64,000 bases of DNA from assembly GCA_046292385.1 (NCBI GenBank), contig JBKBRF010000011.1, positions 1-64,000 of the forward strand. The letters run 5' to 3'. Positions within the stretch are counted from its first letter, which is position 1, and each line of letters begins with the position of its first letter. Shown here one piece after another: positions 1 to 64,000 of the stretch. The DNA comes from Armatimonadota bacterium (lineage in GTDB: Bacteria > Armatimonadota > SYMT01). A program made the translations under genes and the position numbers. Under the pieces are notes generated by a model, which saw only the letters and a list, made by a program, of their open reading frames with translations, searched no databases and was not told the origin of the DNA.

Positions 1-18
1 GGCCTGCAGGTAGCGCAT
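1..18 (-). CDS. 5' end of a CDS running off the left edge (MRYLQA...), product unknown
   Basis: ATG at 18 on the minus strand, preceded by an AAGGAGG Shine-Dalgarno (+ strand cctcctt at 25-31); only 6 codons visible. Confidence 0.45.
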
Positions 19-106
19 CCCCGGCCTCCTTCGCGCAAGCGAGCGATGCGGCAAAACCTTCCTGCGCCACCAGCGGCGTAACTTTACAGCGTGTGACACA
101 AGCCAC

Positions 107-183
107 CGCACTCCACAGACTACACCGAGACAGTCTCCCTACCGACGAGAGGGAGTCCCTGCCGGACCGGCCTGTGGAGTGCG
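107..183. repeat. REP-like inverted repeat (CGCACTCCACAG / CTGTGGAGTGCG)
   Basis: 12-bp perfect inverted arms at 107-118 and 172-183; the same unit recurs at 30513-30544. Confidence 0.6.
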
Positions 184-319
184 AATGCTTGCTTTCGCGC
201 CCCGCGTCAGCGGGGCCACGAGCGCGCGCCCCCCGGGTCGTCCACTGGATGCACGTGGCGGCTTTCCTGGGCGCAATGGCACGTCCGCCCCTGAAACCTG
301 ACCCCTGAAACCTGGTCGA

Positions 320-706
320 CTACTTCTGCGCCTTGGTGTCGTTGAACGCCTTGCTGAGCCGGTTGGCCCAGAGCTTCGCGAGCGCGGCGGGCGTCTTCTG
401 CTTCTCCACCTTCGCGTCCTCCGGGGTGACCACGGCGAGGAGGTCGTTGTTCAGCAGCAGCTTTACGTTCTTGCCGGCGGGCTTGGTGGTTACCGCGCCA
501 GCCTTGCCGCCCAGGTACTTGTTGATCGTATCCATCGCCAGGTTGGCACGGGTCTGGGGGTCCTTGCCGAGCGCGGTCACCTTGAAGTAGAAGCAGGTGA
601 CGGAGCCGCAGTCGACCGGCGCCTTAACGGGCGGGGTGTCCTGCGCGGCAAGCGGGGCGGCGGCGAAGAGCATGAGCGAGAAAGCTGCCAGGCACTTGCG
701 GAACAT
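320..706 (-). CDS. Hypothetical secreted protein (128 aa)
   Basis: Signal peptide MFRKCLAAFSLMLFAAAPLAA; GGAGGAG RBS upstream; coding-like codon bias. Confidence 0.75.
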   Translation of the reverse strand: MFRKCLAAFSLMLFAAAPLAAQDTPPVKAPVDCGSVTCFYFKVTALGKDPQTRANLAMDTINKYLGGKAGAVTTKPAGKNVKLLLNNDLLAVVTPEDAKVEKQKTPAALAKLWANRLSKAFNDTKAQK

Positions 707-923
707 CGGGAATCTCCTCCGAAGGGTCTGTGAGGGGGTGAGGTGGAAACACCTCCATCACGATTCTCGGACGACCAGGCATTCGCCGCCACCCCAGACC
801 ATAGAGCGCCGGTTGAGAAACCGTGGTAATCCCTGCACGCGTCCGCTCTGCGGGACCGGAAGGTTCAGCCCGCCGATGCCCGAGGAGTGGGAGAGTGGGA
901 GAGTGGGCGAGGTTAAAACACCT

Positions 924-1007
924 GTTCCAGGTTGCAGGTTGGCAGGTTGCAAGTGAGCCCGCGTGGGCCGGGGTTCGAACCTGCAAACCTGTAAACCTGC
1001 AAACCTG
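924..1007. repeat. Hairpin built from short tandem repeats: (CAGGTTG)n facing (AAACCTG)n
   Basis: gttgcaggttggcaggttgcaag at 931-953 and aacctgcaaacctgtaaacctgcaaacctg at 978-1007; related copies near 19997, 23208, 43967. Confidence 0.7.
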
Positions 1008-1020
1008 TCTGCCGCGGACG

Positions 1021-1788
1021 TTATCCGAGGTAGGCGCCGCCGTTGATGTTGATCGTCTGGCCGGTGATGAAGTCGGAGGCCGGGGAGGCGAGCCAGACCA
1101 CCAGCTCCGCGATCTCTTCCGCCGCGGCAAAGCGGCCCAGCGGAGAGCTCTGGACCAGCCGGACTCGCTGCTCGTCCGAGAAGGCGCCGAGCATCTCCGT
1201 CTCCACGCCGGCAGGGGCGACGGCGTTGCAGCGGACGCCGTGCGGCGCCAGGTGTCGGGCGACGGAGCGGGTGAGACTGATGACGGCCGACTTCGCCGCG
1301 GCGTAGTGCGCGCCGGCGACCACGCCGCCAACCTGCCCCGCCATGCTGGAGAAGTTGATGATGCGGCCCCAGCCCTGTCGCTTCATCGGGCCGCAGCATT
1401 CGCGGCAGACCAGGAAGGCGCTGCCGGCGTTGGCGTTCACCACCTGGTCCCACTCGCCCTTGGTGAGCTCTTCGAACGGAGTGGCGCGCACCACTCCGGC
1501 GGCGTTCACCGCGATGTCGAGCCGTCCGTATCGCTCCTGGATCTGCTGGAAGAGCTGCTTCACGTCCGGCTCGATCGTCAGGTCGCCGGCCCAGCAGAGC
1601 GCCTCCGCCTCCCCGAGTTCCGCGCGGGTCCGCTCCAGCGCTTCGGGGCGGAGATCCGCCAGCACCAGCCGCACCCCGAACCCGGCGAAGCGGCGCGCGA
1701 CCGCCGCCCCGATGCCGCCGCCGGCGCCGGTGACGAGTGCCACGCGGCCGGCGAGCGACCCCGGCTCGAACGGAGCGAAGCCGCTCAC
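1021..1788 (-). CDS. Short-chain dehydrogenase/reductase (FabG-like SDR)
   Basis: TGAGGGIG Rossmann motif, NAAG, YAAAK catalytic motif, C-terminal GQTININGG; GTG start overlaps the upstream stop (GTGA). Confidence 0.92.
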   Translation of the reverse strand: MSGFAPFEPGSLAGRVALVTGAGGGIGAAVARRFAGFGVRLVLADLRPEALERTRAELGEAEALCWAGDLTIEPDVKQLFQQIQERYGRLDIAVNAAGVVRATPFEELTKGEWDQVVNANAGSAFLVCRECCGPMKRQGWGRIINFSSMAGQVGGVVAGAHYAAAKSAVISLTRSVARHLAPHGVRCNAVAPAGVETEMLGAFSDEQRVRLVQSSPLGRFAAAEEIAELVVWLASPASDFITGQTININGGAYLG

Positions 1789-2546
1789 GACCAGTCCTCC
1801 GCCCAGCGCGTACCCTCGTCGGCCAGGCACTCCACGGCCGCGGCGACTCTCTCGACCACCGCCGCGAGCATCGCCTCACCCTGCTGCGCGGTCGCCAGGC
1901 TGGGGTAGCCGACCACGCCCCGCCGGGTCTTCCCCTGCATGTTGGTCGGCACGTAGGCGCCGCCGATCCGGGGACTCGTCTTCAGGTCGCAGTCCTCCGC
2001 CTGGTCCATCCGCACCAGGTCCGGCCGCACCGCCAGCATCATCGCGGTCTCCGCCTCGCAGGCATGCCCCACCGACTTGCGCGGCCCGGTGAGGTGCTCC
2101 GCGATCTCCCGGTCGGCGATTTCCCAGTAGCTGGCGCCGACCAGCTCCGCCTCCGGGAACATCTCATGCAGGCGGCGGAGCGCCAGGTGGTAGGTATCGA
2201 TGTTGCCGCCATGGCCGTTCAGGATGAACAGCTTCTGCCAGCCGCCCTCCAGGTACTGGGCGAGCGGGTGGACCATCAGGTCGACGTGCTGGTCCAGGTC
2301 GGCGGTCAGCGTTCCGAAGAACGGCAGGTGGTGCGCCGAGGCGCCGAGCCACTGCGTCGGCAGCAGCAGCACGCGGTCCGGCAGCGCCCGCTCCACTCCC
2401 TCCGCCACCGCGGTGCAGAGCAGCGTGTCGACAAAGAACGGCAGGTGCGGGCCGTGCTGCTCACACGCGGCGTACGGGGCGAGCAGCACCGTCCGCTCCC
2501 GATCTACGGCGGCCATCTCCGGCCAGGTCATCTCCGCCAGCTTCAT
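1785..2546 (-). CDS. Creatininase family amidohydrolase
   Basis: EQHGPHLP..D, LNGHGGN and HACEAET motifs. Confidence 0.92.
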   Translation of the reverse strand: MKLAEMTWPEMAAVDRERTVLLAPYAACEQHGPHLPFFVDTLLCTAVAEGVERALPDRVLLLPTQWLGASAHHLPFFGTLTADLDQHVDLMVHPLAQYLEGGWQKLFILNGHGGNIDTYHLALRRLHEMFPEAELVGASYWEIADREIAEHLTGPRKSVGHACEAETAMMLAVRPDLVRMDQAEDCDLKTSPRIGGAYVPTNMQGKTRRGVVGYPSLATAQQGEAMLAAVVERVAAAVECLADEGTRWAEDWS

Positions 2547-2744
2547 TCAGGCTCTCCCCGCCGCACGGTTCTGGCGGCGCTCCCCGGATGGTTCGGCCCG
2601 GGAGAGGCAGAGTTCCTGCGTCGACGGTCACCGGGCTGCCAACGGTCAAGGATGGCGTAGTTTGGTAGGGATGTCGTATACTGACTCCGCACGAGCTTCG
2701 GTCGAGGAGGCGTCTCCTCGCCGACCCGACGAGAGGCCCCGCCC

Positions 2745-3140
2745 ATGTTTCTGCACATCCTGAACGACCAACAGCAGAAAGCGTTCCTGGCCGTCGCCAC
2801 GCAGTTCATCGAGGCCGACACCCACCTGGCCGACGCAGAGCAGAACCTGCTGGAGCTGATGTACGCAGAGACCGGGCTGCCGTTCGAGACGGAGCTGCCC
2901 TCCGGCAGCGTGGGCGACCTGCTCGAGCCGTTCGATACGAAACAGGCGCGGGCGGCAGTGCTGCTGGAGCTGATCGGCGTGGGCCACGCGGACGACGACT
3001 TCCACCCGGAGGAGAGCCGCTTCGTACACGACGTCGCCGAGCGCCTCGGCTTCAGCGACGCAGACGTGCACGCCATGGAAGGCTGGATCCAGCGCCAGCT
3101 CCAGCTCGCCAAAGACGTGGAGCAGTTCTGGGCGGAGTAA
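2745..3140 (+). CDS. TerB-like (tellurite-resistance fold) protein
   Basis: MFL..L...QQKAFL start; two AD...E repeats (ADTHLADAE, ADDDFHPEE) typical of the TerB fold. Confidence 0.7.
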   Translation: MFLHILNDQQQKAFLAVATQFIEADTHLADAEQNLLELMYAETGLPFETELPSGSVGDLLEPFDTKQARAAVLLELIGVGHADDDFHPEESRFVHDVAERLGFSDADVHAMEGWIQRQLQLAKDVEQFWAE

Positions 3141-3171
3141 CCGTCCTCAGCACCACGGGAAGAACTATGCG

Positions 3172-3197
3172 GGCCGGGGCGATGCCCCGGCCCTCTT
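3172..3197 (+). terminator. Probable intrinsic terminator hairpin
   Basis: ggccggggc-gat-gccccggcc followed by ctctt, just downstream of the TerB-like gene. Confidence 0.5.
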
Positions 3198-3388
3198 GCA
3201 TCTACCCGCCCGCCCCGGCACGGCTGCAAGCGAAGGCGGAGTTACTGCAACCAGTGATCCGGCACCGGCGGGGCTCTAGCGGCGATGAGAACTCTGCGGT
3301 GAAAGTGCGCTCCAGGCCAGGCACGGGATACCGTGTCCTCCCGGATCGGACCCAGCCCTGCGTCTACCCCGCTCCGCCTCCCGTTTTG

Positions 3389-3547
3389 GTCATCCTGAAC
3401 GAATGTGAAGGATCTACGTGACTCGGCATCGCGGGGGAAGGAAGAGCCTTCCGTTCGGGAGATCCCCGGGAGCGCCGGTCCGCGTCACCCGCATGCGTGC
3501 TCCGAACCAGGACGGCTGCCGAGATTCTTCACTGCGTTCAGAATGAC
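3389..3547. repeat. REP-like inverted pair GTCATCCTGAAC..GAAGGATCT / AGATTCTTC..TTCAGAATGAC
   Basis: Imperfect 26-27 bp inverted arms at 3389-3415 and 3522-3547; another arm near 37116. Confidence 0.65.
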
Positions 3548-3630
3548 GAATTCGGGGAGCGGTGCCTCCACCGAGAGAGCTGGCGGAAGCAGTCTGCCGG
3601 CGCTCCTCGTACCCGTCCTGCCTACCAGGC

Positions 3631-6336
3631 TCACCGCACCGTCACGAAGTCGTTGTGGTTGAGGAGCACCAGCGCCAGGTTTTCCCGGGCGCGCAGCTTC
3701 GGATCCTGGGACGGCTTCGAGAGGTCGTCCGAGACCGCGCCGGTCAGCTTTCCGCGGAGTAGCTGTTCCTGCTCCGCGAGGAAGCGGACGCACTCCCGGA
3801 GCTCCTCCGTCGTGGCCGGCCGGGCCAGCACGCGCTCGAAGAGCCCTCGAGTGAAGGCGTCTGGCGAGTCGCCGGAGCTCTTCAGCAGCAGCCGCGCCAG
3901 GTGGCGGGACTGGACCAGCGCGACCTCACTGTTGGCGAGCGCCAGCGCCTGCTGCGGGACGATCGTCTCCTTCCGACGGTAGCACTCCACCGGGTTCGGC
4001 CCGTCGAAGAGGGCGGTGAAGACCATCTCCTTTTCCGGCGCGTGCCGGAAGTAGAGCGTCCGCCGCTTCACCTTCATCCCCTGGTGCTGATCGATCTCGG
4101 GCCCGCCGAGGGTCGCGTCGAGCTGCCCGGAGACGTAGAGCACGTTATCCCGCACCAGCTCCGCGTCGAGACGGCGGCTGTTCATCCGCCAGAGGTAGAG
4201 GTTGTCCGGGTCTTTCTTCAGGTTCGCGGCGTGGGGTGTCGACGCCATCCGGTAGGCGCTGCTCGTCACGATCAGCCGGTGGATCGGCTTCATGCGCCAG
4301 CCCTTCGCCATCAGCTCCGAGGCGAGCCAATCGAGGAGCTGCGGATGGACCGGAGGCACGCCGCCGCGCCCGAAGTTCTCCACGGAGGGCAGCAGCGCCT
4401 CGCCGAAGTGCCGGAACCAGATCTGGTTGACGGCTACGCGCGCGGTCAGCGGGTTCTCCGGCGTGGCGACCCACCGCGCCAGCGCGGTGCGGCGGCCGGT
4501 GCTGGTGGCGGGGAAGTTGGAATCGAGGCGCGGCTTGTAGTTGACGTGCAGCGGCTTCCCGAGCGCGGCGCGGGCGCCCTCCAGCGTCTCCGCCGCGCGG
4601 GCCAGCATCTCCTCACCCTGCTTCAGCTTGTCCGGCGCGGTCTTGCCGCTGCGCTTCACCGCTTCCATCAGGCGGCTCTGCTCCAGATGCCGCACGGAGG
4701 CATCCGCCGCCGCCTGCTCTCGCTGCCGCCGCACCGTCTCCCGCGCCGCCGCCTCCCACTCCGGGCTCCCCTTCTTACCGGCGTCTTCCAGCACTTCCAC
4801 CTGCAGCACCGCTTCCAGCGCGGAGCGGCCGGCCTCCGCGGCGTCAAGCTTCAGCCGGGCGAGCTCCGACTCCTCGGGGCTCTCGCAGCCCTCCAGCGCC
4901 TTGCGGGCGGTCGCCACCTTCGCGGCGGCGTCTTCGCGCAGCGCGGCGATCACGTGCGGCTGCTTCTCCGGGTACCGGGCGAGGAGCGGAAGCTCGACCG
5001 GACGGATCTCAAAGCGACCGCCGAGTGCCTCCGGCACTCCCGGCTGCAGCGGCTCGTCCTTCAGCGGGTGGCGCTCGTCGCCGCGGACGTAGAAGTAAGT
5101 CTTCGCTTCCAGGTTCGCGTCGTAGGCGCGCGGCAGGCCGTCCTTCGCGCGGTCGAGCTGGCCGGGGACCCAGTCCGCCCGCACCTGGTGCGGCTCGAAG
5201 ATCGCCCGCAGCCGGTAGTAGTCTTTCTGGCTGATCGGGTCGTGCATGTGGTCGTGGCAGCGCGCGCAGCCGACCGTCAGCCCGAGGAACGCCTGGCCGG
5301 TGTGATCGACCACGTCCTGCATCCACTTTTCGCGGCTCAGCAGCTTGAAGTTGCGCGCCAGGTAGCCGGTGGCGCGGAGTGCGTCGGTGTCGAGCGGCGC
5401 GACTTCGTCGGCGGCGAGCATCTCCACGATCATGCGGTCGTACGGCTTGTCCGCGTTGAGCGAGTCGATGATCCAGTCGCGCCAGCGCCAGATATGCGGC
5501 TGGCTGTCCCGCACCTGCTCGCCCCAGCCGGTCCAGTCGCTGTAGCGCCACACATCCATCCAGTGACGCCCCCAGCGCTCCCCGTAGTGCGGCGAGGCGA
5601 GGAGACGATCGACCAGCTTGTCGTAGGCGTGGGGGGAGTGGTCCGCCAGGAAGGCGCGCTGCTCTTCCGGCGTCGGCGAGAGCCCGATCAGGTCGAGGTA
5701 GACGCGCCGCAGCAGCGTGAGCTTCGCCGCCTCCGGCCGCGCTTCCAGCCCCCGCTGCTCCCGCTCCGACTGCAGGAAGAAGTCGATCGGGTTCCGCAGC
5801 CCCGCCTTCCGGGCGACCTTCGGCACGGACGGCCGGCTCACCGGCTCGAACGGGCGCCAGCGGTAGGCACTCTGGTACTCGATCAGCTTCCGCTGCGCCA
5901 GCCGGGCGGCGCGCAGCTCTGCCGCGGTGGGGCGGTCCTGGGCGTCGCCGGGACGGCGTCCGGCCAGGATCTCTGTCTGGTTGGCGGCTCCGTCGCCGTC
6001 GCTGTCCTCCCCGGCCGCACGCCGGAGCCGGGTGGCGATGTCGGCGCGCTTCCCTTCCTTCTGCAGCTCCTCCGCCGCGGCGGCGAGCCGCTTGCCAAAG
6101 GCGTTGTGGGGGAAATCGGCCAGGCTCTCCGGCGCCTTGCCGGTGGCCTTGCTCGGGTCATGGCAGGTAGCGCAGCTAGCCAATCCACCCGCGAGGGTGG
6201 GGCCGTAGTGGTCCTCCAGCGCCTTCAGGTGGGCCGGCTTGGCGGAGGCCGGCGCCGAGAGCGCCAGGTAGAGCGGCACGCCGAGCAGCGTCCCGAGCGC
6301 CGCGAAGCCGGTCAGTCGTCGTCCTGGTGCGCGCAT
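3631..6336 (-). CDS. DUF1549/DUF1553 (PSD1-type) protein with an N-terminal c-type haem motif
   Basis: NPIDFF, LLRRVYLDLIGLSPT, YGERWGRHWMDVWRY, CARCHDH, NPLTARVAVNQIW, PQQALALAN, LLNHNDF; N-terminal signal/TM and CATCH. An alternative start is at 6384. Confidence 0.9.
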   Translation of the reverse strand: MRAPGRRLTGFAALGTLLGVPLYLALSAPASAKPAHLKALEDHYGPTLAGGLASCATCHDPSKATGKAPESLADFPHNAFGKRLAAAAEELQKEGKRADIATRLRRAAGEDSDGDGAANQTEILAGRRPGDAQDRPTAAELRAARLAQRKLIEYQSAYRWRPFEPVSRPSVPKVARKAGLRNPIDFFLQSEREQRGLEARPEAAKLTLLRRVYLDLIGLSPTPEEQRAFLADHSPHAYDKLVDRLLASPHYGERWGRHWMDVWRYSDWTGWGEQVRDSQPHIWRWRDWIIDSLNADKPYDRMIVEMLAADEVAPLDTDALRATGYLARNFKLLSREKWMQDVVDHTGQAFLGLTVGCARCHDHMHDPISQKDYYRLRAIFEPHQVRADWVPGQLDRAKDGLPRAYDANLEAKTYFYVRGDERHPLKDEPLQPGVPEALGGRFEIRPVELPLLARYPEKQPHVIAALREDAAAKVATARKALEGCESPEESELARLKLDAAEAGRSALEAVLQVEVLEDAGKKGSPEWEAAARETVRRQREQAAADASVRHLEQSRLMEAVKRSGKTAPDKLKQGEEMLARAAETLEGARAALGKPLHVNYKPRLDSNFPATSTGRRTALARWVATPENPLTARVAVNQIWFRHFGEALLPSVENFGRGGVPPVHPQLLDWLASELMAKGWRMKPIHRLIVTSSAYRMASTPHAANLKKDPDNLYLWRMNSRRLDAELVRDNVLYVSGQLDATLGGPEIDQHQGMKVKRRTLYFRHAPEKEMVFTALFDGPNPVECYRRKETIVPQQALALANSEVALVQSRHLARLLLKSSGDSPDAFTRGLFERVLARPATTEELRECVRFLAEQEQLLRGKLTGAVSDDLSKPSQDPKLRARENLALVLLNHNDFVTVR

Positions 6337-6425
6337 CGTCTCCCCCACCCTGGCCCGAGAGATGCGGGCCGCCTCTGCGTCCATTTGTCACGCGGAGAGG
6401 CCGGGGGTTTCAGGCGGAAGGGCTT

Positions 6426-6628
6426 TCCGAACGAACGCGAAGGCGCGAAGGGAAGGAAGTACGCGAAGGGGACCGGGTGCTCGCCCGCGCGCGAGTGAAC
6501 TCGGCGCTACATAAAGCAAAGCCCGCCTGCGCGGGCTCAGCACCCCATCTGCCCCGAGCCGCTGCCGGTTCGTACAGATTCCCTTTCGCGTCCTTCGCGA
6601 GAACTTCGCGCCTTCGCGTTCGTTCGGA
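6426..6628. repeat. Long inverted repeat enclosing a second REP palindrome
   Basis: 25-bp perfect arms at 6426-6450 and 6604-6628; internal gcaaagcccgcctgcgcgggctcag at 6516-6540. Confidence 0.75.
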
Positions 6629-6631
6629 CGG

Positions 6632-7413
6632 CTACCCGCGACCCTTCAGCTCCTGGACGAAGCGCCCCACCGGCTCCACCGCGCTGCGGCCTTCGCGGGC
6701 GATGAGGTTCACGACGGCGCTGCCGACTACCGCGGCGTCGCACCATTCGCCGAGCTGGCGGACGTGCTCCGGCGTGCTGACCCCGAAGCCGACGGCGACC
6801 GGCTGGTCGGTGTGGGCGCGGATGCGGTCGAGGAGCTCGTGCAGGTCTTCCGGCAGCTCCGTGCGGGCGCCGGTAACCCCGGTGCGGGAGACGCAGTAAA
6901 TGAAGCCGCTCGCCGACTCCGCCGCAATGCGGATCCGCTCTTCCGTGCTGGTGGGTGCCAGCAGGAAGATCGTGTCGAGGCCTGCTTCACCCGCGACCTG
7001 CTTCCATTCCGCGGCTTCTTCCGGCGGGAGGTCGGTGATCAGCATGCCGTCGATCCCGGCCTCCTTCGCCGCCCGCGCCACTTCCGCCTGGTTCGCGCGG
7101 AAGATCGGGTTGTAGTAGGTCATCAGCAGGATCGGGATCTGCGTCTCCGTGCGGAGGTCCCGCACCAGGCCGAGGATGTCGCCCAGCGTGGTGCCGGCCG
7201 CGAGGGCGCGCTCGTTGGCGGCCTGGATGCTCGGCCCGTCCGCCAGCGGATCGGTAAACGGCACCCCCAGCTCGATTGCGTCGGCGCCGGCCCGCTCCAT
7301 CTCCAGGATGAGGGCGCGGGTCGTCTCCAGGTCCGGGTCGCCCGCCATGATGTAGATGACGAGGCCCGTCTCGCCCCGGGCGCGCAGCTCTGCAAAGCGC
7401 TTGCTGATCCGGC

Positions 7414-7417
<4 letters not shown>
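6632..7417 (-). CDS. trpA: Tryptophan synthase alpha chain
   Basis: [33 protein letters not shown] motifs; ATGA overlap with the trpB stop. Confidence 0.97.
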
Positions 7418-8658
<1,241 letters not shown>

Positions 8659-8675
8659 CGGCTCCCCCTCTCCGC

Positions 8676-9461
8676 TCACTTCCCGGCCTGCGGCTCCGCC
8701 GGCCGGACCTCGAACTCGATCGCGGCTTCCCGGCCGCGGCGGCGGACCCGCAGCGAGACCGCGTCGGCCGGCAGGTACGCCTCGTCGTAAACCAGCGGCC
8801 GCCCCGCCGCGTCGAGCGTGACCCGCTCCGAAAGCCAGGCCCCGCCTCCCGCCGGCCGCTGCAGCCGTCCCGCCGCCTCGGGTGGGAGCGCCGCCACCGT
8901 CAACCGCTCCTCCGCGGAGACCGGGATACGACCGGTCGCCTCGCGCAGCCGCACGTAGAGCGAGGCGTCCGGGGTCATTCCCTGCACCACCGCCGCCAGC
9001 TCTCCCGGCAGGTAAGACGTCTGCACCGCCATCGGCCGCCCCTCGGCAGACCGCAGCCGCACCACCGCCGCCAGCAGTGCCTTCGCCTCCAACCCCAGCG
9101 CCTCCGCGGCCCGTGGGTGGCGAACCTCTGTGCGCCGCTCGCACACCTCGGTCGCGGTGGCGAGCGCTTGCTCCGCCATCTGCGACGAAAAGCTGGGGAG
9201 CTGCAGCTCGAATTGCTCGTGCCAGGCGGTCACGAAGGTTCCGACGCCGTGCTCCACCCGCAGCAGCCCCTCCTCCTCCAGTGACCGGAGCGCCCGCCTC
9301 ACCGTGATCGCGGTGGTGCGGTACTCGCGCGCCAGCTCGCTGATCGCCGGGAGCTGCTGCCCCACCCGCAGGCGACCCTCCCGCACCGATCGCCGAAGCT
9401 GGTCCGCGATCCCGGAGAACCCGGAGCGCTGCAATTGGAGGGGCGAAGGAGAAGTAGACAT
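8676..9461 (-). CDS. GntR family regulator, HutC/UTRA subfamily
   Basis: N-terminal winged HTH ([30 protein letters not shown]) and UTRA-like C-terminal domain ([22 protein letters not shown]). Confidence 0.9.
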
Positions 9462-9500
9462 CTACATGTCGACTCTAGCGCCAGAGGGGCGCGGCGTCAA
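9454..9500 (-). promoter_or_regulatory. Sigma70-type promoter with overlapping palindromic operator for gntR-trpBA
   Basis: TTGACG-N17-TAGAGT on the minus strand (9500-9472); palindromes GTAGA-CA-TCTAC (9454-9465) and GACAT-CTAC-ATGTC (9457-9470) overlap the start codon. Confidence 0.55.
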
Positions 9501-9575
9501 TCTCTCTCCAGAAAAAGCCACGCACCGCCCCGTTTGGGGCGGTGCGGCAACAGTGACCGGAGGTTGGGTCACCCG

Positions 9576-10442
9576 CTAGCGGGTGGCGACTGCCGCTTCG
9601 GCTTCGGCGGCTTCCGCCTCCGCCGCGTTCGGAAGCTGCTCCGGGAAGAAAAGGCCGCGCTGGCGGGCCATAAAACCGGAAAGCCGCTGGATCGCCTGGC
9701 TGTGGAGCTGGTGCGCCCGGCTCTCCGACCGCCCGATGTGCTTGGCGATCTGCTTCAGCGTCCAGCCCTCATAGTAGTAGTAGACGATGACGGTGCGCTC
9801 CTGGGCCGGCAGCCAGGAGATGCAGCGCGCCAGCTGGCTCTTCTGGCTGTCCACGATCGCCAGCACGTGCGGGTCCGGCGCCTTGCTCTTCACCGACTCC
9901 AGCACCACCAGCGGATCCGCATCCTCTCGATCCGAGTCTCCCACCACGTCCTCGAGCGAGACCACCTGCAGGACGTTCGCCTCGTAGTAAAGCTGGTAGA
10001 AAGCGTCGATCGGCATCTCCAGGTGGTTCGCCCGATCGCTGTCGGTCACGTTCTCCACGCCCTTGGCTCGCGCGAGCTCCTCTTCCGCCTTGTTGAGGAG
10101 CTTCTGCTTGGTGCGGACGCTGCGCGGGACCCAGTCTTCACGGCGAAGATACTCCAGCATCGCGCCGCGGATCATCGAGATCGCGTAGGACTCGAACTTG
10201 ACCTTCCGTCCCAGGTCGAAGTGATCCACCGCCTTCACGAGGGCGATGAAGCCTTCCTGATCCAGGTCTTCCGGTGCGATCTTCACCGGTACCGTCGGAA
10301 TGATCCGCTGGCGCGTCTTCGTGATCAGGTAGCGGTAGTGCTCGATGATCCCGTCCCGGGAGCGAGAGCACTTGCGGTGCTTGAAGTTGTGCCAGAGAGA
10401 CTGCAAAGCAGCCTGGAGCTCAGCGGAGGTTCTTCTGGACAT
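9576..10442 (-). CDS. fliA: FliA/WhiG family RNA polymerase sigma factor (sigma-28-like)
   Basis: EDLDQEGFIALVKAVDHFD, KFESYA..IRGAMLEYLRREDWVPRSVR, and region 4 YYYEGWTLKQIA..SESRAHQLHSQAI. Confidence 0.88.
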   Translation of the reverse strand: MSRRTSAELQAALQSLWHNFKHRKCSRSRDGIIEHYRYLITKTRQRIIPTVPVKIAPEDLDQEGFIALVKAVDHFDLGRKVKFESYAISMIRGAMLEYLRREDWVPRSVRTKQKLLNKAEEELARAKGVENVTDSDRANHLEMPIDAFYQLYYEANVLQVVSLEDVVGDSDREDADPLVVLESVKSKAPDPHVLAIVDSQKSQLARCISWLPAQERTVIVYYYYEGWTLKQIAKHIGRSESRAHQLHSQAIQRLSGFMARQRGLFFPEQLPNAAEAEAAEAEAAVATR

Positions 10443-11112
10443 GGCGGAGTGTCCCTCTCGGATGCAGCCAGGATGCGCGGCGGCGCCGCGCCAAGATAGT
10501 TTCTCAGTCCGTTTTCATTGTCCCCACATGCGGCAGGCAGATGCTAAACGCCTGCTTCTGTGAGGTACAAGCAACCGTCATCCACGCCGAACCCGGTCCG
10601 GAGGGTGGGTTGCTCGAGCGCTAGCCCTCTCCAGGCGGCGGGTACACCCGCTAGGGAGGGGGCCGAACGGCGGGCTCTGGAGCCGCACGCAGTACCCGAA
10701 ACCGGCGGCCGAAATCGAATCGGCGCGTGGTGGTTGGTGTGTAGGAACTTCGCTCCGGCTCGATTCAACTCCTGCCACTCCGGCCCATTTTTTCTGCACT
10801 TTTTGCCACCACGCACGCTCCGAATCAGAAGGTACAGATCCACGCTGAACGCTTGGTCGGAGGCCGAACGTACGAGCGTGCGATTGACTGTGCGAGAAGC
10901 AGAAGTGAGGTGGAAGGAGGGCCTGTCTCATGGGGCACCGAGCGACCGAGCCCTCGCCGGCGTGTGGGCCGGGCGTAGGGTGAACCGGATTATTGGCACC
11001 ATTTGCCACCCTCTTGAGAGCCGGATGTACGGCGCCGTGGGAGAGGTGGGGAGACGCAGCGACCAATGAAAAAGAGCGACGATCCATGGGAGATCGCCGC
11101 TCTCTAGATCCA

Positions 11113-11186
11113 CGCGCCCGGAGGGACTCGAACCCCCGGCCTACAGGTCCGCAACCTGTCGCTCTAATCCGCTGAGCTACGGGCGC
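11113..11186 (-). tRNA. tRNA-Arg, anticodon GCG (CCA not encoded)
   Basis: GCGCCCG acceptor stem, TAGCTCAGCGGATTAGAGC D arm, ACAGG-TTGCGGA-CCTGT anticodon arm, GGGGG-TTCGAGT-CCCTC T arm. Confidence 0.95.
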
Positions 11187-11203
11187 AGGTCGATTGCAAC
11201 CGG

Positions 11204-11232
11204 AGTATAGCATCGGGATTGGGGACCGTCAA
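11204..11232 (-). promoter_or_regulatory. Sigma70 promoter of the tRNA
   Basis: TTGACG-N17-TATACT on the minus strand. Confidence 0.7.
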
Positions 11233-11399
11233 GAGGGGAGATTGGGGGCCTGCGGGGATCAGGGGTCAATGGTTGCCGTGGCTCCCGCGCAAGGATGCGG
11301 TTCATGAACCGGCAGGCAACGCCGCGGTTCCCTTGAATTGCGCGGTGCCCACCCCCTACCCCCGAAATCTGGTCCCCGACCACTGAAACCTGAATACTT

Positions 11400-11429
11400 T
11401 TGACGCTCCCGGACCGGCGTCGGTATACT
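11400..11429 (+). promoter_or_regulatory. Sigma70 promoter of the uncharacterised membrane cluster
   Basis: TTGACG-N18-TATACT about 50 bp upstream of ATG 11480. Confidence 0.65.
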
Positions 11430-11479
11430 CTGCGCGTCGCGCGCCCATAGGCTTTTTCTATACGGCCCCCGCCTTCACC

Positions 11480-11944
11480 ATGCCGATTGATGTCGCCATC
11501 TCCCCTGCCCCAGACGCCGTCCCCCTGGAGGGCGAGGAGCTGGAGTGGCGCGTCCACCTGCTGCGCGAGCGGCCGGCCGGCGGCGTGGCCGTAGCGGCGG
11601 CAGTCGCGGCGGCCGCGACCTGGGGCTTCTTGCTGTTCCAGCACCCGGTGGCGGGGCTGGTAGGCGCGGGGCTGGTGCTCGCCTCGGCTGGGGAGTTCGT
11701 CTTTCCGCTGCACTGCCGGCTGAACGCGGAGGGCGCGGAGGTGCGGAACCCGTTCGCGTGGCGGAAGATCGCGTGGAAGGACGTGCGGCGCGTCTACACC
11801 GGTGAGGAAGGGGTCCGGCTGTCGCCCCTGGCTCACGGCGGGGTGGGGGACGGGTTCCGGGGCGTGCTGCTGCGCTGCCGGGGGAACCGCGAAGAGGTGC
11901 TCCAGGTGGTGCGGAGGTATCGGGATGCTGCCCGGGATGTCTGA
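11480..11944 (+). CDS. Hypothetical membrane protein (2 TM plus PH-like domain)
   Basis: Two hydrophobic segments, then a beta-rich domain with IAWKDVRRV typical of bacterial PH folds. Confidence 0.75.
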   Translation: MPIDVAISPAPDAVPLEGEELEWRVHLLRERPAGGVAVAAAVAAAATWGFLLFQHPVAGLVGAGLVLASAGEFVFPLHCRLNAEGAEVRNPFAWRKIAWKDVRRVYTGEEGVRLSPLAHGGVGDGFRGVLLRCRGNREEVLQVVRRYRDAARDV

Positions 11945-12272
11945 GCTCTCTCTGGAAGAGCGGGACCGCCTGCTCGACCGCATGGCCGACGAGGTGCTGA
12001 AGCGGCGGCTGGAGGTGCCGGCGATCCTGGCGCTGGAGCTGCACCGCCCGCTCACCTTCCTCGGCAGCCAGGCGGTGGCGCTCTTCACGCCGATGCTCGC
12101 GCCGGCGTTCGGCCTCGCCAACCTGGAGAAGCTCTACCACTTGCTGGAAGACCGTGGGAACCTCGACCTCCTGCTGGAGCGGATCGAAGCGGGCGCGGCC
12201 GAGCGGCGCGGTGAAGGGTGCTCTCCGGAGCCGGTGTCGGCCGCGGCTGCCGCGGGAAAGAGCGAGCCATGA
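11937..12272 (+). CDS. Small conserved hypothetical protein
   Basis: Helical protein RRLEVPAILALELHRPLTFLGSQ..LLEDRGNLDLLLERIE; overlaps both neighbours. An alternative ATG is at 11925. Confidence 0.75.
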   Translation: MSELSLEERDRLLDRMADEVLKRRLEVPAILALELHRPLTFLGSQAVALFTPMLAPAFGLANLEKLYHLLEDRGNLDLLLERIEAGAAERRGEGCSPEPVSAAAAAGKSEP

Positions 12273-13225
12273 ACGTAAACACGGTCCAGGCCCCCGCCCC
12301 GGACGCCGGCCCCGTCCCGCGCCGCTCCTGGTTCGGCATGCTGTGCGGTGGGCTCCTCCTGGTCGGGATGCTGCTCGGTCTCGCCGCCCTTTTCGGTCCG
12401 GCGCACTTCCGGTCCGGCGCCTACTGGCGGGAGTTCCTGGCGGCGCGCGGGCTGGTGCTCGTCTTCTCGCTGCTGATCCTGGGGGCGATCCTCGACGCGC
12501 GCCGCGGCGGCGAGGTCTTCATCCGCCGCATTCCCGGGCTCGGCGCGATCGATGAGACGGTCGGACGCGCCACCGAGATGGGCCGTCCGATCACCTTCTC
12601 GCTCGGGATGAGCCAGTCGCTCGACATCATCGCGATGCAGTCGCTCGCCATCGCGCTCCACGTGATCCGGCTCGCCATCGTCTTCGGGACCCGCGTGATC
12701 GTGACGATGCGGAACGCCACCGTTTACGCCGTGGCGGACGAGACGATCCGCGAGGCTTACACGGCCGCCGGGCGGCCGGAGAGCTACCACCCGGAGGACG
12801 TGCGGTTCCTCTCGGACCGGCAGTTCGCCTACGCTTCCGCGATGATGGGAACGATCATCCGCGAGCGCGCCGCCTCCAACTACATGTTCGGGCAGTTCTA
12901 CGCGGAGTCGCTAATCCTGGCGGAGGCCGGCAACCAGGTCGGCGCGATCCAGGTAGCGGGGACGCCGGCGACCACCCAGATCCCGTTCTTCGTGGCGACC
13001 TGCGACTACACGATCATCGGCGACGAGTACTACGCCGCCACCGCCTATCTCACGCGCGATCCGATCCTCTCCGGCAGTCTGCAGGGGCAGGACCGCGCCA
13101 AGATGCTGCTGCTCGCCCTGATCCTGTTCGGCGTGGTGGCAGTGACGGTGCTCGCGCTGCTCGGCGGAGAGACGGCGGCCGGCTGGAGCGCCGCGCTCAT
13201 CGAGTTGTTCTCGGAAGGGAAGTAG
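12269..13225 (+). CDS. DUF6754-like membrane-anchored protein
   Basis: IRRIPGLGAIDETVGRATEMGRP, FYAESLILAEAG, QIPFFVATCDYTIIGDEYYAATAYL recalled as DUF6754 signatures; N- and C-terminal TM helices; ATGA coupling. Confidence 0.75.
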   Translation: MNVNTVQAPAPDAGPVPRRSWFGMLCGGLLLVGMLLGLAALFGPAHFRSGAYWREFLAARGLVLVFSLLILGAILDARRGGEVFIRRIPGLGAIDETVGRATEMGRPITFSLGMSQSLDIIAMQSLAIALHVIRLAIVFGTRVIVTMRNATVYAVADETIREAYTAAGRPESYHPEDVRFLSDRQFAYASAMMGTIIRERAASNYMFGQFYAESLILAEAGNQVGAIQVAGTPATTQIPFFVATCDYTIIGDEYYAATAYLTRDPILSGSLQGQDRAKMLLLALILFGVVAVTVLALLGGETAAGWSAALIELFSEGK

Positions 13226-13261
13226 GACCGTACGTGAGAGACCGGGGAGCGCCTGGACCGC

Positions 13262-14128
13262 ATGCCTGATCTTGCCACCCTCCTGTTCTGGCTGAAAGTC
13301 GCCGGAGCGCTCGCGGCAGCGCTCGGCCTGCTGGCAGTGCTGCACTTCACGCCGGGACAGTTCAAGCGCGTCCTGATCATCGGCCTCACCTTCGTGGCCG
13401 GCTTGTTCTACGTGCTGGAGTTCTTCGTGCCTCCGGACCCGGTCACGGAAGCCGCCCTGCTCGGCCCGTGGAACCTGACGGATACCGTGGGGACGATCGG
13501 CCGCGTCACGCAGGTGGTAGCCGGTTTCACCTTCCTGCTGGGCGTCTTCAACCTGGCGCGGATCCACGGCAACAACATCCGCAGGCTCCGGGCCGGCTGG
13601 CACAATAGCGCGGCGTTTTTCGTCGCCTTTCTGGCCATGACGATCACCGCGGTCTGGCGGGACTGGAACACCTGGTTCCCCGCCAACCCCGTCTTCACGC
13701 CGCTGTGGATCAACGACATCCGCCCGGAGAACGCCGCCCTCCCCCACGACGCCTACACGCTGCTCTTCCAGGGCCTGTGGCGCAACCTGGAGGCGACGAT
13801 GTTCTCCATCCTCGCCTTCTACATCGTCTCCGCCGCCTACCGGGCGTTCCGGGTGCGCAGCGGCGAGGCGGCGGTGCTGATGATCGTGGCCGTGATCCTG
13901 ATGATGGGGCAGGTCCCGCTGGGGATGGCGCTCACCAACTGGATCCCGCCGGAACCGGGTCCGTTTGCGATTCTGCGGATCGAATCGTTCAGCCAGTACG
14001 TCCTCGTAGCGATCAACGGCCCCGTCCAGCGCGCTATCGAGTTCGGCATCGGCCTCGGCTCCCTCGCCATGGCGCTCCGGATCTGGCTGAGCCTGGAGCG
14101 AGGCACCTACTTCGACGCGGCAGACTAG
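13262..14128 (+). CDS. Hypothetical polytopic membrane protein
   Basis: About 7 hydrophobic segments; ATMFSILAFYIVSAAYRAFRVRS and RAIEFGIGLG..LRIWLSLER motifs. Confidence 0.85.
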   Translation: MPDLATLLFWLKVAGALAAALGLLAVLHFTPGQFKRVLIIGLTFVAGLFYVLEFFVPPDPVTEAALLGPWNLTDTVGTIGRVTQVVAGFTFLLGVFNLARIHGNNIRRLRAGWHNSAAFFVAFLAMTITAVWRDWNTWFPANPVFTPLWINDIRPENAALPHDAYTLLFQGLWRNLEATMFSILAFYIVSAAYRAFRVRSGEAAVLMIVAVILMMGQVPLGMALTNWIPPEPGPFAILRIESFSQYVLVAINGPVQRAIEFGIGLGSLAMALRIWLSLERGTYFDAAD

Positions 14129-14146
14129 GCGCACACCGCTGGCCGG

Positions 14147-14179
14147 CTAGACCCTAGACCCTGAACCCTAGACCCTGAG
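14147..14179. repeat. Heptamer tandem repeat (CTAGACC/CTGAACC)
   Basis: ctagaccctagaccctgaaccctagaccctgag; similar runs at 289-314 and 23261-23280. Confidence 0.6.
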
Positions 14180-14180
14180 C

Positions 14181-15056
14181 ATGCAAGCGCCAACCAGAAA
14201 CCCAAGCTGGGAAGACCGGATCGGACGCATCGACCGCCGCCTCGTCTACTGCGGGCTCTTCCTATTCACGCTGATCCCGCTGCTGCTGGGCGTCCAGCTT
14301 CCGCTTTACGTGACGCGTCCCACCATCATGCTCTGGGAGACGATCGAGGCGCTGCCGCAGGACCGGCTGGTGCTGATCAGCTCCAACTGGGATGCCGGCA
14401 CGCAGGCGGAGACCGGACCGCAGCTCGTCGCAATCGCGCGGCACCTGATCCGGCGCAACCTGCGCTTCGCCATCTTCTCGATCGGCTACCCCACCTCGCC
14501 ACAGCTCGCGCAGACGGCGGTGGAGCAGGCGATCCTGCTGGAGGGGGCGCGGGACACCTGGGTCTACGGCGAAGACTGGATCAACATGGGCTACAAGCAG
14601 CCGGAGCTACCGTGGCTGCGGGCGTTCGCCGCCGATATCCGGAGCGGTTACACCACCGACTGGAAAGGCGTGCCGCTCGATAGCTTCGCGCTGATGCAGG
14701 GCGTGCGGCGGTTCGGGCCGCGCGGGCAGATCAGCGCGCTGGTGGAGGTGACCGGATCGGAGACGGTCGACCGCTGGTACGAGTTCCTGAGCCCCACCGG
14801 CGTCAAGCTGGTCCTCGGCTGCACCGCGGTGATGGCGCCGGAGCAGTATCCCTACCTCGACTCCGGCCAGCTCAACGGCTTGTTGACCGGGATGAAGGGC
14901 GCGGCGGAGTATGAGCAGCTCATCGGCGCGCCGGGCACCGGCCTGGTGTTGATGACGGGGCAATCGTTCGCGCACCTCTACATCGTGCTGCTGATCGCGC
15001 TGGGGAACGCGGCGCTGATCGCCGGCCGGCTGGAGCGGCGGAGGCGCGCGCCATGA
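14181..15056 (+). CDS. Hypothetical protein with N- and C-terminal TM helices and a central soluble domain
   Basis: IDRRLVY + TM; YGEDWINMGY; PYLDSGQLNGLLTGMKGAAEYE; QSFAHL + TM. Confidence 0.85.
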   Translation: MQAPTRNPSWEDRIGRIDRRLVYCGLFLFTLIPLLLGVQLPLYVTRPTIMLWETIEALPQDRLVLISSNWDAGTQAETGPQLVAIARHLIRRNLRFAIFSIGYPTSPQLAQTAVEQAILLEGARDTWVYGEDWINMGYKQPELPWLRAFAADIRSGYTTDWKGVPLDSFALMQGVRRFGPRGQISALVEVTGSETVDRWYEFLSPTGVKLVLGCTAVMAPEQYPYLDSGQLNGLLTGMKGAAEYEQLIGAPGTGLVLMTGQSFAHLYIVLLIALGNAALIAGRLERRRRAP

Positions 15057-15727
15057 TCAGTCCCTTCGTCTTCGAAGGCGCCGTCATCTGGCTGGGCGCG
15101 CTCGCTACGCTGGCGCTCTACTCCGTCCTCTACCGGGAGAACCCGGTCTACCGCTTCGCGGAGCATGTCTTCCTGGGGCTCGCCACCGGGTACGGTCTCT
15201 ACGTGATCTGGCGGGACGTGCTCTTCCCGGTCTGGTTCACCCCGCTCTTCATCGAGCGCCAGTGGGCGTGGATCCTGCCGCTGGTAGCAGGCGGGATGTA
15301 CTACACCATCTACAGCCGCCGGCTCTCCTGGATGAGCCGGCTGGTGATGATGACGATGATGGGCCTGGCGGCGGGACTCACCTTCCGGACCTTCTATGGC
15401 CGCTACATCCCGCAGATCGGCGCCTCCTTCAAGCCGCTCGTCGTGATGGTCCCGAATCCGGATGGAGTGGGCGTGAACCTGCCGGCCAGCCTGTTCACCT
15501 CGTTCACCAACGTGCTCTTCCTCGTCTGCCTCGTCTCCGTGATGGTCTACTTCCTCTTCTCCTTCGAGCAGCGGAACCCGGCCGTACGGCGGACCGCCTC
15601 CCTCGGCCGCTGGCTGATGATGATCGCCTTCGGAGCGATGTTCGGAGCGACCGTGATGGCGCGCCTGTCGCTCTTCATCGGACGCCTCGACTTCCTCTTC
15701 CGGGACTGGATCCCGCTCATTCGCTAA
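15053..15727 (+). CDS. Hypothetical polytopic membrane protein
   Basis: YSVLYRENPVYRFAEHVFLG and GRWLMMIAFGAMFGATVMARLSLFIGR; about 6 TM; ATGA coupling. Confidence 0.85.
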   Translation: MISPFVFEGAVIWLGALATLALYSVLYRENPVYRFAEHVFLGLATGYGLYVIWRDVLFPVWFTPLFIERQWAWILPLVAGGMYYTIYSRRLSWMSRLVMMTMMGLAAGLTFRTFYGRYIPQIGASFKPLVVMVPNPDGVGVNLPASLFTSFTNVLFLVCLVSVMVYFLFSFEQRNPAVRRTASLGRWLMMIAFGAMFGATVMARLSLFIGRLDFLFRDWIPLIR

Positions 15728-15732
15728 CCGCC

Positions 15733-16662
15733 GTGAACTTCCAGCACGTCAAAGCTTTCACCACCATCGCCTCGGTGGGCAGTTTCAGCCGGGCCGCGGA
15801 GCACCTCCATCTCACGCAGCCGACGATCAGCGCGCAGATCCAGGCGCTGGAGAAGTCGCTCGGCGCCCGGCTGTTCGAGCGGTCCGCGCAGGGGATCGCC
15901 CTCACGCAGGCGGGGCACGTCTTCCGACCCTACGCGCTTCAGATGCTGGAGGTGGCGGAGCGGGCGGAGCAGGCGATCGCGGAGCTGCAGGGGCTGGCGC
16001 GTGGCTCTCTCTCCGTCGGCGCCAGCAGCGTGCCGGGCCACTACGTCCTGCCGCGGCTGCTGGCGCTCTACAAGGAGCAGCACCCCGGGATCGACGTCTC
16101 ACTCGAGGTCTCGAACTCCCAGGATGTCCGGGAGGGGGTGCGGGACGGCCGGTTCGAGATCGGGCTGGTCGGCGAGCAGGTGCGCGACGAGCGCCTGTCC
16201 TACCGCCCCCTCGTCTCGGACCAGCTCGTGGTCGCCATGCGGCCGGGGCACCCGCTCGCCGGGCGCGCGTCGTTGACGCCGGCCGACCTCTCCGGGCAGC
16301 GGCTGGTAATGCGGGAGCACGGCTCCGCGACCCGCGCCACGCTGGAGCGGGCCCTCGTGCAGGCCCACGTCCTGCCCGGCTCGCTGCAGGTGCTGATGGA
16401 GCTCGGCAGCGCGGAGGCCGTGAAAAAGGTGGTGGCCTCCGTCGACTCGCTCGCAGTCCTGAGCGAGTGGTCAGTCGCCGACGAGCAGCGGATGGGGCTG
16501 CTGCGCGTCGTGCCGCTGGCGGGACTCGACCTCCGCCGCGAGCTCTTCCTCGTCCGGCGCACCCACGGTCTCCTCTCCCGCGCCGGCGAAGCGTTCGTCA
16601 CCTTCCTGGCCGAAGAGCTCCAACCCAGGCCCGAGCCGCAGCCCGAACCTCAAAGGAGATGA
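15733..16662 (+). CDS. LysR family regulator (CysL-like subfamily)
   Basis: SFSRAAEHLHLTQPTISAQIQALE HTH; GASSVPGHYVLP and MREHGSATR are typical of CysL-like LTTRs; GTG start 5 bp after the upstream stop. Confidence 0.9.
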   Translation: MNFQHVKAFTTIASVGSFSRAAEHLHLTQPTISAQIQALEKSLGARLFERSAQGIALTQAGHVFRPYALQMLEVAERAEQAIAELQGLARGSLSVGASSVPGHYVLPRLLALYKEQHPGIDVSLEVSNSQDVREGVRDGRFEIGLVGEQVRDERLSYRPLVSDQLVVAMRPGHPLAGRASLTPADLSGQRLVMREHGSATRATLERALVQAHVLPGSLQVLMELGSAEAVKKVVASVDSLAVLSEWSVADEQRMGLLRVVPLAGLDLRRELFLVRRTHGLLSRAGEAFVTFLAEELQPRPEPQPEPQRR

Positions 16663-16824
16663 GAGGATGAGCTGGGGATGAGGGGGATGGACCGGCCGGA
16701 TTCTCTGAAGGCGAGGCGACCAGCCGGTACATCTACACCACTCAGTTCCGGATCCGGCGCCGGGGCTGAGACAGGCTCCATCCTCGGGCTGCAGAGATCG
16801 AGGCCCGGAGCGCCTGCCCCCCGG

Positions 16825-18087
16825 CTAGGCGCGGCGGGCGGTCCAGAGGAGTGCGTTGTGGAGTAGGCGCTGCAGCTCGTGCGACGGATCGCCGGGCTGC
16901 ACCGCGGGCTGGAAGTAAAAGACGCGGCCTTTGGCGGCGTTCCAGGCCAGACCCTGCCAGATCCGCGCGTCGCCCGCGGTGGTATCGAAGACCACCACGT
17001 CCGGGCGCGGACCGTCCCACGCGCCGGTGAAGTGGCGCGCGTCCTGAATGTGGAAGCCGGAGAGGCCGCTCGCGACCGGGTGCCGCGGTGCGGTGACGCG
17101 CAGCTCCAGGGGAGCCTCGGAGGCCTGCATCGCACCGGTCCAGCGGCAGTCACCGCCCAGTACCGGCCGCAGCAGCGAGCTCTCCATCGCGCCGTGCAGC
17201 GCTACCAGCCCCATCCCCTCGTCGCGGACGCGGCGGGCGATAACAGCGGCGCGGTCAGCCGGCAGCTCTCCACCCAGGTAGACCAGCACTTCCGCGCGGC
17301 GCAGCGCGGCGTCGTCCAGCCCGGCCGGGTCGACCGTCACCACCTCCACGGAGGCATCGCGGCCCAGCGTCTCGGCCGCCGCACTCGTCTCCGCCGAACT
17401 GCCGCAGACGAGGACGCGGACCGGTCCGGACGCTTCCGCCTCTTCCGCCAGGCTCAGGTGCGCCATGGCGGCACCGGCGGCGGCGACGGTTCCCATCCGC
17501 AGGAAAGCGCGGCGGCTGTGCGCGCGAGGGGCCGCGGCCGGCTCCTCTTCCGCGCCGCCGATGCCGCCCAGCAGCTTTCGCAGGTAATTGTGGGCGCGGT
17601 GCAGCCGGGAGCGGATGGTGCCGACCGGGCACTCTTCCGCCTGGGCCGCCTCTTCATAAGTGGCGCCTTCCAGGTCGCACAACAGCACGGTGGCGCGGTG
17701 GACCGGCTGAAGTGAGTCGAGCGCGGTCTGAAACGGCTGGTCCAGGTGCTCCAGGAGCAGCGCCTCTTCCGGGTCGGCGTCCGGATCCGGGAGGTCGAGA
17801 GACTGCCCGTCCCGCGTCGTCTGCTCCAGAGAGACGGTGGGGTGCTGCTTCCGCCGCACGCGGTCGAGGTGGTTGTTCGTCATGATCCGCGCCACCCAGC
17901 TGTAGAACTGGCTATCGGCGCGGAAGCGGTGAAAGCCGCGGTAGGCGTCGATGAGCGTCTCCTGCAGCAGGTCATCCGCGTCTTCCGCGTTACCCGCCAG
18001 GCGTCGAGCCAGGCGCTGGAACGCGGCCCGATGGCGGGCGACCAACTCTTCGTACGTCTCGGCCGAGCCCTGGAATAGCGTCGACAA
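16825..18087 (-). CDS. ECF sigma factor fused via a twin-arginine-like segment to a ThuA-like domain
   Basis: Sigma2 (DADDLLQETLIDAYR..FYSWVARI), sigma4 (YEEAA..PVGTIRSRLHRA), SRRAFL + hydrophobic stretch + AEA, then GMGLVALH, HPVASGL, KGRVFYFQP, NALLW. TTG start after GGAGGGAGG. Confidence 0.85.
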   Translation of the reverse strand: MSTLFQGSAETYEELVARHRAAFQRLARRLAGNAEDADDLLQETLIDAYRGFHRFRADSQFYSWVARIMTNNHLDRVRRKQHPTVSLEQTTRDGQSLDLPDPDADPEEALLLEHLDQPFQTALDSLQPVHRATVLLCDLEGATYEEAAQAEECPVGTIRSRLHRAHNYLRKLLGGIGGAEEEPAAAPRAHSRRAFLRMGTVAAAGAAMAHLSLAEEAEASGPVRVLVCGSSAETSAAAETLGRDASVEVVTVDPAGLDDAALRRAEVLVYLGGELPADRAAVIARRVRDEGMGLVALHGAMESSLLRPVLGGDCRWTGAMQASEAPLELRVTAPRHPVASGLSGFHIQDARHFTGAWDGPRPDVVVFDTTAGDARIWQGLAWNAAKGRVFYFQPAVQPGDPSHELQRLLHNALLWTARRA

Positions 18088-18135
18088 GCGAACTACCTCC
18101 CTCCGCCGAGCGACTTCGTGGCGGGGACCACCTTC

Positions 18136-18165
18136 ATTATCCCCCCTTTCGAGAGTCCAGGTCAA
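18136..18165 (-). promoter_or_regulatory. Putative sigma70 promoter of the ECF fusion gene
   Basis: TTGACC-N18-GATAAT on the minus strand. Confidence 0.45.
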
Positions 18166-18342
18166 GCGCGCGGCCCGGCTGACTGAAACAAATCATCCGT
18201 TCGCCCCGAGCCTCCGCGGGACCGTGTCTGAGGAGCTCGATCTATGCCTGAGTCCGCCGGACCGGCGGGGTTGAGCCGGCGCCGGTGGGGTAAATTGGGG
18301 TTGCCGAACCCTCACCGAGAGCTGAATCAAGGAGGTTTCCCG

Positions 18343-18558
18343 ATGAATGAGGATATCGCCGGCACCCAGACCACCGACCGACGCCGCGAGTACGGCACCT
18401 GCGCAGAGTGCGGCCAGGTCTTCCGCCGACGCGACGGCTACGTGGAGCCGTCGGGGCTGACCGACGACAGCCACTCCGAGTTCTCCGAGCTCTGCCCCGA
18501 GTGCGAGCGGCTGGACCTCACCGGCGAGCGGCCCCTTTTCACGGGTCCCGAGGAGTAG
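18343..18558 (+). CDS. Small acidic protein with two CxxC motifs (putative Zn ribbon)
   Basis: AAGGAGG RBS; CAEC ... CPEC; coding-like codon bias. Confidence 0.7.
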   Translation: MNEDIAGTQTTDRRREYGTCAECGQVFRRRDGYVEPSGLTDDSHSEFSELCPECERLDLTGERPLFTGPEE

Positions 18559-18954
18559 CCCTCCCCGCACCCCGACAGCGGCCACCTCTGGTCCGGCGAA
18601 GGTCCTGCAGGACCGCAGCCGGACCTCTGTGCGCCCCCTCGGCGGAGGGGGCGAGCTTGAGCGCCGGGAGCACCCCCGTGAACTGAGCGTCCGGTGCGGA
18701 GCTCTCGCTCGGTCGCGGGATGACGGCCGCGGTGTCGACGCCAGATTGGGGCTGCTAGCCCGCAGGGCGTGAAAAGCCCCGATCTGGCCCAGAACGCGGG
18801 AGGGGGTGCTCCCGGAGCGAGGGCTGGGGTGGGAACCTCGTGTCGACGCTGCCCCGGCCAGGCAGATCCGAGGTTGGCGACCCGATCAACGCGACCAAGG
18901 TCCGCTAACCCCTCCCCAACCCGACGTGATAGCTTCTTCCGGGAGGAAACCACC

Positions 18955-19989
18955 GTGAGCAGCGTCCGCTTCGGGATCGTCGGGTTGGGAATTGGTCGGG
19001 ACCAGGGTCGGGCCATCGCGAACGACCCCCGTGGGCGCGTGACCGCGCTCTGCGACCTCAGCGAGGAGCGGATGGAGGCGTACGCCGCCGAGCTGCCGGA
19101 GGCGGTGCGGCGCCACACCTCCTACGAAGCGCTGTGCCGCGATCCGGAAGTCGACGCCGTCTTCGTCGGCACGCCGAACCAGCTCCACGTCCCGGTGGCG
19201 CTCGCCGCCGTCCGTGCGGGTAAGCACGTGCTGGTAACCAAGCCGCTTTCGGACAGCGAAGCGGCGGCGCGAGAGCTGGTCGACGCCGCGGAGCGCTCCG
19301 GCGTGGTGGCGATGATGTCGCTCGGCATGCGCTTCGGCGGCCCGATCCGGCACCTGGGCGGTCTCTCCCGCGGCGGCGAACTGGGGGAGACCTACTACGC
19401 GCGGGCGCGGAGCGTGCGCCGCAGCGGCATTCCGGACTGGGGCGCGCACTTCATCCGGCAGGGCGGCGGCGCGTTCCGAGACATGGGCGTCCACGCCCTC
19501 GACGCCGCCTGGTGGCTGATCGGCTGTCCTGCCCCGGTGAGCGCCACCGGCGTGGCCGGCGCGAAGTTCGGACCACGCGGGCAGGGCTACTGGGAGTACC
19601 ACTCCGTAAGCCCCGAATTCGCGGCCCAGTACGAGGCGGACGACTATGGCGCCGGGCTGGTCCGGTTCGAGAACGGCGCGGCAATCCAGGTGGAGAGCTT
19701 CTGGGCCTCCCACCAGCCCGACGAGTTCCAGATCGAGCTGTTCGGCACCGAAGCCGGCGCCCGCCTCGATCCGATGACGCTCTACCGCACGGTCGACGGC
19801 CGTCCCGTAGACGAGCCGCTCTCCCCTCCGGATACGGAAGGCTTCGTGAACGTCGCCGCGCACTTCATGGCATGCGTGCTCGACGGCGCCCGCTGCGAAG
19901 CCCCCCTCTCCCACGGCCTCACCGTCCAGCGCATGCTGGAAGCCGTCCTCCGCAGCGCCGAAACCGGAGCCGAAGTGCGCCTGGATTGA
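18955..19989 (+). CDS. Gfo/Idh/MocA family oxidoreductase
   Basis: GIVGLGIG, VDAVFVGTPNQLH, GKHVLVTKP, GGGAFRDMGVHALD; GGAGG RBS before GTG. Confidence 0.93.
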   Translation: MSSVRFGIVGLGIGRDQGRAIANDPRGRVTALCDLSEERMEAYAAELPEAVRRHTSYEALCRDPEVDAVFVGTPNQLHVPVALAAVRAGKHVLVTKPLSDSEAAARELVDAAERSGVVAMMSLGMRFGGPIRHLGGLSRGGELGETYYARARSVRRSGIPDWGAHFIRQGGGAFRDMGVHALDAAWWLIGCPAPVSATGVAGAKFGPRGQGYWEYHSVSPEFAAQYEADDYGAGLVRFENGAAIQVESFWASHQPDEFQIELFGTEAGARLDPMTLYRTVDGRPVDEPLSPPDTEGFVNVAAHFMACVLDGARCEAPLSHGLTVQRMLEAVLRSAETGAEVRLD

Positions 19990-19996
19990 ACGCACT

Positions 19997-20118
19997 GTTG
20001 CAGGTTGGGAAGTTGGCAGGTTGCGGGTTGCGGGTGAGCTCCTCGCGGGGCGAGTTCGGGAACCCTGCAACCTGAAACCGGAGCCCCGGAACCTGCCAAC
20101 CTGCAACCTGATAACCTG
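19997..20118. repeat. Short-tandem-repeat hairpin (CAGGTTG)n / (CAACCTG)n
   Basis: Facing arrays directly after the oxidoreductase stop. Confidence 0.7.
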
Positions 20119-20248
20119 TTCCCCGACGGATCACCCGAAAGCAGTGGTCTGTTTCACATCAAGTTGCGTCCGGTAAGGATAGGTACAGCGTGTCGCTAGC
20201 GGGCTGGCCCTGCGGCGACGCACTCGCTATCATAGCCCCGGACGCACG

Positions 20249-21529
20249 ATGTTTACCTACCGCTCAATCAGCGCTCGATCATACGCACGCCTGCTTGGCC
20301 TGCTGGGGCTCCTGCTCGCGGCACCCTCGCACGCCGGGCAGCCGGGGGAGAAGCCGGCGGAGAAGCCGGGGGAGGCGCCGCGCGCCTACCACCCGGTGGT
20401 GCTGGCGGACGACGGGACGGCGCCGGACGACGCGCTCGCCGCGGCTTCCAAGCGGGTCCGCCGCGACCTGCGCGCCGGGCGGCAGGGGATCGTGGTGCTG
20501 CTCCACGGGTTCGATCAGACCGAGAAGAAGGCCGGCGAGGAGTACCAGGACATCTCGAAGCGGCTGCTGAGGGCGACGGAGGAGCTGGAGAGCACTCCGA
20601 GCATTCTGGGGCTGCACTGGAGCTCCGATGCGGGCGCCCAGCGGGAATGGCTGGCAAAGGCGGCGGGGTCACGCCTGCTCTCGCTGCTCGGCTTCAAGAA
20701 GGCGATCCCGAACCCGTACCTGGAGAAGACGGAGCTGGCGCACCGGGTGGGGGCTACCGGCTTCCGCGCGCTCGCCTTCCGGCTGCAGAACGACTTTCCC
20801 GGCGTGCCGATCCACGTCTTCGCCCACAGCATGGGGGCGCAGGTGGTGGTGAGCGCGCTCGCACCCGCCTCGAGCGGCAACCGCAATCGCGGAGCGCAGC
20901 TCGCCGTCGAACAGCCCGAGCGGCGGCTGGAGCTGGGCCTGGTGGCCCTGGCCGGCGCCGACCTGGACCACGACATCTTCTGCCGCCCGGGCAACACGAT
21001 GCTGGCGCGGGCCCTCCGGCACGCGCAGGTCTGGTGGGTCACCGTTCCGGAGAAGAACCAGGCGGACGGCGTGCTGGAGCTGCGGCGCGGGGTCGGAAAG
21101 GGAGACGCGCTCGGCAACCGCGGCTTCAAGCTGCGCCGGGCCGACCTGGACCGTCTCCTCTCCCGGCGAGGCCTGGTGCTCGATGAAGGAAACATCCCGA
21201 TCGGGCATATCTTCCGGGAGTACTACAACGACCTCCGCCTGGGGGAGCTCGCTCGCGCGCTGCTCTACCTTCGCGAGCCGACCCAGGATGGAGCGGCGCG
21301 GAGCGTGCTGGCGCGACTGGACGGCGTGCTGCTCGGCAGCCCCGCCGGTGACCTGCCGCTGGAGGCGAAGCCCGCCCCCGCCGAACAGGACCGCTGCGTG
21401 CAGATGTACGAGCGCTGGATGGTGGAGCCCCGCGCGCCGGAATACGGCCTGCTGAGTGTCGCCGGCTACCGCGAGGACGAGGACGGACGCACCGGCCGCC
21501 GCCGTCGCCAGGACCGCGGAGACCGGTAG
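20249..21529 (+). CDS. Secreted alpha/beta hydrolase (DUF900-like)
   Basis: Signal peptide; VLLHGF, LHWSS, IHVFAHSMGAQ nucleophile elbow, LAGADLD. Confidence 0.8.
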   Translation: MFTYRSISARSYARLLGLLGLLLAAPSHAGQPGEKPAEKPGEAPRAYHPVVLADDGTAPDDALAAASKRVRRDLRAGRQGIVVLLHGFDQTEKKAGEEYQDISKRLLRATEELESTPSILGLHWSSDAGAQREWLAKAAGSRLLSLLGFKKAIPNPYLEKTELAHRVGATGFRALAFRLQNDFPGVPIHVFAHSMGAQVVVSALAPASSGNRNRGAQLAVEQPERRLELGLVALAGADLDHDIFCRPGNTMLARALRHAQVWWVTVPEKNQADGVLELRRGVGKGDALGNRGFKLRRADLDRLLSRRGLVLDEGNIPIGHIFREYYNDLRLGELARALLYLREPTQDGAARSVLARLDGVLLGSPAGDLPLEAKPAPAEQDRCVQMYERWMVEPRAPEYGLLSVAGYREDEDGRTGRRRRQDRGDR

Positions 21530-21563
21530 AGGCGCCGGACGAAATCGATCCAGAAACCGATGA

Positions 21564-21790
21564 TGGCGGGAGGGAAATCTCCCGCCATCTCTGCGTCAGA
21601 CGACCGTCCCGCGAGCGCCCTGGACGGGCGGGGCGGCAGAGCATCCGTGGGGCCGCGAGGCATTGAAATACCTCGCTGGACGGCCTGCGGCCACGCGTCC
21701 TCCGGACGCCCATTCCAGGCTCTTCTCAGTCCGCGAAGGCGGACTTCGTGCCGTGGTTGCCGCGGTTTCAACCGCCCGGTGGCTAATGCC
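21564..21790. repeat. Cluster of REP-like palindromes (BIME-like) between convergent genes
   Basis: ggcgggagggaaatctcccgcc and gcgaggcattgaaatacctcgc hairpins; 30 bp at 21682-21711 are identical to 50973-51002. Confidence 0.65.
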
Positions 21791-21951
21791 GAAGCGCCCG
21801 GTACTCACGAGAAACTCGCGAAAGTACCGGGCGCTTCGGCGTCCTTCCAGGAGAGACAGGGTGCTCCTTCAGGGGCAGCCGTCCGCCAGGCGCTCTCGAG
21901 CCTGACGACCACCTCTCCTCTCTTCCCTCTTGGGGCGAAGCCGGTCTCGCC

Positions 21952-23046
21952 CTACGGCTTGTCGGTGACGACGATCTCGCCCTTGAAGAGCTCTCCCTCC
22001 CGCTCCACGACGATCGAGAGCTTGTCGCCGATGCGGGCGGCGCTCGTGATCGCCTCGGCCTCGGCGCGGCTGCGGATCTTCTTTCCCTCCAGCTCCCGGA
22101 TGATGTCCCCAGGGCGGACGCCGGCCTGCCACGCCGGGCCGCGGCGGTCGATCCGGTCGACCAGCGCGCCTTCCGGGCGCTCCAGGCCGATCCAGGAGGC
22201 GATCTCGGGCGTCACGTCGATCGTGTTCAGCCCGGTCCAGGGGCGCTTCACCTTACCGTGGGCGATCAGCTCGTCCGCGATCCCCTTGGCGAGGTCGATC
22301 GGGATGGCGAAGCCGATGCCCTGCGCGTCCGACCGCACCACCGTGTTGATGCCGATCACGCGGCCCTGGATATCGACCAGCGGACCGCCGGAGTTGCCGG
22401 GGTTGATGGCGGCGTCGGTCTGGATCAGGCGCTTGTAGACCCGCTCCCCGATCTGCATCGCGCGTCCGGTGTGACCGACCACCCCCACGGTCACCGTCTG
22501 CTCGTAGCCGTACGGGTTGCCGATGGCGATCGCCCACTGGCCGGCCACCAGGTTGCGTGAGTCGCCGAGGCGGGCCACGGGCACGTTCTTGGCGTCCAGG
22601 ATCTGCACCAGCGCCACGTCGGTCTCACGGTCGATCCCGAGCACGCGGCCCCGGTGCGACTTCCCGTTCCCGAAGGTGACGTTGATCTCGGAGGCGCCCG
22701 CCACCACGTGCTCGTTCGTCAGCACGTAGCCGCGGGGATCGATCACCACGCCGGAGCCCTTGCCGGACGATTCGAAGGTGCGCTCGCCCAGGAACCAGTC
22801 ATCCCGCACCACGCGCCGCACGGTGTCGATATTCACGACGCTGGGGCCGGCGAGGTCGACCGCCCGGGCCACCGGCTCGTCGGCCGTCACCGCCGCCCGC
22901 GGCGCGGGGGTCTGCGCCAGCGCCTGGTGCGGCAGCGGCCCCGGCTCCCACTCGACGCGCACGCGGGGAGCGAGCCAGCTGCCGAGGAGGAAGCCGCCGG
23001 CCATCAGGACCGTGCTCCACCAGAAGCGTCCGGAACGGTTCGACAT
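21952..23046 (-). CDS. HtrA/DegP family serine protease with one PDZ domain
   Basis: GSGVVI, LTNEHVV, DVALV, IQTDAAINPGNSGGPL; PDZ domain; N-terminal TM. Confidence 0.95.
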   Translation of the reverse strand: MSNRSGRFWWSTVLMAGGFLLGSWLAPRVRVEWEPGPLPHQALAQTPAPRAAVTADEPVARAVDLAGPSVVNIDTVRRVVRDDWFLGERTFESSGKGSGVVIDPRGYVLTNEHVVAGASEINVTFGNGKSHRGRVLGIDRETDVALVQILDAKNVPVARLGDSRNLVAGQWAIAIGNPYGYEQTVTVGVVGHTGRAMQIGERVYKRLIQTDAAINPGNSGGPLVDIQGRVIGINTVVRSDAQGIGFAIPIDLAKGIADELIAHGKVKRPWTGLNTIDVTPEIASWIGLERPEGALVDRIDRRGPAWQAGVRPGDIIRELEGKKIRSRAEAEAITSAARIGDKLSIVVEREGELFKGEIVVTDKP

Positions 23047-23321
23047 GTGGATACCTCCTGCGATCTCTTCGGGAGCGCACGCCGCACCGGCGCTGGCCCC
23101 CTAACCGACATGACGCGGAAGCGCCGCCGTTTGATACTGCGATTTCCAGGCAACCGGCGCAGAACGCCTGCAAAGCCGCCGGGATCGGCGCGGACGGATG
23201 AAGGGCGCTGCAGGTTGCCAGGTTGCAAGTCAACTCCCCCGAAGGAGGAGCTCCGAACAACCTAGACCCTAGACCTTAGAGAGTCCCTGCAACCTGAGAG
23301 AGACAGCCGGCGTGCTTCCGG

Positions 23322-24761
23322 TTAGCCGAAATACTTGCCGATGTCTTTGAAGGTGATCACCAGGAACAGCACGCCGATGATGGCGAGCCCGACCAGGGCG
23401 ACCGCCTTGTGCGTCTCCGGCTCCAGCCGTCGCCCGCGGATCACTTCCCAGGTGAGCACCAGCATGTGCCCGCCGTCCAGCACGGGAATCGGCAGCAGGT
23501 TGAACACCGCCAGGGAGAGGCTGAGTGACGCGAGCATCCCGAAGTAGTACATGATCGGGAGCTGGTCGATGCCGCGCAGCACGTCGAAGATCGCGATCGG
23601 GCCGCCCACGCTCTCCCCCAGCTTGCCGATGTGCCGCGGGGTAAAGAGGCTCGCCAGCCCGACGAAGAAGTTGCTGATCCGCACCAACCCCGACTGGACC
23701 GACTCGACGAAGCCGATGCGCGGACCCTCTCCCGGCAGCAGCTCGAAGCCGAGCTGGCCGACCGTCCGCTCACCCGGCCGCACTTCGATCTCCAGCGGAG
23801 CGGCAGGGCCTTCCACCACGAGCGGGGTCTTGCCGTCTCGCCAGACCAGCAGCGTCACCGGCTGTCCCGCCTTCTCGCGGAGCAGCCGCTCGGCCGTCTG
23901 CTGGGGCATCTCGTCGCCCTCTTCCACCACCGGGAAGCTGCCGTCGATCAGCTCGAGCTGGTCGCCCGGCTTCACGTCGAGCTTCGTGCCGGCGGGGACG
24001 CTCGCGATCACGAGGAAGTCCTTCTGGACCTTCACCTCGGGCGGCACTCCTTGCAGCGTGAGACGGCGTCCCTTCCGCTCCACTTCCAGCTCCAGCTGCT
24101 TGCCCGCGCTCCGCTGGATCGTTCCGGTCACGGTCTCGCTTTTCGAGACCGGCTCGCCCTGGACGGCGACGATCCGGTCTCCCACGCGCAGCCCCTGGGG
24201 ATGGTTGGGCACTGGCTGGCCGTCGACCGAGACGACCCGCAAGCGAGTCGCTTCGGATTTCGGCTTGACCTGTCCTACCAGCACGGTGGTGCGGTCGTAC
24301 GTGCCGAAAAGCCAGCCGCTCGCGCAGAGCACCGTCACCGCCAGGATCATGTTCATCAGCGGACCGGCGAGGTAGACCAGGGCGCGCTCCGCCGGGCGCC
24401 GGCCGTTCAGGCCGTCCGGAGTGATCGGATCGTCCGGCTGCATCCCCTTGGGGTTCACGAAGCCGCCCAGGGGGAAGGCGCGGATGGTGTACTCGGTCCC
24501 CCCGCGCCGCATGTAGGTGAGGAGCTTGGGACCGAACCCCAGCGCGAACTCGTAGACGTGCACCCCGGAGGCCTTGGAGGCGATGAAGTGCCCCCACTCG
24601 TGGATCGCGACCAGAATCCCGAGCGTGATGACGAAGATCACCACGCTCTTGAGGCTCTCCCACCAGATGATGCTCGCGGCGAGCACGCCGGCCAACACCA
24701 GGAGGTTGACCAGCAGCTCGGATCGTCGCGGGGCTCCGGGTGCGTCGTTCTCGAATTCCAT
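23322..24761 (-). CDS. rseP: RIP metalloprotease RseP (M50, PDZ)
   Basis: HEWGH, FPLGGFV, AGPLMN, FNLLPIPVLDGGH; directly downstream of dxr. Confidence 0.95.
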   Translation of the reverse strand: MEFENDAPGAPRRSELLVNLLVLAGVLAASIIWWESLKSVVIFVITLGILVAIHEWGHFIASKASGVHVYEFALGFGPKLLTYMRRGGTEYTIRAFPLGGFVNPKGMQPDDPITPDGLNGRRPAERALVYLAGPLMNMILAVTVLCASGWLFGTYDRTTVLVGQVKPKSEATRLRVVSVDGQPVPNHPQGLRVGDRIVAVQGEPVSKSETVTGTIQRSAGKQLELEVERKGRRLTLQGVPPEVKVQKDFLVIASVPAGTKLDVKPGDQLELIDGSFPVVEEGDEMPQQTAERLLREKAGQPVTLLVWRDGKTPLVVEGPAAPLEIEVRPGERTVGQLGFELLPGEGPRIGFVESVQSGLVRISNFFVGLASLFTPRHIGKLGESVGGPIAIFDVLRGIDQLPIMYYFGMLASLSLSLAVFNLLPIPVLDGGHMLVLTWEVIRGRRLEPETHKAVALVGLAIIGVLFLVITFKDIGKYFG

Positions 24762-24769
24762 GCTCTTCG

Positions 24770-25900
24770 CTATTCCATCGTGCGCCGCCGGGCCCACGCG
24801 TCGAGCTCCAGCAGCGTATTCAGATCCGGATCCGCGACCACCTGGTGCTGGTTCATTACCCGCTCCACCCGCTCCGCAATCTCGGGGAACGGGATGCGGC
24901 CCTGCAGGAACAGGTCGACCGCCACCTCGTTCGCGGCACTCATCACGCCCGGCAGCGAGCCGCCCTCCGCCGCGGCGCGGAAAGCGAGCCCCAGCGCCGG
25001 AAAGCGCTCCAGGTCCGGCGGCTCGAACGTCAGCGTGCCGCAGCGGGCGAGGTCGAGCCGCTCCAGCCGGTTCGGCAGCCGCTCCGGATAGAAGACGGCG
25101 TACTGGATCGGCAGGCGCATGTCGGGCAGTCCCAGCTGCGCTACCACCGAGCTGTCCCGGAAGTAGACGAGCGAGTGGACGATGCTCTGCCGGTGCACCA
25201 CCACCTCGATCTGCGAGGCGGGCACGCCGAACAACCACCGCGCTTCGATCACTTCCAGACCCTTGTTCATCAGGGTCGCGGAATCGATCGTTATCTTACC
25301 ACCCATGTTCCAGGTCGGATGGTCGAGCGCGTTCTCCACGGTCGCCGCGCGCATCTGCTCCCGCGACTTATCGACGAACGGTCCCCCGGAGGCGGTGAGG
25401 ACCAGCTTCTCCACCTCCCGGTCCTCGCTGCCGCGCAGGCACTGCCAGATCGCGGAGTGCTCGCTGTCGATCGGCAGAATGCGCGCGCCCGACTCCCGGG
25501 CGGCGGCGGTCATCAGGTGTCCGCCCACCACCAGCGCCTCTTTGGTGGCCAGCGCCACGTCCTTTCCGGCCCGCAGCGCGGCCAGGGCGGGGGCGAGGCC
25601 GGCGGTGCCGACCACGGAGACGATGACCAGGTCGGCTTCCGGGAGGGTGGCGGCGCGGAGCAGCGCTTCCTCACCGGTCTGGATCGGGCCGGCGCTCGTC
25701 TGCAGCGCGGCGCCGGGGCGGGGATCACTCAGGGCGGCAAGGCGGGGACGGTAGCGCTCCACCTGCCCCCGCAGCGTGTCGGCATCGCTGCGGGCGGTGA
25801 GCGCCACCACTTCCAGGCGCTCTGGAAACCAGTCGACCACGTCGAGGGTCTGGCGACCGATCGAGCCGGTGGAGCCGAGAATCGCGATGCGCTTCTTCAT
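24770..25900 (-). CDS. dxr: 1-deoxy-D-xylulose 5-phosphate reductoisomerase
   Basis: ILGSTGSIG, LPIDSEHSAI, HPTWNMGGKITIDSATLMNKGLE, AANEVAV. Confidence 0.98.
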   Translation of the reverse strand: MKKRIAILGSTGSIGRQTLDVVDWFPERLEVVALTARSDADTLRGQVERYRPRLAALSDPRPGAALQTSAGPIQTGEEALLRAATLPEADLVIVSVVGTAGLAPALAALRAGKDVALATKEALVVGGHLMTAAARESGARILPIDSEHSAIWQCLRGSEDREVEKLVLTASGGPFVDKSREQMRAATVENALDHPTWNMGGKITIDSATLMNKGLEVIEARWLFGVPASQIEVVVHRQSIVHSLVYFRDSSVVAQLGLPDMRLPIQYAVFYPERLPNRLERLDLARCGTLTFEPPDLERFPALGLAFRAAAEGGSLPGVMSAANEVAVDLFLQGRIPFPEIAERVERVMNQHQVVADPDLNTLLELDAWARRRTME

Positions 25901-25983
25901 GGGGTGAGAACGTCGGGAGGGCCGTCCCCGGGCGCGGCACTGGCGCCGCCGACCAATCTCGGGGACGGTGCATTATACCGACG

Positions 25984-26763
25984 TTACGCCGCGGCGGGCC
26001 GCAGCACGCCGCCGAACCGGCGCTCCCGCGCCTGGTAGGAGCGGATTCCCTGCTTGAGCGTCTCGGCGCCGAAGTCCGGCCAGAGGGTGTCGGTCACCCA
26101 CAGCTCGCTGTAGGCGCTCTGCCAGAGCAGGAAGTTGCTGAGCCGCATCTCGTCCCCGGTGCGGATCAGGAGGTCCGGGTCCGGCAGCTCCGGGTCGTAC
26201 ATCTCCCGCGCCAGCGACTCCTCCGTAATCTCCTCCGGCTGCACCAGCCCCATCCGCGCCCGCTCCACCAGGCGCCGCGCCGCGTCGACGATCTCCGCGC
26301 GGCCGCCGTAGTTGATCGCCAGGTTCAGGTTCAGCCCGGTGTTCTCCCGCGTGAGCGCGATCCCCCGCCGGAGCTCCGCCTCCAGCGACCCGGGCAGCTC
26401 GTGCAGCCGCCCCAACACCTGCACGCGCACGTTCTTGCGGTGCAGTTCCGCGATCTCCTTCCGCGCCACGGTCTCGATCAGGCGCATCAGGAAGCCGACT
26501 TCCTCCTGCGAGCGGCGCCAGTTCTCCGTGCTGAAGGTGTAGAGCGTCAGGTGCGCGATGCCGAGCCGTCCGCAGCACTCCACCACCTCGCGCACCGAAT
26601 TCTCCCCGCGCCGGTGCCCTTCGATCCGCGGCAGGCCCCGCTGCTGCGCCCAGCGCCCGTTCCCGTCCATGATGATCGCCACGTGGCGCGGCATCCGCGC
26701 CGGATCCAGCTCCGGCTCGGTCTGCTCGGGACTCTCCAGGCACGTCTCGGAATAGCTCAACAT
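25984..26763 (-). CDS. uppS: Undecaprenyl diphosphate synthase (cis-prenyltransferase)
   Basis: HVAIIMDGNGRWA, FSTENWRR, NYGGRAEI, RLSNFLLWQSAYSE, RRFGG. Confidence 0.97.
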   Translation of the reverse strand: MLSYSETCLESPEQTEPELDPARMPRHVAIIMDGNGRWAQQRGLPRIEGHRRGENSVREVVECCGRLGIAHLTLYTFSTENWRRSQEEVGFLMRLIETVARKEIAELHRKNVRVQVLGRLHELPGSLEAELRRGIALTRENTGLNLNLAINYGGRAEIVDAARRLVERARMGLVQPEEITEESLAREMYDPELPDPDLLIRTGDEMRLSNFLLWQSAYSELWVTDTLWPDFGAETLKQGIRSYQARERRFGGVLRPAAA

Positions 26764-27082
26764 GTCGGCTCCAGAAAGAGGCGGGCTCCCCGGCCCGGGA
26801 ACGTGATGACTACTTTGTCCCGCAAAGCGCCCGTCGAGTTCAATTATAGACAGCTACGCGGCGACCGACACCACTTTTTAAAGGCAAAAGGTAGAAGGCT
26901 AAAGGCTAAAGCCGAACCCTCCGTGGACGGTAACTCCTGCTCGCTGGCGACCCACGCCTCCCGGGCGCGAGCCGGTCCGGGTGATCCGCCCTCTGCTGCC
27001 GATCCGGCCGTCTCTGTTGAGTGAACCCGACTCTCCGATCGGGCAGAAGGCATCCACAGACCTACACGCTATCCCCTACCCG

Positions 27083-27952
27083 CTACACCCTGAATTCCCG
27101 CTCGATCAGCCGGCGGAGCTTTTCGTGCAGCCTCCGGGTGATTGGGCCGGGGCGACCGCCGCCGATGCTGGTGTCGCCGACGCAGCGGACCGGCAGGATC
27201 TCGATGGAGCTGTTGGTCAGGAAGACCTCCTCCGCGCTTTCCAGCTCCGCCGTGGTCAGCACCCCCTCCTCCACCGGGATCCGCGCCGCCTTCGCGACTT
27301 CCAGCACCGCCCTGCGAGTAATGCCCGGGAGGCAGCCGCTGTGCAGGTCCGGGGTGCGCAAAGCCCCGTCGATCACCGCGAAGACGTTGCTGAGGCTCGC
27401 CTCGACCACCTGATCGCCGTCGACCAGCAGCGCGTCGTCGTAGCCGTCGCGGCGGGCGGCGGCGCGGGCGTGTTGGAATGGGAGGTAGCAAAGCGACTTC
27501 ACACCGGGGACGATCCACTTCGGGTGCCGCCCCGCCGCGCAGACGGAGGCGCCCCGCTCCCAGTCTTCGTCACCCAGCCGCGGTGCGATCCGCGTGGTCA
27601 CGAAGAAGGTCGGCCGGGGACAGGCCGCCGGATCGGGGACCGGCGCCCCCTCGCCGCGGGTCACGGTGAGCCGGACCGCTCCGTCGCGAATCTCGTTAGC
27701 CCGCACCGTATCGCGGATCGCCAGGGCCAGCTCTTCCGGGCTCCACGGGAGCGGCAGGTCGAGCCGGACGGCGCTCTCCGCCAGCCGGCGGAGGTGCGCT
27801 TCCAGGCGGAAGAAACGCCCGTCGTAGACCCGCAGCGTCTCGAACAGGCCGTCCCCGTAGAGCAGCCCGTGGTCTAGCACGCTCACGCGGGCGCGCGCGG
27901 CGGTAAGGAGACGCCCATTCAGGTTCACATAAGGGGGACTGGCCGGATTCAC
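27083..27952 (-). CDS. Class IV aminotransferase (PabC/IlvE/Dat-like)
   Basis: DHGLLYGDGLFETLR, HLRRL, KSLCY, EASLSNVF, LPGITR; GTG start overlaps the methyltransferase stop. Confidence 0.92.
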   Translation of the reverse strand: MNPASPPYVNLNGRLLTAARARVSVLDHGLLYGDGLFETLRVYDGRFFRLEAHLRRLAESAVRLDLPLPWSPEELALAIRDTVRANEIRDGAVRLTVTRGEGAPVPDPAACPRPTFFVTTRIAPRLGDEDWERGASVCAAGRHPKWIVPGVKSLCYLPFQHARAAARRDGYDDALLVDGDQVVEASLSNVFAVIDGALRTPDLHSGCLPGITRRAVLEVAKAARIPVEEGVLTTAELESAEEVFLTNSSIEILPVRCVGDTSIGGGRPGPITRRLHEKLRRLIEREFRV

Positions 27953-28785
27953 TCTGCGCTCACCTCCGCGCGCACGCTCGCCACCCGGCGCAGCGCCTCC
28001 GCGCGGTACTCCGGATCGATCTCGAAGCCGGCGCACGCCACTCCGAGCTGGGCGCAGGCGACCGCCGTGCTTCCCAGGCCCATAAAGGGATCGAGCGCCA
28101 GCTTCACTCTACCCGCCCCGTGGAGCCGCACGCATCGGTCCGGCAGGGCGGGCGGAAAGCTGGCCGGGTGCGGCCGGTCCCGCAGACGGCTGAGGATCGT
28201 CGGGTACGGCAGGTACCAGGTGTTCCCGCGGCACCGCACGTCGCGCGCCGCGCCCTTCCAGCGGGTCACGTTGCTCTTGTCCCGGTAGGGCACGCCGATC
28301 GCGAGCCGGTCGAGCGGTACGTCGCCCCGGTGCGTCAGGTGGAAGACGTACTCGTGACAGTCGTTCACGAAGCGGCCGCTGTTGATCGGCTTGTAGTGCC
28401 CCACCATCAGGTCCGTCTCCAGTCCGGGATAGCGGCCGACGTCGTCCTGCATGATCGCGATCGACTTGATCCAGTGGATCACGTTCTGGAGCTGGAAGTG
28501 CCGCCGCATCACCCCCAGCACGTCGAACGGCACGTAGGGATCGGTCGGCTTCCCGCCCACGTTCAGGAAGAACGAGCCGCCGGGCGAAAGGACGCGCTTC
28601 ACTTCCGCCGCCCAGGTGTCGCACCAGGCGAGATACTCCTCCCGCGGCGCAGTATCGTCGTGCGTGTTGTAAGCGATGCCCAGGTTGTAGGGCGGAGAGG
28701 TGACGACCACGTCGACGGAGCCCGGCTCCAGCAGCTCCCGCATTCCGGCGACACAGTCGCGCTCGTAGATCGTAATCTCCGCCAT
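27949..28785 (-). CDS. Site-specific DNA methyltransferase (N4/N6, beta class), orphan
   Basis: Catalytic TSPPY precedes SAM-binding LDPFMGLGST; HPASFP; GFEID. Confidence 0.92.
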   Translation of the reverse strand: MAEITIYERDCVAGMRELLEPGSVDVVVTSPPYNLGIAYNTHDDTAPREEYLAWCDTWAAEVKRVLSPGGSFFLNVGGKPTDPYVPFDVLGVMRRHFQLQNVIHWIKSIAIMQDDVGRYPGLETDLMVGHYKPINSGRFVNDCHEYVFHLTHRGDVPLDRLAIGVPYRDKSNVTRWKGAARDVRCRGNTWYLPYPTILSRLRDRPHPASFPPALPDRCVRLHGAGRVKLALDPFMGLGSTAVACAQLGVACAGFEIDPEYRAEALRRVASVRAEVSAE

Positions 28786-28890
28786 CTAACCCCCAGTTAA
28801 CTCAGTGGGAGCAAGGGAGTGTGGGAGAGCTTGAGACGCCTGTTCCGGTGGCGAGTCTTCCATCCCCTCAGTACGGCCGTCGTTTCCGCT

Positions 28891-28946
28891 CGGCACGTCT
28901 GAGCCCGCGCAGGCGGGCTTTGCTCTCTGTAGCCTCGACTTTAGTC
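28891..28946. repeat. REP-like dispersed element
   Basis: 56 bp with 4 mismatches to 56461-56516; core palindrome gcccgcgcaggcgggc; inverted partial copy at 6516-6540. Confidence 0.8.
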
Positions 28947-28975
28947 CGAGGCGCGAATCCGGCTGTACTTCCCGC

Positions 28976-30280
28976 CTACTCCCCGACCGATCTCCCACCT
29001 TGGGAATGGTTCATCCCCAATGCCCGCAGCATCCCCTGCGCTTTCGCGAGCGTCTCCGCGTACTCCGCAGCCGGATCGGAATCGGCGATGATGCCGCCGC
29101 CCGCGCTGAAGTAGGCGCGGCCGTCTTTCACCACCATCGTGCGGATGGCGATGCTCCACTCCGCGTTTCCCCAGCCGTCGACCCACCCGATGGCGCCGGT
29201 GTAGACGCCGCGGCGCACCGGCTCCAGCTCCTCGATGATCTCCATGGCGCGGATCTTCGGCGCACCGGTGATCGAGCCGCCGGGGAAGGCGGCGCGGAGG
29301 CAGTCGAGCGGCCCCAGCTCCGGCCGCAGCGTCCCGCGCACCGTGGCGACCAGGTGGTGGACGTTGCTGTAGCTCTCCAGCCGCCAGAGGTCCGGCACGT
29401 GCACGCTGCCGTACTCGCAGACGCGGCCGAGATCGTTGCGCTCCAGGTCCACGATCATCAGCAGCTCGGCGCGGTCCTTGACGCTCGAAAGGAGTTCGGC
29501 GGCGTTGGCGGCGTCTTCCTCCGGGGTGGCGCCGCGGGGCCGGGTCCCCTTGATCGGATGGGTCTCCACCTCCCGGCCGCGCACCCGCAGGAACAGCTCC
29601 GGCGAGGCGGAGAGCACCTGGTGATCGCCGCAGTTGAGGAAGGCGGAGAACGGCGCCGGGCTCGTCTCCCGCAGCCGCAGGTAGAGCTCCCACGGCGAGC
29701 CGGGGTAGGGCGCGGAGAACCGCTGGGAGAGATTCACCTGGTAGCAGTCGCCCGCCGCGATGTAGTCGAGGATCTTCCGGACCGCCGCCTCGTACTCCGT
29801 CCTGCTGAAGCTGCTCTCCACCTCCCCACCGGGAGAGACACCCGGGGGCGGCGGCACGGCGGGCGCGGTGCCGGGTGTCACCCGGTCGTACTCCGCCAGG
29901 CTCCACGGCACCTTGTAGATCGCGAGCCGGCAGTCGGGCAGCGACAGGTCGTCCACGGCCAGCCGCGGGAGGCGCTCCACCAGGTAGCGGAGATCGTAGC
30001 CCCAGTAGCCGACCGCCACCCGGTCCGGCCGCGCCCGCAGGTACTCCGCCAGCCACGCCAGGGGGTCCGGGCCCACCTCGTCCACCCGCCCCGTCCGGCG
30101 GCGGATCCAGGCGCGGCCGTCCTTCGCCTCCAGGATCAGCGCGGGAGAGTGGCCGCAGAACCACCAGGAGCCGCCCGGCGCCGCGGGCGGCATCCGGCTC
30201 AGCAGGCAGAACCCGGGATCCCGCCAGAACCGGTCACCCAGGCTCAGCATCTTCCGGTCCTTCGGCTCCATCTCCCCCAT
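28976..30280 (-). CDS. pabB: Aminodeoxychorismate synthase component I (chorismate-binding)
   Basis: GDCYQVNLSQ, SPELFL, PIKGTRPRG, KDRAELLMIVDLERNDLGRVC, FPGGSITGAPK; PIKGT favours PabB over TrpE. Start uncertain (30280 or 30250). Confidence 0.88.
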   Translation of the reverse strand: MGEMEPKDRKMLSLGDRFWRDPGFCLLSRMPPAAPGGSWWFCGHSPALILEAKDGRAWIRRRTGRVDEVGPDPLAWLAEYLRARPDRVAVGYWGYDLRYLVERLPRLAVDDLSLPDCRLAIYKVPWSLAEYDRVTPGTAPAVPPPPGVSPGGEVESSFSRTEYEAAVRKILDYIAAGDCYQVNLSQRFSAPYPGSPWELYLRLRETSPAPFSAFLNCGDHQVLSASPELFLRVRGREVETHPIKGTRPRGATPEEDAANAAELLSSVKDRAELLMIVDLERNDLGRVCEYGSVHVPDLWRLESYSNVHHLVATVRGTLRPELGPLDCLRAAFPGGSITGAPKIRAMEIIEELEPVRRGVYTGAIGWVDGWGNAEWSIAIRTMVVKDGRAYFSAGGGIIADSDPAAEYAETLAKAQGMLRALGMNHSQGGRSVGE

Positions 30281-30695
30281 CCGCACCTCACTCGCCGCAC
30301 CGCCAGGCCCCGCACCCCGTTCTATATCGCACCCCTCCTCCTGCCATCGAACCATGACTCGACCACGGAGCAGATCCGAGCGCGGCGTGGGGCGCTGTGC
30401 CCACGCAGGATCTGCGCTTCCGACAGGAGGGAGCCGCCCCGAGAACAGACCGAGCACACTGCGGAAGCTTGCTTTCGCCCGGGGGCACTCCGGGGTAGGC
30501 AGGAGGCACCTCAAAGCGGCAGCAAGCTGCCGCACTCCACAGACTTACCCGCATCCGGATCCCGCTTGCCGAAAGGGTTCCGGAACGACCCGTGTCCCGC
30601 GATTCCTACGGGCTGACGGGATCCGGCATCCGTTCCCGCCGTACATCGGCGGACGAGTGGCACTGCCGCGGCAGGCTGCGCCATACTGAGGACGA

Positions 30696-31247
30696 ATGAG
30701 ACTCCGATCTACTACTATCGTCGCGGTCCGCAAGAACGGGACCGTCGCCCTAGCCGGGGATGGACAGGTGACCCTCGGCGAGCACGCGGTGAAGCACACC
30801 GCCCGCAAGATCTTGCGCCTGGCGGACGGCAAGGTCCTGGCCGGCTTCGCGGGAGGCGCGGCGGACGCCCTTTCCCTGCTCGACCGCGTGGAAAACCATC
30901 TCCGGGAGGGACCGGGCGACCTGGAGCGCGCGGTGATGCAGTTCGCGCGGGAATGGCGCACCGACCGCATGCTGCGCCGGCTGGAGGCGATGCTCGTGGT
31001 GGCGAACCACCAGCACACCTTCGTGATCAGCGGCAACGGCGACGTGCTGCGGCCGGACGAGGACGTGGTGGCGATCGGCTCCGGCGGCTCGATGGCCCAC
31101 GCCGCGGCCCTGGCCCTGCACCGGCACACCGATCTGCCGGCGGAGACGATCGCCCGCGAGGCGATCCACATCGCCGGGAGCCTCTGCATCTATACCAATG
31201 AGAACGTGACGCTGGAAGTCCTGCCGGCTTCCGGCGGAGCAGGATAG
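30696..31247 (+). CDS. hslV: ATP-dependent protease subunit HslV
   Basis: [47 protein letters not shown]. Confidence 0.97.
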
Positions 31248-31252
31248 CAGCT

Positions 31253-32671
31253 TTGGACGCCTCAGCAGACCTCACCCCGCGGCAGATCGTCGCGGAGCTC
31301 GACAAGTTCATCGTCGGCCAGCCGGGCGCCAAGCGGGCGGTCGCCATTGCCCTGCGCAACCGGTACCGCCGCCGGCAGCTCCAGCCGCCGCTGCGGGACG
31401 AGGTGATCCCGAAGAACATCCTGATGATCGGGCCGACCGGCGTGGGCAAGACCGAGATCGCCCGCCGCCTCGCCCGCCTCGCCAGCGCGCCGTTCGTGAA
31501 GGTGGAGGCGACGAAGTTCACCGAGGTCGGCTACGTCGGCAAAGACGTCGACAGCATGATCCGGGACCTCGCCCAGATCTCCTACCAGCTCGTGGAGTCC
31601 GAAAAGACCCAGGAGGTGCGCGGCCGGGCGGCGGAGCGGGTGGAGGAGCGGCTGCTCGACCTGCTCCATCCCCTCCCCCGCAGCGAGAGCCAGCAGCCGT
31701 CGCTCTTCCTCGGATTCGGCGGCGCGGAGCGGGCGTCGTCCCCGGAAGAGGACGAGCGCCAGAAGAAGCGGGTGGAGCAGGCGGAGCGGATCCGCGCGCG
31801 GCTCAAGGAGCAGCTCGAGATGGGCGTGCTCGACGACCGCAAGGTGGAGGTCGAGGTGGAGGAGACGGGCGGCGGCATGAGCTTCGCCCCGGTCTTCACC
31901 AACCAGGGGATGGAGGAGATGGGCTTCAGCTTCCAGGAGATGCTCGGCAACATGATGCCGGGCCGGAAGCGCACCCGCCGCGTCACCGTGGCGGAGGCCC
32001 GGGAGCTGCTGATCCAGGAAGAGGCCCGCAAGCTGATCGACCAGGACGCCGTGAAGCGAGAGGCAGTTCAGCGCGCGGAGCAGGACGGCATCATCTTCAT
32101 TGACGAGATCGATAAGGTCGCGAGCCGGGGCGCCGGGCAGCAGGGTCCGGACGTCTCCCGGGGCGGCGTGCAGCGGGACATCCTGCCGATCATCGAAGGC
32201 TCCACGGTGCAGACGAAGTACGGCCCGGTCCGTACCGACCACATCCTCTTCATCGCCGCCGGCGCCTTCCACGTGAGCAAGCCGAGCGACCTGATCCCGG
32301 AGCTTCAGGGCCGCCTTCCGATCCGCGTGGAGCTGGACAACCTGACCGAGCAGGACTTCCGCCGCATCCTCTCCGAGCCGGAGAACGCCCTCACCAAGCA
32401 GTACACCGCCCTGCTCGGAACGGAGGGTGTGAGCCTGGAGTTCACCGACGAGGGGATCTCGGAGCTCGCCCGCGTGGCGGCGGAGGTGAACCAGCGGACC
32501 GAGAACATCGGCGCGCGCCGCCTCCACACCATCCTGGAGCGGCTGCTGGAAGACGTCTCCTTCGACGCCCCGGAAGAGGTGGCCGGCACCGTCACGATCG
32601 ACGCCGCCTACGTCCGCCAGAAGCTGGACCAGATCGCTACGGACCAGGAGCTAGCCCGATACATCCTCTAG
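31253..32671 (+). CDS. hslU: ATP-dependent protease ATPase subunit HslU
   Basis: [54 protein letters not shown] start. Confidence 0.97.
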
Positions 32672-32707
32672 CTAGAAGAAAGACGAAAGAAGAGAGAAGA
32701 GAGGGGC

Positions 32708-33574
32708 CTACTCCGGGGAGGCGGGTCGGGGTAGGGCGGTGGGGTCGGCGGTGGGCGGGGTGCCCGGGAGTGGGAGGGATTCGGCGCCGGGCGCCGTGGC
32801 GGGAAGCGGCAGATCGGTGGTGCCGGCGATGCCGAGTGCCTGCTCTACCTGATCCAATGCTTTGCGGATGATGCGGCGCTCCGGCAGCCGCCATGCGGCG
32901 CTCCGGCGGCGGAGCGCGGCCAGCGCGGGCTCCAGCGGCAGATCGGTCCGCGTGGCGGCGAGACGGCCCACCTCCCGCGCCGCCTCCAGCCGGACCTCCA
33001 ACTCCGGGTCGTGGATCGCCCGGCAGAGCGTGGGGAAGGCAGCGGGCGTCACGCGCCGGGCCAGCTCCAGCACCAGGTCGACCCGGAATGCTGCCGATCT
33101 CTCCGGGTTGAACGGGGAGTCTCGGAAGCGCGCGAAGAAGCCCTGGCGCGACACTGGACGCGGCTCCGCCGCCAGTCGCAGCTCCGCCTCCAGCGCATCG
33201 GCGAGCACCCCGGCCACCGCCTCCGTCCGGAGCTCCGCCAGCGCGGCCAGCGCGGCGCACCGCACCCGCATCTCCGGATCGGCCAGCGCCCGGCCCAGCA
33301 GCTCTACCGCGGCCACGCACCGCAAGAGGCCCAGGCTGCGGACCGCCTGTTCTCGCACCCGCGCATCGCGATCGGTCGTGGCCTTGCAGAGAGCCTCCAC
33401 CACGAAGGGAAACGGATAATGTGCGAGCCGGAGCGCGGCTTCTGCGCGATCCGCTGAGTGTACTCCCGCCAGCAGGCGCACCCACCGCCGGGCGATCAGC
33501 TCGTCCGCCGAGCGCTCGATCTGGCTGCCTTCCCGGCGGGCCTGAATGGAGAATCGTTTCCGGCGCTCGCTCAT
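32708..33574 (-). CDS. HEAT-repeat protein with a Pro-rich LPxP tail
   Basis: D.D..VR..A..ALG-type repeats (DRDARVREQAVRSLG, DPEMRVRCAALAALA, DPELEVRLEAAREVG); GGAG RBS before ATG 33574. Confidence 0.8.
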   Translation of the reverse strand: MSERRKRFSIQARREGSQIERSADELIARRWVRLLAGVHSADRAEAALRLAHYPFPFVVEALCKATTDRDARVREQAVRSLGLLRCVAAVELLGRALADPEMRVRCAALAALAELRTEAVAGVLADALEAELRLAAEPRPVSRQGFFARFRDSPFNPERSAAFRVDLVLELARRVTPAAFPTLCRAIHDPELEVRLEAAREVGRLAATRTDLPLEPALAALRRRSAAWRLPERRIIRKALDQVEQALGIAGTTDLPLPATAPGAESLPLPGTPPTADPTALPRPASPE

Positions 33575-33784
33575 CGCTCCCCTCCCGCGGCTCCTATTCT
33601 TACTCAAGAGGCCGGTCGTACCGGGACCAGCCGAGCATAAAGCGGCGGGGTCCCCGGCGCCAGGTTCGGATTCATCCTTCATCCCTCCGCTCTCATCGTT
33701 CGCAAGCGCGCCGGTTGCCCGGAGGTCGCCAGCGAGCAGGAGCAAGAGTCAGAGCAGGAGCTTCCGTACACGGAGGGTTCGGTC

Positions 33785-33815
33785 CTCTGCACTCCGTCCT
33801 CTGCACTCCGTCCTC
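33785..33815. repeat. 14-bp tandem unit (CTCTGCACTCCGTC), dispersed
   Basis: 31 bp that are the exact reverse complement of 47815-47845. Confidence 0.75.
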
Positions 33816-34626
33816 AGAATGGCTCCTTCTCGTTCTCCTTCTCCTTCTCAAGCTCGGAGTCCGGGTCGCGCCTCAGCATCGAAGGCATGGGCAGTCCTTC
33901 CGGGTCTGCCGAAGGCGGGTTTGCCGGGCGGGGCAGGGTTTCCTCGCCGGGCCCGGGAACGGCGGCGGGGATCGGGAGGTCCGTATAGAGCGCGCGCTCC
34001 ACGGCAGCCAGCGTCTCCTGAAACACGTGCTGGTCCTTTCCCCAGATCCGGGCGAGCATCCGCAGCGGCACCAGCGCCTCTTCCAGCTCCGGTCCGGGGC
34101 ACCGCTCCGCGAGGCGACTGAGTGCCTGCGCCGCCAGGACGCGATAGGAGAGGCCGACTACCGTGGTCCGGGCATCGAGCAGCGCGTCACAGAGCGCGGG
34201 GACGACGGTACGATCTCCGAATTGCGCCAGCGCTCCCAGCGCGGAGAGACTGATCGAAGGGTCGGGGTCGCGCACCAGCGCGCGGATGGTGGGCAGCGAC
34301 GCCGGGTTCTGCTTCGCGCTGAGGGCTCGAAGCGCGCGGAGACGGATCCGCTGCGGTCGCTCCGGCGAGACCGCCGCGCACAGCGCCTCCTGGGCCTCCG
34401 GGGTGTCGTACCACTCCAGGGTGGAGATCGCGGCGAGGCACTCGCCGACGTCTGACGACGCACGCAGCCGCTCCCCAACCTGCGCCGCCGCCGCCGCGGT
34501 CTGGCGCTGCCGCTCTTCCGAGAGCTCCGGCTCTAAGTCGGCCCAGAGCTTCGTCGGCTGCTCCCGCCCGGAGCGACAGGCCCGGAGCAGGCGCTGCCAG
34601 AGCCACGCCAGTGTCGGCGCCTGCAC
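33814..34626 (-). CDS. HEAT-repeat protein with a Pro-rich LPxP tail (paralogue of the neighbour)
   Basis: IRLRALRALS, DPDPSISLSALGALAQFGDRTVVPALCDAL, RVLAAQALSRL; GTG start 2 bp after the upstream stop (inferred). Confidence 0.75.
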   Translation of the reverse strand: MQAPTLAWLWQRLLRACRSGREQPTKLWADLEPELSEERQRQTAAAAAQVGERLRASSDVGECLAAISTLEWYDTPEAQEALCAAVSPERPQRIRLRALRALSAKQNPASLPTIRALVRDPDPSISLSALGALAQFGDRTVVPALCDALLDARTTVVGLSYRVLAAQALSRLAERCPGPELEEALVPLRMLARIWGKDQHVFQETLAAVERALYTDLPIPAAVPGPGEETLPRPANPPSADPEGLPMPSMLRRDPDSELEKEKENEKEPF

Positions 34627-34628
34627 CG

Positions 34629-35444
34629 CTACCGGCCGCTCCCGAGCCGGGCGACGATGATCCCGAGCGCTTCCTGCATCTGGATCGACTGCTCCTCCAG
34701 GTCCAGCAGCACGTAGCAGACCTGGCTCAACCCCAGGAAGAGGACCCACATCACGACGCCGGAGATCAGCGTGAAGAGGGCGCTGGTGTAGAAGAGCTTC
34801 GGGATGGCGCTGCGGAAGCCGCCGAACATCAGGTCGCTCATCGCTCGAGAGGGATCGGGACGGGAGATGCCAAGGTCGCCGAGCCCGCCGCCGGAGAGCC
34901 CGCCCTCCCCTTCCAGCCCCTCGGATCCGAGCACCCCGCCGAGGCCGCCGCCCGGAGTTCCGCCTGGCGTGGGGAAGCGGAGGGTCGACGACGAGGGCGC
35001 CTGCGCGGCGAAGCGGTCCGCGGCCATACCGGACATGAAGAGCATGAACGCGCCGATCACGGAGAGGATCAGCGTGACCCAGGCGGAGGAGACGCAGATG
35101 CCGGCCGTCAGCCGCAGGGCACTCCGCTTCCGGCGCGGCGGCGGCATGAACGGGACGGCCGGGACCGGTGCCGGGGCCGAGGCAGGTGCGGACGGCGGCG
35201 CTGCGCCCTGCGGCGGACGCCATTCCGGCTGCGGCGGCGGGCCGGGAACGCCCTGCTGCGGCGGCCGCTGCGTGACGGGCGGCACGGCCGGCGGTCCCGC
35301 GGGCCGCGGCGCCGCGCCGGGACGGGCGCCCGGTGGAGGCGGCGGACCGGGGCGGCCGGAGCTCCCGGCGGGCGGACCGGCGGGACGCGGCTGGGGGCCG
35401 GGGGCGCCGGGGCGGCCGGAGCCGGGCGGGGGCTGCTGCATCAC
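34629..35444 (-). CDS. Hypothetical membrane protein with a long Pro-rich N-terminus and 2 TM helices
   Basis: About 100 aa P/G/A-rich region, TM, Gly-rich loop, TM, LLDLEEQ; GAGG RBS. Confidence 0.75.
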   Translation of the reverse strand: MMQQPPPGSGRPGAPGPQPRPAGPPAGSSGRPGPPPPPGARPGAAPRPAGPPAVPPVTQRPPQQGVPGPPPQPEWRPPQGAAPPSAPASAPAPVPAVPFMPPPRRKRSALRLTAGICVSSAWVTLILSVIGAFMLFMSGMAADRFAAQAPSSSTLRFPTPGGTPGGGLGGVLGSEGLEGEGGLSGGGLGDLGISRPDPSRAMSDLMFGGFRSAIPKLFYTSALFTLISGVVMWVLFLGLSQVCYVLLDLEEQSIQMQEALGIIVARLGSGR

Positions 35445-35652
35445 GTTACCTCGGAGGTGGGGAGTGGGTGCGCCGGCGGCGGGCTGGCCGGGCCGGTCGC
35501 TTCCTTATCTTCGATACTACCACGGTCCGCTTTGTTCCCCCTCTCGAACTGGAACCCGGCTCCGGCGCGAGGGAATGCGGGGCGCCACAGTGAAGCTAAG
35601 CGCCGTAGGCGCCGGCATTGGTGGTGGCGCCGCGATTCGGTGGAGATACCTC

Positions 35653-37014
35653 ATGAGCGATAAGTCCTCCCGCAGGGAGTTCCTGGACCGCACCGGCCGC
35701 ACGGTTTCCGCCGTGACCCTGGGCCTCGCGAGCAGCGACTTCCTCACCCAACGCGCCGCGTGGGCCGCACACACCCAGGCCGAAGTGAAGCCGAAGACCG
35801 CCGGACAGGCGCCGGTGATGGCGCTGATCGGCTGCGGCGGCATGGGCCGCGGCAACATGAACAACCTGATCGGCCACGGCATCCCGTTCGCCGCCGTCTG
35901 CGACGTGGACGAGAGCCACATGCGCGCCGCCGCCGACGAGGTAGAGAAGCGCCAGCGCAAGCGGCCGGAGATGATCAAGGACTTCCGCAAGGTGATCGAG
36001 CGGAAAGATATCGACGCCGTGGTGATCGCCACGCCGGACCACTGGCACGCCCTCCCCACCATCTACGCGGCGCAGGCGGGGAAGGACATGCACCTGGAGA
36101 AGCCGATCTGCCACAACATCACCGAAGGCCGGGTGATGGTCAACGCGGTGAAGCGGAACAAGAACGTGGTGCAGGTCGGCACCTGGCAGCGCAGCACGCC
36201 GGAGTTCGTCGACGCGATCGACTACATCCGCAAGGGCCGGCTCGGCAAGGTGACGGTGGTCCGCGCCTGGAAGACCGACGACTTCCGCATGGGCAAGAAT
36301 GCCACGAAGGAGCCGCCCAGGGAGCTCGACTACGACTTCTGGATCGGCCCGGCGGAGATGGTGCCGTACACCGGCAAGAACACCCACTTCGACTGGCGCT
36401 GGTACTGGAACTACGCCGCCGGCATGACCGGCGATTGGGGCGTCCACATGATGGACATCGGCCTGCTCGGCATGAGTCCCGGCACCGACCTGGTGATGCC
36501 GACCGAAGTCTCCGCCTACGGCGGCAAGCTGGCCTGGCCGGATGACGACCGCACCACGCCGGACACCCACGTGGCGATCATGCAGTTCCCGGGCTTCGTG
36601 TTCCATTGGGAGACGGGCCGCAAGCCGGTCGACGGCACCAACTCCGCCCACAACAACGCCACGCAGTTCGTGGCGGCGGACGGCAGCTCCCTCACCGTGT
36701 GGCGCGGCGGCTGGAGTGTGAAGGGCCCGGACGGCAAAGAGCGGGAGAAGACCACCGATCCCGCCTTCCGCGGCAAGTACGACCACATGCAGAACTTCCT
36801 GGACTGCATCGTCTCCCGCGAGCAGCCGCGCAGCCACCTGGAGTCGATGTACCAGACCACCACGGTCTGCCACCTGGCCAACGTCGCCTACCTCGCCGGA
36901 GAGCCGGTCCGGTGGAGCAAGGAGAAGAACGACATCGTCGGTAAGGCCGGTAAGGACACGCTGGCATACCAGCGCAAGTACCGCAAGCCGTGGTCGCTCC
37001 CGAAGATCGGGTAG
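35653..37014 (+). CDS. Tat-exported Gfo/Idh/MocA oxidoreductase
   Basis: SRREFL Tat motif; LIGCGGMG, IATPDHWHA, EKP, QVGTWQRS, DWGVHMMD. Confidence 0.93.
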   Translation: MSDKSSRREFLDRTGRTVSAVTLGLASSDFLTQRAAWAAHTQAEVKPKTAGQAPVMALIGCGGMGRGNMNNLIGHGIPFAAVCDVDESHMRAAADEVEKRQRKRPEMIKDFRKVIERKDIDAVVIATPDHWHALPTIYAAQAGKDMHLEKPICHNITEGRVMVNAVKRNKNVVQVGTWQRSTPEFVDAIDYIRKGRLGKVTVVRAWKTDDFRMGKNATKEPPRELDYDFWIGPAEMVPYTGKNTHFDWRWYWNYAAGMTGDWGVHMMDIGLLGMSPGTDLVMPTEVSAYGGKLAWPDDDRTTPDTHVAIMQFPGFVFHWETGRKPVDGTNSAHNNATQFVAADGSSLTVWRGGWSVKGPDGKEREKTTDPAFRGKYDHMQNFLDCIVSREQPRSHLESMYQTTTVCHLANVAYLAGEPVRWSKEKNDIVGKAGKDTLAYQRKYRKPWSLPKIG

Positions 37015-37305
37015 GCTTCCGGGATTCCTGACACAGAGGGACACAGAAGAACCTACGGAGGGGACACAGAGGAACTCCCTCGCTCTAGGACCGGAGCCTC
37101 CATTTCCCAATCGCGGTCATCCTGACCGGCGGGAAGGATCTCGGCAGCCGCGCTGGGGCGGAGTACGCCGGCACGTCACGAGGACTAAGCCGGCGACTCC
37201 GCCCGCACGGTTCCCGCTCCCTTCGGCGGCACCGCACCCGCCGGCGTGGAACGGTTGCCGGAGCACGGCTTACCGCCGTGCTCCCGATCGTCTTCGAGGC
37301 TGAAC

Positions 37306-38961
37306 ATGAGACCACTCGCTCTCATTCTGCTGCTGGCCATCGGGTTTGCCGCGGGCACTTCAGCCAGTCGCGCGGCGGAGCCAGAAGCGGGGTTAGAAGG
37401 TGATTCACGGCTCCGGCGTCGGGTTTCATTGGAGGTCCGACACGCACCGGTAGACGAAGTCGTTCAGCAGGTCGCACAGCAGTCCGGAGTATCGCTGCAG
37501 GTCTCTGGAGATGCCGCCGACCTCCGGATTACCGGTCTGGTCTCGGAAGTGCCCCTGGGCGGATTCATGGCTCAGCTCGGCACGCTGCTGAATTTGACGT
37601 GGCGCCGCGCGGGGAATGTCGAGGCGGAGTACTCCTACACGCTGCTCGCTACCGACGCTGATCGCGCACGGCTTGCAGCGGAACAGCGCGCAAACTGGAT
37701 GCGACTGAAGCAAAGGATGCAGCGGCTCATTCGCGCTCTCGGCGGAGCCGGCGATCCGGTCGCAGAGCGGTTTGCAGCGCTGCCGGCCATCCGCGGGTCG
37801 GTGCAGATGCTTGCTGCGCTCCCGCCCACGTGGTTCGACGAGCTCCTGAAAGCGGGGAGGCTGCAGATACGCGCCGCGGATATGACCCCGGCGCAGCAGC
37901 AGGCCCTACGGACCTTGCAGGAGAGCCGTCGTAGCGCTCTTCTCTCTCTCCCGCCATCCGACGCGGAAATGCCGAATACCCCGGCGCACACGAACCCGGC
38001 TCCGCCGGCCCACGTGGGCGTGGAGTTGGAGATCGATCGTCGTTTTGGAGACGGCGACCGTGCCAGGGTTCTGCTGCGGGTGATCGATGCTTCCGGTCGG
38101 GGTGGAGGGGTCGGGCTGCAAGACGTGCCCAGGCCCATTCCGGACGCGCTCTCGGAGGCACGGCATTTTGGCTCTCGCCGAATCGCCCTACAACCGAGTC
38201 GCCCGCTGCAACTGCCCTCCGGCGCTGTGAGGTGGGAGGAGACCCTGCTCCTCTTCGCGCGCGAGAATAGGATCAACGTGCTATCCGATGCATTCGATCC
38301 CGACCATGCTCGTACGCCCAGTCCGTCACCCCCGCAGGCCGAGAGTGCGGATCCGCCGGATCGCAGATTGGATCAGCTCTGCTATCCCTACGATTACACC
38401 TGGAATGCGGCGGGCCCGCTCGTGCTCTTCCGTCAACGCGATTGGTATTTCGAGCGCGAGCGACAGATCCCGGAGCGCCTGGCGCGAGAATGGCGTAAGA
38501 GTGCGCGTCAGCGTGGCAGCTACTCACTCGACGAACTTGCGGGAATGGCAGAGCTTCCCGGTGCACAACGACTAAAGCTTCGGGCTTACGCAGGCACAGA
38601 AGCGGCGAGCACCGTGCTGCGCTTCCGGAATCTTCTCGTGCTCTGGGCACGGCTGAGTGCCGAGCAGAAGGCGATGGCCCAGTCAGCAGGGTTGCCGGTA
38701 GAGCGGGTCGGCATGGGGCTACACCCCCTTCTCCTCTCGCTGGCGCAGCGAGTGCGACCGGAATCGCGGGAATTCGCGCGTTCACTGAGCCGCATACGCG
38801 TCCAGGGGCGTGTTTCTCCCCCCACTACCTCGGTACTGTTCAGCTTCCGAGACGGAGTTACGAAACAAGTCGACCTCTCCCGAGGCGCCAATCCTGCGGA
38901 GGACCCGCTGGGGAGCGCAGGGACTGCCGTGGTAGCGCCCACCGGCCCGACTTTGCAGTGA
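37306..38961 (+). CDS. Hypothetical secreted protein with an STN/secretin-N-like domain
   Basis: Signal peptide; DSRLRRRVSLEV..VAQQSGVSL pattern; visibly more A/T at third codon positions than the flanks. Confidence 0.7.
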   Translation: MRPLALILLLAIGFAAGTSASRAAEPEAGLEGDSRLRRRVSLEVRHAPVDEVVQQVAQQSGVSLQVSGDAADLRITGLVSEVPLGGFMAQLGTLLNLTWRRAGNVEAEYSYTLLATDADRARLAAEQRANWMRLKQRMQRLIRALGGAGDPVAERFAALPAIRGSVQMLAALPPTWFDELLKAGRLQIRAADMTPAQQQALRTLQESRRSALLSLPPSDAEMPNTPAHTNPAPPAHVGVELEIDRRFGDGDRARVLLRVIDASGRGGGVGLQDVPRPIPDALSEARHFGSRRIALQPSRPLQLPSGAVRWEETLLLFARENRINVLSDAFDPDHARTPSPSPPQAESADPPDRRLDQLCYPYDYTWNAAGPLVLFRQRDWYFERERQIPERLAREWRKSARQRGSYSLDELAGMAELPGAQRLKLRAYAGTEAASTVLRFRNLLVLWARLSAEQKAMAQSAGLPVERVGMGLHPLLLSLAQRVRPESREFARSLSRIRVQGRVSPPTTSVLFSFRDGVTKQVDLSRGANPAEDPLGSAGTAVVAPTGPTLQ

Positions 38962-39013
38962 GACCCAGCGGGAGCTGTGGAGCCCTGGGGAGCCCGGCGA
39001 GAGTAACGAGCCC

Positions 39014-40096
39014 CTACAGCCGCAGCTCCTGGTAGGGGTGCTCGCACGGCTGGAGGTCGGTGATCCACATCCGGCGCTCGCTCAGGTCCATCACCACGGA
39101 GGTGACGGTGAGCGACCGCTCCGCGGGGGCGAGCGTCGGATCGGGGTGCCGGCAGATCGCGTTGGGGTACTGGTCGTGGTCCCGCAGCGCCGCCTGGATC
39201 TTCTCCAGGGTGAGCGGCCTGGCGGCGCGGAGTAGCGCCCCCAGGCGGCAGTGACGCTTCTCGGAGAAGTGACGGCGCGGGTTGGGGGGCTGCTCCACCC
39301 CGGTCCGCTCCGGGTCGACGAAGTGGTTGGCGTGCACCAGCACTCCCTCTTCCGCCTCCAGGCGAGAGAGCCGCTCCGGAGCGGTCTCCAGGTCGAGAAT
39401 CCGGTCCGGGGCCTGGCCGAGCAGGAAGTTGGTGGAGCAGGAGCGGGCCGGCTCGGTCACCACCCGCACCGCATCGTCCAGGGCGCGCTTCCGCAAGATC
39501 TCGTAGCAGCGGACGTGGAACGGCTTGCGGAGCCGGGACCAGTCGTCTTCCGTGGAGAGGAGGCCGTTGATGCCGAGCCCCAGTCCCTCCGAGTTGAGCC
39601 CGATCTTGCCGCCGACGATACCCGCCTGGGTGAAGCTGAGGCTGCGCATGCCGTCGGGATCGGTGGAGTGGAGCACCGCCCCCTGCACGTCCGGGATCCA
39701 GTCCCAGTTTTGCCCCAGCCAGAGATGACCGTTCTCCGCGGCCTCCGGCGCGATGGCGAAGGCGGTGCAGCCGTCCCCTTCCTCCATCGCGTTGCGGGTC
39801 CAGCGGTCGTAGAGCAGCTCGTAGCGGACGTTGAGCGCGGTCACGAAGTCGGCGTCGAGACCGCTGCCCTCGATCACGCCGCGCAGTCCTTCGGCATAGT
39901 CCCCGTTGCTCTCCGCGATCACCCGGCGGTAAGCGCGCGCCCGCTCCCGCACCTCGTCCGGAGAGACGCCGACCTCCGACTGGAACCGGGCCAGGTAGAC
40001 TTCGATGTTGCGGGCGATCCGGTCCCGGAGCGCCTCCCCGTGCGCCAGGCCCTGCTGGTACGGCGACCCGGTAAGCTGGAGCACCGGTAGGCTCAT
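39014..40096 (-). CDS. C45 family autoproteolytic acyltransferase/hydrolase (Ntn)
   Basis: G.PYQQGLAHG, LNVRYEL, DGCT (Ntn cysteine), GQNWDW, GLNSEG, HANHF; ATGA coupling. Confidence 0.92.
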   Translation of the reverse strand: MSLPVLQLTGSPYQQGLAHGEALRDRIARNIEVYLARFQSEVGVSPDEVRERARAYRRVIAESNGDYAEGLRGVIEGSGLDADFVTALNVRYELLYDRWTRNAMEEGDGCTAFAIAPEAAENGHLWLGQNWDWIPDVQGAVLHSTDPDGMRSLSFTQAGIVGGKIGLNSEGLGLGINGLLSTEDDWSRLRKPFHVRCYEILRKRALDDAVRVVTEPARSCSTNFLLGQAPDRILDLETAPERLSRLEAEEGVLVHANHFVDPERTGVEQPPNPRRHFSEKRHCRLGALLRAARPLTLEKIQAALRDHDQYPNAICRHPDPTLAPAERSLTVTSVVMDLSERRMWITDLQPCEHPYQELRL

Positions 40097-41061
40097 GCGT
40101 TCTCTTCTCCCTGCTCCGGCGGCTGCAGGTAGCGGGCGAACTGGATCCACGCCGGCTGCCGCTCAAACCCCAGCGCGATGTTGATGCCGAGCATCCCCTC
40201 GTTCCCCTGCTCGTTCCAGGTCTTCACCACGGGGCACCCGCACCTCTTAGCATAGTCGAGCGCGCGCAGCTTCATCGCCCGCGCGATGCCTTTCCGGCGG
40301 TATTCCCGCCGCACGCCGGTGAGGCCGGTGTAGAGATCCGCGTTCCCCTGGCTGCCCCAGAGCGCGGTCAGTCCCACGTACTCGTCGCCGTGTACCGCCA
40401 CGATGTAGGCGTCCGGCCGGAGCCCGGGATCACCGTGGAACCGCTTGCGCCACTGCTCGAACTCTGTCCTGGAGAGCGGCTGGGTGTGCGGCACGTCCTG
40501 CAGCAGGACCCAGTCGAGCTCGTAGAGCTTGCGCTCGTGGTCGGGGTCGTCCTGCAGCTCCCGCAGGCTGCGGATCTCGATCCCGTGGGCGCGGACCTGC
40601 GCCGCCGCCTCTTCGACGCCGCGCGACTCGTACCGGTCCATGAAGAGCCGGCTCTCCCATTCGCGCTGCTCTGCCACGAAGCCGCGGTCCTGGAGGAACC
40701 GGACCGTCCGGGAGTAGTCCTCGCGGGCATTGGCGAGCAGCACGATCGGGTTTCGCTCCGCGAGCGCTCCCACCACGTGATCGTAGAGCGCCCTGCCGAT
40801 GCCCTGGCCCTGGCGCTCCGGGAGCACGGAGATGTCGAGCACGAACTTCCGCGGGTGGTACATCCAGGCCCACTGGCCGTACTTCCCCGCGCCGATGAGG
40901 CGCCCGTCCTCCTCCCAGACCCAGCGCGCGGAGAGGCACTTGGGGTCCTGGCGCGCGTCGTGGAGCCGGATCTCGTCTCCGGTAGTGGGATAGTCCGGCA
41001 TCACGGCGCACGTCAGCGCCGCGAGGGCCTCGTAGTCTTCGGGCGTAAAGGCGCGGATCAC
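40093..41061 (-). CDS. Tandem GNAT N-acetyltransferase
   Basis: VLPERQGQGIG and TGVRREYRRKGIARAMK acetyl-CoA motifs; N..ML.IN..LGF. Confidence 0.9.
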   Translation of the reverse strand: MIRAFTPEDYEALAALTCAVMPDYPTTGDEIRLHDARQDPKCLSARWVWEEDGRLIGAGKYGQWAWMYHPRKFVLDISVLPERQGQGIGRALYDHVVGALAERNPIVLLANAREDYSRTVRFLQDRGFVAEQREWESRLFMDRYESRGVEEAAAQVRAHGIEIRSLRELQDDPDHERKLYELDWVLLQDVPHTQPLSRTEFEQWRKRFHGDPGLRPDAYIVAVHGDEYVGLTALWGSQGNADLYTGLTGVRREYRRKGIARAMKLRALDYAKRCGCPVVKTWNEQGNEGMLGINIALGFERQPAWIQFARYLQPPEQGEENA

Positions 41062-41128
41062 TGGAGCAGCCTCCCGCCCCAGTGTAGCCGCCCGCCGGCC
41101 ACAAAGCAAGGTGCCGTGCGCTTCCGTG

Positions 41129-42316
41129 CTACTCGAAGACCAGCGGGTTCGCCTCCTTCAGGTTGCCGACGCGGACGTGACCCTTTCCATCCAGAAGATC
41201 GAGGAGCGGGCCGCCGAGGATCTCCCCTCGCCAGCCCTCCAGCAGCGGTGGCTTCTCTTCCGTCAGGCCGAGGCGCCAGCGGACCAGCTCCTGCAGGTCC
41301 GAGGTGGTGGCGAGGAGCGCGGGGTCGACCTGGTGCTGCTGCGAGAGCGCGCCGGTGGCGACGGAGAGGAGCTGCTGGAGCACCTGCACCTGCGGGGGAT
41401 CGTCGCGCCGCAGCAGCTTGGGCAGCTCCTGATCCGGAAGCTTCAGCGCCGTCTGGACCGCGCCGACGATAGCGGAGCCGGCGGAACGAACCGCCCCTCG
41501 CTCCAGCCCGCGGAGCGCGAAGAGGTCCGCGGTGGTGGCCGGCTTCCGCTTCGCGATCTCTACCAGCATCTCGTCCTTGAGCACGCGCCGCGGCGGGAGG
41601 TCGCCCGCCCGCGCTTCCTGGTCCCGCCAGCGCCACAGCTCCCGCAGCACCGCCAGCTCCCGCGGGCGGAGGTTGCCGCCGCCGGAAACCTTCCACCAGC
41701 GTTCCTCCCGCTCCGCGGCGACGATCCGCTCTACCAGGTTCCGGCACTCATCCCGGATCCACTCCGTCCGGCCCAGCGCCTCCGCCCGCTTCAGCAGCTC
41801 GTTCCTCACGGCGAGAAGATAGCGGACGTCGTCCGCCGCGTACTCCATCTGCCGCTCGGTCAACGGGCGGCGGCGCCAGTCGGTAAACGACTCCCCACCC
41901 GCCACGCGCACGCCCAGCACCTGCCGCACCAAATTGGTGTGGCTCAGCGGATACCCGTACCCCACCAGCGCCGCGGCGGTCTGGGGATCGAAGAGCGGGT
42001 CCGGGACGCGGCCGGCGTAGCGGAGGCAGAACCGGAGCTCCTCGCGCGGCGCCAGGGCGATCACCTCGCGGCCCGGCTCCGTGAGCAGCTGCCAGAGTGC
42101 GGAGAGGTCGTTGACCGCGAGCGGGTCGACGATCCAGATTCCGTCTTCGGTCGCCACCTGCGCCAGGCAAAGAATCGGCTGGTAAGAGCCCTCGCCCACG
42201 AATTCCGTATCAACCGCCACCAGCTCCCGGCTTCGCACCGCCGAGAGCACCTCGTCCAACTGCCGCCCCGACTGGACGTACCGCACCTCACCCGCCGCTT
42301 CTCGCTCGCTGCCCAT
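41129..42316 (-). CDS. rnd: Ribonuclease D (DEDD exonuclease + HRDC)
   Basis: VAVDTEF, LCLAQVA, FDPQTAA, TDWRRRPL, YAADDV, HRDC WRDQEARAGDLPP. The start may be GTG 42286. Confidence 0.92.
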   Translation of the reverse strand: MGSEREAAGEVRYVQSGRQLDEVLSAVRSRELVAVDTEFVGEGSYQPILCLAQVATEDGIWIVDPLAVNDLSALWQLLTEPGREVIALAPREELRFCLRYAGRVPDPLFDPQTAAALVGYGYPLSHTNLVRQVLGVRVAGGESFTDWRRRPLTERQMEYAADDVRYLLAVRNELLKRAEALGRTEWIRDECRNLVERIVAAEREERWWKVSGGGNLRPRELAVLRELWRWRDQEARAGDLPPRRVLKDEMLVEIAKRKPATTADLFALRGLERGAVRSAGSAIVGAVQTALKLPDQELPKLLRRDDPPQVQVLQQLLSVATGALSQQHQVDPALLATTSDLQELVRWRLGLTEEKPPLLEGWRGEILGGPLLDLLDGKGHVRVGNLKEANPLVFE

Positions 42317-42506
42317 ACTCGCTCCGCTCCCGCCTCAAGCCCCTCTAAACAGCAGTATTTACCCCAAACGCCATCGCGTACCCGCCGCATAGGTTGCACC
42401 CTTCCCCTTTCGCCTCCTTGCTCGACTCCCGCGCTCGCCCATCTCCAGGCCCCACGCACAGCTTCCCGGCAGGGGCCCCCAAGCCCCGCGTGATACAATG
42501 CCGGGG

Positions 42507-43142
42507 ATGAAGATCGAGCGCTGGACCGGACCGCCCGTCGAGACGCACACCTACCTCGTTGCCAATTCGGCGTCCGGGGAAGCGTGGGCCGTCGACGCGC
42601 CGCTGCAGACCGCCGGTGCGCTTCTGGAGCACGTGCGGGCGCAGGGCCTCCGGCTCACCCGGCTGATCCTCACGCACGGCCACTTCGACCACATCCTCGA
42701 CGTAGAGCAGTACACGCAGGCCGGAGTGCCGGTCGCCATCTGCCCCCTCGAAAAACCGCTGCTGGAGGCGCCGCAGACCTCGCTGTTCGGCCTGCCGTAC
42801 CCGATGCCGCAGGTGCGGATCGACGAGGAGCTGGGCGAGGGGATGGTGCTCCGGCTCGGCGCGGACGAGTGGCAGGTCTGGCACGTGCCCGGTCACTCTC
42901 CCGGACACGTCATCCTTTACAGCCCCGCGCAGGCGACGATCCTGGGCGGCGACCTACTGTTTCAGAACGGCTACGGGCGCGTCGACCTCCCGGGGTCCGA
43001 CCCGCGCCAGATGGCGGCGAGCCTGCGCCGCCTGCTCGACCTTCCCAAAGATACTCGCGTCTTGCCCGGTCACGGTCCGGAGACCACGCTCCGGCAGGAG
43101 CGCCCGTGGCTGAAAGACCTGACCGCAGGAACACTCCCGTGA
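42507..43142 (+). CDS. MBL-fold metallo-hydrolase (glyoxalase II-like)
   Basis: LTHGHFDH, PGHSPG, GDLLF..GRVDLPG, PGHG; a TGnTACAAT extended -10 favours ATG 42507 over 42498. Confidence 0.92.
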   Translation: MKIERWTGPPVETHTYLVANSASGEAWAVDAPLQTAGALLEHVRAQGLRLTRLILTHGHFDHILDVEQYTQAGVPVAICPLEKPLLEAPQTSLFGLPYPMPQVRIDEELGEGMVLRLGADEWQVWHVPGHSPGHVILYSPAQATILGGDLLFQNGYGRVDLPGSDPRQMAASLRRLLDLPKDTRVLPGHGPETTLRQERPWLKDLTAGTLP

Positions 43143-43966
43143 AGATCACTCTCGGACACAGTCCCGATTCGGACGACGCGTTCATGTTCTACGGCCTCGC
43201 CCGCCACCTGGTGGACGAGGAAGGCTACGAGTTCGAGCACATCCTGCGGGACATCGAGACGCTGAACCGCTGGTCGCTCGAGGGTCGCCTCCACTGCACC
43301 GCCGTCTCCGTGCACGGCTACGCCTACGTGGCGGACCACTACGCGGTCATGACCCACGGCGCGAGCATGGGAGACGGCTACGGGCCGATGATCGTCGCCC
43401 GCGAGGAGCTCTCCCGCAGCGCGCTGAAGGAGCTGAAGATCGCGGTCCCCGGCACGCTCACCAGCGCGTTCCTGGCGCTGCGCCTCTGGCTGGGCGAGTT
43501 CGACTACGAGGTGGTGCCGTTCGACCGGATTATGGAAGCGGTCCACGCCGGCGACTTCGCCGCGGGCCTGCTGATCCACGAAGGGCAGCTCACCCACGGA
43601 GAGTTGGGGCTGCGGACCCTGGTCGACCTGGGGCGCTGGTGGAAGGACGACACCGGCCTGCCGCTGCCGCTGGGGGTCAACGTGATCCGCAGGGACCTTG
43701 GCCCGGAGCGGATGAAGCAGATCTCCCGCATCCTGCGCCGCAGCATCGCCTACGGCCTGGAGCACCGCCAGGCAGGGATCGACCACGCGCAGCAGTACGC
43801 CCGCGGCATGGAGCGCTCCGTTACCGACACGTTCGTCGGGATGTACGTCAACGACTGGACGCTCGACATGGGCGAAGCGGGCCAGGAGAGCATCCGTCTC
43901 TTCCTGAAGCGCGGCTACGAGCACGGCATCATCAGCGTGGAGCCGAAGATCGAGTTCGTCGATTAG
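43139..43966 (+). CDS. mqnD: MqnA/MqnD family protein, probable 1,4-dihydroxy-6-naphthoate synthase
   Basis: GHSPDSDDAFMFY, DIETLN, GYGP, IIHEG-like LIHEGQLT, LPLPLG, MYVN; GTGA coupling. Confidence 0.88.
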   Translation: MKITLGHSPDSDDAFMFYGLARHLVDEEGYEFEHILRDIETLNRWSLEGRLHCTAVSVHGYAYVADHYAVMTHGASMGDGYGPMIVAREELSRSALKELKIAVPGTLTSAFLALRLWLGEFDYEVVPFDRIMEAVHAGDFAAGLLIHEGQLTHGELGLRTLVDLGRWWKDDTGLPLPLGVNVIRRDLGPERMKQISRILRRSIAYGLEHRQAGIDHAQQYARGMERSVTDTFVGMYVNDWTLDMGEAGQESIRLFLKRGYEHGIISVEPKIEFVD

Positions 43967-44052
43967 GGTTGCAGGTTTGCAAGTTCCAGGTTAGCAAGTT
44001 CCGAACCCCCTCCCTCGGTCAGCTAACCTGGAGCTTGCCACTTGATAACCTG
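43967..44052. repeat. Short-tandem-repeat hairpin (CAGGTT)n / (AACCTG)n between convergent genes
   Basis: ggttgcaggtttgcaagttccaggttagcaagtt ... taacctggagcttgccaacttgataacctg. Confidence 0.65.
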
Positions 44053-44056
44053 CCGA

Positions 44057-44521
44057 CTACCGCCGCGGGCGTGCCGTCCTGGCGACCGTCTTCCACGTGA
44101 TCGGCAGCGCACTCTTCTTTACCGCGACGTAGTGGTACGGATAAGTCAGGATCTGTGCCGCGATCGCGCCGGGCGGCGGGGTGGTCTCGACCACCGTCAC
44201 TACCAGCTTCCCCTTCTCCTCGCGGGCGCCGGTGATCTCGATCGTATAGCCGGCGGTGTTCTTCTGTCCGGCGAACGCGGCGAGGACCATCTCGCGGGAG
44301 AAGTCGACGGCCGGCGGGGCGGGCGGCGGCTCCGTGTTCGGACCGCGCCGGAACTGCCGGTTCCAGAGCTTCACGTACTGCTCGCGGGTGGCGGCGCTCT
44401 CCCGCAAGGGCTTCTCCACCGCCGACTGGCTCCCGCGGCGCAGCGTCCGCACCCCGGACGTCTCCGCCGCCAGCGCGCCCGCCGCCAGGCAGAGCCCCAA
44501 CCCGATTGCTGCCGCCCGCAT
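44057..44521 (-). CDS. PrcB C-terminal domain secreted protein
   Basis: Signal peptide; PAVDFSREMVLAAFAGQKNTAGYTIEI..PPPG...QILTYPYH. Confidence 0.85.
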   Translation of the reverse strand: MRAAAIGLGLCLAAGALAAETSGVRTLRRGSQSAVEKPLRESAATREQYVKLWNRQFRRGPNTEPPPAPPAVDFSREMVLAAFAGQKNTAGYTIEITGAREEKGKLVVTVVETTPPPGAIAAQILTYPYHYVAVKKSALPITWKTVARTARPRR

Positions 44522-44665
44522 CCTCGTCCCTCCCCGGGGTCGCTCCCCATCGGGAGTCTACCCGGTCGCCGCCCGTCCGCCGACGAAGGTGCGGCGGGTG
44601 GGTACGATGGAACGGCGGAAAAAGAGTGGGCTCGAAACGCAGGGTCTGGCAAGGATGGTGCGACG

Positions 44666-45805
44666 GTGAAGATTGCGATGTGGACGAGCAGCGAGGAGCG
44701 GTGCGGCATCGCCTCCTACACCGCCTGCCTGGCCGGCGAGCTGCGGCAGCTGGGGGTGGAGGTGGAGCTCGTCCCGGTGCCGTACACCGACCGTGACCCG
44801 GGGCGCATGGAGGAGCGGCTCGCCCGCCTGAACGCCGCGGACCTGGTCCACCTGCAGCACGAGTACACCTTCTTCGGCGGGATCGCGCCGCGGGTCTCCT
44901 CCCTCCCCAACTATCTCGCCCGTCTGCGACGCCCGCACGTGGTGACCGCGCACACCGTCTTCACCGCCGCGGAGCTGCTGCGGGTGGAGACGGAGCACCG
45001 GCCCCGCCAGCGGATCGCGAAGCGGATTCTCTCCGCCCTACCGCCGTATCGCGCCAGCGTGGAGCGCGACCCGTTCGCCCGCGCCGATGCGGTGATCGTC
45101 CACACCGCGGCCGCGCGCGAGCGGATGCTTCAGCGGGGAATTCCGGCCGACCGCGTCCACGTGCTGCCGGCCGGCGTCCCCCACCCCGACGAAGCGGCGA
45201 TGGAGCCGGAGCGGGTCTCCGCTTTCCGGCAGCGGCTGGGCCTGAACGGCGCGCGAGTCGCGACAATCTTCGGCTTCGTCCACCAGGACAAGGGCTACGA
45301 GATCGCGCTCGCGGCGCTGAAGGGACTTCCGGCCGGGGTCAAGCTGGTCATCGCGGGCGGCACGCGGGTGGAGCACGAGCGCGGCTACATGGAGCAGCTT
45401 CAGCAGCGGATCCGGGACGAGGGGCTGGCGGAGAGAGTCGTCATCACCGGCTACCTCTCCGAGCCGGAGGTCTCCACCGTGATGGCGCTCACCGACGTCG
45501 TCCTCGTCCCCCACACCGCCGCCAACGGCAGCTACTCCGTCATGATCGGCCTGAGCCACGGCAAGCCGGTCCTCGCCTCCGACCTCCCCTGTTTCCGGGA
45601 GATCCACGAGCGAGGCGGCGGCGCGGAGCTATTCGACCCCGGCGACGAGCGCGCCCTCGCCGAGCGCCTCGGCTACCTGCTCGCCTCCCACTCCGCCCGC
45701 ACCCAGCTAGGGAAAAAAGCCGCCGCCTTCGCCCAGGAGCAAAGCTGGTCCGCCGTAGCCGAGCGCACGCGGCAGATCTACGAGCAGGTGCTGCGGGGAA
45801 CCTGA
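44666..45805 (+). CDS. Glycosyltransferase family 4
   Basis: CGIASYT, HLQHEY, FGFVHQDKG, GKPVLASD, SWSAVA; GTG start. Confidence 0.9.
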   Translation: MKIAMWTSSEERCGIASYTACLAGELRQLGVEVELVPVPYTDRDPGRMEERLARLNAADLVHLQHEYTFFGGIAPRVSSLPNYLARLRRPHVVTAHTVFTAAELLRVETEHRPRQRIAKRILSALPPYRASVERDPFARADAVIVHTAAARERMLQRGIPADRVHVLPAGVPHPDEAAMEPERVSAFRQRLGLNGARVATIFGFVHQDKGYEIALAALKGLPAGVKLVIAGGTRVEHERGYMEQLQQRIRDEGLAERVVITGYLSEPEVSTVMALTDVVLVPHTAANGSYSVMIGLSHGKPVLASDLPCFREIHERGGGAELFDPGDERALAERLGYLLASHSARTQLGKKAAAFAQEQSWSAVAERTRQIYEQVLRGT

Positions 45806-46022
45806 TTCACCGCAGAGACGCGGAGAGCGCGGAGAAAACCGGAACCGGAGGAATGGGCCGGGGCCGCTGAACAAATTCGGTACAGCGGCCCCGGGGTTTG
45901 TCCCTTTCGGTTCCTCTTTGCGTTCTTGGCGTCTTGGCGGTGAATCAGGTTCGGGTTCTCTCCGCGCCCTCTGCGTCTCTGCGGTGAATCAGGTTCGAAA
46001 TCTCTGTGTGCTCTGTGGTGAA
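45806..46022. repeat. Inverted array of TTCACCGCAGAGACGC-type repeats between convergent genes
   Basis: ttcaccgcagagacgcggagagcgcggaga versus tctccgcgccctctgcgtctctgcggtgaa, plus two more ...gtgaa units and an internal ggggccgctg/cagcggcccc hairpin. Confidence 0.75.
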
Positions 46023-46036
46023 ATCAGGTCCGGACT

Positions 46037-47668
46037 TCACCTCAGCCGGATGCGCCGCTTCACCGCTTCCGGGGCGTCAATCTCGGTCTTGATCGTGTTG
46101 CTGGAGCGCTCGTGGCGGACCTTGAGGAGGCCGTGCGGCGTGGGGAGGCTCCCCTCCGCGAAGGCGAGGTCGCCGAGGGTCGGCTCCACGCGGATCGATT
46201 CGTAGCCGGGTGAGGCGGGGCCGAGGCCGAGGACGTGCTCCGTCAGCCACGCCGTGGGACCCGCCGCCCAGCCGTGGCAGAGGCTGTGGCGCAGGCCGAC
46301 ATAGCAGTAGTCGCCGTAGTCGGCGTGGAGGTCCTTCTTGCCGGGCGGGGTGATCTCGTCGATGCGGCCCGCGCCTTCCAGCCACTCCAGCTCGAAGCCT
46401 TCCCAGAAGCTCGTGGCGCCCGCGTCGAGCATGCCGCCCCAGTAGTTGCGGATCAGGTCGAGCGCGCCCTGGTGGTCGCCCGCGCGGGCCCGCGCTTCCA
46501 GGATGTAGTAGCCGTAGAAGGTGGAGAGCGCGGAGTTGGGGTTGACGGAGAGGATGGTCCGGTTGACCTCCCCCGCGTCCGCCATCCCGGCCAGGACCAG
46601 CAGCGCGTTCGCCTGCTTGCTGGGAGACGGCGGCCGCAGGTGCCCGGCGGCGCGGGCGGCGACGGTGCGGGACTGCGCCGCCGCGTCCTTCTCCTCCAGC
46701 ACGTCGCACAGCTCCGCGCCGGCCCGCAGCGCCATCACGGTGAGCGCCTGGAGGCCGGCGTCGATCGCCGTCGGGTCGCGGCTGGTGGGCCACTCCAGGA
46801 AGCGGTGGCCGCTCAGGTTCTCCTTGCCCTTATCGTCCACACTGTTCCGCACCTGCTCCAGCAGGCCGAGGAGGTAGGCCCGCTGCGCGCGGAGGTACGG
46901 CACGTCGCCCCAGTAGCGGTACCAGTCCCGGTGGCAGAGGATCCACCAGAGCGAGTAGGAGCCGATGCCGTTCATCCAGCCGGGGAGCGGGGTGCGGTCG
47001 CGGACGTAGTCGAGGCTCTCGGGGACGATCGAGTGCCCGCCGAAGACGGTGCTGATCACCATCTGCTCGGGGTGGAGGTCGCCGATCCAGACGAGGCGGT
47101 CGCGCTTGATGCCGTCCCAGACGTGGTCCTGCATGCAGAGGTGGACGGTGTACGCGCCGGTGTCCCAGATCCGGTTCAGCCGCGGATCGCTGCAGCGGAA
47201 GCTACCCTGGTACTCCAGCGGCCGGTAGAGGAAGACCGCCAGCGCCTTCTCCAGGGTGACGGTGGTGTCCGGCTCCAGCAGATCGATCCGCGCGAAGCGG
47301 AAGCCGGTGTTGCCGACCTCCGTGTGCCCCATCCAGGGAACGAGCACCTCGTGATCGTGGATCGTGTGGTCCTGGTTCGGCGTGCCCATCGCCTCCGCGA
47401 CCGACTCCCCGAAGCGGATCCGGAAGCGCGCCGGCTTACCGGAGCTGTTGGTCGGCACCTCCAGGCGCAGCCCGCCGTGCAGCTCCCGGCCGAAGTCGAG
47501 CAGGATGCTGGAGGTCTGCCCGTCTTTCGCCGGCTGCAGCACGCAGGTGTGCCGGTCGTCCGTGAGCAGGTGCTCCGGCGTCCGCGCGCCGGGGGTGGAC
47601 CAGACGATCCGCGTGGGCAGCACGAAGCGCCGCTCGCGAGGGTCTAACTTGCCGGGAGGAAATGCCAT
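46037..47668 (-). CDS. GH78 alpha-L-rhamnosidase (short form, no signal peptide)
   Basis: LDFGRELHG, WDGIKRDRLVWIGD, GATSFWE, SLCHGWAAGP. Confidence 0.9.
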   Translation of the reverse strand: MAFPPGKLDPRERRFVLPTRIVWSTPGARTPEHLLTDDRHTCVLQPAKDGQTSSILLDFGRELHGGLRLEVPTNSSGKPARFRIRFGESVAEAMGTPNQDHTIHDHEVLVPWMGHTEVGNTGFRFARIDLLEPDTTVTLEKALAVFLYRPLEYQGSFRCSDPRLNRIWDTGAYTVHLCMQDHVWDGIKRDRLVWIGDLHPEQMVISTVFGGHSIVPESLDYVRDRTPLPGWMNGIGSYSLWWILCHRDWYRYWGDVPYLRAQRAYLLGLLEQVRNSVDDKGKENLSGHRFLEWPTSRDPTAIDAGLQALTVMALRAGAELCDVLEEKDAAAQSRTVAARAAGHLRPPSPSKQANALLVLAGMADAGEVNRTILSVNPNSALSTFYGYYILEARARAGDHQGALDLIRNYWGGMLDAGATSFWEGFELEWLEGAGRIDEITPPGKKDLHADYGDYCYVGLRHSLCHGWAAGPTAWLTEHVLGLGPASPGYESIRVEPTLGDLAFAEGSLPTPHGLLKVRHERSSNTIKTEIDAPEAVKRRIRLR

Positions 47669-47970
47669 GGGTCGTGTCCGTCGTGGCGGGAGAAGAACTC
47701 GCCGCCCTCACATTCGCGCTCGGGAGGTGAACCTCCTGTGTAGGCTGAGGAAGGGGAACCCGGACCTTAAAGGGGATATGGGGATGTGAACTGGGGATGG
47801 GGGGATGGGCGCCCGAGGACGGAGTGCAGAGGACGGAGTGCAGAGTCCGAACGTTTCGGCTCCGCAGCCTGCCGACCGTCCACGGCTCCTACTCATTCTC
47901 ATTCTCTTTCTCCTTCTCTTTCTCGTAGTCGTTCCGGCGCCAGCCTCACTCCGGCGCCCCCACCCTAACC

Positions 47971-50856
47971 ATGCGTCATCTCACCCTGATTTCCGCCCTG
48001 CTGCTCGGCGCCGTGGGCACCGCGGCCCTGGCGGCGCAGCCCGCCCGCTCTGCTCGGAAGGGAGCTGCCTCGATGGTTCCGGTCCACCTGCGCTGCGAGT
48101 ACCTGGTCGATCCGACGGCGGTGGAGGCGCGCGCGCCCCGGCTGAGCTGGCGCTTCGACTCGCCGGAGCGGGGTCAGCGCCAGACCGCGATGCGGGTGCT
48201 GGTGGCGAGCAGCCGCGAGAGGCTGGACCGCGACCAGGGCGACCTGTGGGACAGCGGCAAGGTGGCGAGCGACGTCTCCACGGGGGTGGCGTACGGCGGC
48301 CGCCCGCTTTCGTCACGGCAGCAGGCGTTCTGGAAGGTGCGCGCGTGGGACGCCGCCGGGAAGGCGACCCCCTGGAGCGAGACGGCGGAGTGGACCGCGG
48401 GGCTGCTGAAGAAGGGCGACTGGACGGCCGACTGGATCAGCTTTCGGGACACCAGCCCGGTCCACCAGAGTCGGGAGAAGCTGCACCTGCCGCCGGCCCG
48501 GTACTACCGGAAGGAGTTCCAGGCGCCGCGCGCGGTGAAGCGGGCGGTCCTCTACGCCTCGGCCCTCGGCCTGGTGGAGCTGCGCCTCAACGGGAAGCCG
48601 GTGAGTGACGAGGCGTTCGCGCCGGGGTGGTCGGACTATAAGCGGCGCGCCTACTACCGCGCCTACGACGTGACGAAGCAGCTCGGCCGCGGCGCGAACG
48701 CCCTGGGGGCGGTGCTGGCGGACGGCTGGTACAGCGGCTACCTGGGGTACGGGCTGCTGGTCGGCTACGGCCCCTATCGCACCGGGCGCAGCTTCTACGG
48801 CAAGACCCCGGCGCTCCTGGCGCAGCTCGAGATCGAGTACACCGACGGCTCCCGGCAGACCGTGGGCACGAGCCCTGAGTGGAAGACGACCGACCGCACC
48901 CCCGTCCGCGAGGCCGACATGCTGATGGGCGAAAGCTACGACGCCCGGATGGAGCTGCCCGGCTGGGACCGCGCCGGCTTCGACGCGTCCGGTTGGGAGC
49001 CGGCGGTCCGCGCGGAGGAGAACGGCAGCGTGAAGGCGCCCTACGCCGACTCGGCCGGTCAGCGGGAGATCGAGCTCGGCTTCGTGGAGCCGCCGGTGCT
49101 GCAGGCCTACTCCGGCGTGCCGGTGCGCGTGACGCAGACCCTCAAGCCGGTGCGCAAGACGCAGCCGGCACCGGGGACCTACATCTTCGACATGGGCCAG
49201 AACTTCTCCGGCGTGGTCCGCCTGCGGGTGAAGGGCCCGGCCGGCACCTCTGTCCGCCTGCGGTTCGGCGAGATGCTCCACCCGGACGGCCGCCTGATGA
49301 CGGAGAACCTGCGCCGCGCCCGCGCGACCGACACCTACGTGCTGCGCGGCGACCCGAACGGCGAGGAGTGGGAGCCGCGCTTCACCTACCACGGCTTCCA
49401 GTTCGTGGAGGTGACCGGCTACCCGGGCGAGCCGGGGATGGATGCGGTGACTGGCCTGGTGCTCCACTCCGATACGCCGCTCACCAGCTCATTCGAGTGC
49501 TCCGACCCGATGCTGAACCGCTTCTTCCAGAACGTGGTGTGGACGCAGCGCGCCAACTTCTTCGAGGTGCCGACCGACTGCCCGCAGCGGGACGAGCGCC
49601 TCGGCTGGATGGGCGACGCGCAGGTCTACGCCCGGGCCGCCACCTACCACGCCGACGTCGCCTCCTTCTTCACCAAGTGGATGGATGACGTGGAGGAGTC
49701 GCAGCTTCCGAACGGCGCCTACCCGGACTACGCGCCCTATCCGATGTTCCACGGCGGCCCGGAAGGCTACGGCACCGCCTGGACCGACGCGGGCGTGATC
49801 TGCACCTACACGATCCACCAGGTCTATGGGGATCACGAGATCGTCCGCCGCCACTGGGACTCGATGAAGAAGTTCCTGGAGTTCCGCGCCCGGCGCAGCC
49901 CGGACCGGCGCGGCGTCTCCAAGGGGAACACCTGGGGCGACTGGCTCTCCCTGGGCGAGACGACGCCGATCGAGCTGGTCGACGCCGCCTACTTCGCCTA
50001 CAGCGCCCAGCTGATGGCGCGGATGGCGCCGCACGCGAACGGGGGTAAAGACCTGCAGCGCTGCCGCGACCTGGCCGAAGAGGTGACGGAGCGATTCCAG
50101 GAAGACTACGTCCGCGCGGACGGCACGCTGAAAGTCGACACCCAGACCGCCTACGTGCTGGCGCTCGCCTTCGACCTGATCCCGGCGCACCTCCGCGCCC
50201 GCAGCGCCGCCCGGCTGGCGCAGAAGATCGAGGAGAACGGCTTCCGGATGGCGACCGGCTTCCTGGGGACGCGGTCGCTGCTGCCGGTCCTCACCGCCAC
50301 CGGCCACCACGACCTGGCCGTGCGCCTGATGCAGAGCCGCCAGTTCCCCTCCTGGGGCTACGAGGTGGAGAACGGCGCCACCAGCGTGTGGGAGCGGTGG
50401 AACAGCTACACCAAGGAGAAGGGCTTCGGCGACGCCGGGATGAACTCGTTCAGCCACTACGCCTTCGGCGCGGTGAGCGAGTGGATGTTCCAATCGCTCG
50501 CCGGGATCGACACCTCCGGTCTCGGCTACAAGCAGCTCCTCCTCCGTCCCGGCCCGCCCGCGCCGGGCAGCAATCCGGACCACGAGCCGGTGAGCTGGGT
50601 AAAGGCGGAGTACGACTCGCTCCACGGCAAGATCCGGAGCCACTGGCGCCGCACCCCGGACGCCTTCGAGCTGGAGGTCACCGTCCCCGCCAACACCACC
50701 GCCGTGCTGCACCTCCCCGCCGTCGGCGCCGCTACCGTCACGGAAGGCGGCAAGCCGCTGCACCAGGTGAAGGAGATCCGGGTGGGCCGGGAGCTCAGCG
50801 ACCGGATCGAGCTGCGGCTCGGGTCCGGGACCTACCGGTTCCGGTCCCGGCTGTAG
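47971..50856 (+). CDS. Secreted GH78 alpha-L-rhamnosidase
   Basis: Signal peptide; FDMGQNFSG, FTYHGFQF, PTDCPQRDERLGWMGD, GATSVWERW, MNSFSHYAFG. Confidence 0.95.
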   Translation: MRHLTLISALLLGAVGTAALAAQPARSARKGAASMVPVHLRCEYLVDPTAVEARAPRLSWRFDSPERGQRQTAMRVLVASSRERLDRDQGDLWDSGKVASDVSTGVAYGGRPLSSRQQAFWKVRAWDAAGKATPWSETAEWTAGLLKKGDWTADWISFRDTSPVHQSREKLHLPPARYYRKEFQAPRAVKRAVLYASALGLVELRLNGKPVSDEAFAPGWSDYKRRAYYRAYDVTKQLGRGANALGAVLADGWYSGYLGYGLLVGYGPYRTGRSFYGKTPALLAQLEIEYTDGSRQTVGTSPEWKTTDRTPVREADMLMGESYDARMELPGWDRAGFDASGWEPAVRAEENGSVKAPYADSAGQREIELGFVEPPVLQAYSGVPVRVTQTLKPVRKTQPAPGTYIFDMGQNFSGVVRLRVKGPAGTSVRLRFGEMLHPDGRLMTENLRRARATDTYVLRGDPNGEEWEPRFTYHGFQFVEVTGYPGEPGMDAVTGLVLHSDTPLTSSFECSDPMLNRFFQNVVWTQRANFFEVPTDCPQRDERLGWMGDAQVYARAATYHADVASFFTKWMDDVEESQLPNGAYPDYAPYPMFHGGPEGYGTAWTDAGVICTYTIHQVYGDHEIVRRHWDSMKKFLEFRARRSPDRRGVSKGNTWGDWLSLGETTPIELVDAAYFAYSAQLMARMAPHANGGKDLQRCRDLAEEVTERFQEDYVRADGTLKVDTQTAYVLALAFDLIPAHLRARSAARLAQKIEENGFRMATGFLGTRSLLPVLTATGHHDLAVRLMQSRQFPSWGYEVENGATSVWERWNSYTKEKGFGDAGMNSFSHYAFGAVSEWMFQSLAGIDTSGLGYKQLLLRPGPPAPGSNPDHEPVSWVKAEYDSLHGKIRSHWRRTPDAFELEVTVPANTTAVLHLPAVGAATVTEGGKPLHQVKEIRVGRELSDRIELRLGSGTYRFRSRL

Positions 50857-50944
50857 CGGGGCGATTGCCCGGGAGTCATTCCGTGGTTGTGAGGCGGTCG
50901 TGGGTGCGTGGTTCAAGCGAGCGGCCTGCCGCGTCCGCGCGGGC

Positions 50945-51080
50945 CGCGAGGGAATGAATTTCCTCGCTCTTAGGCCTGCGGCCACGCGTCCTCCGGACGC
51001 CCGATGAGCGGTCGCTGCTGCCGCTCGTCCGGAGGACGATTAGCCGAAGGCTGCCCAGCGAGGGAATTCATTCCCTCGTG
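50945..51080. repeat. REP-like cluster (GCGAGGGAATTCATTCCCTCG family)
   Basis: Two related palindromes near 50947 and 51058; 30-bp identity to 21682-21711. Confidence 0.7.
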
Positions 51081-51117
51081 CCGTCGGGCGCCGCGGATTG
51101 CCGGACAACGCAAGCGA

Positions 51118-51196
51118 GGCCGCCGGAGATCTGCTCTCCGCCGGCTCCGCTTGTCTCACCCAGCGCCCGCGCCTACCGGCGTGTGGGCGTGAGCGC
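51118..51196. repeat. Degenerate duplicate of the 3' end and terminator of the sugar dehydrogenase gene
   Basis: 51118-51148 matches 52015-52045 at 28/31; 51173-51196 reads ALTPTRR* versus RVTHTRR* at 52071-52094, at essentially the same offset. Confidence 0.7.
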
Positions 51197-51798
51197 TAAG
51201 AGCTGATCAGGCAGTCTTCCAAGGAGTAGGCCGTCACCACCGGACCCGGGCCTTCACCGGCCACTCCGCGGCTGTTGTTGGAGAGCTGGACGCACGCGCT
51301 GGGGCCGACTCGCCGTGCCGCCTCTCGCGCGGCCTGAACCGCGGGCAGCAGCAGGGCCACCAGCACGAAGCAGATCTCCGCCGGGCCGTCCCCGGTCAGG
51401 TCCCCGACCGCTACGTGGAGCTCCTGATCCTCGCGGATCAGCCAGAGCGAGCCGTCCACAAGCCGGCGGAACGTGATCTTCACGCCCTCACCGGGGCCGA
51501 GCGTGTCCTCAAACGTGGCGAGCAGATGACGGGGGAGTAGCCTGCCCTGGAACACGTAGGTCCCGCGCGACCTGTTCCGCGCCAGCGAGCCCGGTCCGCC
51601 CGCCGACTCTTCCGGTACAGGGTTGAAGTAGCTGAAGGTGAGCGACTGGCCCGGCATGATGATGCACGGACCGCACGCGCCCAGGTACTGCGGGCGCTTC
51701 ACCGCCGCCGCGGCCGGGTCACCGGCTGCCGCCACCACCGCCGCGCCCGCCAGTACCGCCGGCAGCACCGCGCGCCGGGAAATCGAATCGTCTGCCAT
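51196..51798 (-). CDS. Tat-exported hypothetical protein carrying FG-GAP-like, prepilin-like and Hcp-like short motifs
   Basis: GAGGAGG RBS; SRRAVL Tat signal; VAVGDLTGDG, VLVALLLPAVQAAREAARR, YSLEDCLISS. Confidence 0.8.
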   Translation of the reverse strand: MADDSISRRAVLPAVLAGAAVVAAAGDPAAAAVKRPQYLGACGPCIIMPGQSLTFSYFNPVPEESAGGPGSLARNRSRGTYVFQGRLLPRHLLATFEDTLGPGEGVKITFRRLVDGSLWLIREDQELHVAVGDLTGDGPAEICFVLVALLLPAVQAAREAARRVGPSACVQLSNNSRGVAGEGPGPVVTAYSLEDCLISS

Positions 51799-52012
51799 CG
51801 AACGAGCCCTCCTCAATCCGCCGCTCCCGGGACGGGAGCCGGCGCCGACTGAACGGGAGGCGGACCCGAGTGCGCGCGGTGACTTGCCTCACGGCGCACT
51901 TTCGGCCTAAATCGCCCGACGTTCTCTTGCATCATGCCGCGTGCAGTGCTTGCTGTCTAGCCCTTCAACCAAAGAAACACTTCGGCACCCTCGAGACGAG
52001 CAGAAATGATTC

Positions 52013-52045
52013 GGGGCCGCCGGAGATCTTCTCTCCGGCGGCCCC
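52013..52045. terminator. GC-rich hairpin terminator downstream of the sugar dehydrogenase
   Basis: ggggccgccggaga-tcttc-tctccggcggcccc, perfect 14-bp stem. Confidence 0.7.
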
Positions 52046-52070
52046 TTCCTAACCGAAACGGGCGCGGTTG

Positions 52071-53405
52071 CTAGCGCCGGGTGTGCGTGACGCGCCAGAC
52101 CACGTTGCCGCCGTCGTCCGTGACGAAGAGGCTGCCGCTGCGGCCCGTGGTGACGCCGACCGGCCGGCCCCACACGTCCCCCTCCGGCGTGACGAAGCCG
52201 GTCATGAAGTCCTCGTAGACGCCGCTCGCCTTGCCGTTCTCCACCGGCACGCGGATCACTTTGTACCCGGTGCGGCGGGCGCGGTTCCAGGAGCCGTGCA
52301 GCGCGGCGAAGGCGTGGTTGCGGTACTCCCGCGGGAATTGATCGCCGGTGTAGAAGGCCATGTCGAGCGAGGCGGAGTGGCTCTGGAGCAGCACGTCCGG
52401 CACGATCACTTTGTCCTTCAGCTCCGGCCGCTTGCCCGGGTGGCGCGGGTCCTGATTGGGGCCGATGTAGTACCACGGCCAGCCGTAGAAGCCGCCGTCG
52501 CGCACGCGCGTGATGTAGTCCGGCACCAGGTGGTCGCCCAGCTCGTCGCGCTCGTTGACGGAGGTCCAGATGTCGCCGGTGGTCGGGTGGATCGCCAGGC
52601 CGACCGGGTTCCGGATGCCGGAGGCGTAGAGGCGGTAGCCGGTGCCGTCCGGGTTGTACTCCAGGATCGAGGCGCGCCGGTCCTCGCGGGCATCGTCGCT
52701 CACGTTGGAGAGGGAGCCGACCGAGACGTAGAGCTTCTTGCCGTCTTTGGAGAAGGCGAGGTCGCGCGTCCAATGCCCGCCGCCCCGCAGCCGCCCGTGG
52801 CCCGGGATGTCCGGCACCACCATCTCCGCCGCGCCGCGCGCCTGGGTGTCGCCGTTCCGGTAGGGGATGCGGACCACCGAGTCGGTGTTGCCCACGTAGA
52901 GCCACTCCGGGTTCCGGCTCGTCGGGTAGAAGGCGATCCCGAACGGCAGCGTCAGGCCGGTAGCGAAGACCTGGTTCAGCTCCGGCTTGCCGTCGTTATC
53001 GGCATCGCGCAGGATCCGGAGCCGGCCGGGACGGCTCTCCGCGACGAATAGGTCGCCGTTCGGCGCGGTGACGATGACCCGGGGGTTGTCTAGACCGGAC
53101 GCGAACAGCTCCGCCTGGAAGCCCTCCGGAACCTTCGGCAGGGCGCCTTCGGGGCGCCGCACCATCCGCGGGCCGTTATCGACAGAGGGGGTGTCGTACG
53201 GCTTGGGAAGGTCGGCGAGAGTGAGCTTGCGGCGCACGCCGGGCGCGTCGGTGGTCCAGTCGCCCAGCGCCGCCTCGCCGGTCAGCACCGGACGCTCGCG
53301 GCTGCCCTGCGCCACGCCGGGCTGGGTGAAGAGGGCGCACGCTCCCGCGGCGGCGGCCAGGGGGATGAGAAAAGCTGCCTGTTTCAGACGGCTAGCACGA
53401 TTCAT
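52071..53405 (-). CDS. PQQ-dependent glucose/sorbosone dehydrogenase family protein
   Basis: Signal peptide; GLDNPR, PFGIAFYP, GIRNPVGLA, VNERDELGD, HGSWNR, WGRPVGV. Confidence 0.92.
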   Translation of the reverse strand: MNRASRLKQAAFLIPLAAAAGACALFTQPGVAQGSRERPVLTGEAALGDWTTDAPGVRRKLTLADLPKPYDTPSVDNGPRMVRRPEGALPKVPEGFQAELFASGLDNPRVIVTAPNGDLFVAESRPGRLRILRDADNDGKPELNQVFATGLTLPFGIAFYPTSRNPEWLYVGNTDSVVRIPYRNGDTQARGAAEMVVPDIPGHGRLRGGGHWTRDLAFSKDGKKLYVSVGSLSNVSDDAREDRRASILEYNPDGTGYRLYASGIRNPVGLAIHPTTGDIWTSVNERDELGDHLVPDYITRVRDGGFYGWPWYYIGPNQDPRHPGKRPELKDKVIVPDVLLQSHSASLDMAFYTGDQFPREYRNHAFAALHGSWNRARRTGYKVIRVPVENGKASGVYEDFMTGFVTPEGDVWGRPVGVTTGRSGSLFVTDDGGNVVWRVTHTRR

Positions 53406-53535
53406 ACGAGTGAATGCCTCCTGCACCAACTTATCCGAGATGGGGGCGGGAGTCGACCTTAGTCGGGCCCGCGGATTGCTCGGGTTCTTGTCGACCGGCT
53501 GGGTCGATCCCGGCGCTACGACCCCGTGCCCTTGT

Positions 53536-53731
53536 GCCGGGAGGCAGCCCTCCCGCGACGGGGGCCCTCCGCCGGCCCTTTCACACTCCGCTTCGCTCCG
53601 CTAGCGGGCCGCTCCGGGAGTGCGCGCCGATTCGCTCTTCCCGCGCCACCGTGCCCTACCGTATCTAAAGCGCGGTTCACGGGCTGCCTCCCGGCCCTTC
53701 GAGCAAACTCCCCTGGGCCCAGGGGAGTTCA
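53536..53731. repeat. MITE/REP-like stem-loop region
   Basis: 15-bp inverted arms gccgggaggcagccc (53536) / gggctgcctcccggc (53681), followed by the palindrome aactcccctgggcccaggggagtt. Confidence 0.55.
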
Positions 53732-53979
53732 CAAGTGGCGCCCTGCGGGCGCCTCGGTTTCTGGCTTCTACCGAGTCGGCGTGTCCTCTCACTCGACGCT
53801 GGCGCCATGGGCGGGAGCGCATCCGCGGAGCGAGCGTCTGCCTTCGGATCGGCGGCGAGGAGTCCGCCGGCGTAGAGCCGAACAGCACTCGGTCCCCGTC
53901 GGCAGGGCTGCGAGCGAACGAGAGGGTCGCGCGCCCTCCTCTTTCATCTCCCCTCTCCCCTCTTCTAATCTTGGACGGT

Positions 53980-55020
53980 ATGGAGCTACTGAAGGAGCTG
54001 TGTGAGGCGGCCGGTATCCCCGGCCGGGAAGAGCGCCTGCGTGCCATCGTGCGGCGGGAGCTGGAGCCGCTGGTGGACGAGCTCCGGGTCGACGCACTCG
54101 GCAACCTGATCGCGGTGCGGCGAGGAAGCAGCGGAAAGAAGCTGGCGATCGCGGCGCACATGGACGAGATCGGGTTCCTGGTCACCTACATCGAGGAAGA
54201 GAGCGGCTTCCTGCGGCTAAATCCGGTGGGCGGGCACGACCCCCGCAACATGGTGGCGCAGCGGGTGAAGGTGGTCGGAAAGCAGGATCTCCCCGGCGTC
54301 CTCTACCCCGGCCAGAAGCCGCCGCACCTGCTGGACGGCGAGGACAAGAACAAGACCGCGAAGGTCTCGGAGTTCTTCGTCGATCTCGGCCTGCCGGTGA
54401 AAGAGGTGCGGGAGCTGGTGCCGATCGGCTCCATGGTGGTGATCGACCGCCCCTTTGCGGAGATCGGCCACTGCGTGAGCTGCAAGGCGATGGACAACCG
54501 CGTCTCGGTCTTCGTGATGATCGAGGCGCTCCGAAAGGCGAAGCGCTCCGGGTTCGAGGTCTACGCGCTGGCGACGGTGCAGGAGGAGGTCGGCCTGCGG
54601 GGCGTCCTCACCGCCACCTACGCGGTCGAGCCGGACGTGGCGCTGGCACTCGACATCACCATCGCGGCGGATATCCCCGGGGTGCCGGAGCACGAGCGCG
54701 TGACCTGTGTCGGTAACGGCACCGCGATCAAGATCATGGACTCCGCCAGCATCTCCAACGCGAGGATGGTGGAAGTACTGCGCGAACTGGCGCTGCGGCG
54801 CGAGATCCCGCACCAGATGGAGATCCTGCCCCGGGGCGGCACCGACGCCGGCGGCATGCAGCGCGTCCGAGCGGGAGCGCCCGCCTGCACCGTCTCGATC
54901 CCCGCCCGCTACGTCCACACCTCGATCGAGCTCTGCGCGAAGCGCGACATCGAGGCGACGATCGATCTGGTCGCCGCTTTCATCGAAGAGGGACACGGGC
55001 ACGACTACCTTCCCCGGTGA
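53980..55020 (+). CDS. M42 family metallopeptidase (TET-like aminopeptidase)
   Basis: AAHMDEIG, KAMDNR, TVQEEVGLRG, GGTDAG, RYVHT. Confidence 0.95.
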   Translation: MELLKELCEAAGIPGREERLRAIVRRELEPLVDELRVDALGNLIAVRRGSSGKKLAIAAHMDEIGFLVTYIEEESGFLRLNPVGGHDPRNMVAQRVKVVGKQDLPGVLYPGQKPPHLLDGEDKNKTAKVSEFFVDLGLPVKEVRELVPIGSMVVIDRPFAEIGHCVSCKAMDNRVSVFVMIEALRKAKRSGFEVYALATVQEEVGLRGVLTATYAVEPDVALALDITIAADIPGVPEHERVTCVGNGTAIKIMDSASISNARMVEVLRELALRREIPHQMEILPRGGTDAGGMQRVRAGAPACTVSIPARYVHTSIELCAKRDIEATIDLVAAFIEEGHGHDYLPR

Positions 55021-55061
55021 GTGGGGCTGTCTCCGTTAAGCTGGGCGCGTTCTCGGGGCGG

Positions 55062-55214
55062 ACGTATTCCGTATCGCGTATTCCGTAGCGGCGTGCCTGC
55101 TCGTGAATCCGGCCACGTCGTGCCGGGCGGCATGCTCTCCTGGCACTCCGCCCGGCAGGATGCCCCGCAAAGCGGTACCGGCACGCCGCTACGGAATACG
55201 CAATACGAGATACG
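55062..55214. repeat. Long inverted repeat with (CGTATTC)n heptamer ends
   Basis: 22-bp perfect arms at 55076-55097 and 55180-55201 plus flanking heptamers. Confidence 0.75.
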
Positions 55215-55259
55215 CCACAGGCACACCAACTCTCCGTAGTCAGGCAAAGCGTTGCAACT

Positions 55260-56417
55260 ATGAAAATCACCAACGTAAACACCCACGTCGTCGGCAATCC
55301 GTGGAAGAACTGGGTCTTCGTGACGGTGGAGACCGACGAGGGGATCACCGGGGTCGGCGAGGGGACGGTCAACTGCTTCGGCAGGACCACCGAGCAGGCG
55401 ATCCTGGAGCTCTCCCACCACGTCATCGGCATGGACCCGTTCCAGACCGAGATGGTCCACCAGAAGCTGGTGCGGGACGTCTACTCCGAAGGCGGGCAGG
55501 TCCACCGCAGCGCGGCGTGCGCGCTGGAGGTCGCCTGCTGGGACATCATCGGCAAGGCGCTGAACCAGCCGATCTACAACCTCCTGGGCGGTCGCTGCCA
55601 TCAGAAGGTTCGAGCCTACGCCAACGGCTGGTATCGGGGCGAGCGGACGCCGGAGATGTTCTACGAGCAGGCGAAGGCGGTGGCGGAGGCCGGCTACACG
55701 GCGCTGAAGTTCGACCCGTTCGGCGCGGAGTGGCGGATCATGGACCGCTACGAGGAAGACCTCTCGCTCGACATCATCGTTGCCGTCCGGGACGCAGTGG
55801 GGCCGAAGGTCGATATCTTCGTCGAAGGGCACAACCGCTTCAGCCCCGCCATCGCGCTGAAGTTCGCCGAGCGGATGGCGCCGTACCAGCCCTCCTGGTT
55901 CGAGGAGCCGGTGGCGCACCAGCACATCGGCGCGCTGGTGGAGGTGGCCCGCAACAGCCCGGTGCCGGTGGCGACCGGCGAGAGCCTCACCAGCACTCAC
56001 CAGTTCGCGGAGCTGCTCAGCTACAACGCGGTCAGCATCCTGCAGCCGGAGATCCACCACCTCGGCGGACTGCTGCCGGCGAAGAAGGTGTGCGGGATGG
56101 TCGACGCCTTCTACGGGGTCGTGGCGCCGCACAACGCGCAGGGACCCGTCTCCACGGCGATGTGCCTGCAGCTCGCCGCCTGCACGCCCAACTTCTACGT
56201 GCAGGAGATCTTCGACGAGTACAACGTGGCCTGGGAGCAGGACCTGGTCGACTTCCCCTGCCACGTCAAGGACGGCTGGATCGAGATCCCGGAGCGGCCC
56301 GGCCTCGGCGTGGAGCTGAACCTGGACGAGTGCGCGAAGCACCCGTACGAGCGTGCCTACTTCCTGCCGCTCTTCAAGCCCGGCTGGGAGAAGCGCGAGG
56401 GAACCGTCGAGCCGTAG
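55260..56417 (+). CDS. Mandelate racemase/enolase superfamily dehydratase (galactonate dehydratase-like)
   Basis: ETDEGITGVGE, WDIIGKALNQPIYNLLGG, KFDPF, FEEP, ATGE, APHN, PGLG. Confidence 0.92.
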   Translation: MKITNVNTHVVGNPWKNWVFVTVETDEGITGVGEGTVNCFGRTTEQAILELSHHVIGMDPFQTEMVHQKLVRDVYSEGGQVHRSAACALEVACWDIIGKALNQPIYNLLGGRCHQKVRAYANGWYRGERTPEMFYEQAKAVAEAGYTALKFDPFGAEWRIMDRYEEDLSLDIIVAVRDAVGPKVDIFVEGHNRFSPAIALKFAERMAPYQPSWFEEPVAHQHIGALVEVARNSPVPVATGESLTSTHQFAELLSYNAVSILQPEIHHLGGLLPAKKVCGMVDAFYGVVAPHNAQGPVSTAMCLQLAACTPNFYVQEIFDEYNVAWEQDLVDFPCHVKDGWIEIPERPGLGVELNLDECAKHPYERAYFLPLFKPGWEKREGTVEP

Positions 56418-56460
56418 ACCCCGCTCAGGGGTAGGCAGGAAGTAGCGCCGGCTTTTCGAC

Positions 56461-56516
56461 CGGCAGGTCTGAGCCCGCGCAGGCGGGCTTCGCCCTCTGT
56501 AGCCTCGACTTCAGTC
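56461..56516. repeat. REP-like dispersed element (copy of 28891-28946)
   Basis: 52/56 identity to 28891-28946. Confidence 0.8.
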
Positions 56517-56552
56517 GCAGGCGGGAACCCGGCAGAACTTCTTACCCACCCG

Positions 56553-57668
56553 TTAGGGAAGCCGCCGGACGGCGACCAGCGTGATGTCGTCCGGCGGCTC
56601 CGGGGCCAGCTCCAGCAGCCCGGCCGCCACCTGCTCCACGAGCTGCTGCGGCGGGAGCTGCCGGTGACGCAGGAGACGCTCGGCGAGGCCCGCCTCCTCC
56701 AGGCGGCCTCCGCCGGGCAGCGGGACGTCGGTCGCGCCGTCCGTGTAGCCGAGCAGGAGGTCGCCGGTCTCCAACGTGACACACACCTCTTCGGCGTCCA
56801 GCTCCGGGATCACCCCCAGCGGCATCGCGGTCGGCATGAGCTGCTCGTGCGTGCCGTCTGCCCGGAGCAGGAGCTGGGGATCGTGGCCCGCGCTGGCATA
56901 CCGGAGCTCGCCGGTGGCGCAGTGGAGCAGCCCGTAGAAGACGGTCACGAACAGCTCATCGGGGAAGCGCTCCACCAGCCGGGCGTTGACCTCCGCCAGG
57001 GCGCGGGCCGGGCTTTCGGTGCGCGACGGCGCATGATCCAGCAGGCCGATCAGCACGGCGCCCGCGAGGGCCGCGGGCGGGCCCTTGCCGGAGACGTCGG
57101 CGATGATGATCACCAGGTGCCCGTTCTCGGGAGAGAGCTGCGCGGCGTCCCCGCCGACGATGCGGGCCGGCTTGAGGTAGAGGCCCAGCTCCAGGCCTGG
57201 CACCGGCGGCGGCGGCGACATCAGCAGGTCCTGGAGCTTCCGGGTGTCGTTCAGGTCGTTCTCCAGGCGGCGGTTCACCGCCTCGAGCTCCTCCTTCTGC
57301 TCCAGCACCAACTGCTGCCGGCGGGCCACCGAGGCGCTCCCGTAGGCCACGGCCAGGAATACGACCGTGCTCAGTAGCTCGTTCGCCAGCAGGATCTCCG
57401 GCGAGACCGTAAGGGCGGCCTCCGTGCGCTGAATCCACTCGGTGGTCGCGTTGAGCAGGGTGGCGAGGATCGTCACGGCTAGCGCGCCGCGAAGGCCGGC
57501 GAGAAAGCCCGCGCGGGCGATCGGAAAGATGTAGAACGCGGACGCCACGACCCAAACGCCGCTCCCGTAGTCGACCAGCGCCGCCGCCGCGAGCGGAATC
57601 AACACACTGGCCCACTGACGAACTGCCGAGAACGGCGGTGACGGCGTGCGAGGGGAGGCGGAGTTCAT
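56553..57668 (-). CDS. Membrane-bound PP2C/SpoIIE (RsbU-like) phosphatase
   Basis: About 4 N-terminal TM, coiled coil, VGGD, ADVSGKG, SAGH, YTDG, DDITL. Confidence 0.92.
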   Translation of the reverse strand: MNSASPRTPSPPFSAVRQWASVLIPLAAAALVDYGSGVWVVASAFYIFPIARAGFLAGLRGALAVTILATLLNATTEWIQRTEAALTVSPEILLANELLSTVVFLAVAYGSASVARRQQLVLEQKEELEAVNRRLENDLNDTRKLQDLLMSPPPPVPGLELGLYLKPARIVGGDAAQLSPENGHLVIIIADVSGKGPPAALAGAVLIGLLDHAPSRTESPARALAEVNARLVERFPDELFVTVFYGLLHCATGELRYASAGHDPQLLLRADGTHEQLMPTAMPLGVIPELDAEEVCVTLETGDLLLGYTDGATDVPLPGGGRLEEAGLAERLLRHRQLPPQQLVEQVAAGLLELAPEPPDDITLVAVRRLP

Positions 57669-58000
57669 CAGAGCGACAGTTGGTGCGCCCGCGGCGCAGG
57701 CGCTCTGCGCTGAGTTTACCGTGCGATCGCAGTTGGACCGCCAGCCTTACACCGCGATCCCGCCGCCGACCGCCCTGGAGATCGGATTGCGCGCAGAACG
57801 CGCTTTCCGGACGAGGATCGCCGGAAGCGCAGAGCCAAACTGAAGATCGCAAGTGTGTGCCGGAGGATGTCGCGCCGAAGGTTCACCTCTCGGCGCTTCT
57901 CAACTCCGCCGGTCCGCACGAGGTGAAGCGGCGGCTGGAGGTCTCGTTCCAATGCAAAGGATGATCCGCACCATGCGTCAGGAAGATGAGGAGTAACCGC

Positions 58001-58846
58001 GTGGAGAAGCGTCCGTTCGGGCCCACGGGCCGCATCGTCCCGGCGATTGGGCAGGGCACCTGGTTTCTGGACCAGGCCGACCGGCGCACCGCCGTCGCGG
58101 CGCTACGGCGCGGCCTGGAGCTCGGCATGACCCACCTGGACACGGCAGAGATGTACGGGGACGGAGCCGCGGAAGAGGTGGTCGGCGAGGCGATTGCCGG
58201 GCGGCGGGAAGAGGTCTTCCTTGTTTCCAAGGTCCTGCCGCACAACGCCTCGCGCGCCGGCACGATCGAGGCGTGCGAGCGCTCGCTCGCGGCGCTCCGG
58301 ACCGACTACCTCGACTGCTACCTGCTGCACTGGCCCGGTCCGTACCCGCTGGAGGAAACGTTCGCCGCCTTCCGGGAGCTGCAGCGCGCGGGGAAGATCC
58401 GCTCCTGGGGCGTGAGCAACTTCCACGTGCCGGACCTGGATGCCGCGCTGGAGGCGGCCGGACCGGAGGAGATCGCCTGCAACCAGGTGCTCTATCACCT
58501 CGAGTCGCGGGGGATCGAGCACGAGGTGATCCCCTGGTGCGAGGAGCGCGGGATCGCGGTGGTGGCATACAGCCCCTTCGCACACGGCCAGTTCCCGGCC
58601 CTGGACACCGCCGGGGGGCGGGTGCTCCGGGAGATCGCTCTCGCGCGCGGTGCCACTCCGAGGCAGGTAGCCCTCGCCTTCCTCACGCGCCGGGCCGGCC
58701 TCTTCGCCATCCCCAAGGCCGCCGATCCGGAGCACGCGGCGGAGAATGCCGGGGCCGGGGAGCTCCGCTTGAACGAGGCGGAGATCGCCCGGATCGAAGC
58801 GGCGTTTCCCCGTGGGCCGCGCCCGCGCACCCTTCCGATGCTGTAG
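58001..58846 (+). CDS. Aldo/keto reductase
   Basis: IGQGTW, DTAEMYGDG, LVSKV, YLLHWP, GVSNF, NQVLY, AYSP, IPKA; GAGGAG RBS before GTG. Confidence 0.95.
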   Translation: MEKRPFGPTGRIVPAIGQGTWFLDQADRRTAVAALRRGLELGMTHLDTAEMYGDGAAEEVVGEAIAGRREEVFLVSKVLPHNASRAGTIEACERSLAALRTDYLDCYLLHWPGPYPLEETFAAFRELQRAGKIRSWGVSNFHVPDLDAALEAAGPEEIACNQVLYHLESRGIEHEVIPWCEERGIAVVAYSPFAHGQFPALDTAGGRVLREIALARGATPRQVALAFLTRRAGLFAIPKAADPEHAAENAGAGELRLNEAEIARIEAAFPRGPRPRTLPML

Positions 58847-58929
58847 GCCCGCCTATCCCGGCCGTCAGCGCCCGGCCGACCGGGGAGCGAAAGTCGATAT
58901 CGGCGCCGTGAAGCGGGGTATCAAGAGGT

Positions 58930-59772
58930 ATGCCCCCCATTCAGATCCTGTTCGGCACCGACGGCTCGGCTGCTGCGGCGGCCGGCATCGACCTCCTCCG
59001 CAGATTGCCGCTGCCGGAGGGCTCCGCGATCCACGTCGTCTCGGCAGTCGACGCCCAGCCGACCACCACGGAGACCGGAAGCTGGTCCCGGTTGGCGGCG
59101 CTGACCGAGCGAGCCCGCGAAGAGGCGGCGGGCTTCGCGAGGGAGGCGGGAGAGCAGTTGGTTCGCCCGGGCGTGAGGGTCACTACCGAGGTGCGCTCCG
59201 GGAAACCGGCCGACGAAGTCTGCCGCGCCGCGGCCGACGCCGGCGCAGACCTGATTGTGATCGGCCCGACGGGCCGTGCCGGCCTGGAGTCGATCATCCT
59301 CGGCAGCGTCGCCGACTCCATCGTCAAGCGGGCGCAGGCCTCGGTGCTGGTGGCCCGCCCGGTGCGCCACGAGCTCCGGCGCGTGATCGTGGCGACGGAC
59401 GGTTCCGCCAACGCCGAGCGCGCCGTCCGCAAGGTGGGACGCCTGCCGCTCCCCGCGGAGAGCTGCGTCGTGCTTACGCACGTGCTGGAGACGCAGCGGA
59501 TCATGACGCACGAGGAGCTGCAGGCTGTCGAGCCGGCCCGGTCGATCCTCGACACGGCGCGCGCCTCGATCGCCGAGTCCGGCCACTCCGTGGAGACCCA
59601 GGTCCGCTCCGGCGATCCGCGAGAAGAGCTGCTCGACCAGGCGCGGGAGATCGGCGCGGACCTGATCGTCTGCGGCGCGCGAGGGGCCTCTCTGATCGAG
59701 GGGCTTCTCTGGGGCAGCGTCGCGGATCGCCTGGTGAAGCACGCGCCCTGCTCCGTCCTGGTGGTGAAGTAG
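58930..59772 (+). CDS. Universal stress protein (two USP domains)
   Basis: Two TDGS..ADLIV.G..G...LGSVAD repeats. Confidence 0.93.
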   Translation: MPPIQILFGTDGSAAAAAGIDLLRRLPLPEGSAIHVVSAVDAQPTTTETGSWSRLAALTERAREEAAGFAREAGEQLVRPGVRVTTEVRSGKPADEVCRAAADAGADLIVIGPTGRAGLESIILGSVADSIVKRAQASVLVARPVRHELRRVIVATDGSANAERAVRKVGRLPLPAESCVVLTHVLETQRIMTHEELQAVEPARSILDTARASIAESGHSVETQVRSGDPREELLDQAREIGADLIVCGARGASLIEGLLWGSVADRLVKHAPCSVLVVK

Positions 59773-59800
59773 CCGATCTTCCCGGAGGCTACCGATCACC

Positions 59801-62110
59801 ATGCGAGCGGATCCGCCGAGCCGAGCCGGTACGTCGTCCGGCGGCGTGTCGCCGCGCTCCGGGCTGAGCCGCACCGGAGCGTTGGCCGGGCTCCTGATCG
59901 GCGCGTCGCTGGCGGCGTTCGGCGCCCTGCTCAGCCAGGCGCCGCGCGTGGCGGCCGGAGAGGTGCTGATCGCGCGCGCTGGCTGGGTGCGGGAGCTGGG
60001 GCTCTCCCTCTCCTTCCGTCTCGACGGGCTGTCGCTCCTGTTCGGGCTGCTGGTGACCGGGATCGGAGCGCTGATCTTCCTTTACGCGGACGGCTACTTT
60101 CGCACCGATCCGCGCCGGAGCCGCATGCTGGGCCTGCTCGGCCTCTTCGCGGCTTCGATGCTCGGGCTGGTGCTTGCCGAGAACCTCCTCTGCCTCTTCG
60201 TGTTCTGGGAGCTCACCAGCATCAGCTCGTACTTCCTGATCGGGTTCGATCACCGGAAAGAGGAGGCCCGCGGGGCCGCGCTCCAGGCGCTGCTGCTGAC
60301 TGCCGGGGGCGGCCTGGCGCTGCTCGCAGGGCTGGTGGTGCTCGGCGGCGCGGCCGGCACCTTCGAAATGACGGAGCTGCTTCAGCGCGGGGACCAGGTG
60401 CTGCAGCATCCGCACAACCTGGCGGCACTGCTCCTGGTCGCCGCCGGCGCGCTCACCAAGTCCGCCCAGTTCCCGTTCCACTTCTGGCTGCCAGCCGCGA
60501 TGGCAGCACCCACCCCCGCCAGCGCCTATCTCCACTCCGCCACGATGGTGAAGGCGGGGGTCTACCTGCTGGCGCGCCTTCATCCGGTGCTCAGTGGGAC
60601 GCCCGCCTGGGAAGCGCTGCTGGTCGGCGCCGGCGCGGCTACGATGTTGACCGGCGCCGTCCTCGGCTTCACGCAGAGCGACCTGAAGCGGATCCTCGCC
60701 TACTCCACCATCAGCGCTCTCGGGATGCTCGTTTTCCTGCTCGGCATCGGCAGCCCGGTCGCCGTGCAGGCGGCGATGGTGCTCACGCTGGCCCACGCGC
60801 TCTACAAGGCCGCGCTCTTCATGGTCGCGGGAGCGATCGAGCACGGCACCGGCACGCGGGATGCCGACCGGCTCGGCGGCCTTCGCCGCGCGATGCCGTA
60901 CACCGCAGCGGCGGGCGTAATGGCGGCAGTGGGGCTCGCGTCACTCGGTCCCGCGCTCAGCTTCATCGGCAAGGAGCTGCTGCTGGAGGCGGTACTGGAA
61001 GAAGAGGCCCTGCGGAACCTCTGGGTGGTGCTCGTCACGGTTGTCAGCGGACTGCTCGCCGCCGTCGCGGCGGTAGTGGGGCTGAAGCCGTTCTTCGGGG
61101 CGCCGCGTGAAGCGCTGCGGGATGCCCACGAAGTGCCGGCGGCGCTCTGGCTTGGGCCGATGGCGCTCGCCCTGCTGAGCCTGCTCATCGGGCTCCGGCC
61201 CGGCGCGGCCGCGTCCTATCTGATCGGCCCGGCGGCCGGCGCCGTGCTCGGCCGGGGCGTACCGGTCCAGCTCGCCCTGTGGCACGGCGTGAACCTGCCG
61301 CTCGTCTTGAGCGCCGCCTCGCTCCTGTTGGGCGCGGCGCTCTACTGGCGCCGGGAGTGGCTGCGAGAAAGGTTGGGCGACCCCTCCCGGCGCCGCTGGA
61401 GTCCGGCCCGCCTCTACGAGCGAGCCTGGGCGGGCGTGCTGCGCTTCGCGACGTTCCAGACCCAGGTGCTCCAGACCGGCTACCTGCGAGTCTACGTGAT
61501 GGTGACGGTGGTGTGCGGGCTACTCCTGATCGGCGGTCCGATCGTACTGCTCGGCTTCCCTCCGGCGGGGCGGGTAAGCTGGACCGATCCCCGCGCCCAG
61601 GAAGTGATCCTGGCACTGGTGATGCTGATCGCCGCCGGCGCCACGGCGATTCTCCGCTCCCGGCTGGGGGCGGTCGTCTCGCTGGGGGTGGTCGGCTACG
61701 CGCTGGCGGTGCTCTTCGTGCTCTTCGGCGCGCCCGATCTGGCGATGGCCCAGTTCCTGGTGGAGACGCTCACCGTGGTGCTCTTCGTGCTCGTCTTCCA
61801 TCACCTGCCGCCGATCCTCCCGAAATCGCCCGCGGGAGCTCGGGTGCGGGACGCGATGATCGCGCTTGGAGCGGGGCTGGTGATGGCGACGCTGGTGATC
61901 GCCGCGCTGCTGCAGCCGGTCCCCCACGGACCCGCGCAGTTCTACGTGGCCCAGAGCGTGCCGGCGGCGCACGGCCGGAACATCGTGAACGTGATCCTGG
62001 TCGACTTCCGCGCGCTCGACACGCTCGGTGAGATCACCGTGCTGGCCGTCGCCGGCCTCGGTGTCTACGCGCTCCTGAAGCTGAACCCGGTCCGGAGGTC
62101 CCGCCGATGA
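59801..62110 (+). CDS. mrpA: Mrp Na+/H+ antiporter subunit A
   Basis: [69 protein letters not shown]. Confidence 0.95.
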
Positions 62111-62580
62111 GCTCGCTCGTCCTGCGCACGGCGGCCCGCGGGCTGCTGCCGCTGCTCGTGCTCTTCTCGGTCTTCCTGCTGATCCGGGGCCACCATGCTC
62201 CGGGCGGCGGCTTCTCCGGCGGGCTGGTCGCGGCCGGCGCTCTCACGCTCTACAGCTTCGCCTTCGACTCCCGCTCCGTGCTCATCGCCATCCGGGTGCA
62301 TCCGCTCCTGATCGCCGGGGCGGGGCTCACCCTGGCTGGCGCGAGCGGCGCCCTCGGGGCCGTTTTGGGAAGGCCCTACCTCACTGCCGTCTGGGGCTAC
62401 CTGCCGCTGCCGGGCGGCGCCGTGGAGCTGGGCACGCCCCTGGTCTTCGACGCGGGGGTTTACCTGGCGGTCATCGGGGCGACTCTCACCATGCTTCTGG
62501 CGCTCCACCAGGAGCAGACCCGGAACGAAGGTCCGCGCTACACGCGCCGGGGAGCGGCGCGCCGTCGAGCAGGAGAATAG
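62107..62580 (+). CDS. mrpB: Mrp antiporter subunit B
   Basis: [24 protein letters not shown] coupling. Confidence 0.93.
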
Positions 62581-62586
62581 CGGGCG

Positions 62587-62934
62587 ATGGAGATCGTACT
62601 GGCAGTGGTGGTCGGCGGGCTCTACGCGGCCGCGACGTACCTGATCCTGCGCCGCCACATCGTCAAGCTGATCCTGGGCCTGGCGATGCTGGCGCACGCG
62701 GCCAACCTGCTGATCTTCACCGCCGGCGGTCTGCGGCGTGCGCGGCCGCCGCTCGTGCCGGAGGGTGCTCTCGCCCCCACCGGTCCGGTGGCCGATCCGA
62801 TCCCCCAGGCGCTGATCCTCACCGCCATCGTGATCGGCTTCGCGATCCTCGCGTTCGCGCTCGCCTTGAGCTTCCGGGCTTACCAGGCGGCGGGCACCGA
62901 CGACCTCGACGCGATGCGGGTGACGGAGAAATGA
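62587..62934 (+). CDS. mrpC: Mrp antiporter subunit C
   Basis: [24 protein letters not shown]. Confidence 0.95.
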
Positions 62935-64000
62935 AGTCGCTGCTCATCCTGCCGCTGGCGATCCCCTTCGCCGGCACCGCCCTGAGCCTGCTGGCCTGGC
63001 ACCAGCCGCGCCTGCAGCGGCGCCTGGCCCTGGCCGGCACGCTGCTCCTCCTCGCTAGCGCCTGCGCGCTGCTGGCGGCGGTGCGCGCGGGTGGGATCCT
63101 GGTGCTCCAGATCGGCGACTGGCCCGCGCCGCACGGGATCACCCTGGTGGCCGACCTCTTCAGCGCGATCATGGTGCTGATGGCGGCGGTCGTGGGGCTC
63201 AGCGTCACGGTCTACTCCGTGCCCTCCATCGGCCGGCGGCGCGAGGCGTTCGGCTATTACGCGCTCCTGCAGGTGCTGCTGCTCGGCGTCTGCGGAGCGT
63301 TCCTGGCGGGCGACCTCTTCAACCTCTACGTCTGGTTCGAGGTGATGCTGATCGCCTCGTTCGTCCTGATCTCGCTCGGCGGTGAGCGAAACCAGATCGA
63401 AGGAGCGCTGAAGTACCTCACGCTGAACCTGCTCTCCTCGGCCTTCTTCCTTTCGGCGGTCGGCATTCTCTACGGGGCCACCGGCACGCTGAACCTGGCC
63501 GACCTGGCACAGAAGCTGAACGCGGGAGTGAGCCCGGGTCTCCGGGCCACCCTGGCAATGCTCTTCCTGGTCGCCTTCGGCATCAAGGCCGCGGCGTTCC
63601 CGTTCTTCTTCTGGCTGCCCGCCTCGTACCACACGCCGCCGGTGGCGGTGACGGTGCTCTTCTCGGGCCTCCTCACCAAGGTGGGCGTCTACTCGATCTT
63701 CCGGATCTTCACGCTCGTGTTCGTGAACGAAGGGGACTACCTGCGGATCCTGCTCCTGGTGATGGCCGGGCTGACGATGGTGACCGGAGTTTTGGGGGCA
63801 GTGGCGCAGTACGAGTTCCGCCGCCTGCTCGCGTTCCACATCGTGAGCCAGATCGGCTACATGCTGATGGCCGTCGGGCTTTTCAGCCCGCTCGCGCTGG
63901 GCGGCGGCGTCTACTTTATCGTGCACGTCATCCTGGCCAAGTCGGCGCTCTTCTTCGTCAGCGGCGTGAGCTATCACGTGCGCGGCACCTCCGACCTGAA
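62931..64000 (+). CDS. mrpD: Mrp antiporter subunit D (truncated by the window edge)
   Basis: ATG 62931; [60 protein letters not shown]. Confidence 0.93.

Follow-up and report, generated by a model that had tools for sequence, protein, structure and literature searches.

Most ECF sigma factors are kept in check by an anti-sigma protein encoded separately, and a few have their regulator fused to them as an extension. The closest precedents for the fused protein described here are FecR, for its internal Tat signal, and IutY, whose sigma is tethered to the membrane and freed by RseP. In IutY of Pseudomonas putida, an ECF243 sigma/anti-sigma hybrid, the sigma is described as inactive until Prc and RseP have cut (PMC5411451, PMC8999054), and variants that retain the membrane segment need RseP for activity (PMC5411451). 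FecR is reported to be inserted by Tat through an internal twin-arginine (RR), even with MBP as its N-terminal domain, with the final cut made by RseP (PMC12036975), and it has been classified as a 'class V' Tat substrate whose signal is non-cleaved (PMC13673990). For ECF48, ECF52 and ECF53 (e.g. SCO4117), which have long membrane-crossing C-terminal extensions with an extracytoplasmic carbohydrate-binding domain, proteolytic activation has been proposed (PMC8999054). A description of a sigma factor as a natural Tat substrate was not found in the literature searched, passages of ECF and Tat reviews included.

The window, a stretch of 64,000 nucleotides of contig JBKBRF010000011.1 from an Armatimonadota bacterium (GCA_046292385.1), contains a fused sigma/Tat/ThuA ORF of 420 amino acids (16825..18087, stop codon at 16825-16827). 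It lies on the minus strand, a detail absent from the initial annotation of this DNA. The coding part runs uninterrupted from 18087 to 16828, begins at a TTG with GGAGGGAGG directly 5' of it, and has a GC content of 0.77/0.51/0.84 at the three codon positions, which is typical for genes of the host genome. The sole sigma70-like promoter match (TTGACC-18-GATAAT, 18136..18165, minus strand; 10/12 matches, one site against 0.1 expected from shuffles) lies some 49 nt ahead of the start codon; it is a consensus match only, and an alternative longer frame from a TTG at 18165 would overlap it. Contigs of RNA library X17 cover parts of the sigma half, from which no sign of transcription is taken. The initial annotation had read one uninterrupted ORF with sigma2, sigma4, a linker, an RR signal, AEA and a ThuA-like domain, and this is confirmed.

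Sigma region 2 (17845..18045, minus strand; residues 15-81) and sigma region 4 (17575..17736, minus strand; residues 118-171) are each recognised by Pfam (Sigma70_r2, residues 15-81, E 2e-14; Sigma70_r4_2, residues 118-165, E 8e-11), modelled by AF2 at a pLDDT of ~95, and conserved at a mean pairwise identity of 0.66. The sigma scores 85.8 bits against the TIGR02937 sigma70-ECF model (cut-off 42.9), as an ECF (group 4) protein with sigma2 and sigma4 domains only, while its NCBIfam equivalog matches are all under cut-off (best SigE PRK09647, 131 vs 265 bits). Among solved structures it matches M. tuberculosis SigE and SigH, AlgU and E. coli sigmaE best, and the family profile matches M. tuberculosis SigE at E 4e-42. 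Downstream of sigma4 follow, on the same strand, a variable linker (17524..17574; residues 172-188; identity 0.25, pLDDT <50, no Pfam match), an internal twin-arginine signal (17431..17523; residues 189-219) with a predicted signal-peptidase site after A219, and a ThuA-like passenger domain (16828..17430; residues 220-420; Pfam, alignment to PDB 1t0b, pLDDT ~95). The AF2 model consists of two confident domains with a low-confidence segment, residues 178-219, between them. By prediction, a sigma, a membrane segment and an extracytoplasmic domain are combined in one polypeptide, and no Pfam match to an anti-sigma domain (FecR-type or zf-HC2) was found in the extension at E <= 1. In the best explanation, the gene encodes a functional ECF sigma factor of the RpoE/SigE-like kind, and the C-terminal half of the same chain forms a complete Tat precursor.

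In the window copy the order of the signal is H-S-R-R-A-F-L-R, an Ala/Gly-rich h-region (MGTVAAAGAAMAHLSL), AEE and then A-E-A, so that, with SRRAFLR, it has the features of a Tat signal (S/T-R-R-x-F-L-K, a moderate h-region and a c-region). The RR occupies residues 192-193 of 420, after sigma4 and not at the N-terminal position expected of Tat substrates, and such an internal location is allowed only for those of class IV/V. The initial annotation had stated that no start codon precedes the RR in the linker; indeed, no in-frame ATG, GTG or TTG occurs from residue 151 to R192-R193, and the first candidate, M198, lies past it. Pfam's TAT_signal matches residues 191-209 with 13 bits, under its cut-off of 22.7, which counts against our best explanation; family-wide, it matches 37/69 members at E <= 1, at best with 1e-4.

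Motif counts rest on 69 aligned members, being the window protein and 68 full-length fused homologues at 35-57% identity. RR-x-[FLIVM][LIVM] is present in 65 of them, 22-31 residues past the sigma4 motif, and local alignment of these RR-bearing members shows S/T ahead of the RR, F/L/I at RR+2 and L at RR+3, each in 65/65. Apart from the sigma domains, no stretch is as well conserved as the signal: its n/h region has a mean pairwise identity of 0.55, compared to 0.25 for the preceding linker and 0.40 for the ThuA-like domain. The h-region has a median of 17 uncharged residues (41% Ala, 15% Gly), and the median of the best 19-residue hydropathy is 1.21, with only 4/65 above 1.6. The A-x-A of the RR-bearing members fits the usual pattern of signal peptidase I sites: Ala takes up position -3 in 48/60 (A/G/S in 53/60) and position -1 in 55/62 (A/G/S in 59/62), with position -2 being variable (Ala in 15/59). 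As the c-region is Ala-rich, part of this conservation could be compositional. An acidic EE pair directly ahead of the A-x-A is also conserved in the family; we know of no such feature in cleavable signals, and it counts against the best explanation.

The host genome encodes one TatC (196 bits), four TatA/B-type proteins, signal peptidase S26 at several loci and an RseP-type M50 protease, and has its copy of the canonical RpoE-type module on contig C47. It also encodes a stand-alone ThuA paralogue (contig C37) that, within this genome, is most closely related to residues 195-419 and begins with an N-terminal MNRRDLL..ASA, followed by QGPIRVLCW. Among the window neighbours of the fused gene no anti-sigma Pfam domain was found, and anti-sigma, M50 or HtrA (trypsin-like) neighbours occur in 0/9 other fused loci (L097, L098, L099, L100, L105, L107, L109, L110 and L111), scanned with a GC3-based ORF filter that missed some genes, including the fused gene of L099, and that small ORFs may have escaped. 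This agrees with the earlier remark that no anti-sigma gene lies alongside. The closest stand-alone sigmas, which belong to other families, have a zf-HC2 anti-sigma and MucB/RseB (L103) or HtrA (L102, L104 and L106) at their loci, and judging from these neighbours the sigma lineage is one ordinarily controlled by membrane proteolysis.

Several candidate partners were rejected. DUF4139 is a convergent neighbour in three loci (L097, L107, L111), an AAA ATPase lies upstream in two (L100, L107), a sulfatase nearby in two (L097, L099) and a 3-keto-disaccharide hydrolase divergently in one (L098), and none of these is found in the window. Likewise, a divergent 71-aa Cys-rich ORF (18343-18558), considered as a hidden anti-sigma family feature, has no Pfam match, and tblastn against 12 fused loci gave nothing below E 0.02. 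As for target promoters, no ECF-type dyad is common to more than 2 of 9 upstream regions, and the sequence GGAAC-N16/17-ACGCT[CT], picked by eye from three loci, has 13 genome hits, mid-range of 60 permuted controls (1-61). That neither an ECF-type target promoter nor a conserved regulon partner was found among these loci counts against the best explanation.

From this architecture, the conservation of each signal element and the presence of Tat, signal peptidase I and RseP in the genome, we infer export of the passenger, tethering of the sigma and its inactivation thereby, and two cleavages. The whole protein would fold in the cytoplasm, after which the internal SRRAFL would engage TatBC and the folded ThuA-like domain would cross the cytoplasmic membrane while the sigma stays inside, in a FecR-like 'class V' topology; that the passenger is exported by Tat and the sigma remains cytoplasmic, we consider probable. 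The short, weakly hydrophobic h-region would then hold the sigma at the membrane, where, by analogy with IutY, it would be inactive. Signal peptidase I would cut the conserved A-x-A after A219 and leave the ThuA-like protein free in the periplasm, and the remaining stub of sigma and signal peptide, with almost no periplasmic tail, would be cut within the h-region by RseP or another signal-peptide-clearing protease, allowing the sigma to bind RNA polymerase. RseP has been described as eliminating signal peptides (PMC8144685). The full chain, with signal peptidase making the first cut and RseP following, has in our estimate a chance close to, though somewhat under, an even balance. Such a sequence of cuts would couple sigma release one-to-one to Tat export of the passenger, without an anti-sigma factor.

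Tentatively, and aware that it may well be wrong, we propose an export-coupled transcription switch, in which the sigma sits where a cleavable Tat signal peptide would have an N-terminal extension, and each translocation plus housekeeping cuts would free one sigma. If true, signal peptidase would be the 'site-1 protease', with neither a dedicated site-1 protease nor an anti-sigma needed, and regulon transcription would serve as a readout of Tat flux, of how far the membrane is energised, or of whether the passenger is folded or ligand-bound while in the cytoplasm. It counts against the best explanation that the signal is internal, and that the known class V substrate FecR is described as non-cleaved (PMC13673990), as does the lack of an obvious stimulus to sense if release were automatic.

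In the model of the initial annotation, as elaborated here, the Tat signal would be an uncleaved signal-anchor that keeps the ThuA-like domain in the periplasm as a ligand or stress sensor, and a regulated site-1 protease (HtrA/DegS-like or Prc-like) would cut upon a signal, prior to RseP, in FecR- or IutY-style regulated intramembrane proteolysis; as a whole we find this reading doubtful. It shares the evidence for export, namely the RR conservation and the Tat machinery, with the switch, it is in line with the non-cleaved internal signal of FecR (PMC13673990), and IutY works in exactly this manner (PMC5411451). Furthermore, anti-sigma, RseB and HtrA genes adjoin the closest stand-alone sigmas, and in the window itself HtrA (21952-23046) and RseP (M50 + PDZ; 23322-25238) are located 3.9 to 7.2 kb from the fused gene. 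These distances agree with the initial annotation, which had allowed for coincidence, and with 0/9 other fused loci having either gene, their proximity is no family feature. The window RseP adjoins dxr and uppS, which is a common housekeeping cluster. The signal itself argues against a lasting sensor tether: Ala at -3 and -1 with a variable -2 would be purposeless in an uncleaved anchor, and a short, weakly hydrophobic h-region would make a poor permanent one. Conservation of a whole cleavable-type signal, A-x-A included, speaks for removal of the passenger by signal peptidase and against its retention as a tethered sensor. The idea of a tethered sigma freed by proteolysis has direct precedents in IutY (PMC5411451) and FecR (PMC12036975).

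In the passenger, ThuA (PF06283) is matched over residues 233-416 with 49.2 bits against a cut-off of 33.4, and at E <= 1 in 65/69 members; the family profile finds 1t0b at E 3.7e-42, and Foldseek does so at E 8e-13 with a TM of 0.70 normalised to the target, indicating a ThuA/GATase1-like fold. Aligned to 1t0b, the window copy has GMGLVALH, APRHPV and GRVFYFQP, but DARHFTG in place of EEMYGE and QPAVQ in place of RPGHE, the canonical residues that 1t0b and the own-genome paralogues share. The scaffold motifs are therefore kept and EEMY and PGH lost, as had been noted from the sequence, which would suit binding over catalysis. However, PGH is retained in 27/69 fused homologues, such that a 'degenerate', non-catalytic sensor fits the window copy and is no trait of the family. 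To our knowledge, the catalytic residues of ThuA have not been established. A regulated sensor role for this domain is possible but unsupported.

Alternatively, the ThuA-like domain could be a cytoplasmic extension that modulates the sigma in cis, in the style of ECF41/ECF42 and perhaps via a sugar-derived ligand, with the RR and h-region being a relic or linker. Four members (P0063, P0065, P0066 and P0068) lack both RR and h-region, and keep the domain with its invariant APRHP, GRGRVF and RNA..W, which counts against the export-based explanation, as it means that export is not indispensable for every member and that the domain can stay in the cytoplasm. Moreover, among the ways in which ECF sigmas are regulated, C-terminal extensions are described as second in frequency (PMC7826278), and a divergent Gfo/Idh/MocA oxidoreductase is found 0.7 kb from the fused gene, where 58 such matches in 7.04 Mb give an estimated ~3% chance of one within +/-2 kb. 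These RR-less members, however, form one nested, derived subclade, and a relic would hardly explain why the signal is conserved at 0.55 next to a linker at 0.25. Docking of the domain onto the sigma in cis is unsupported by the AF2 monomers of both the window protein (pTM 0.54) and the RR-less P0066 (pTM 0.55), which have disordered linkers and show no confident docking, a weakly negative result. We regard this explanation as improbable.

The distribution of the fused architecture bears on its origin. Searches matched 71 other proteins (P0004-P0074) at E <= 4e-55, and both query halves were matched by 21 of the 150 representatives listed from the exhaustive library. Within its Armatimonadota family, the fusion is carried by 6/6 other genomes; sampling of other families did not reveal it, and of the 401 genomes searched in the phylum, the 5 others with a match have the sigma part only. 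In the tree, all fused sigmas group together in one clade (SH-aLRT 99), which shows a single origin of the fusion. Pattern scans, dominated by generic sigma motifs, gave two fused loci on genome contigs, and about nine fused or cut fused ones on metagenome contigs. Contigs from the metagenomes of other studies bridge the sigma4/signal/ThuA junction without indels, one spanning 17410-17620 with 0 differences (X2 record 8), and another spanning 17464-17614 with two substitutions (X4 record 25), both at silent third positions by codon count. No split relatives with separate genes were found; the sole candidate, P0121 (194 aa, sigma only), is placed inside the RR-less subclade. Other long ECF proteins (P0097-P0119) were rejected as relatives of the Tat form, since 20/23 have a hydrophobic segment above 1.6, and no clear RR was seen before it, P0111 (LRRMTML) being a doubtful exception; theirs is a different design. 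That a recent stop loss, frameshift or chimeric assembly merged a sigma gene with an adjacent Tat-ThuA gene is, even though both halves also occur as separate gene types in this genome, next to inconceivable given these homologues, their clade and the bridged junction, and is refuted as far as sequence data reach. The initial annotation had named separate genes in relatives, or an RR not conserved among fused homologues, as findings that would overturn it; with the fusion real and conserved, and the RR kept in 65/69, neither was encountered.

If the model holds, a sigma factor would for the first time be a Tat substrate in its own right, and 'class V', so far represented by FecR, would gain just its second kind of member. 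The system would constitute a minimal intramembrane-proteolysis circuit that borrows housekeeping proteases, tying gene expression directly to folded-protein export, and as such could provide a compact, portable part for synthetic export-to-transcription reporters.

How does the fused protein compare to known systems? Like IutY, it would be one polypeptide that runs from an ECF sigma in the cytoplasm through a single membrane segment to a domain in the periplasm. The periplasmic part of IutY is a FecR-type anti-sigma domain working with the TonB-dependent receptor IutA, whereas that of the window protein is ThuA-like, with no receptor gene nearby; moreover, its sigma is of the RpoE/SigE-like lineage and its membrane segment a full Tat signal with A-x-A, unlike in IutY. 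In the accessible text of the IutY paper (PMC5411451), twin-arginine has 0 occurrences. With FecR it shares an internal RR after a folded cytoplasmic domain, and a C-terminal domain that is Tat-translocated, in the window protein by prediction. Two confident AF2 domains flank the signal in the window protein, which fits the class V architecture, export being predicted only. FecR, as described, is a self-cleaving sigma regulator gated by FecA/TonB, whereas in the window protein the sigma itself makes up the cytoplasmic domain, and the A-x-A is conserved, which suggests cleavage and would depart from class V as defined in PMC13673990.

ECF48, ECF52 and ECF53 have ordinary transmembrane helices in their extensions, together with an anti-sigma domain of the zinc-finger type. 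The fused family has, instead, a variable linker of ~25 residues (17 in the window), no anti-sigma domain and a Tat signal, so that, as predicted from the sequence, a complete and conserved Tat precursor takes the place of an anti-sigma domain or an ordinary membrane helix. ECF41/ECF42-type sigmas, like the fused family, have no anti-sigma gene and a fused C-terminal domain as presumed regulator (PMC7826278), but their SnoaL-like or TPR extensions are without a membrane or export signal, and resemble only the four RR-less members. The stand-alone Tat-ThuA protein of the same genome has the same order of parts as residues 189-420, with RR, an Ala/Gly h-region, A-x-A and a first strand RVL, and differs from the fused protein in that the latter has ~190 residues of sigma in front. 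Finally, genes of the RpoE-RseA-RseB-DegS/RseP module type adjoin the nearest stand-alone sigmas, whereas the fused sigma dispenses with a separate anti-sigma and would have its link to the membrane built in.

The fused protein is encoded on the minus strand as an ORF of 420 aa without interruption, which starts at a TTG codon (18087) preceded by GGAGGGAGG, and ends with a stop codon at 16825-16827. A consensus match to a sigma70-like promoter, TTGACC-18-GATAAT, is located at 18165..18136 (-), and is the sole one in 2.3 kb, where 0.1 would be expected. Pfam places Sigma70_r2 at residues 15-81, Sigma70_r4_2 at 118-165, ThuA at 233-416 (49.2 bits, cut-off 33.4), and a TAT_signal below threshold at 191-209. 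The N-terminal half belongs to the ECF superfamily by NCBIfam TIGR02937 (85.8 bits, cut-off 42.9), and its best named NCBIfam models, SigE, SigM and RpoE, all score under their own cut-offs. In the codon table of the linker, ATG, GTG and TTG are absent between residue 151 and R192-R193, which rules out separate initiation of a Tat precursor. Alignment to 1t0b, a solved ThuA-like structure, shows how the ThuA-like domain retains GMGLVALH, APRHPV and GRVFYFQP, while DARHFTG replaces EEMYGE, and QPAVQ replaces RPGHE. The initial annotation had described precisely this arrangement, i.e. a single ORF running from sigma2 and sigma4 through a linker devoid of start codons and an RR signal into a ThuA-like domain that keeps its scaffold motifs and lacks EEMY and PGH, with no anti-sigma gene alongside, to which we add only the strand. 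In an AlphaFold2 model (69-sequence alignment, mean pLDDT 85), both the sigma2 and sigma4 domains and the ThuA-like domain (223-420) reach a pLDDT of about 95, residues 178-219 stay under 50, a helix at 192-205 being predicted there with low confidence, and the pTM of 0.54 means that the two halves are not confidently packed. Foldseek returns 1t0b as the top match (TM 0.70 normalised to target), followed by ECF sigma structures, and the family profile likewise matches both 1t0b (E 3.7e-42) and M. tuberculosis SigE (E 4e-42).

Among 5.8 billion proteins searched through a word index, 71 further proteins (P0004-P0074) matched at E <= 4e-55. Sigma and ThuA Pfam labels occur together on 60 of the 72 rows that include the window's own, and source names, where stated, indicate an origin in Armatimonadetes/Armatimonadota. 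HMMER, run exhaustively against 1.84 billion cluster representatives, gave 34 proteins at E <= 1e-30, and both query halves were matched by 21 of the 150 matches listed. After omission of P0056, P0067, P0069, P0071, P0074 and P0075, which are cut at one end, the window protein was aligned with 68 full-length homologues (69 rows). The internal RR motif that the initial annotation had read from the window copy proves to be a property of the family: RR-x-[FLIVM][LIVM] is kept in 65/69 proteins, beginning 22-31 residues past the sigma4 motif. Upon local alignment of these 65, RR is invariably preceded by S or T (65/65), RR+2 is F, L or I (65/65), RR+3 is L (65/65), and the position thereafter is R in 42/58 and Q in 7/58. 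The resulting consensus, HSRRAFLR-MGTAAAAGAALTQL, fits the textbook Tat motif S/T-R-R-x-F-L-K. An uncharged stretch follows (median 17 residues; 41% Ala, 15% Gly, 10% Thr), where hydropathy over the best 19 residues reaches a median of 1.21 and exceeds 1.6 in only 4/65. In the c-region an A-x-A stands behind an acidic pair, with Ala at -3 in 48/60 (A/G/S 53/60) and at -1 in 55/62 (A/G/S 59/62), and a free -2 position (Ala 15/59; R 8, E 6, G 6). From there it is 4-6 residues to [VIL]-R-V-L-V-W, the strand with which the ThuA fold opens. Mean pairwise identity within the family is 0.66 for both sigma2 and sigma4, 0.25 for the linker after sigma4, 0.55 for the signal n/h region, 0.32 for its c-region and 0.40 for the ThuA-like domain. 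As such, the signal is more strongly constrained than its putative passenger. With E <= 1 as the limit, Pfam TAT_signal matches 37/69 members, the best at 1e-4, and a Rieske Tat-signal model 13/69. Unlike this weak h-region, other long ECF proteins from the search (P0097-P0119) have a Leu/Val-rich segment above 1.6 in 20/23, and by eye a clear RR precedes it in none, LRRMTML of P0111 being a doubtful case. Many of these metagenome sigmas share a conserved pre-membrane motif, roughly ALTEGVLKAMLLTKLK, behind which come a helix of strong hydrophobicity and outer domains of several kinds (WD40/PD40, PQQ, FGE-sulfatase, secretin-N); theirs is a separate, non-Tat one-component design.

So how might such a protein function? 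We favour a course in which the folded ThuA-like domain would be exported via Tat, and signal peptidase I would cleave after A219, leaving a sigma-plus-signal-peptide stub of the short-tailed type that RseP accepts, whose sigma, presumed inactive while tethered, would then be set free. This preference is based on the conserved A-x-A, the weak h-region, and the precedents of FecR, IutY and RseP. The topology in which a folded cytoplasmic domain stands ahead of an internal Tat signal is already accepted, FecR being the protein on which a review from 2026 bases its class V of Tat substrates (PMC13673990). FecR needs Arg79-Arg80 and tatABC before RseP's final cut, even with MBP swapped for its N-terminal domain (PMC12036975). 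Retention of a sigma at the membrane and its liberation by RseP are likewise established: IutY variants retaining the membrane segment require RseP, and IutY stripped of most of its periplasmic part is constitutively active (PMC5411451; PMC8999054). Signal peptides, too, are cleared by RseP (PMC8144685). In the window's genome, which measures 7.04 Mb and is 98% complete, there are genes for one TatC, four TatA/B-type proteins, several S26 signal peptidases, and M50 proteases among which the window's PDZ-bearing RseP scores best. While architecture, conservation, single origin and the presence of the machinery are demonstrated, export, tethering, the two cuts and the inactivity of a tethered sigma are inferred. 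Judging from the signal, export of the ThuA-like passenger is probable; the whole chain up to RseP and sigma release, drawn by analogy, is a tentative proposal to which we give somewhat less than even credence. Against it speak the sub-threshold TAT_signal score of the window copy, the uncleaved signal of the known class V case, the Ala-rich c-region, in which A-x-A may be partly compositional, the conserved EE pair ahead of it, for which the chain has no explanation, and a subclade without RR, in which the domain is kept without export. Furthermore, neither a regulon nor an ECF-type target promoter was found, the latter upon comparing dyads across 9 upstream regions and the candidate with permuted controls. 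If release were automatic, the switch might sense Tat flux, the energisation of the membrane, or the passenger's state of folding or ligand binding.

The initial annotation instead proposed that a folded, non-catalytic sensor is exported via Tat and that proteolysis frees the membrane-tethered sigma, a variant that would involve an uncleaved anchor and a regulated site-1 cut of the periplasmic sensor. The signal of FecR, the known class V case, is indeed uncleaved; given the conserved A-x-A and weak h-region, we consider this variant rather unlikely. More doubtful still is a purely cytoplasmic regulatory extension, for which the RR-less members P0063, P0065, P0066 and P0068 would plead, as they keep the ThuA-like domain without export (the model of P0066 is alike, with a pTM of 0.55 and a disordered linker). 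These four form one subclade, nested in a 6-row group (SH-aLRT 99) to which P0060, with its RR intact, also belongs, from which it follows that loss of the signal is secondary. That an artefact joined two genes is next to inconceivable: the fused form is present in 6/6 other genomes of the window's family (4 copies complete, 2 cut by contig ends) among 401 genomes sampled across the phylum, and soil and root metagenome contigs from other studies bridge the sigma4/signal/ThuA junction without indels (run X2, record 8, 17410-17620, 0 differences; run X4, record 25, 17464-17614, 2 substitutions, both silent third positions by codon count). On sequence grounds, this disposes of the stop loss or chimeric assembly that the initial annotation had wished to see checked.

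Outside this family, five of the sampled genomes match with the sigma half alone (44-49% identity), and the fusion design is conserved within one Armatimonadota family. In a maximum-likelihood tree on sigma halves (87 rows: 69 fused, 13 stand-alone representatives, 4 other-family locus sigmas, and as outgroup the sigma of contig C47 of the window's genome), every fused protein falls in one clade (SH-aLRT 99). This clade also holds P0121, a sigma-only protein of 194 aa, which nests among RR-less fused forms, still has an SRRAG remnant in its tail, and may have arisen by truncation or splitting. The nearest stand-alone sigmas have classical envelope-stress neighbours, namely a zf-HC2 anti-sigma and MucB/RseB (locus L103) or HtrA (L102, L104, L106). 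As the window's genome retains on C47 (locus L002, 1441-3508) a canonical operon of ECF sigma, zf-HC2 anti-sigma and HtrA, the fused sigma is an extra paralogue rather than a replacement. Beside other ThuA paralogues that begin with RR signals, this genome has a stand-alone one on contig C37, which at 31% identity is the nearest own-genome relative of residues 195-419 of the fused protein and starts with MNRRDLLGAVTAAAGAGLVGAQQASA followed by QGPIRVLCW, in which order and spacing of the parts are identical to residues 189-228. The simplest history is one fusion event, in the family ancestor, between an RpoE/SigE-like sigma gene and a Tat-ThuA precursor gene.

RseP (M50 and PDZ, 23322-25238, -) directly adjoins dxr and uppS, and HtrA (21952-23046, -) adjoins RseP, the row uppS, dxr, rseP, htrA spanning 21952-26763 (-). 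The initial annotation allowed that this closeness might be coincidental, and since 0/9 other fused loci scanned have an M50 or HtrA neighbour, we regard it as housekeeping-cluster synteny, at most a vestige of ancestral sigma-HtrA linkage. A LysR regulator is the convergent immediate neighbour of the fused gene. Divergent from the fused gene lies a 71-aa ORF (18343-18558, +) behind a strong ribosome-binding site, AAGGAGG. Its product contains CxxC twice (CAEC...CPEC), matches no Pfam model, belongs to no family, and lacks a counterpart next to the fused gene at other loci. At 0.7 kb, a Gfo/Idh/MocA oxidoreductase (18769-19989, +) gives a neighbourhood resembling the thuA-thuB pairing; with 58 such matches genome-wide, the chance of this closeness is estimated at about 3%, and the pairing does not recur across fused loci. 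The oxidoreductase ORF, as listed, opens with a long stretch rich in Arg and Pro that is probably untranslated, and its Rossmann motif starts at VSSVRFGIVGLG. A large DUF4139 protein, missing from the window, is convergent to the fused gene in 3/9 other loci (L097 5659-7773; L107 4485-6677; L111 1468-3198). Elsewhere in the window, a second sigma-70 family gene of 312 aa with regions 2 and 4 (9576-10514, -) adjoins a GntR/UTRA regulator (8676-9461), and a DUF6754 gene possibly forms an operon with three same-strand ORFs without Pfam match (13262-14128, 14181-15056, 15053-15727; together 12218-15727, +). On the minus strand, the frame of a class IV aminotransferase (27083-28108), taken from stop to stop, shares about 160 nt with that of an N6/N4 DNA methylase (27949-28785), and the downstream gene probably starts later than listed.

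A full-text literature search for an ECF sigma with ThuA returned only unrelated Streptomyces work. The main text of the ECF reclassification paper contains no ThuA, trehalose, twin-arginine or Armatimonadetes, and 'sigma factor' is absent from the Tat review that names FecR as class V example (PMC13673990). Extensions that span the membrane are listed only together with anti-sigma domains in a review of non-canonical ECFs (PMC8999054). Where such one-component, membrane-linked ECF sigmas carry an anti-sigma domain and a transmembrane helix, the present family carries a complete Tat precursor instead. On these grounds we rate the design as known in its one-component, membrane-linked ECF layout, and as new in its Tat precursor.
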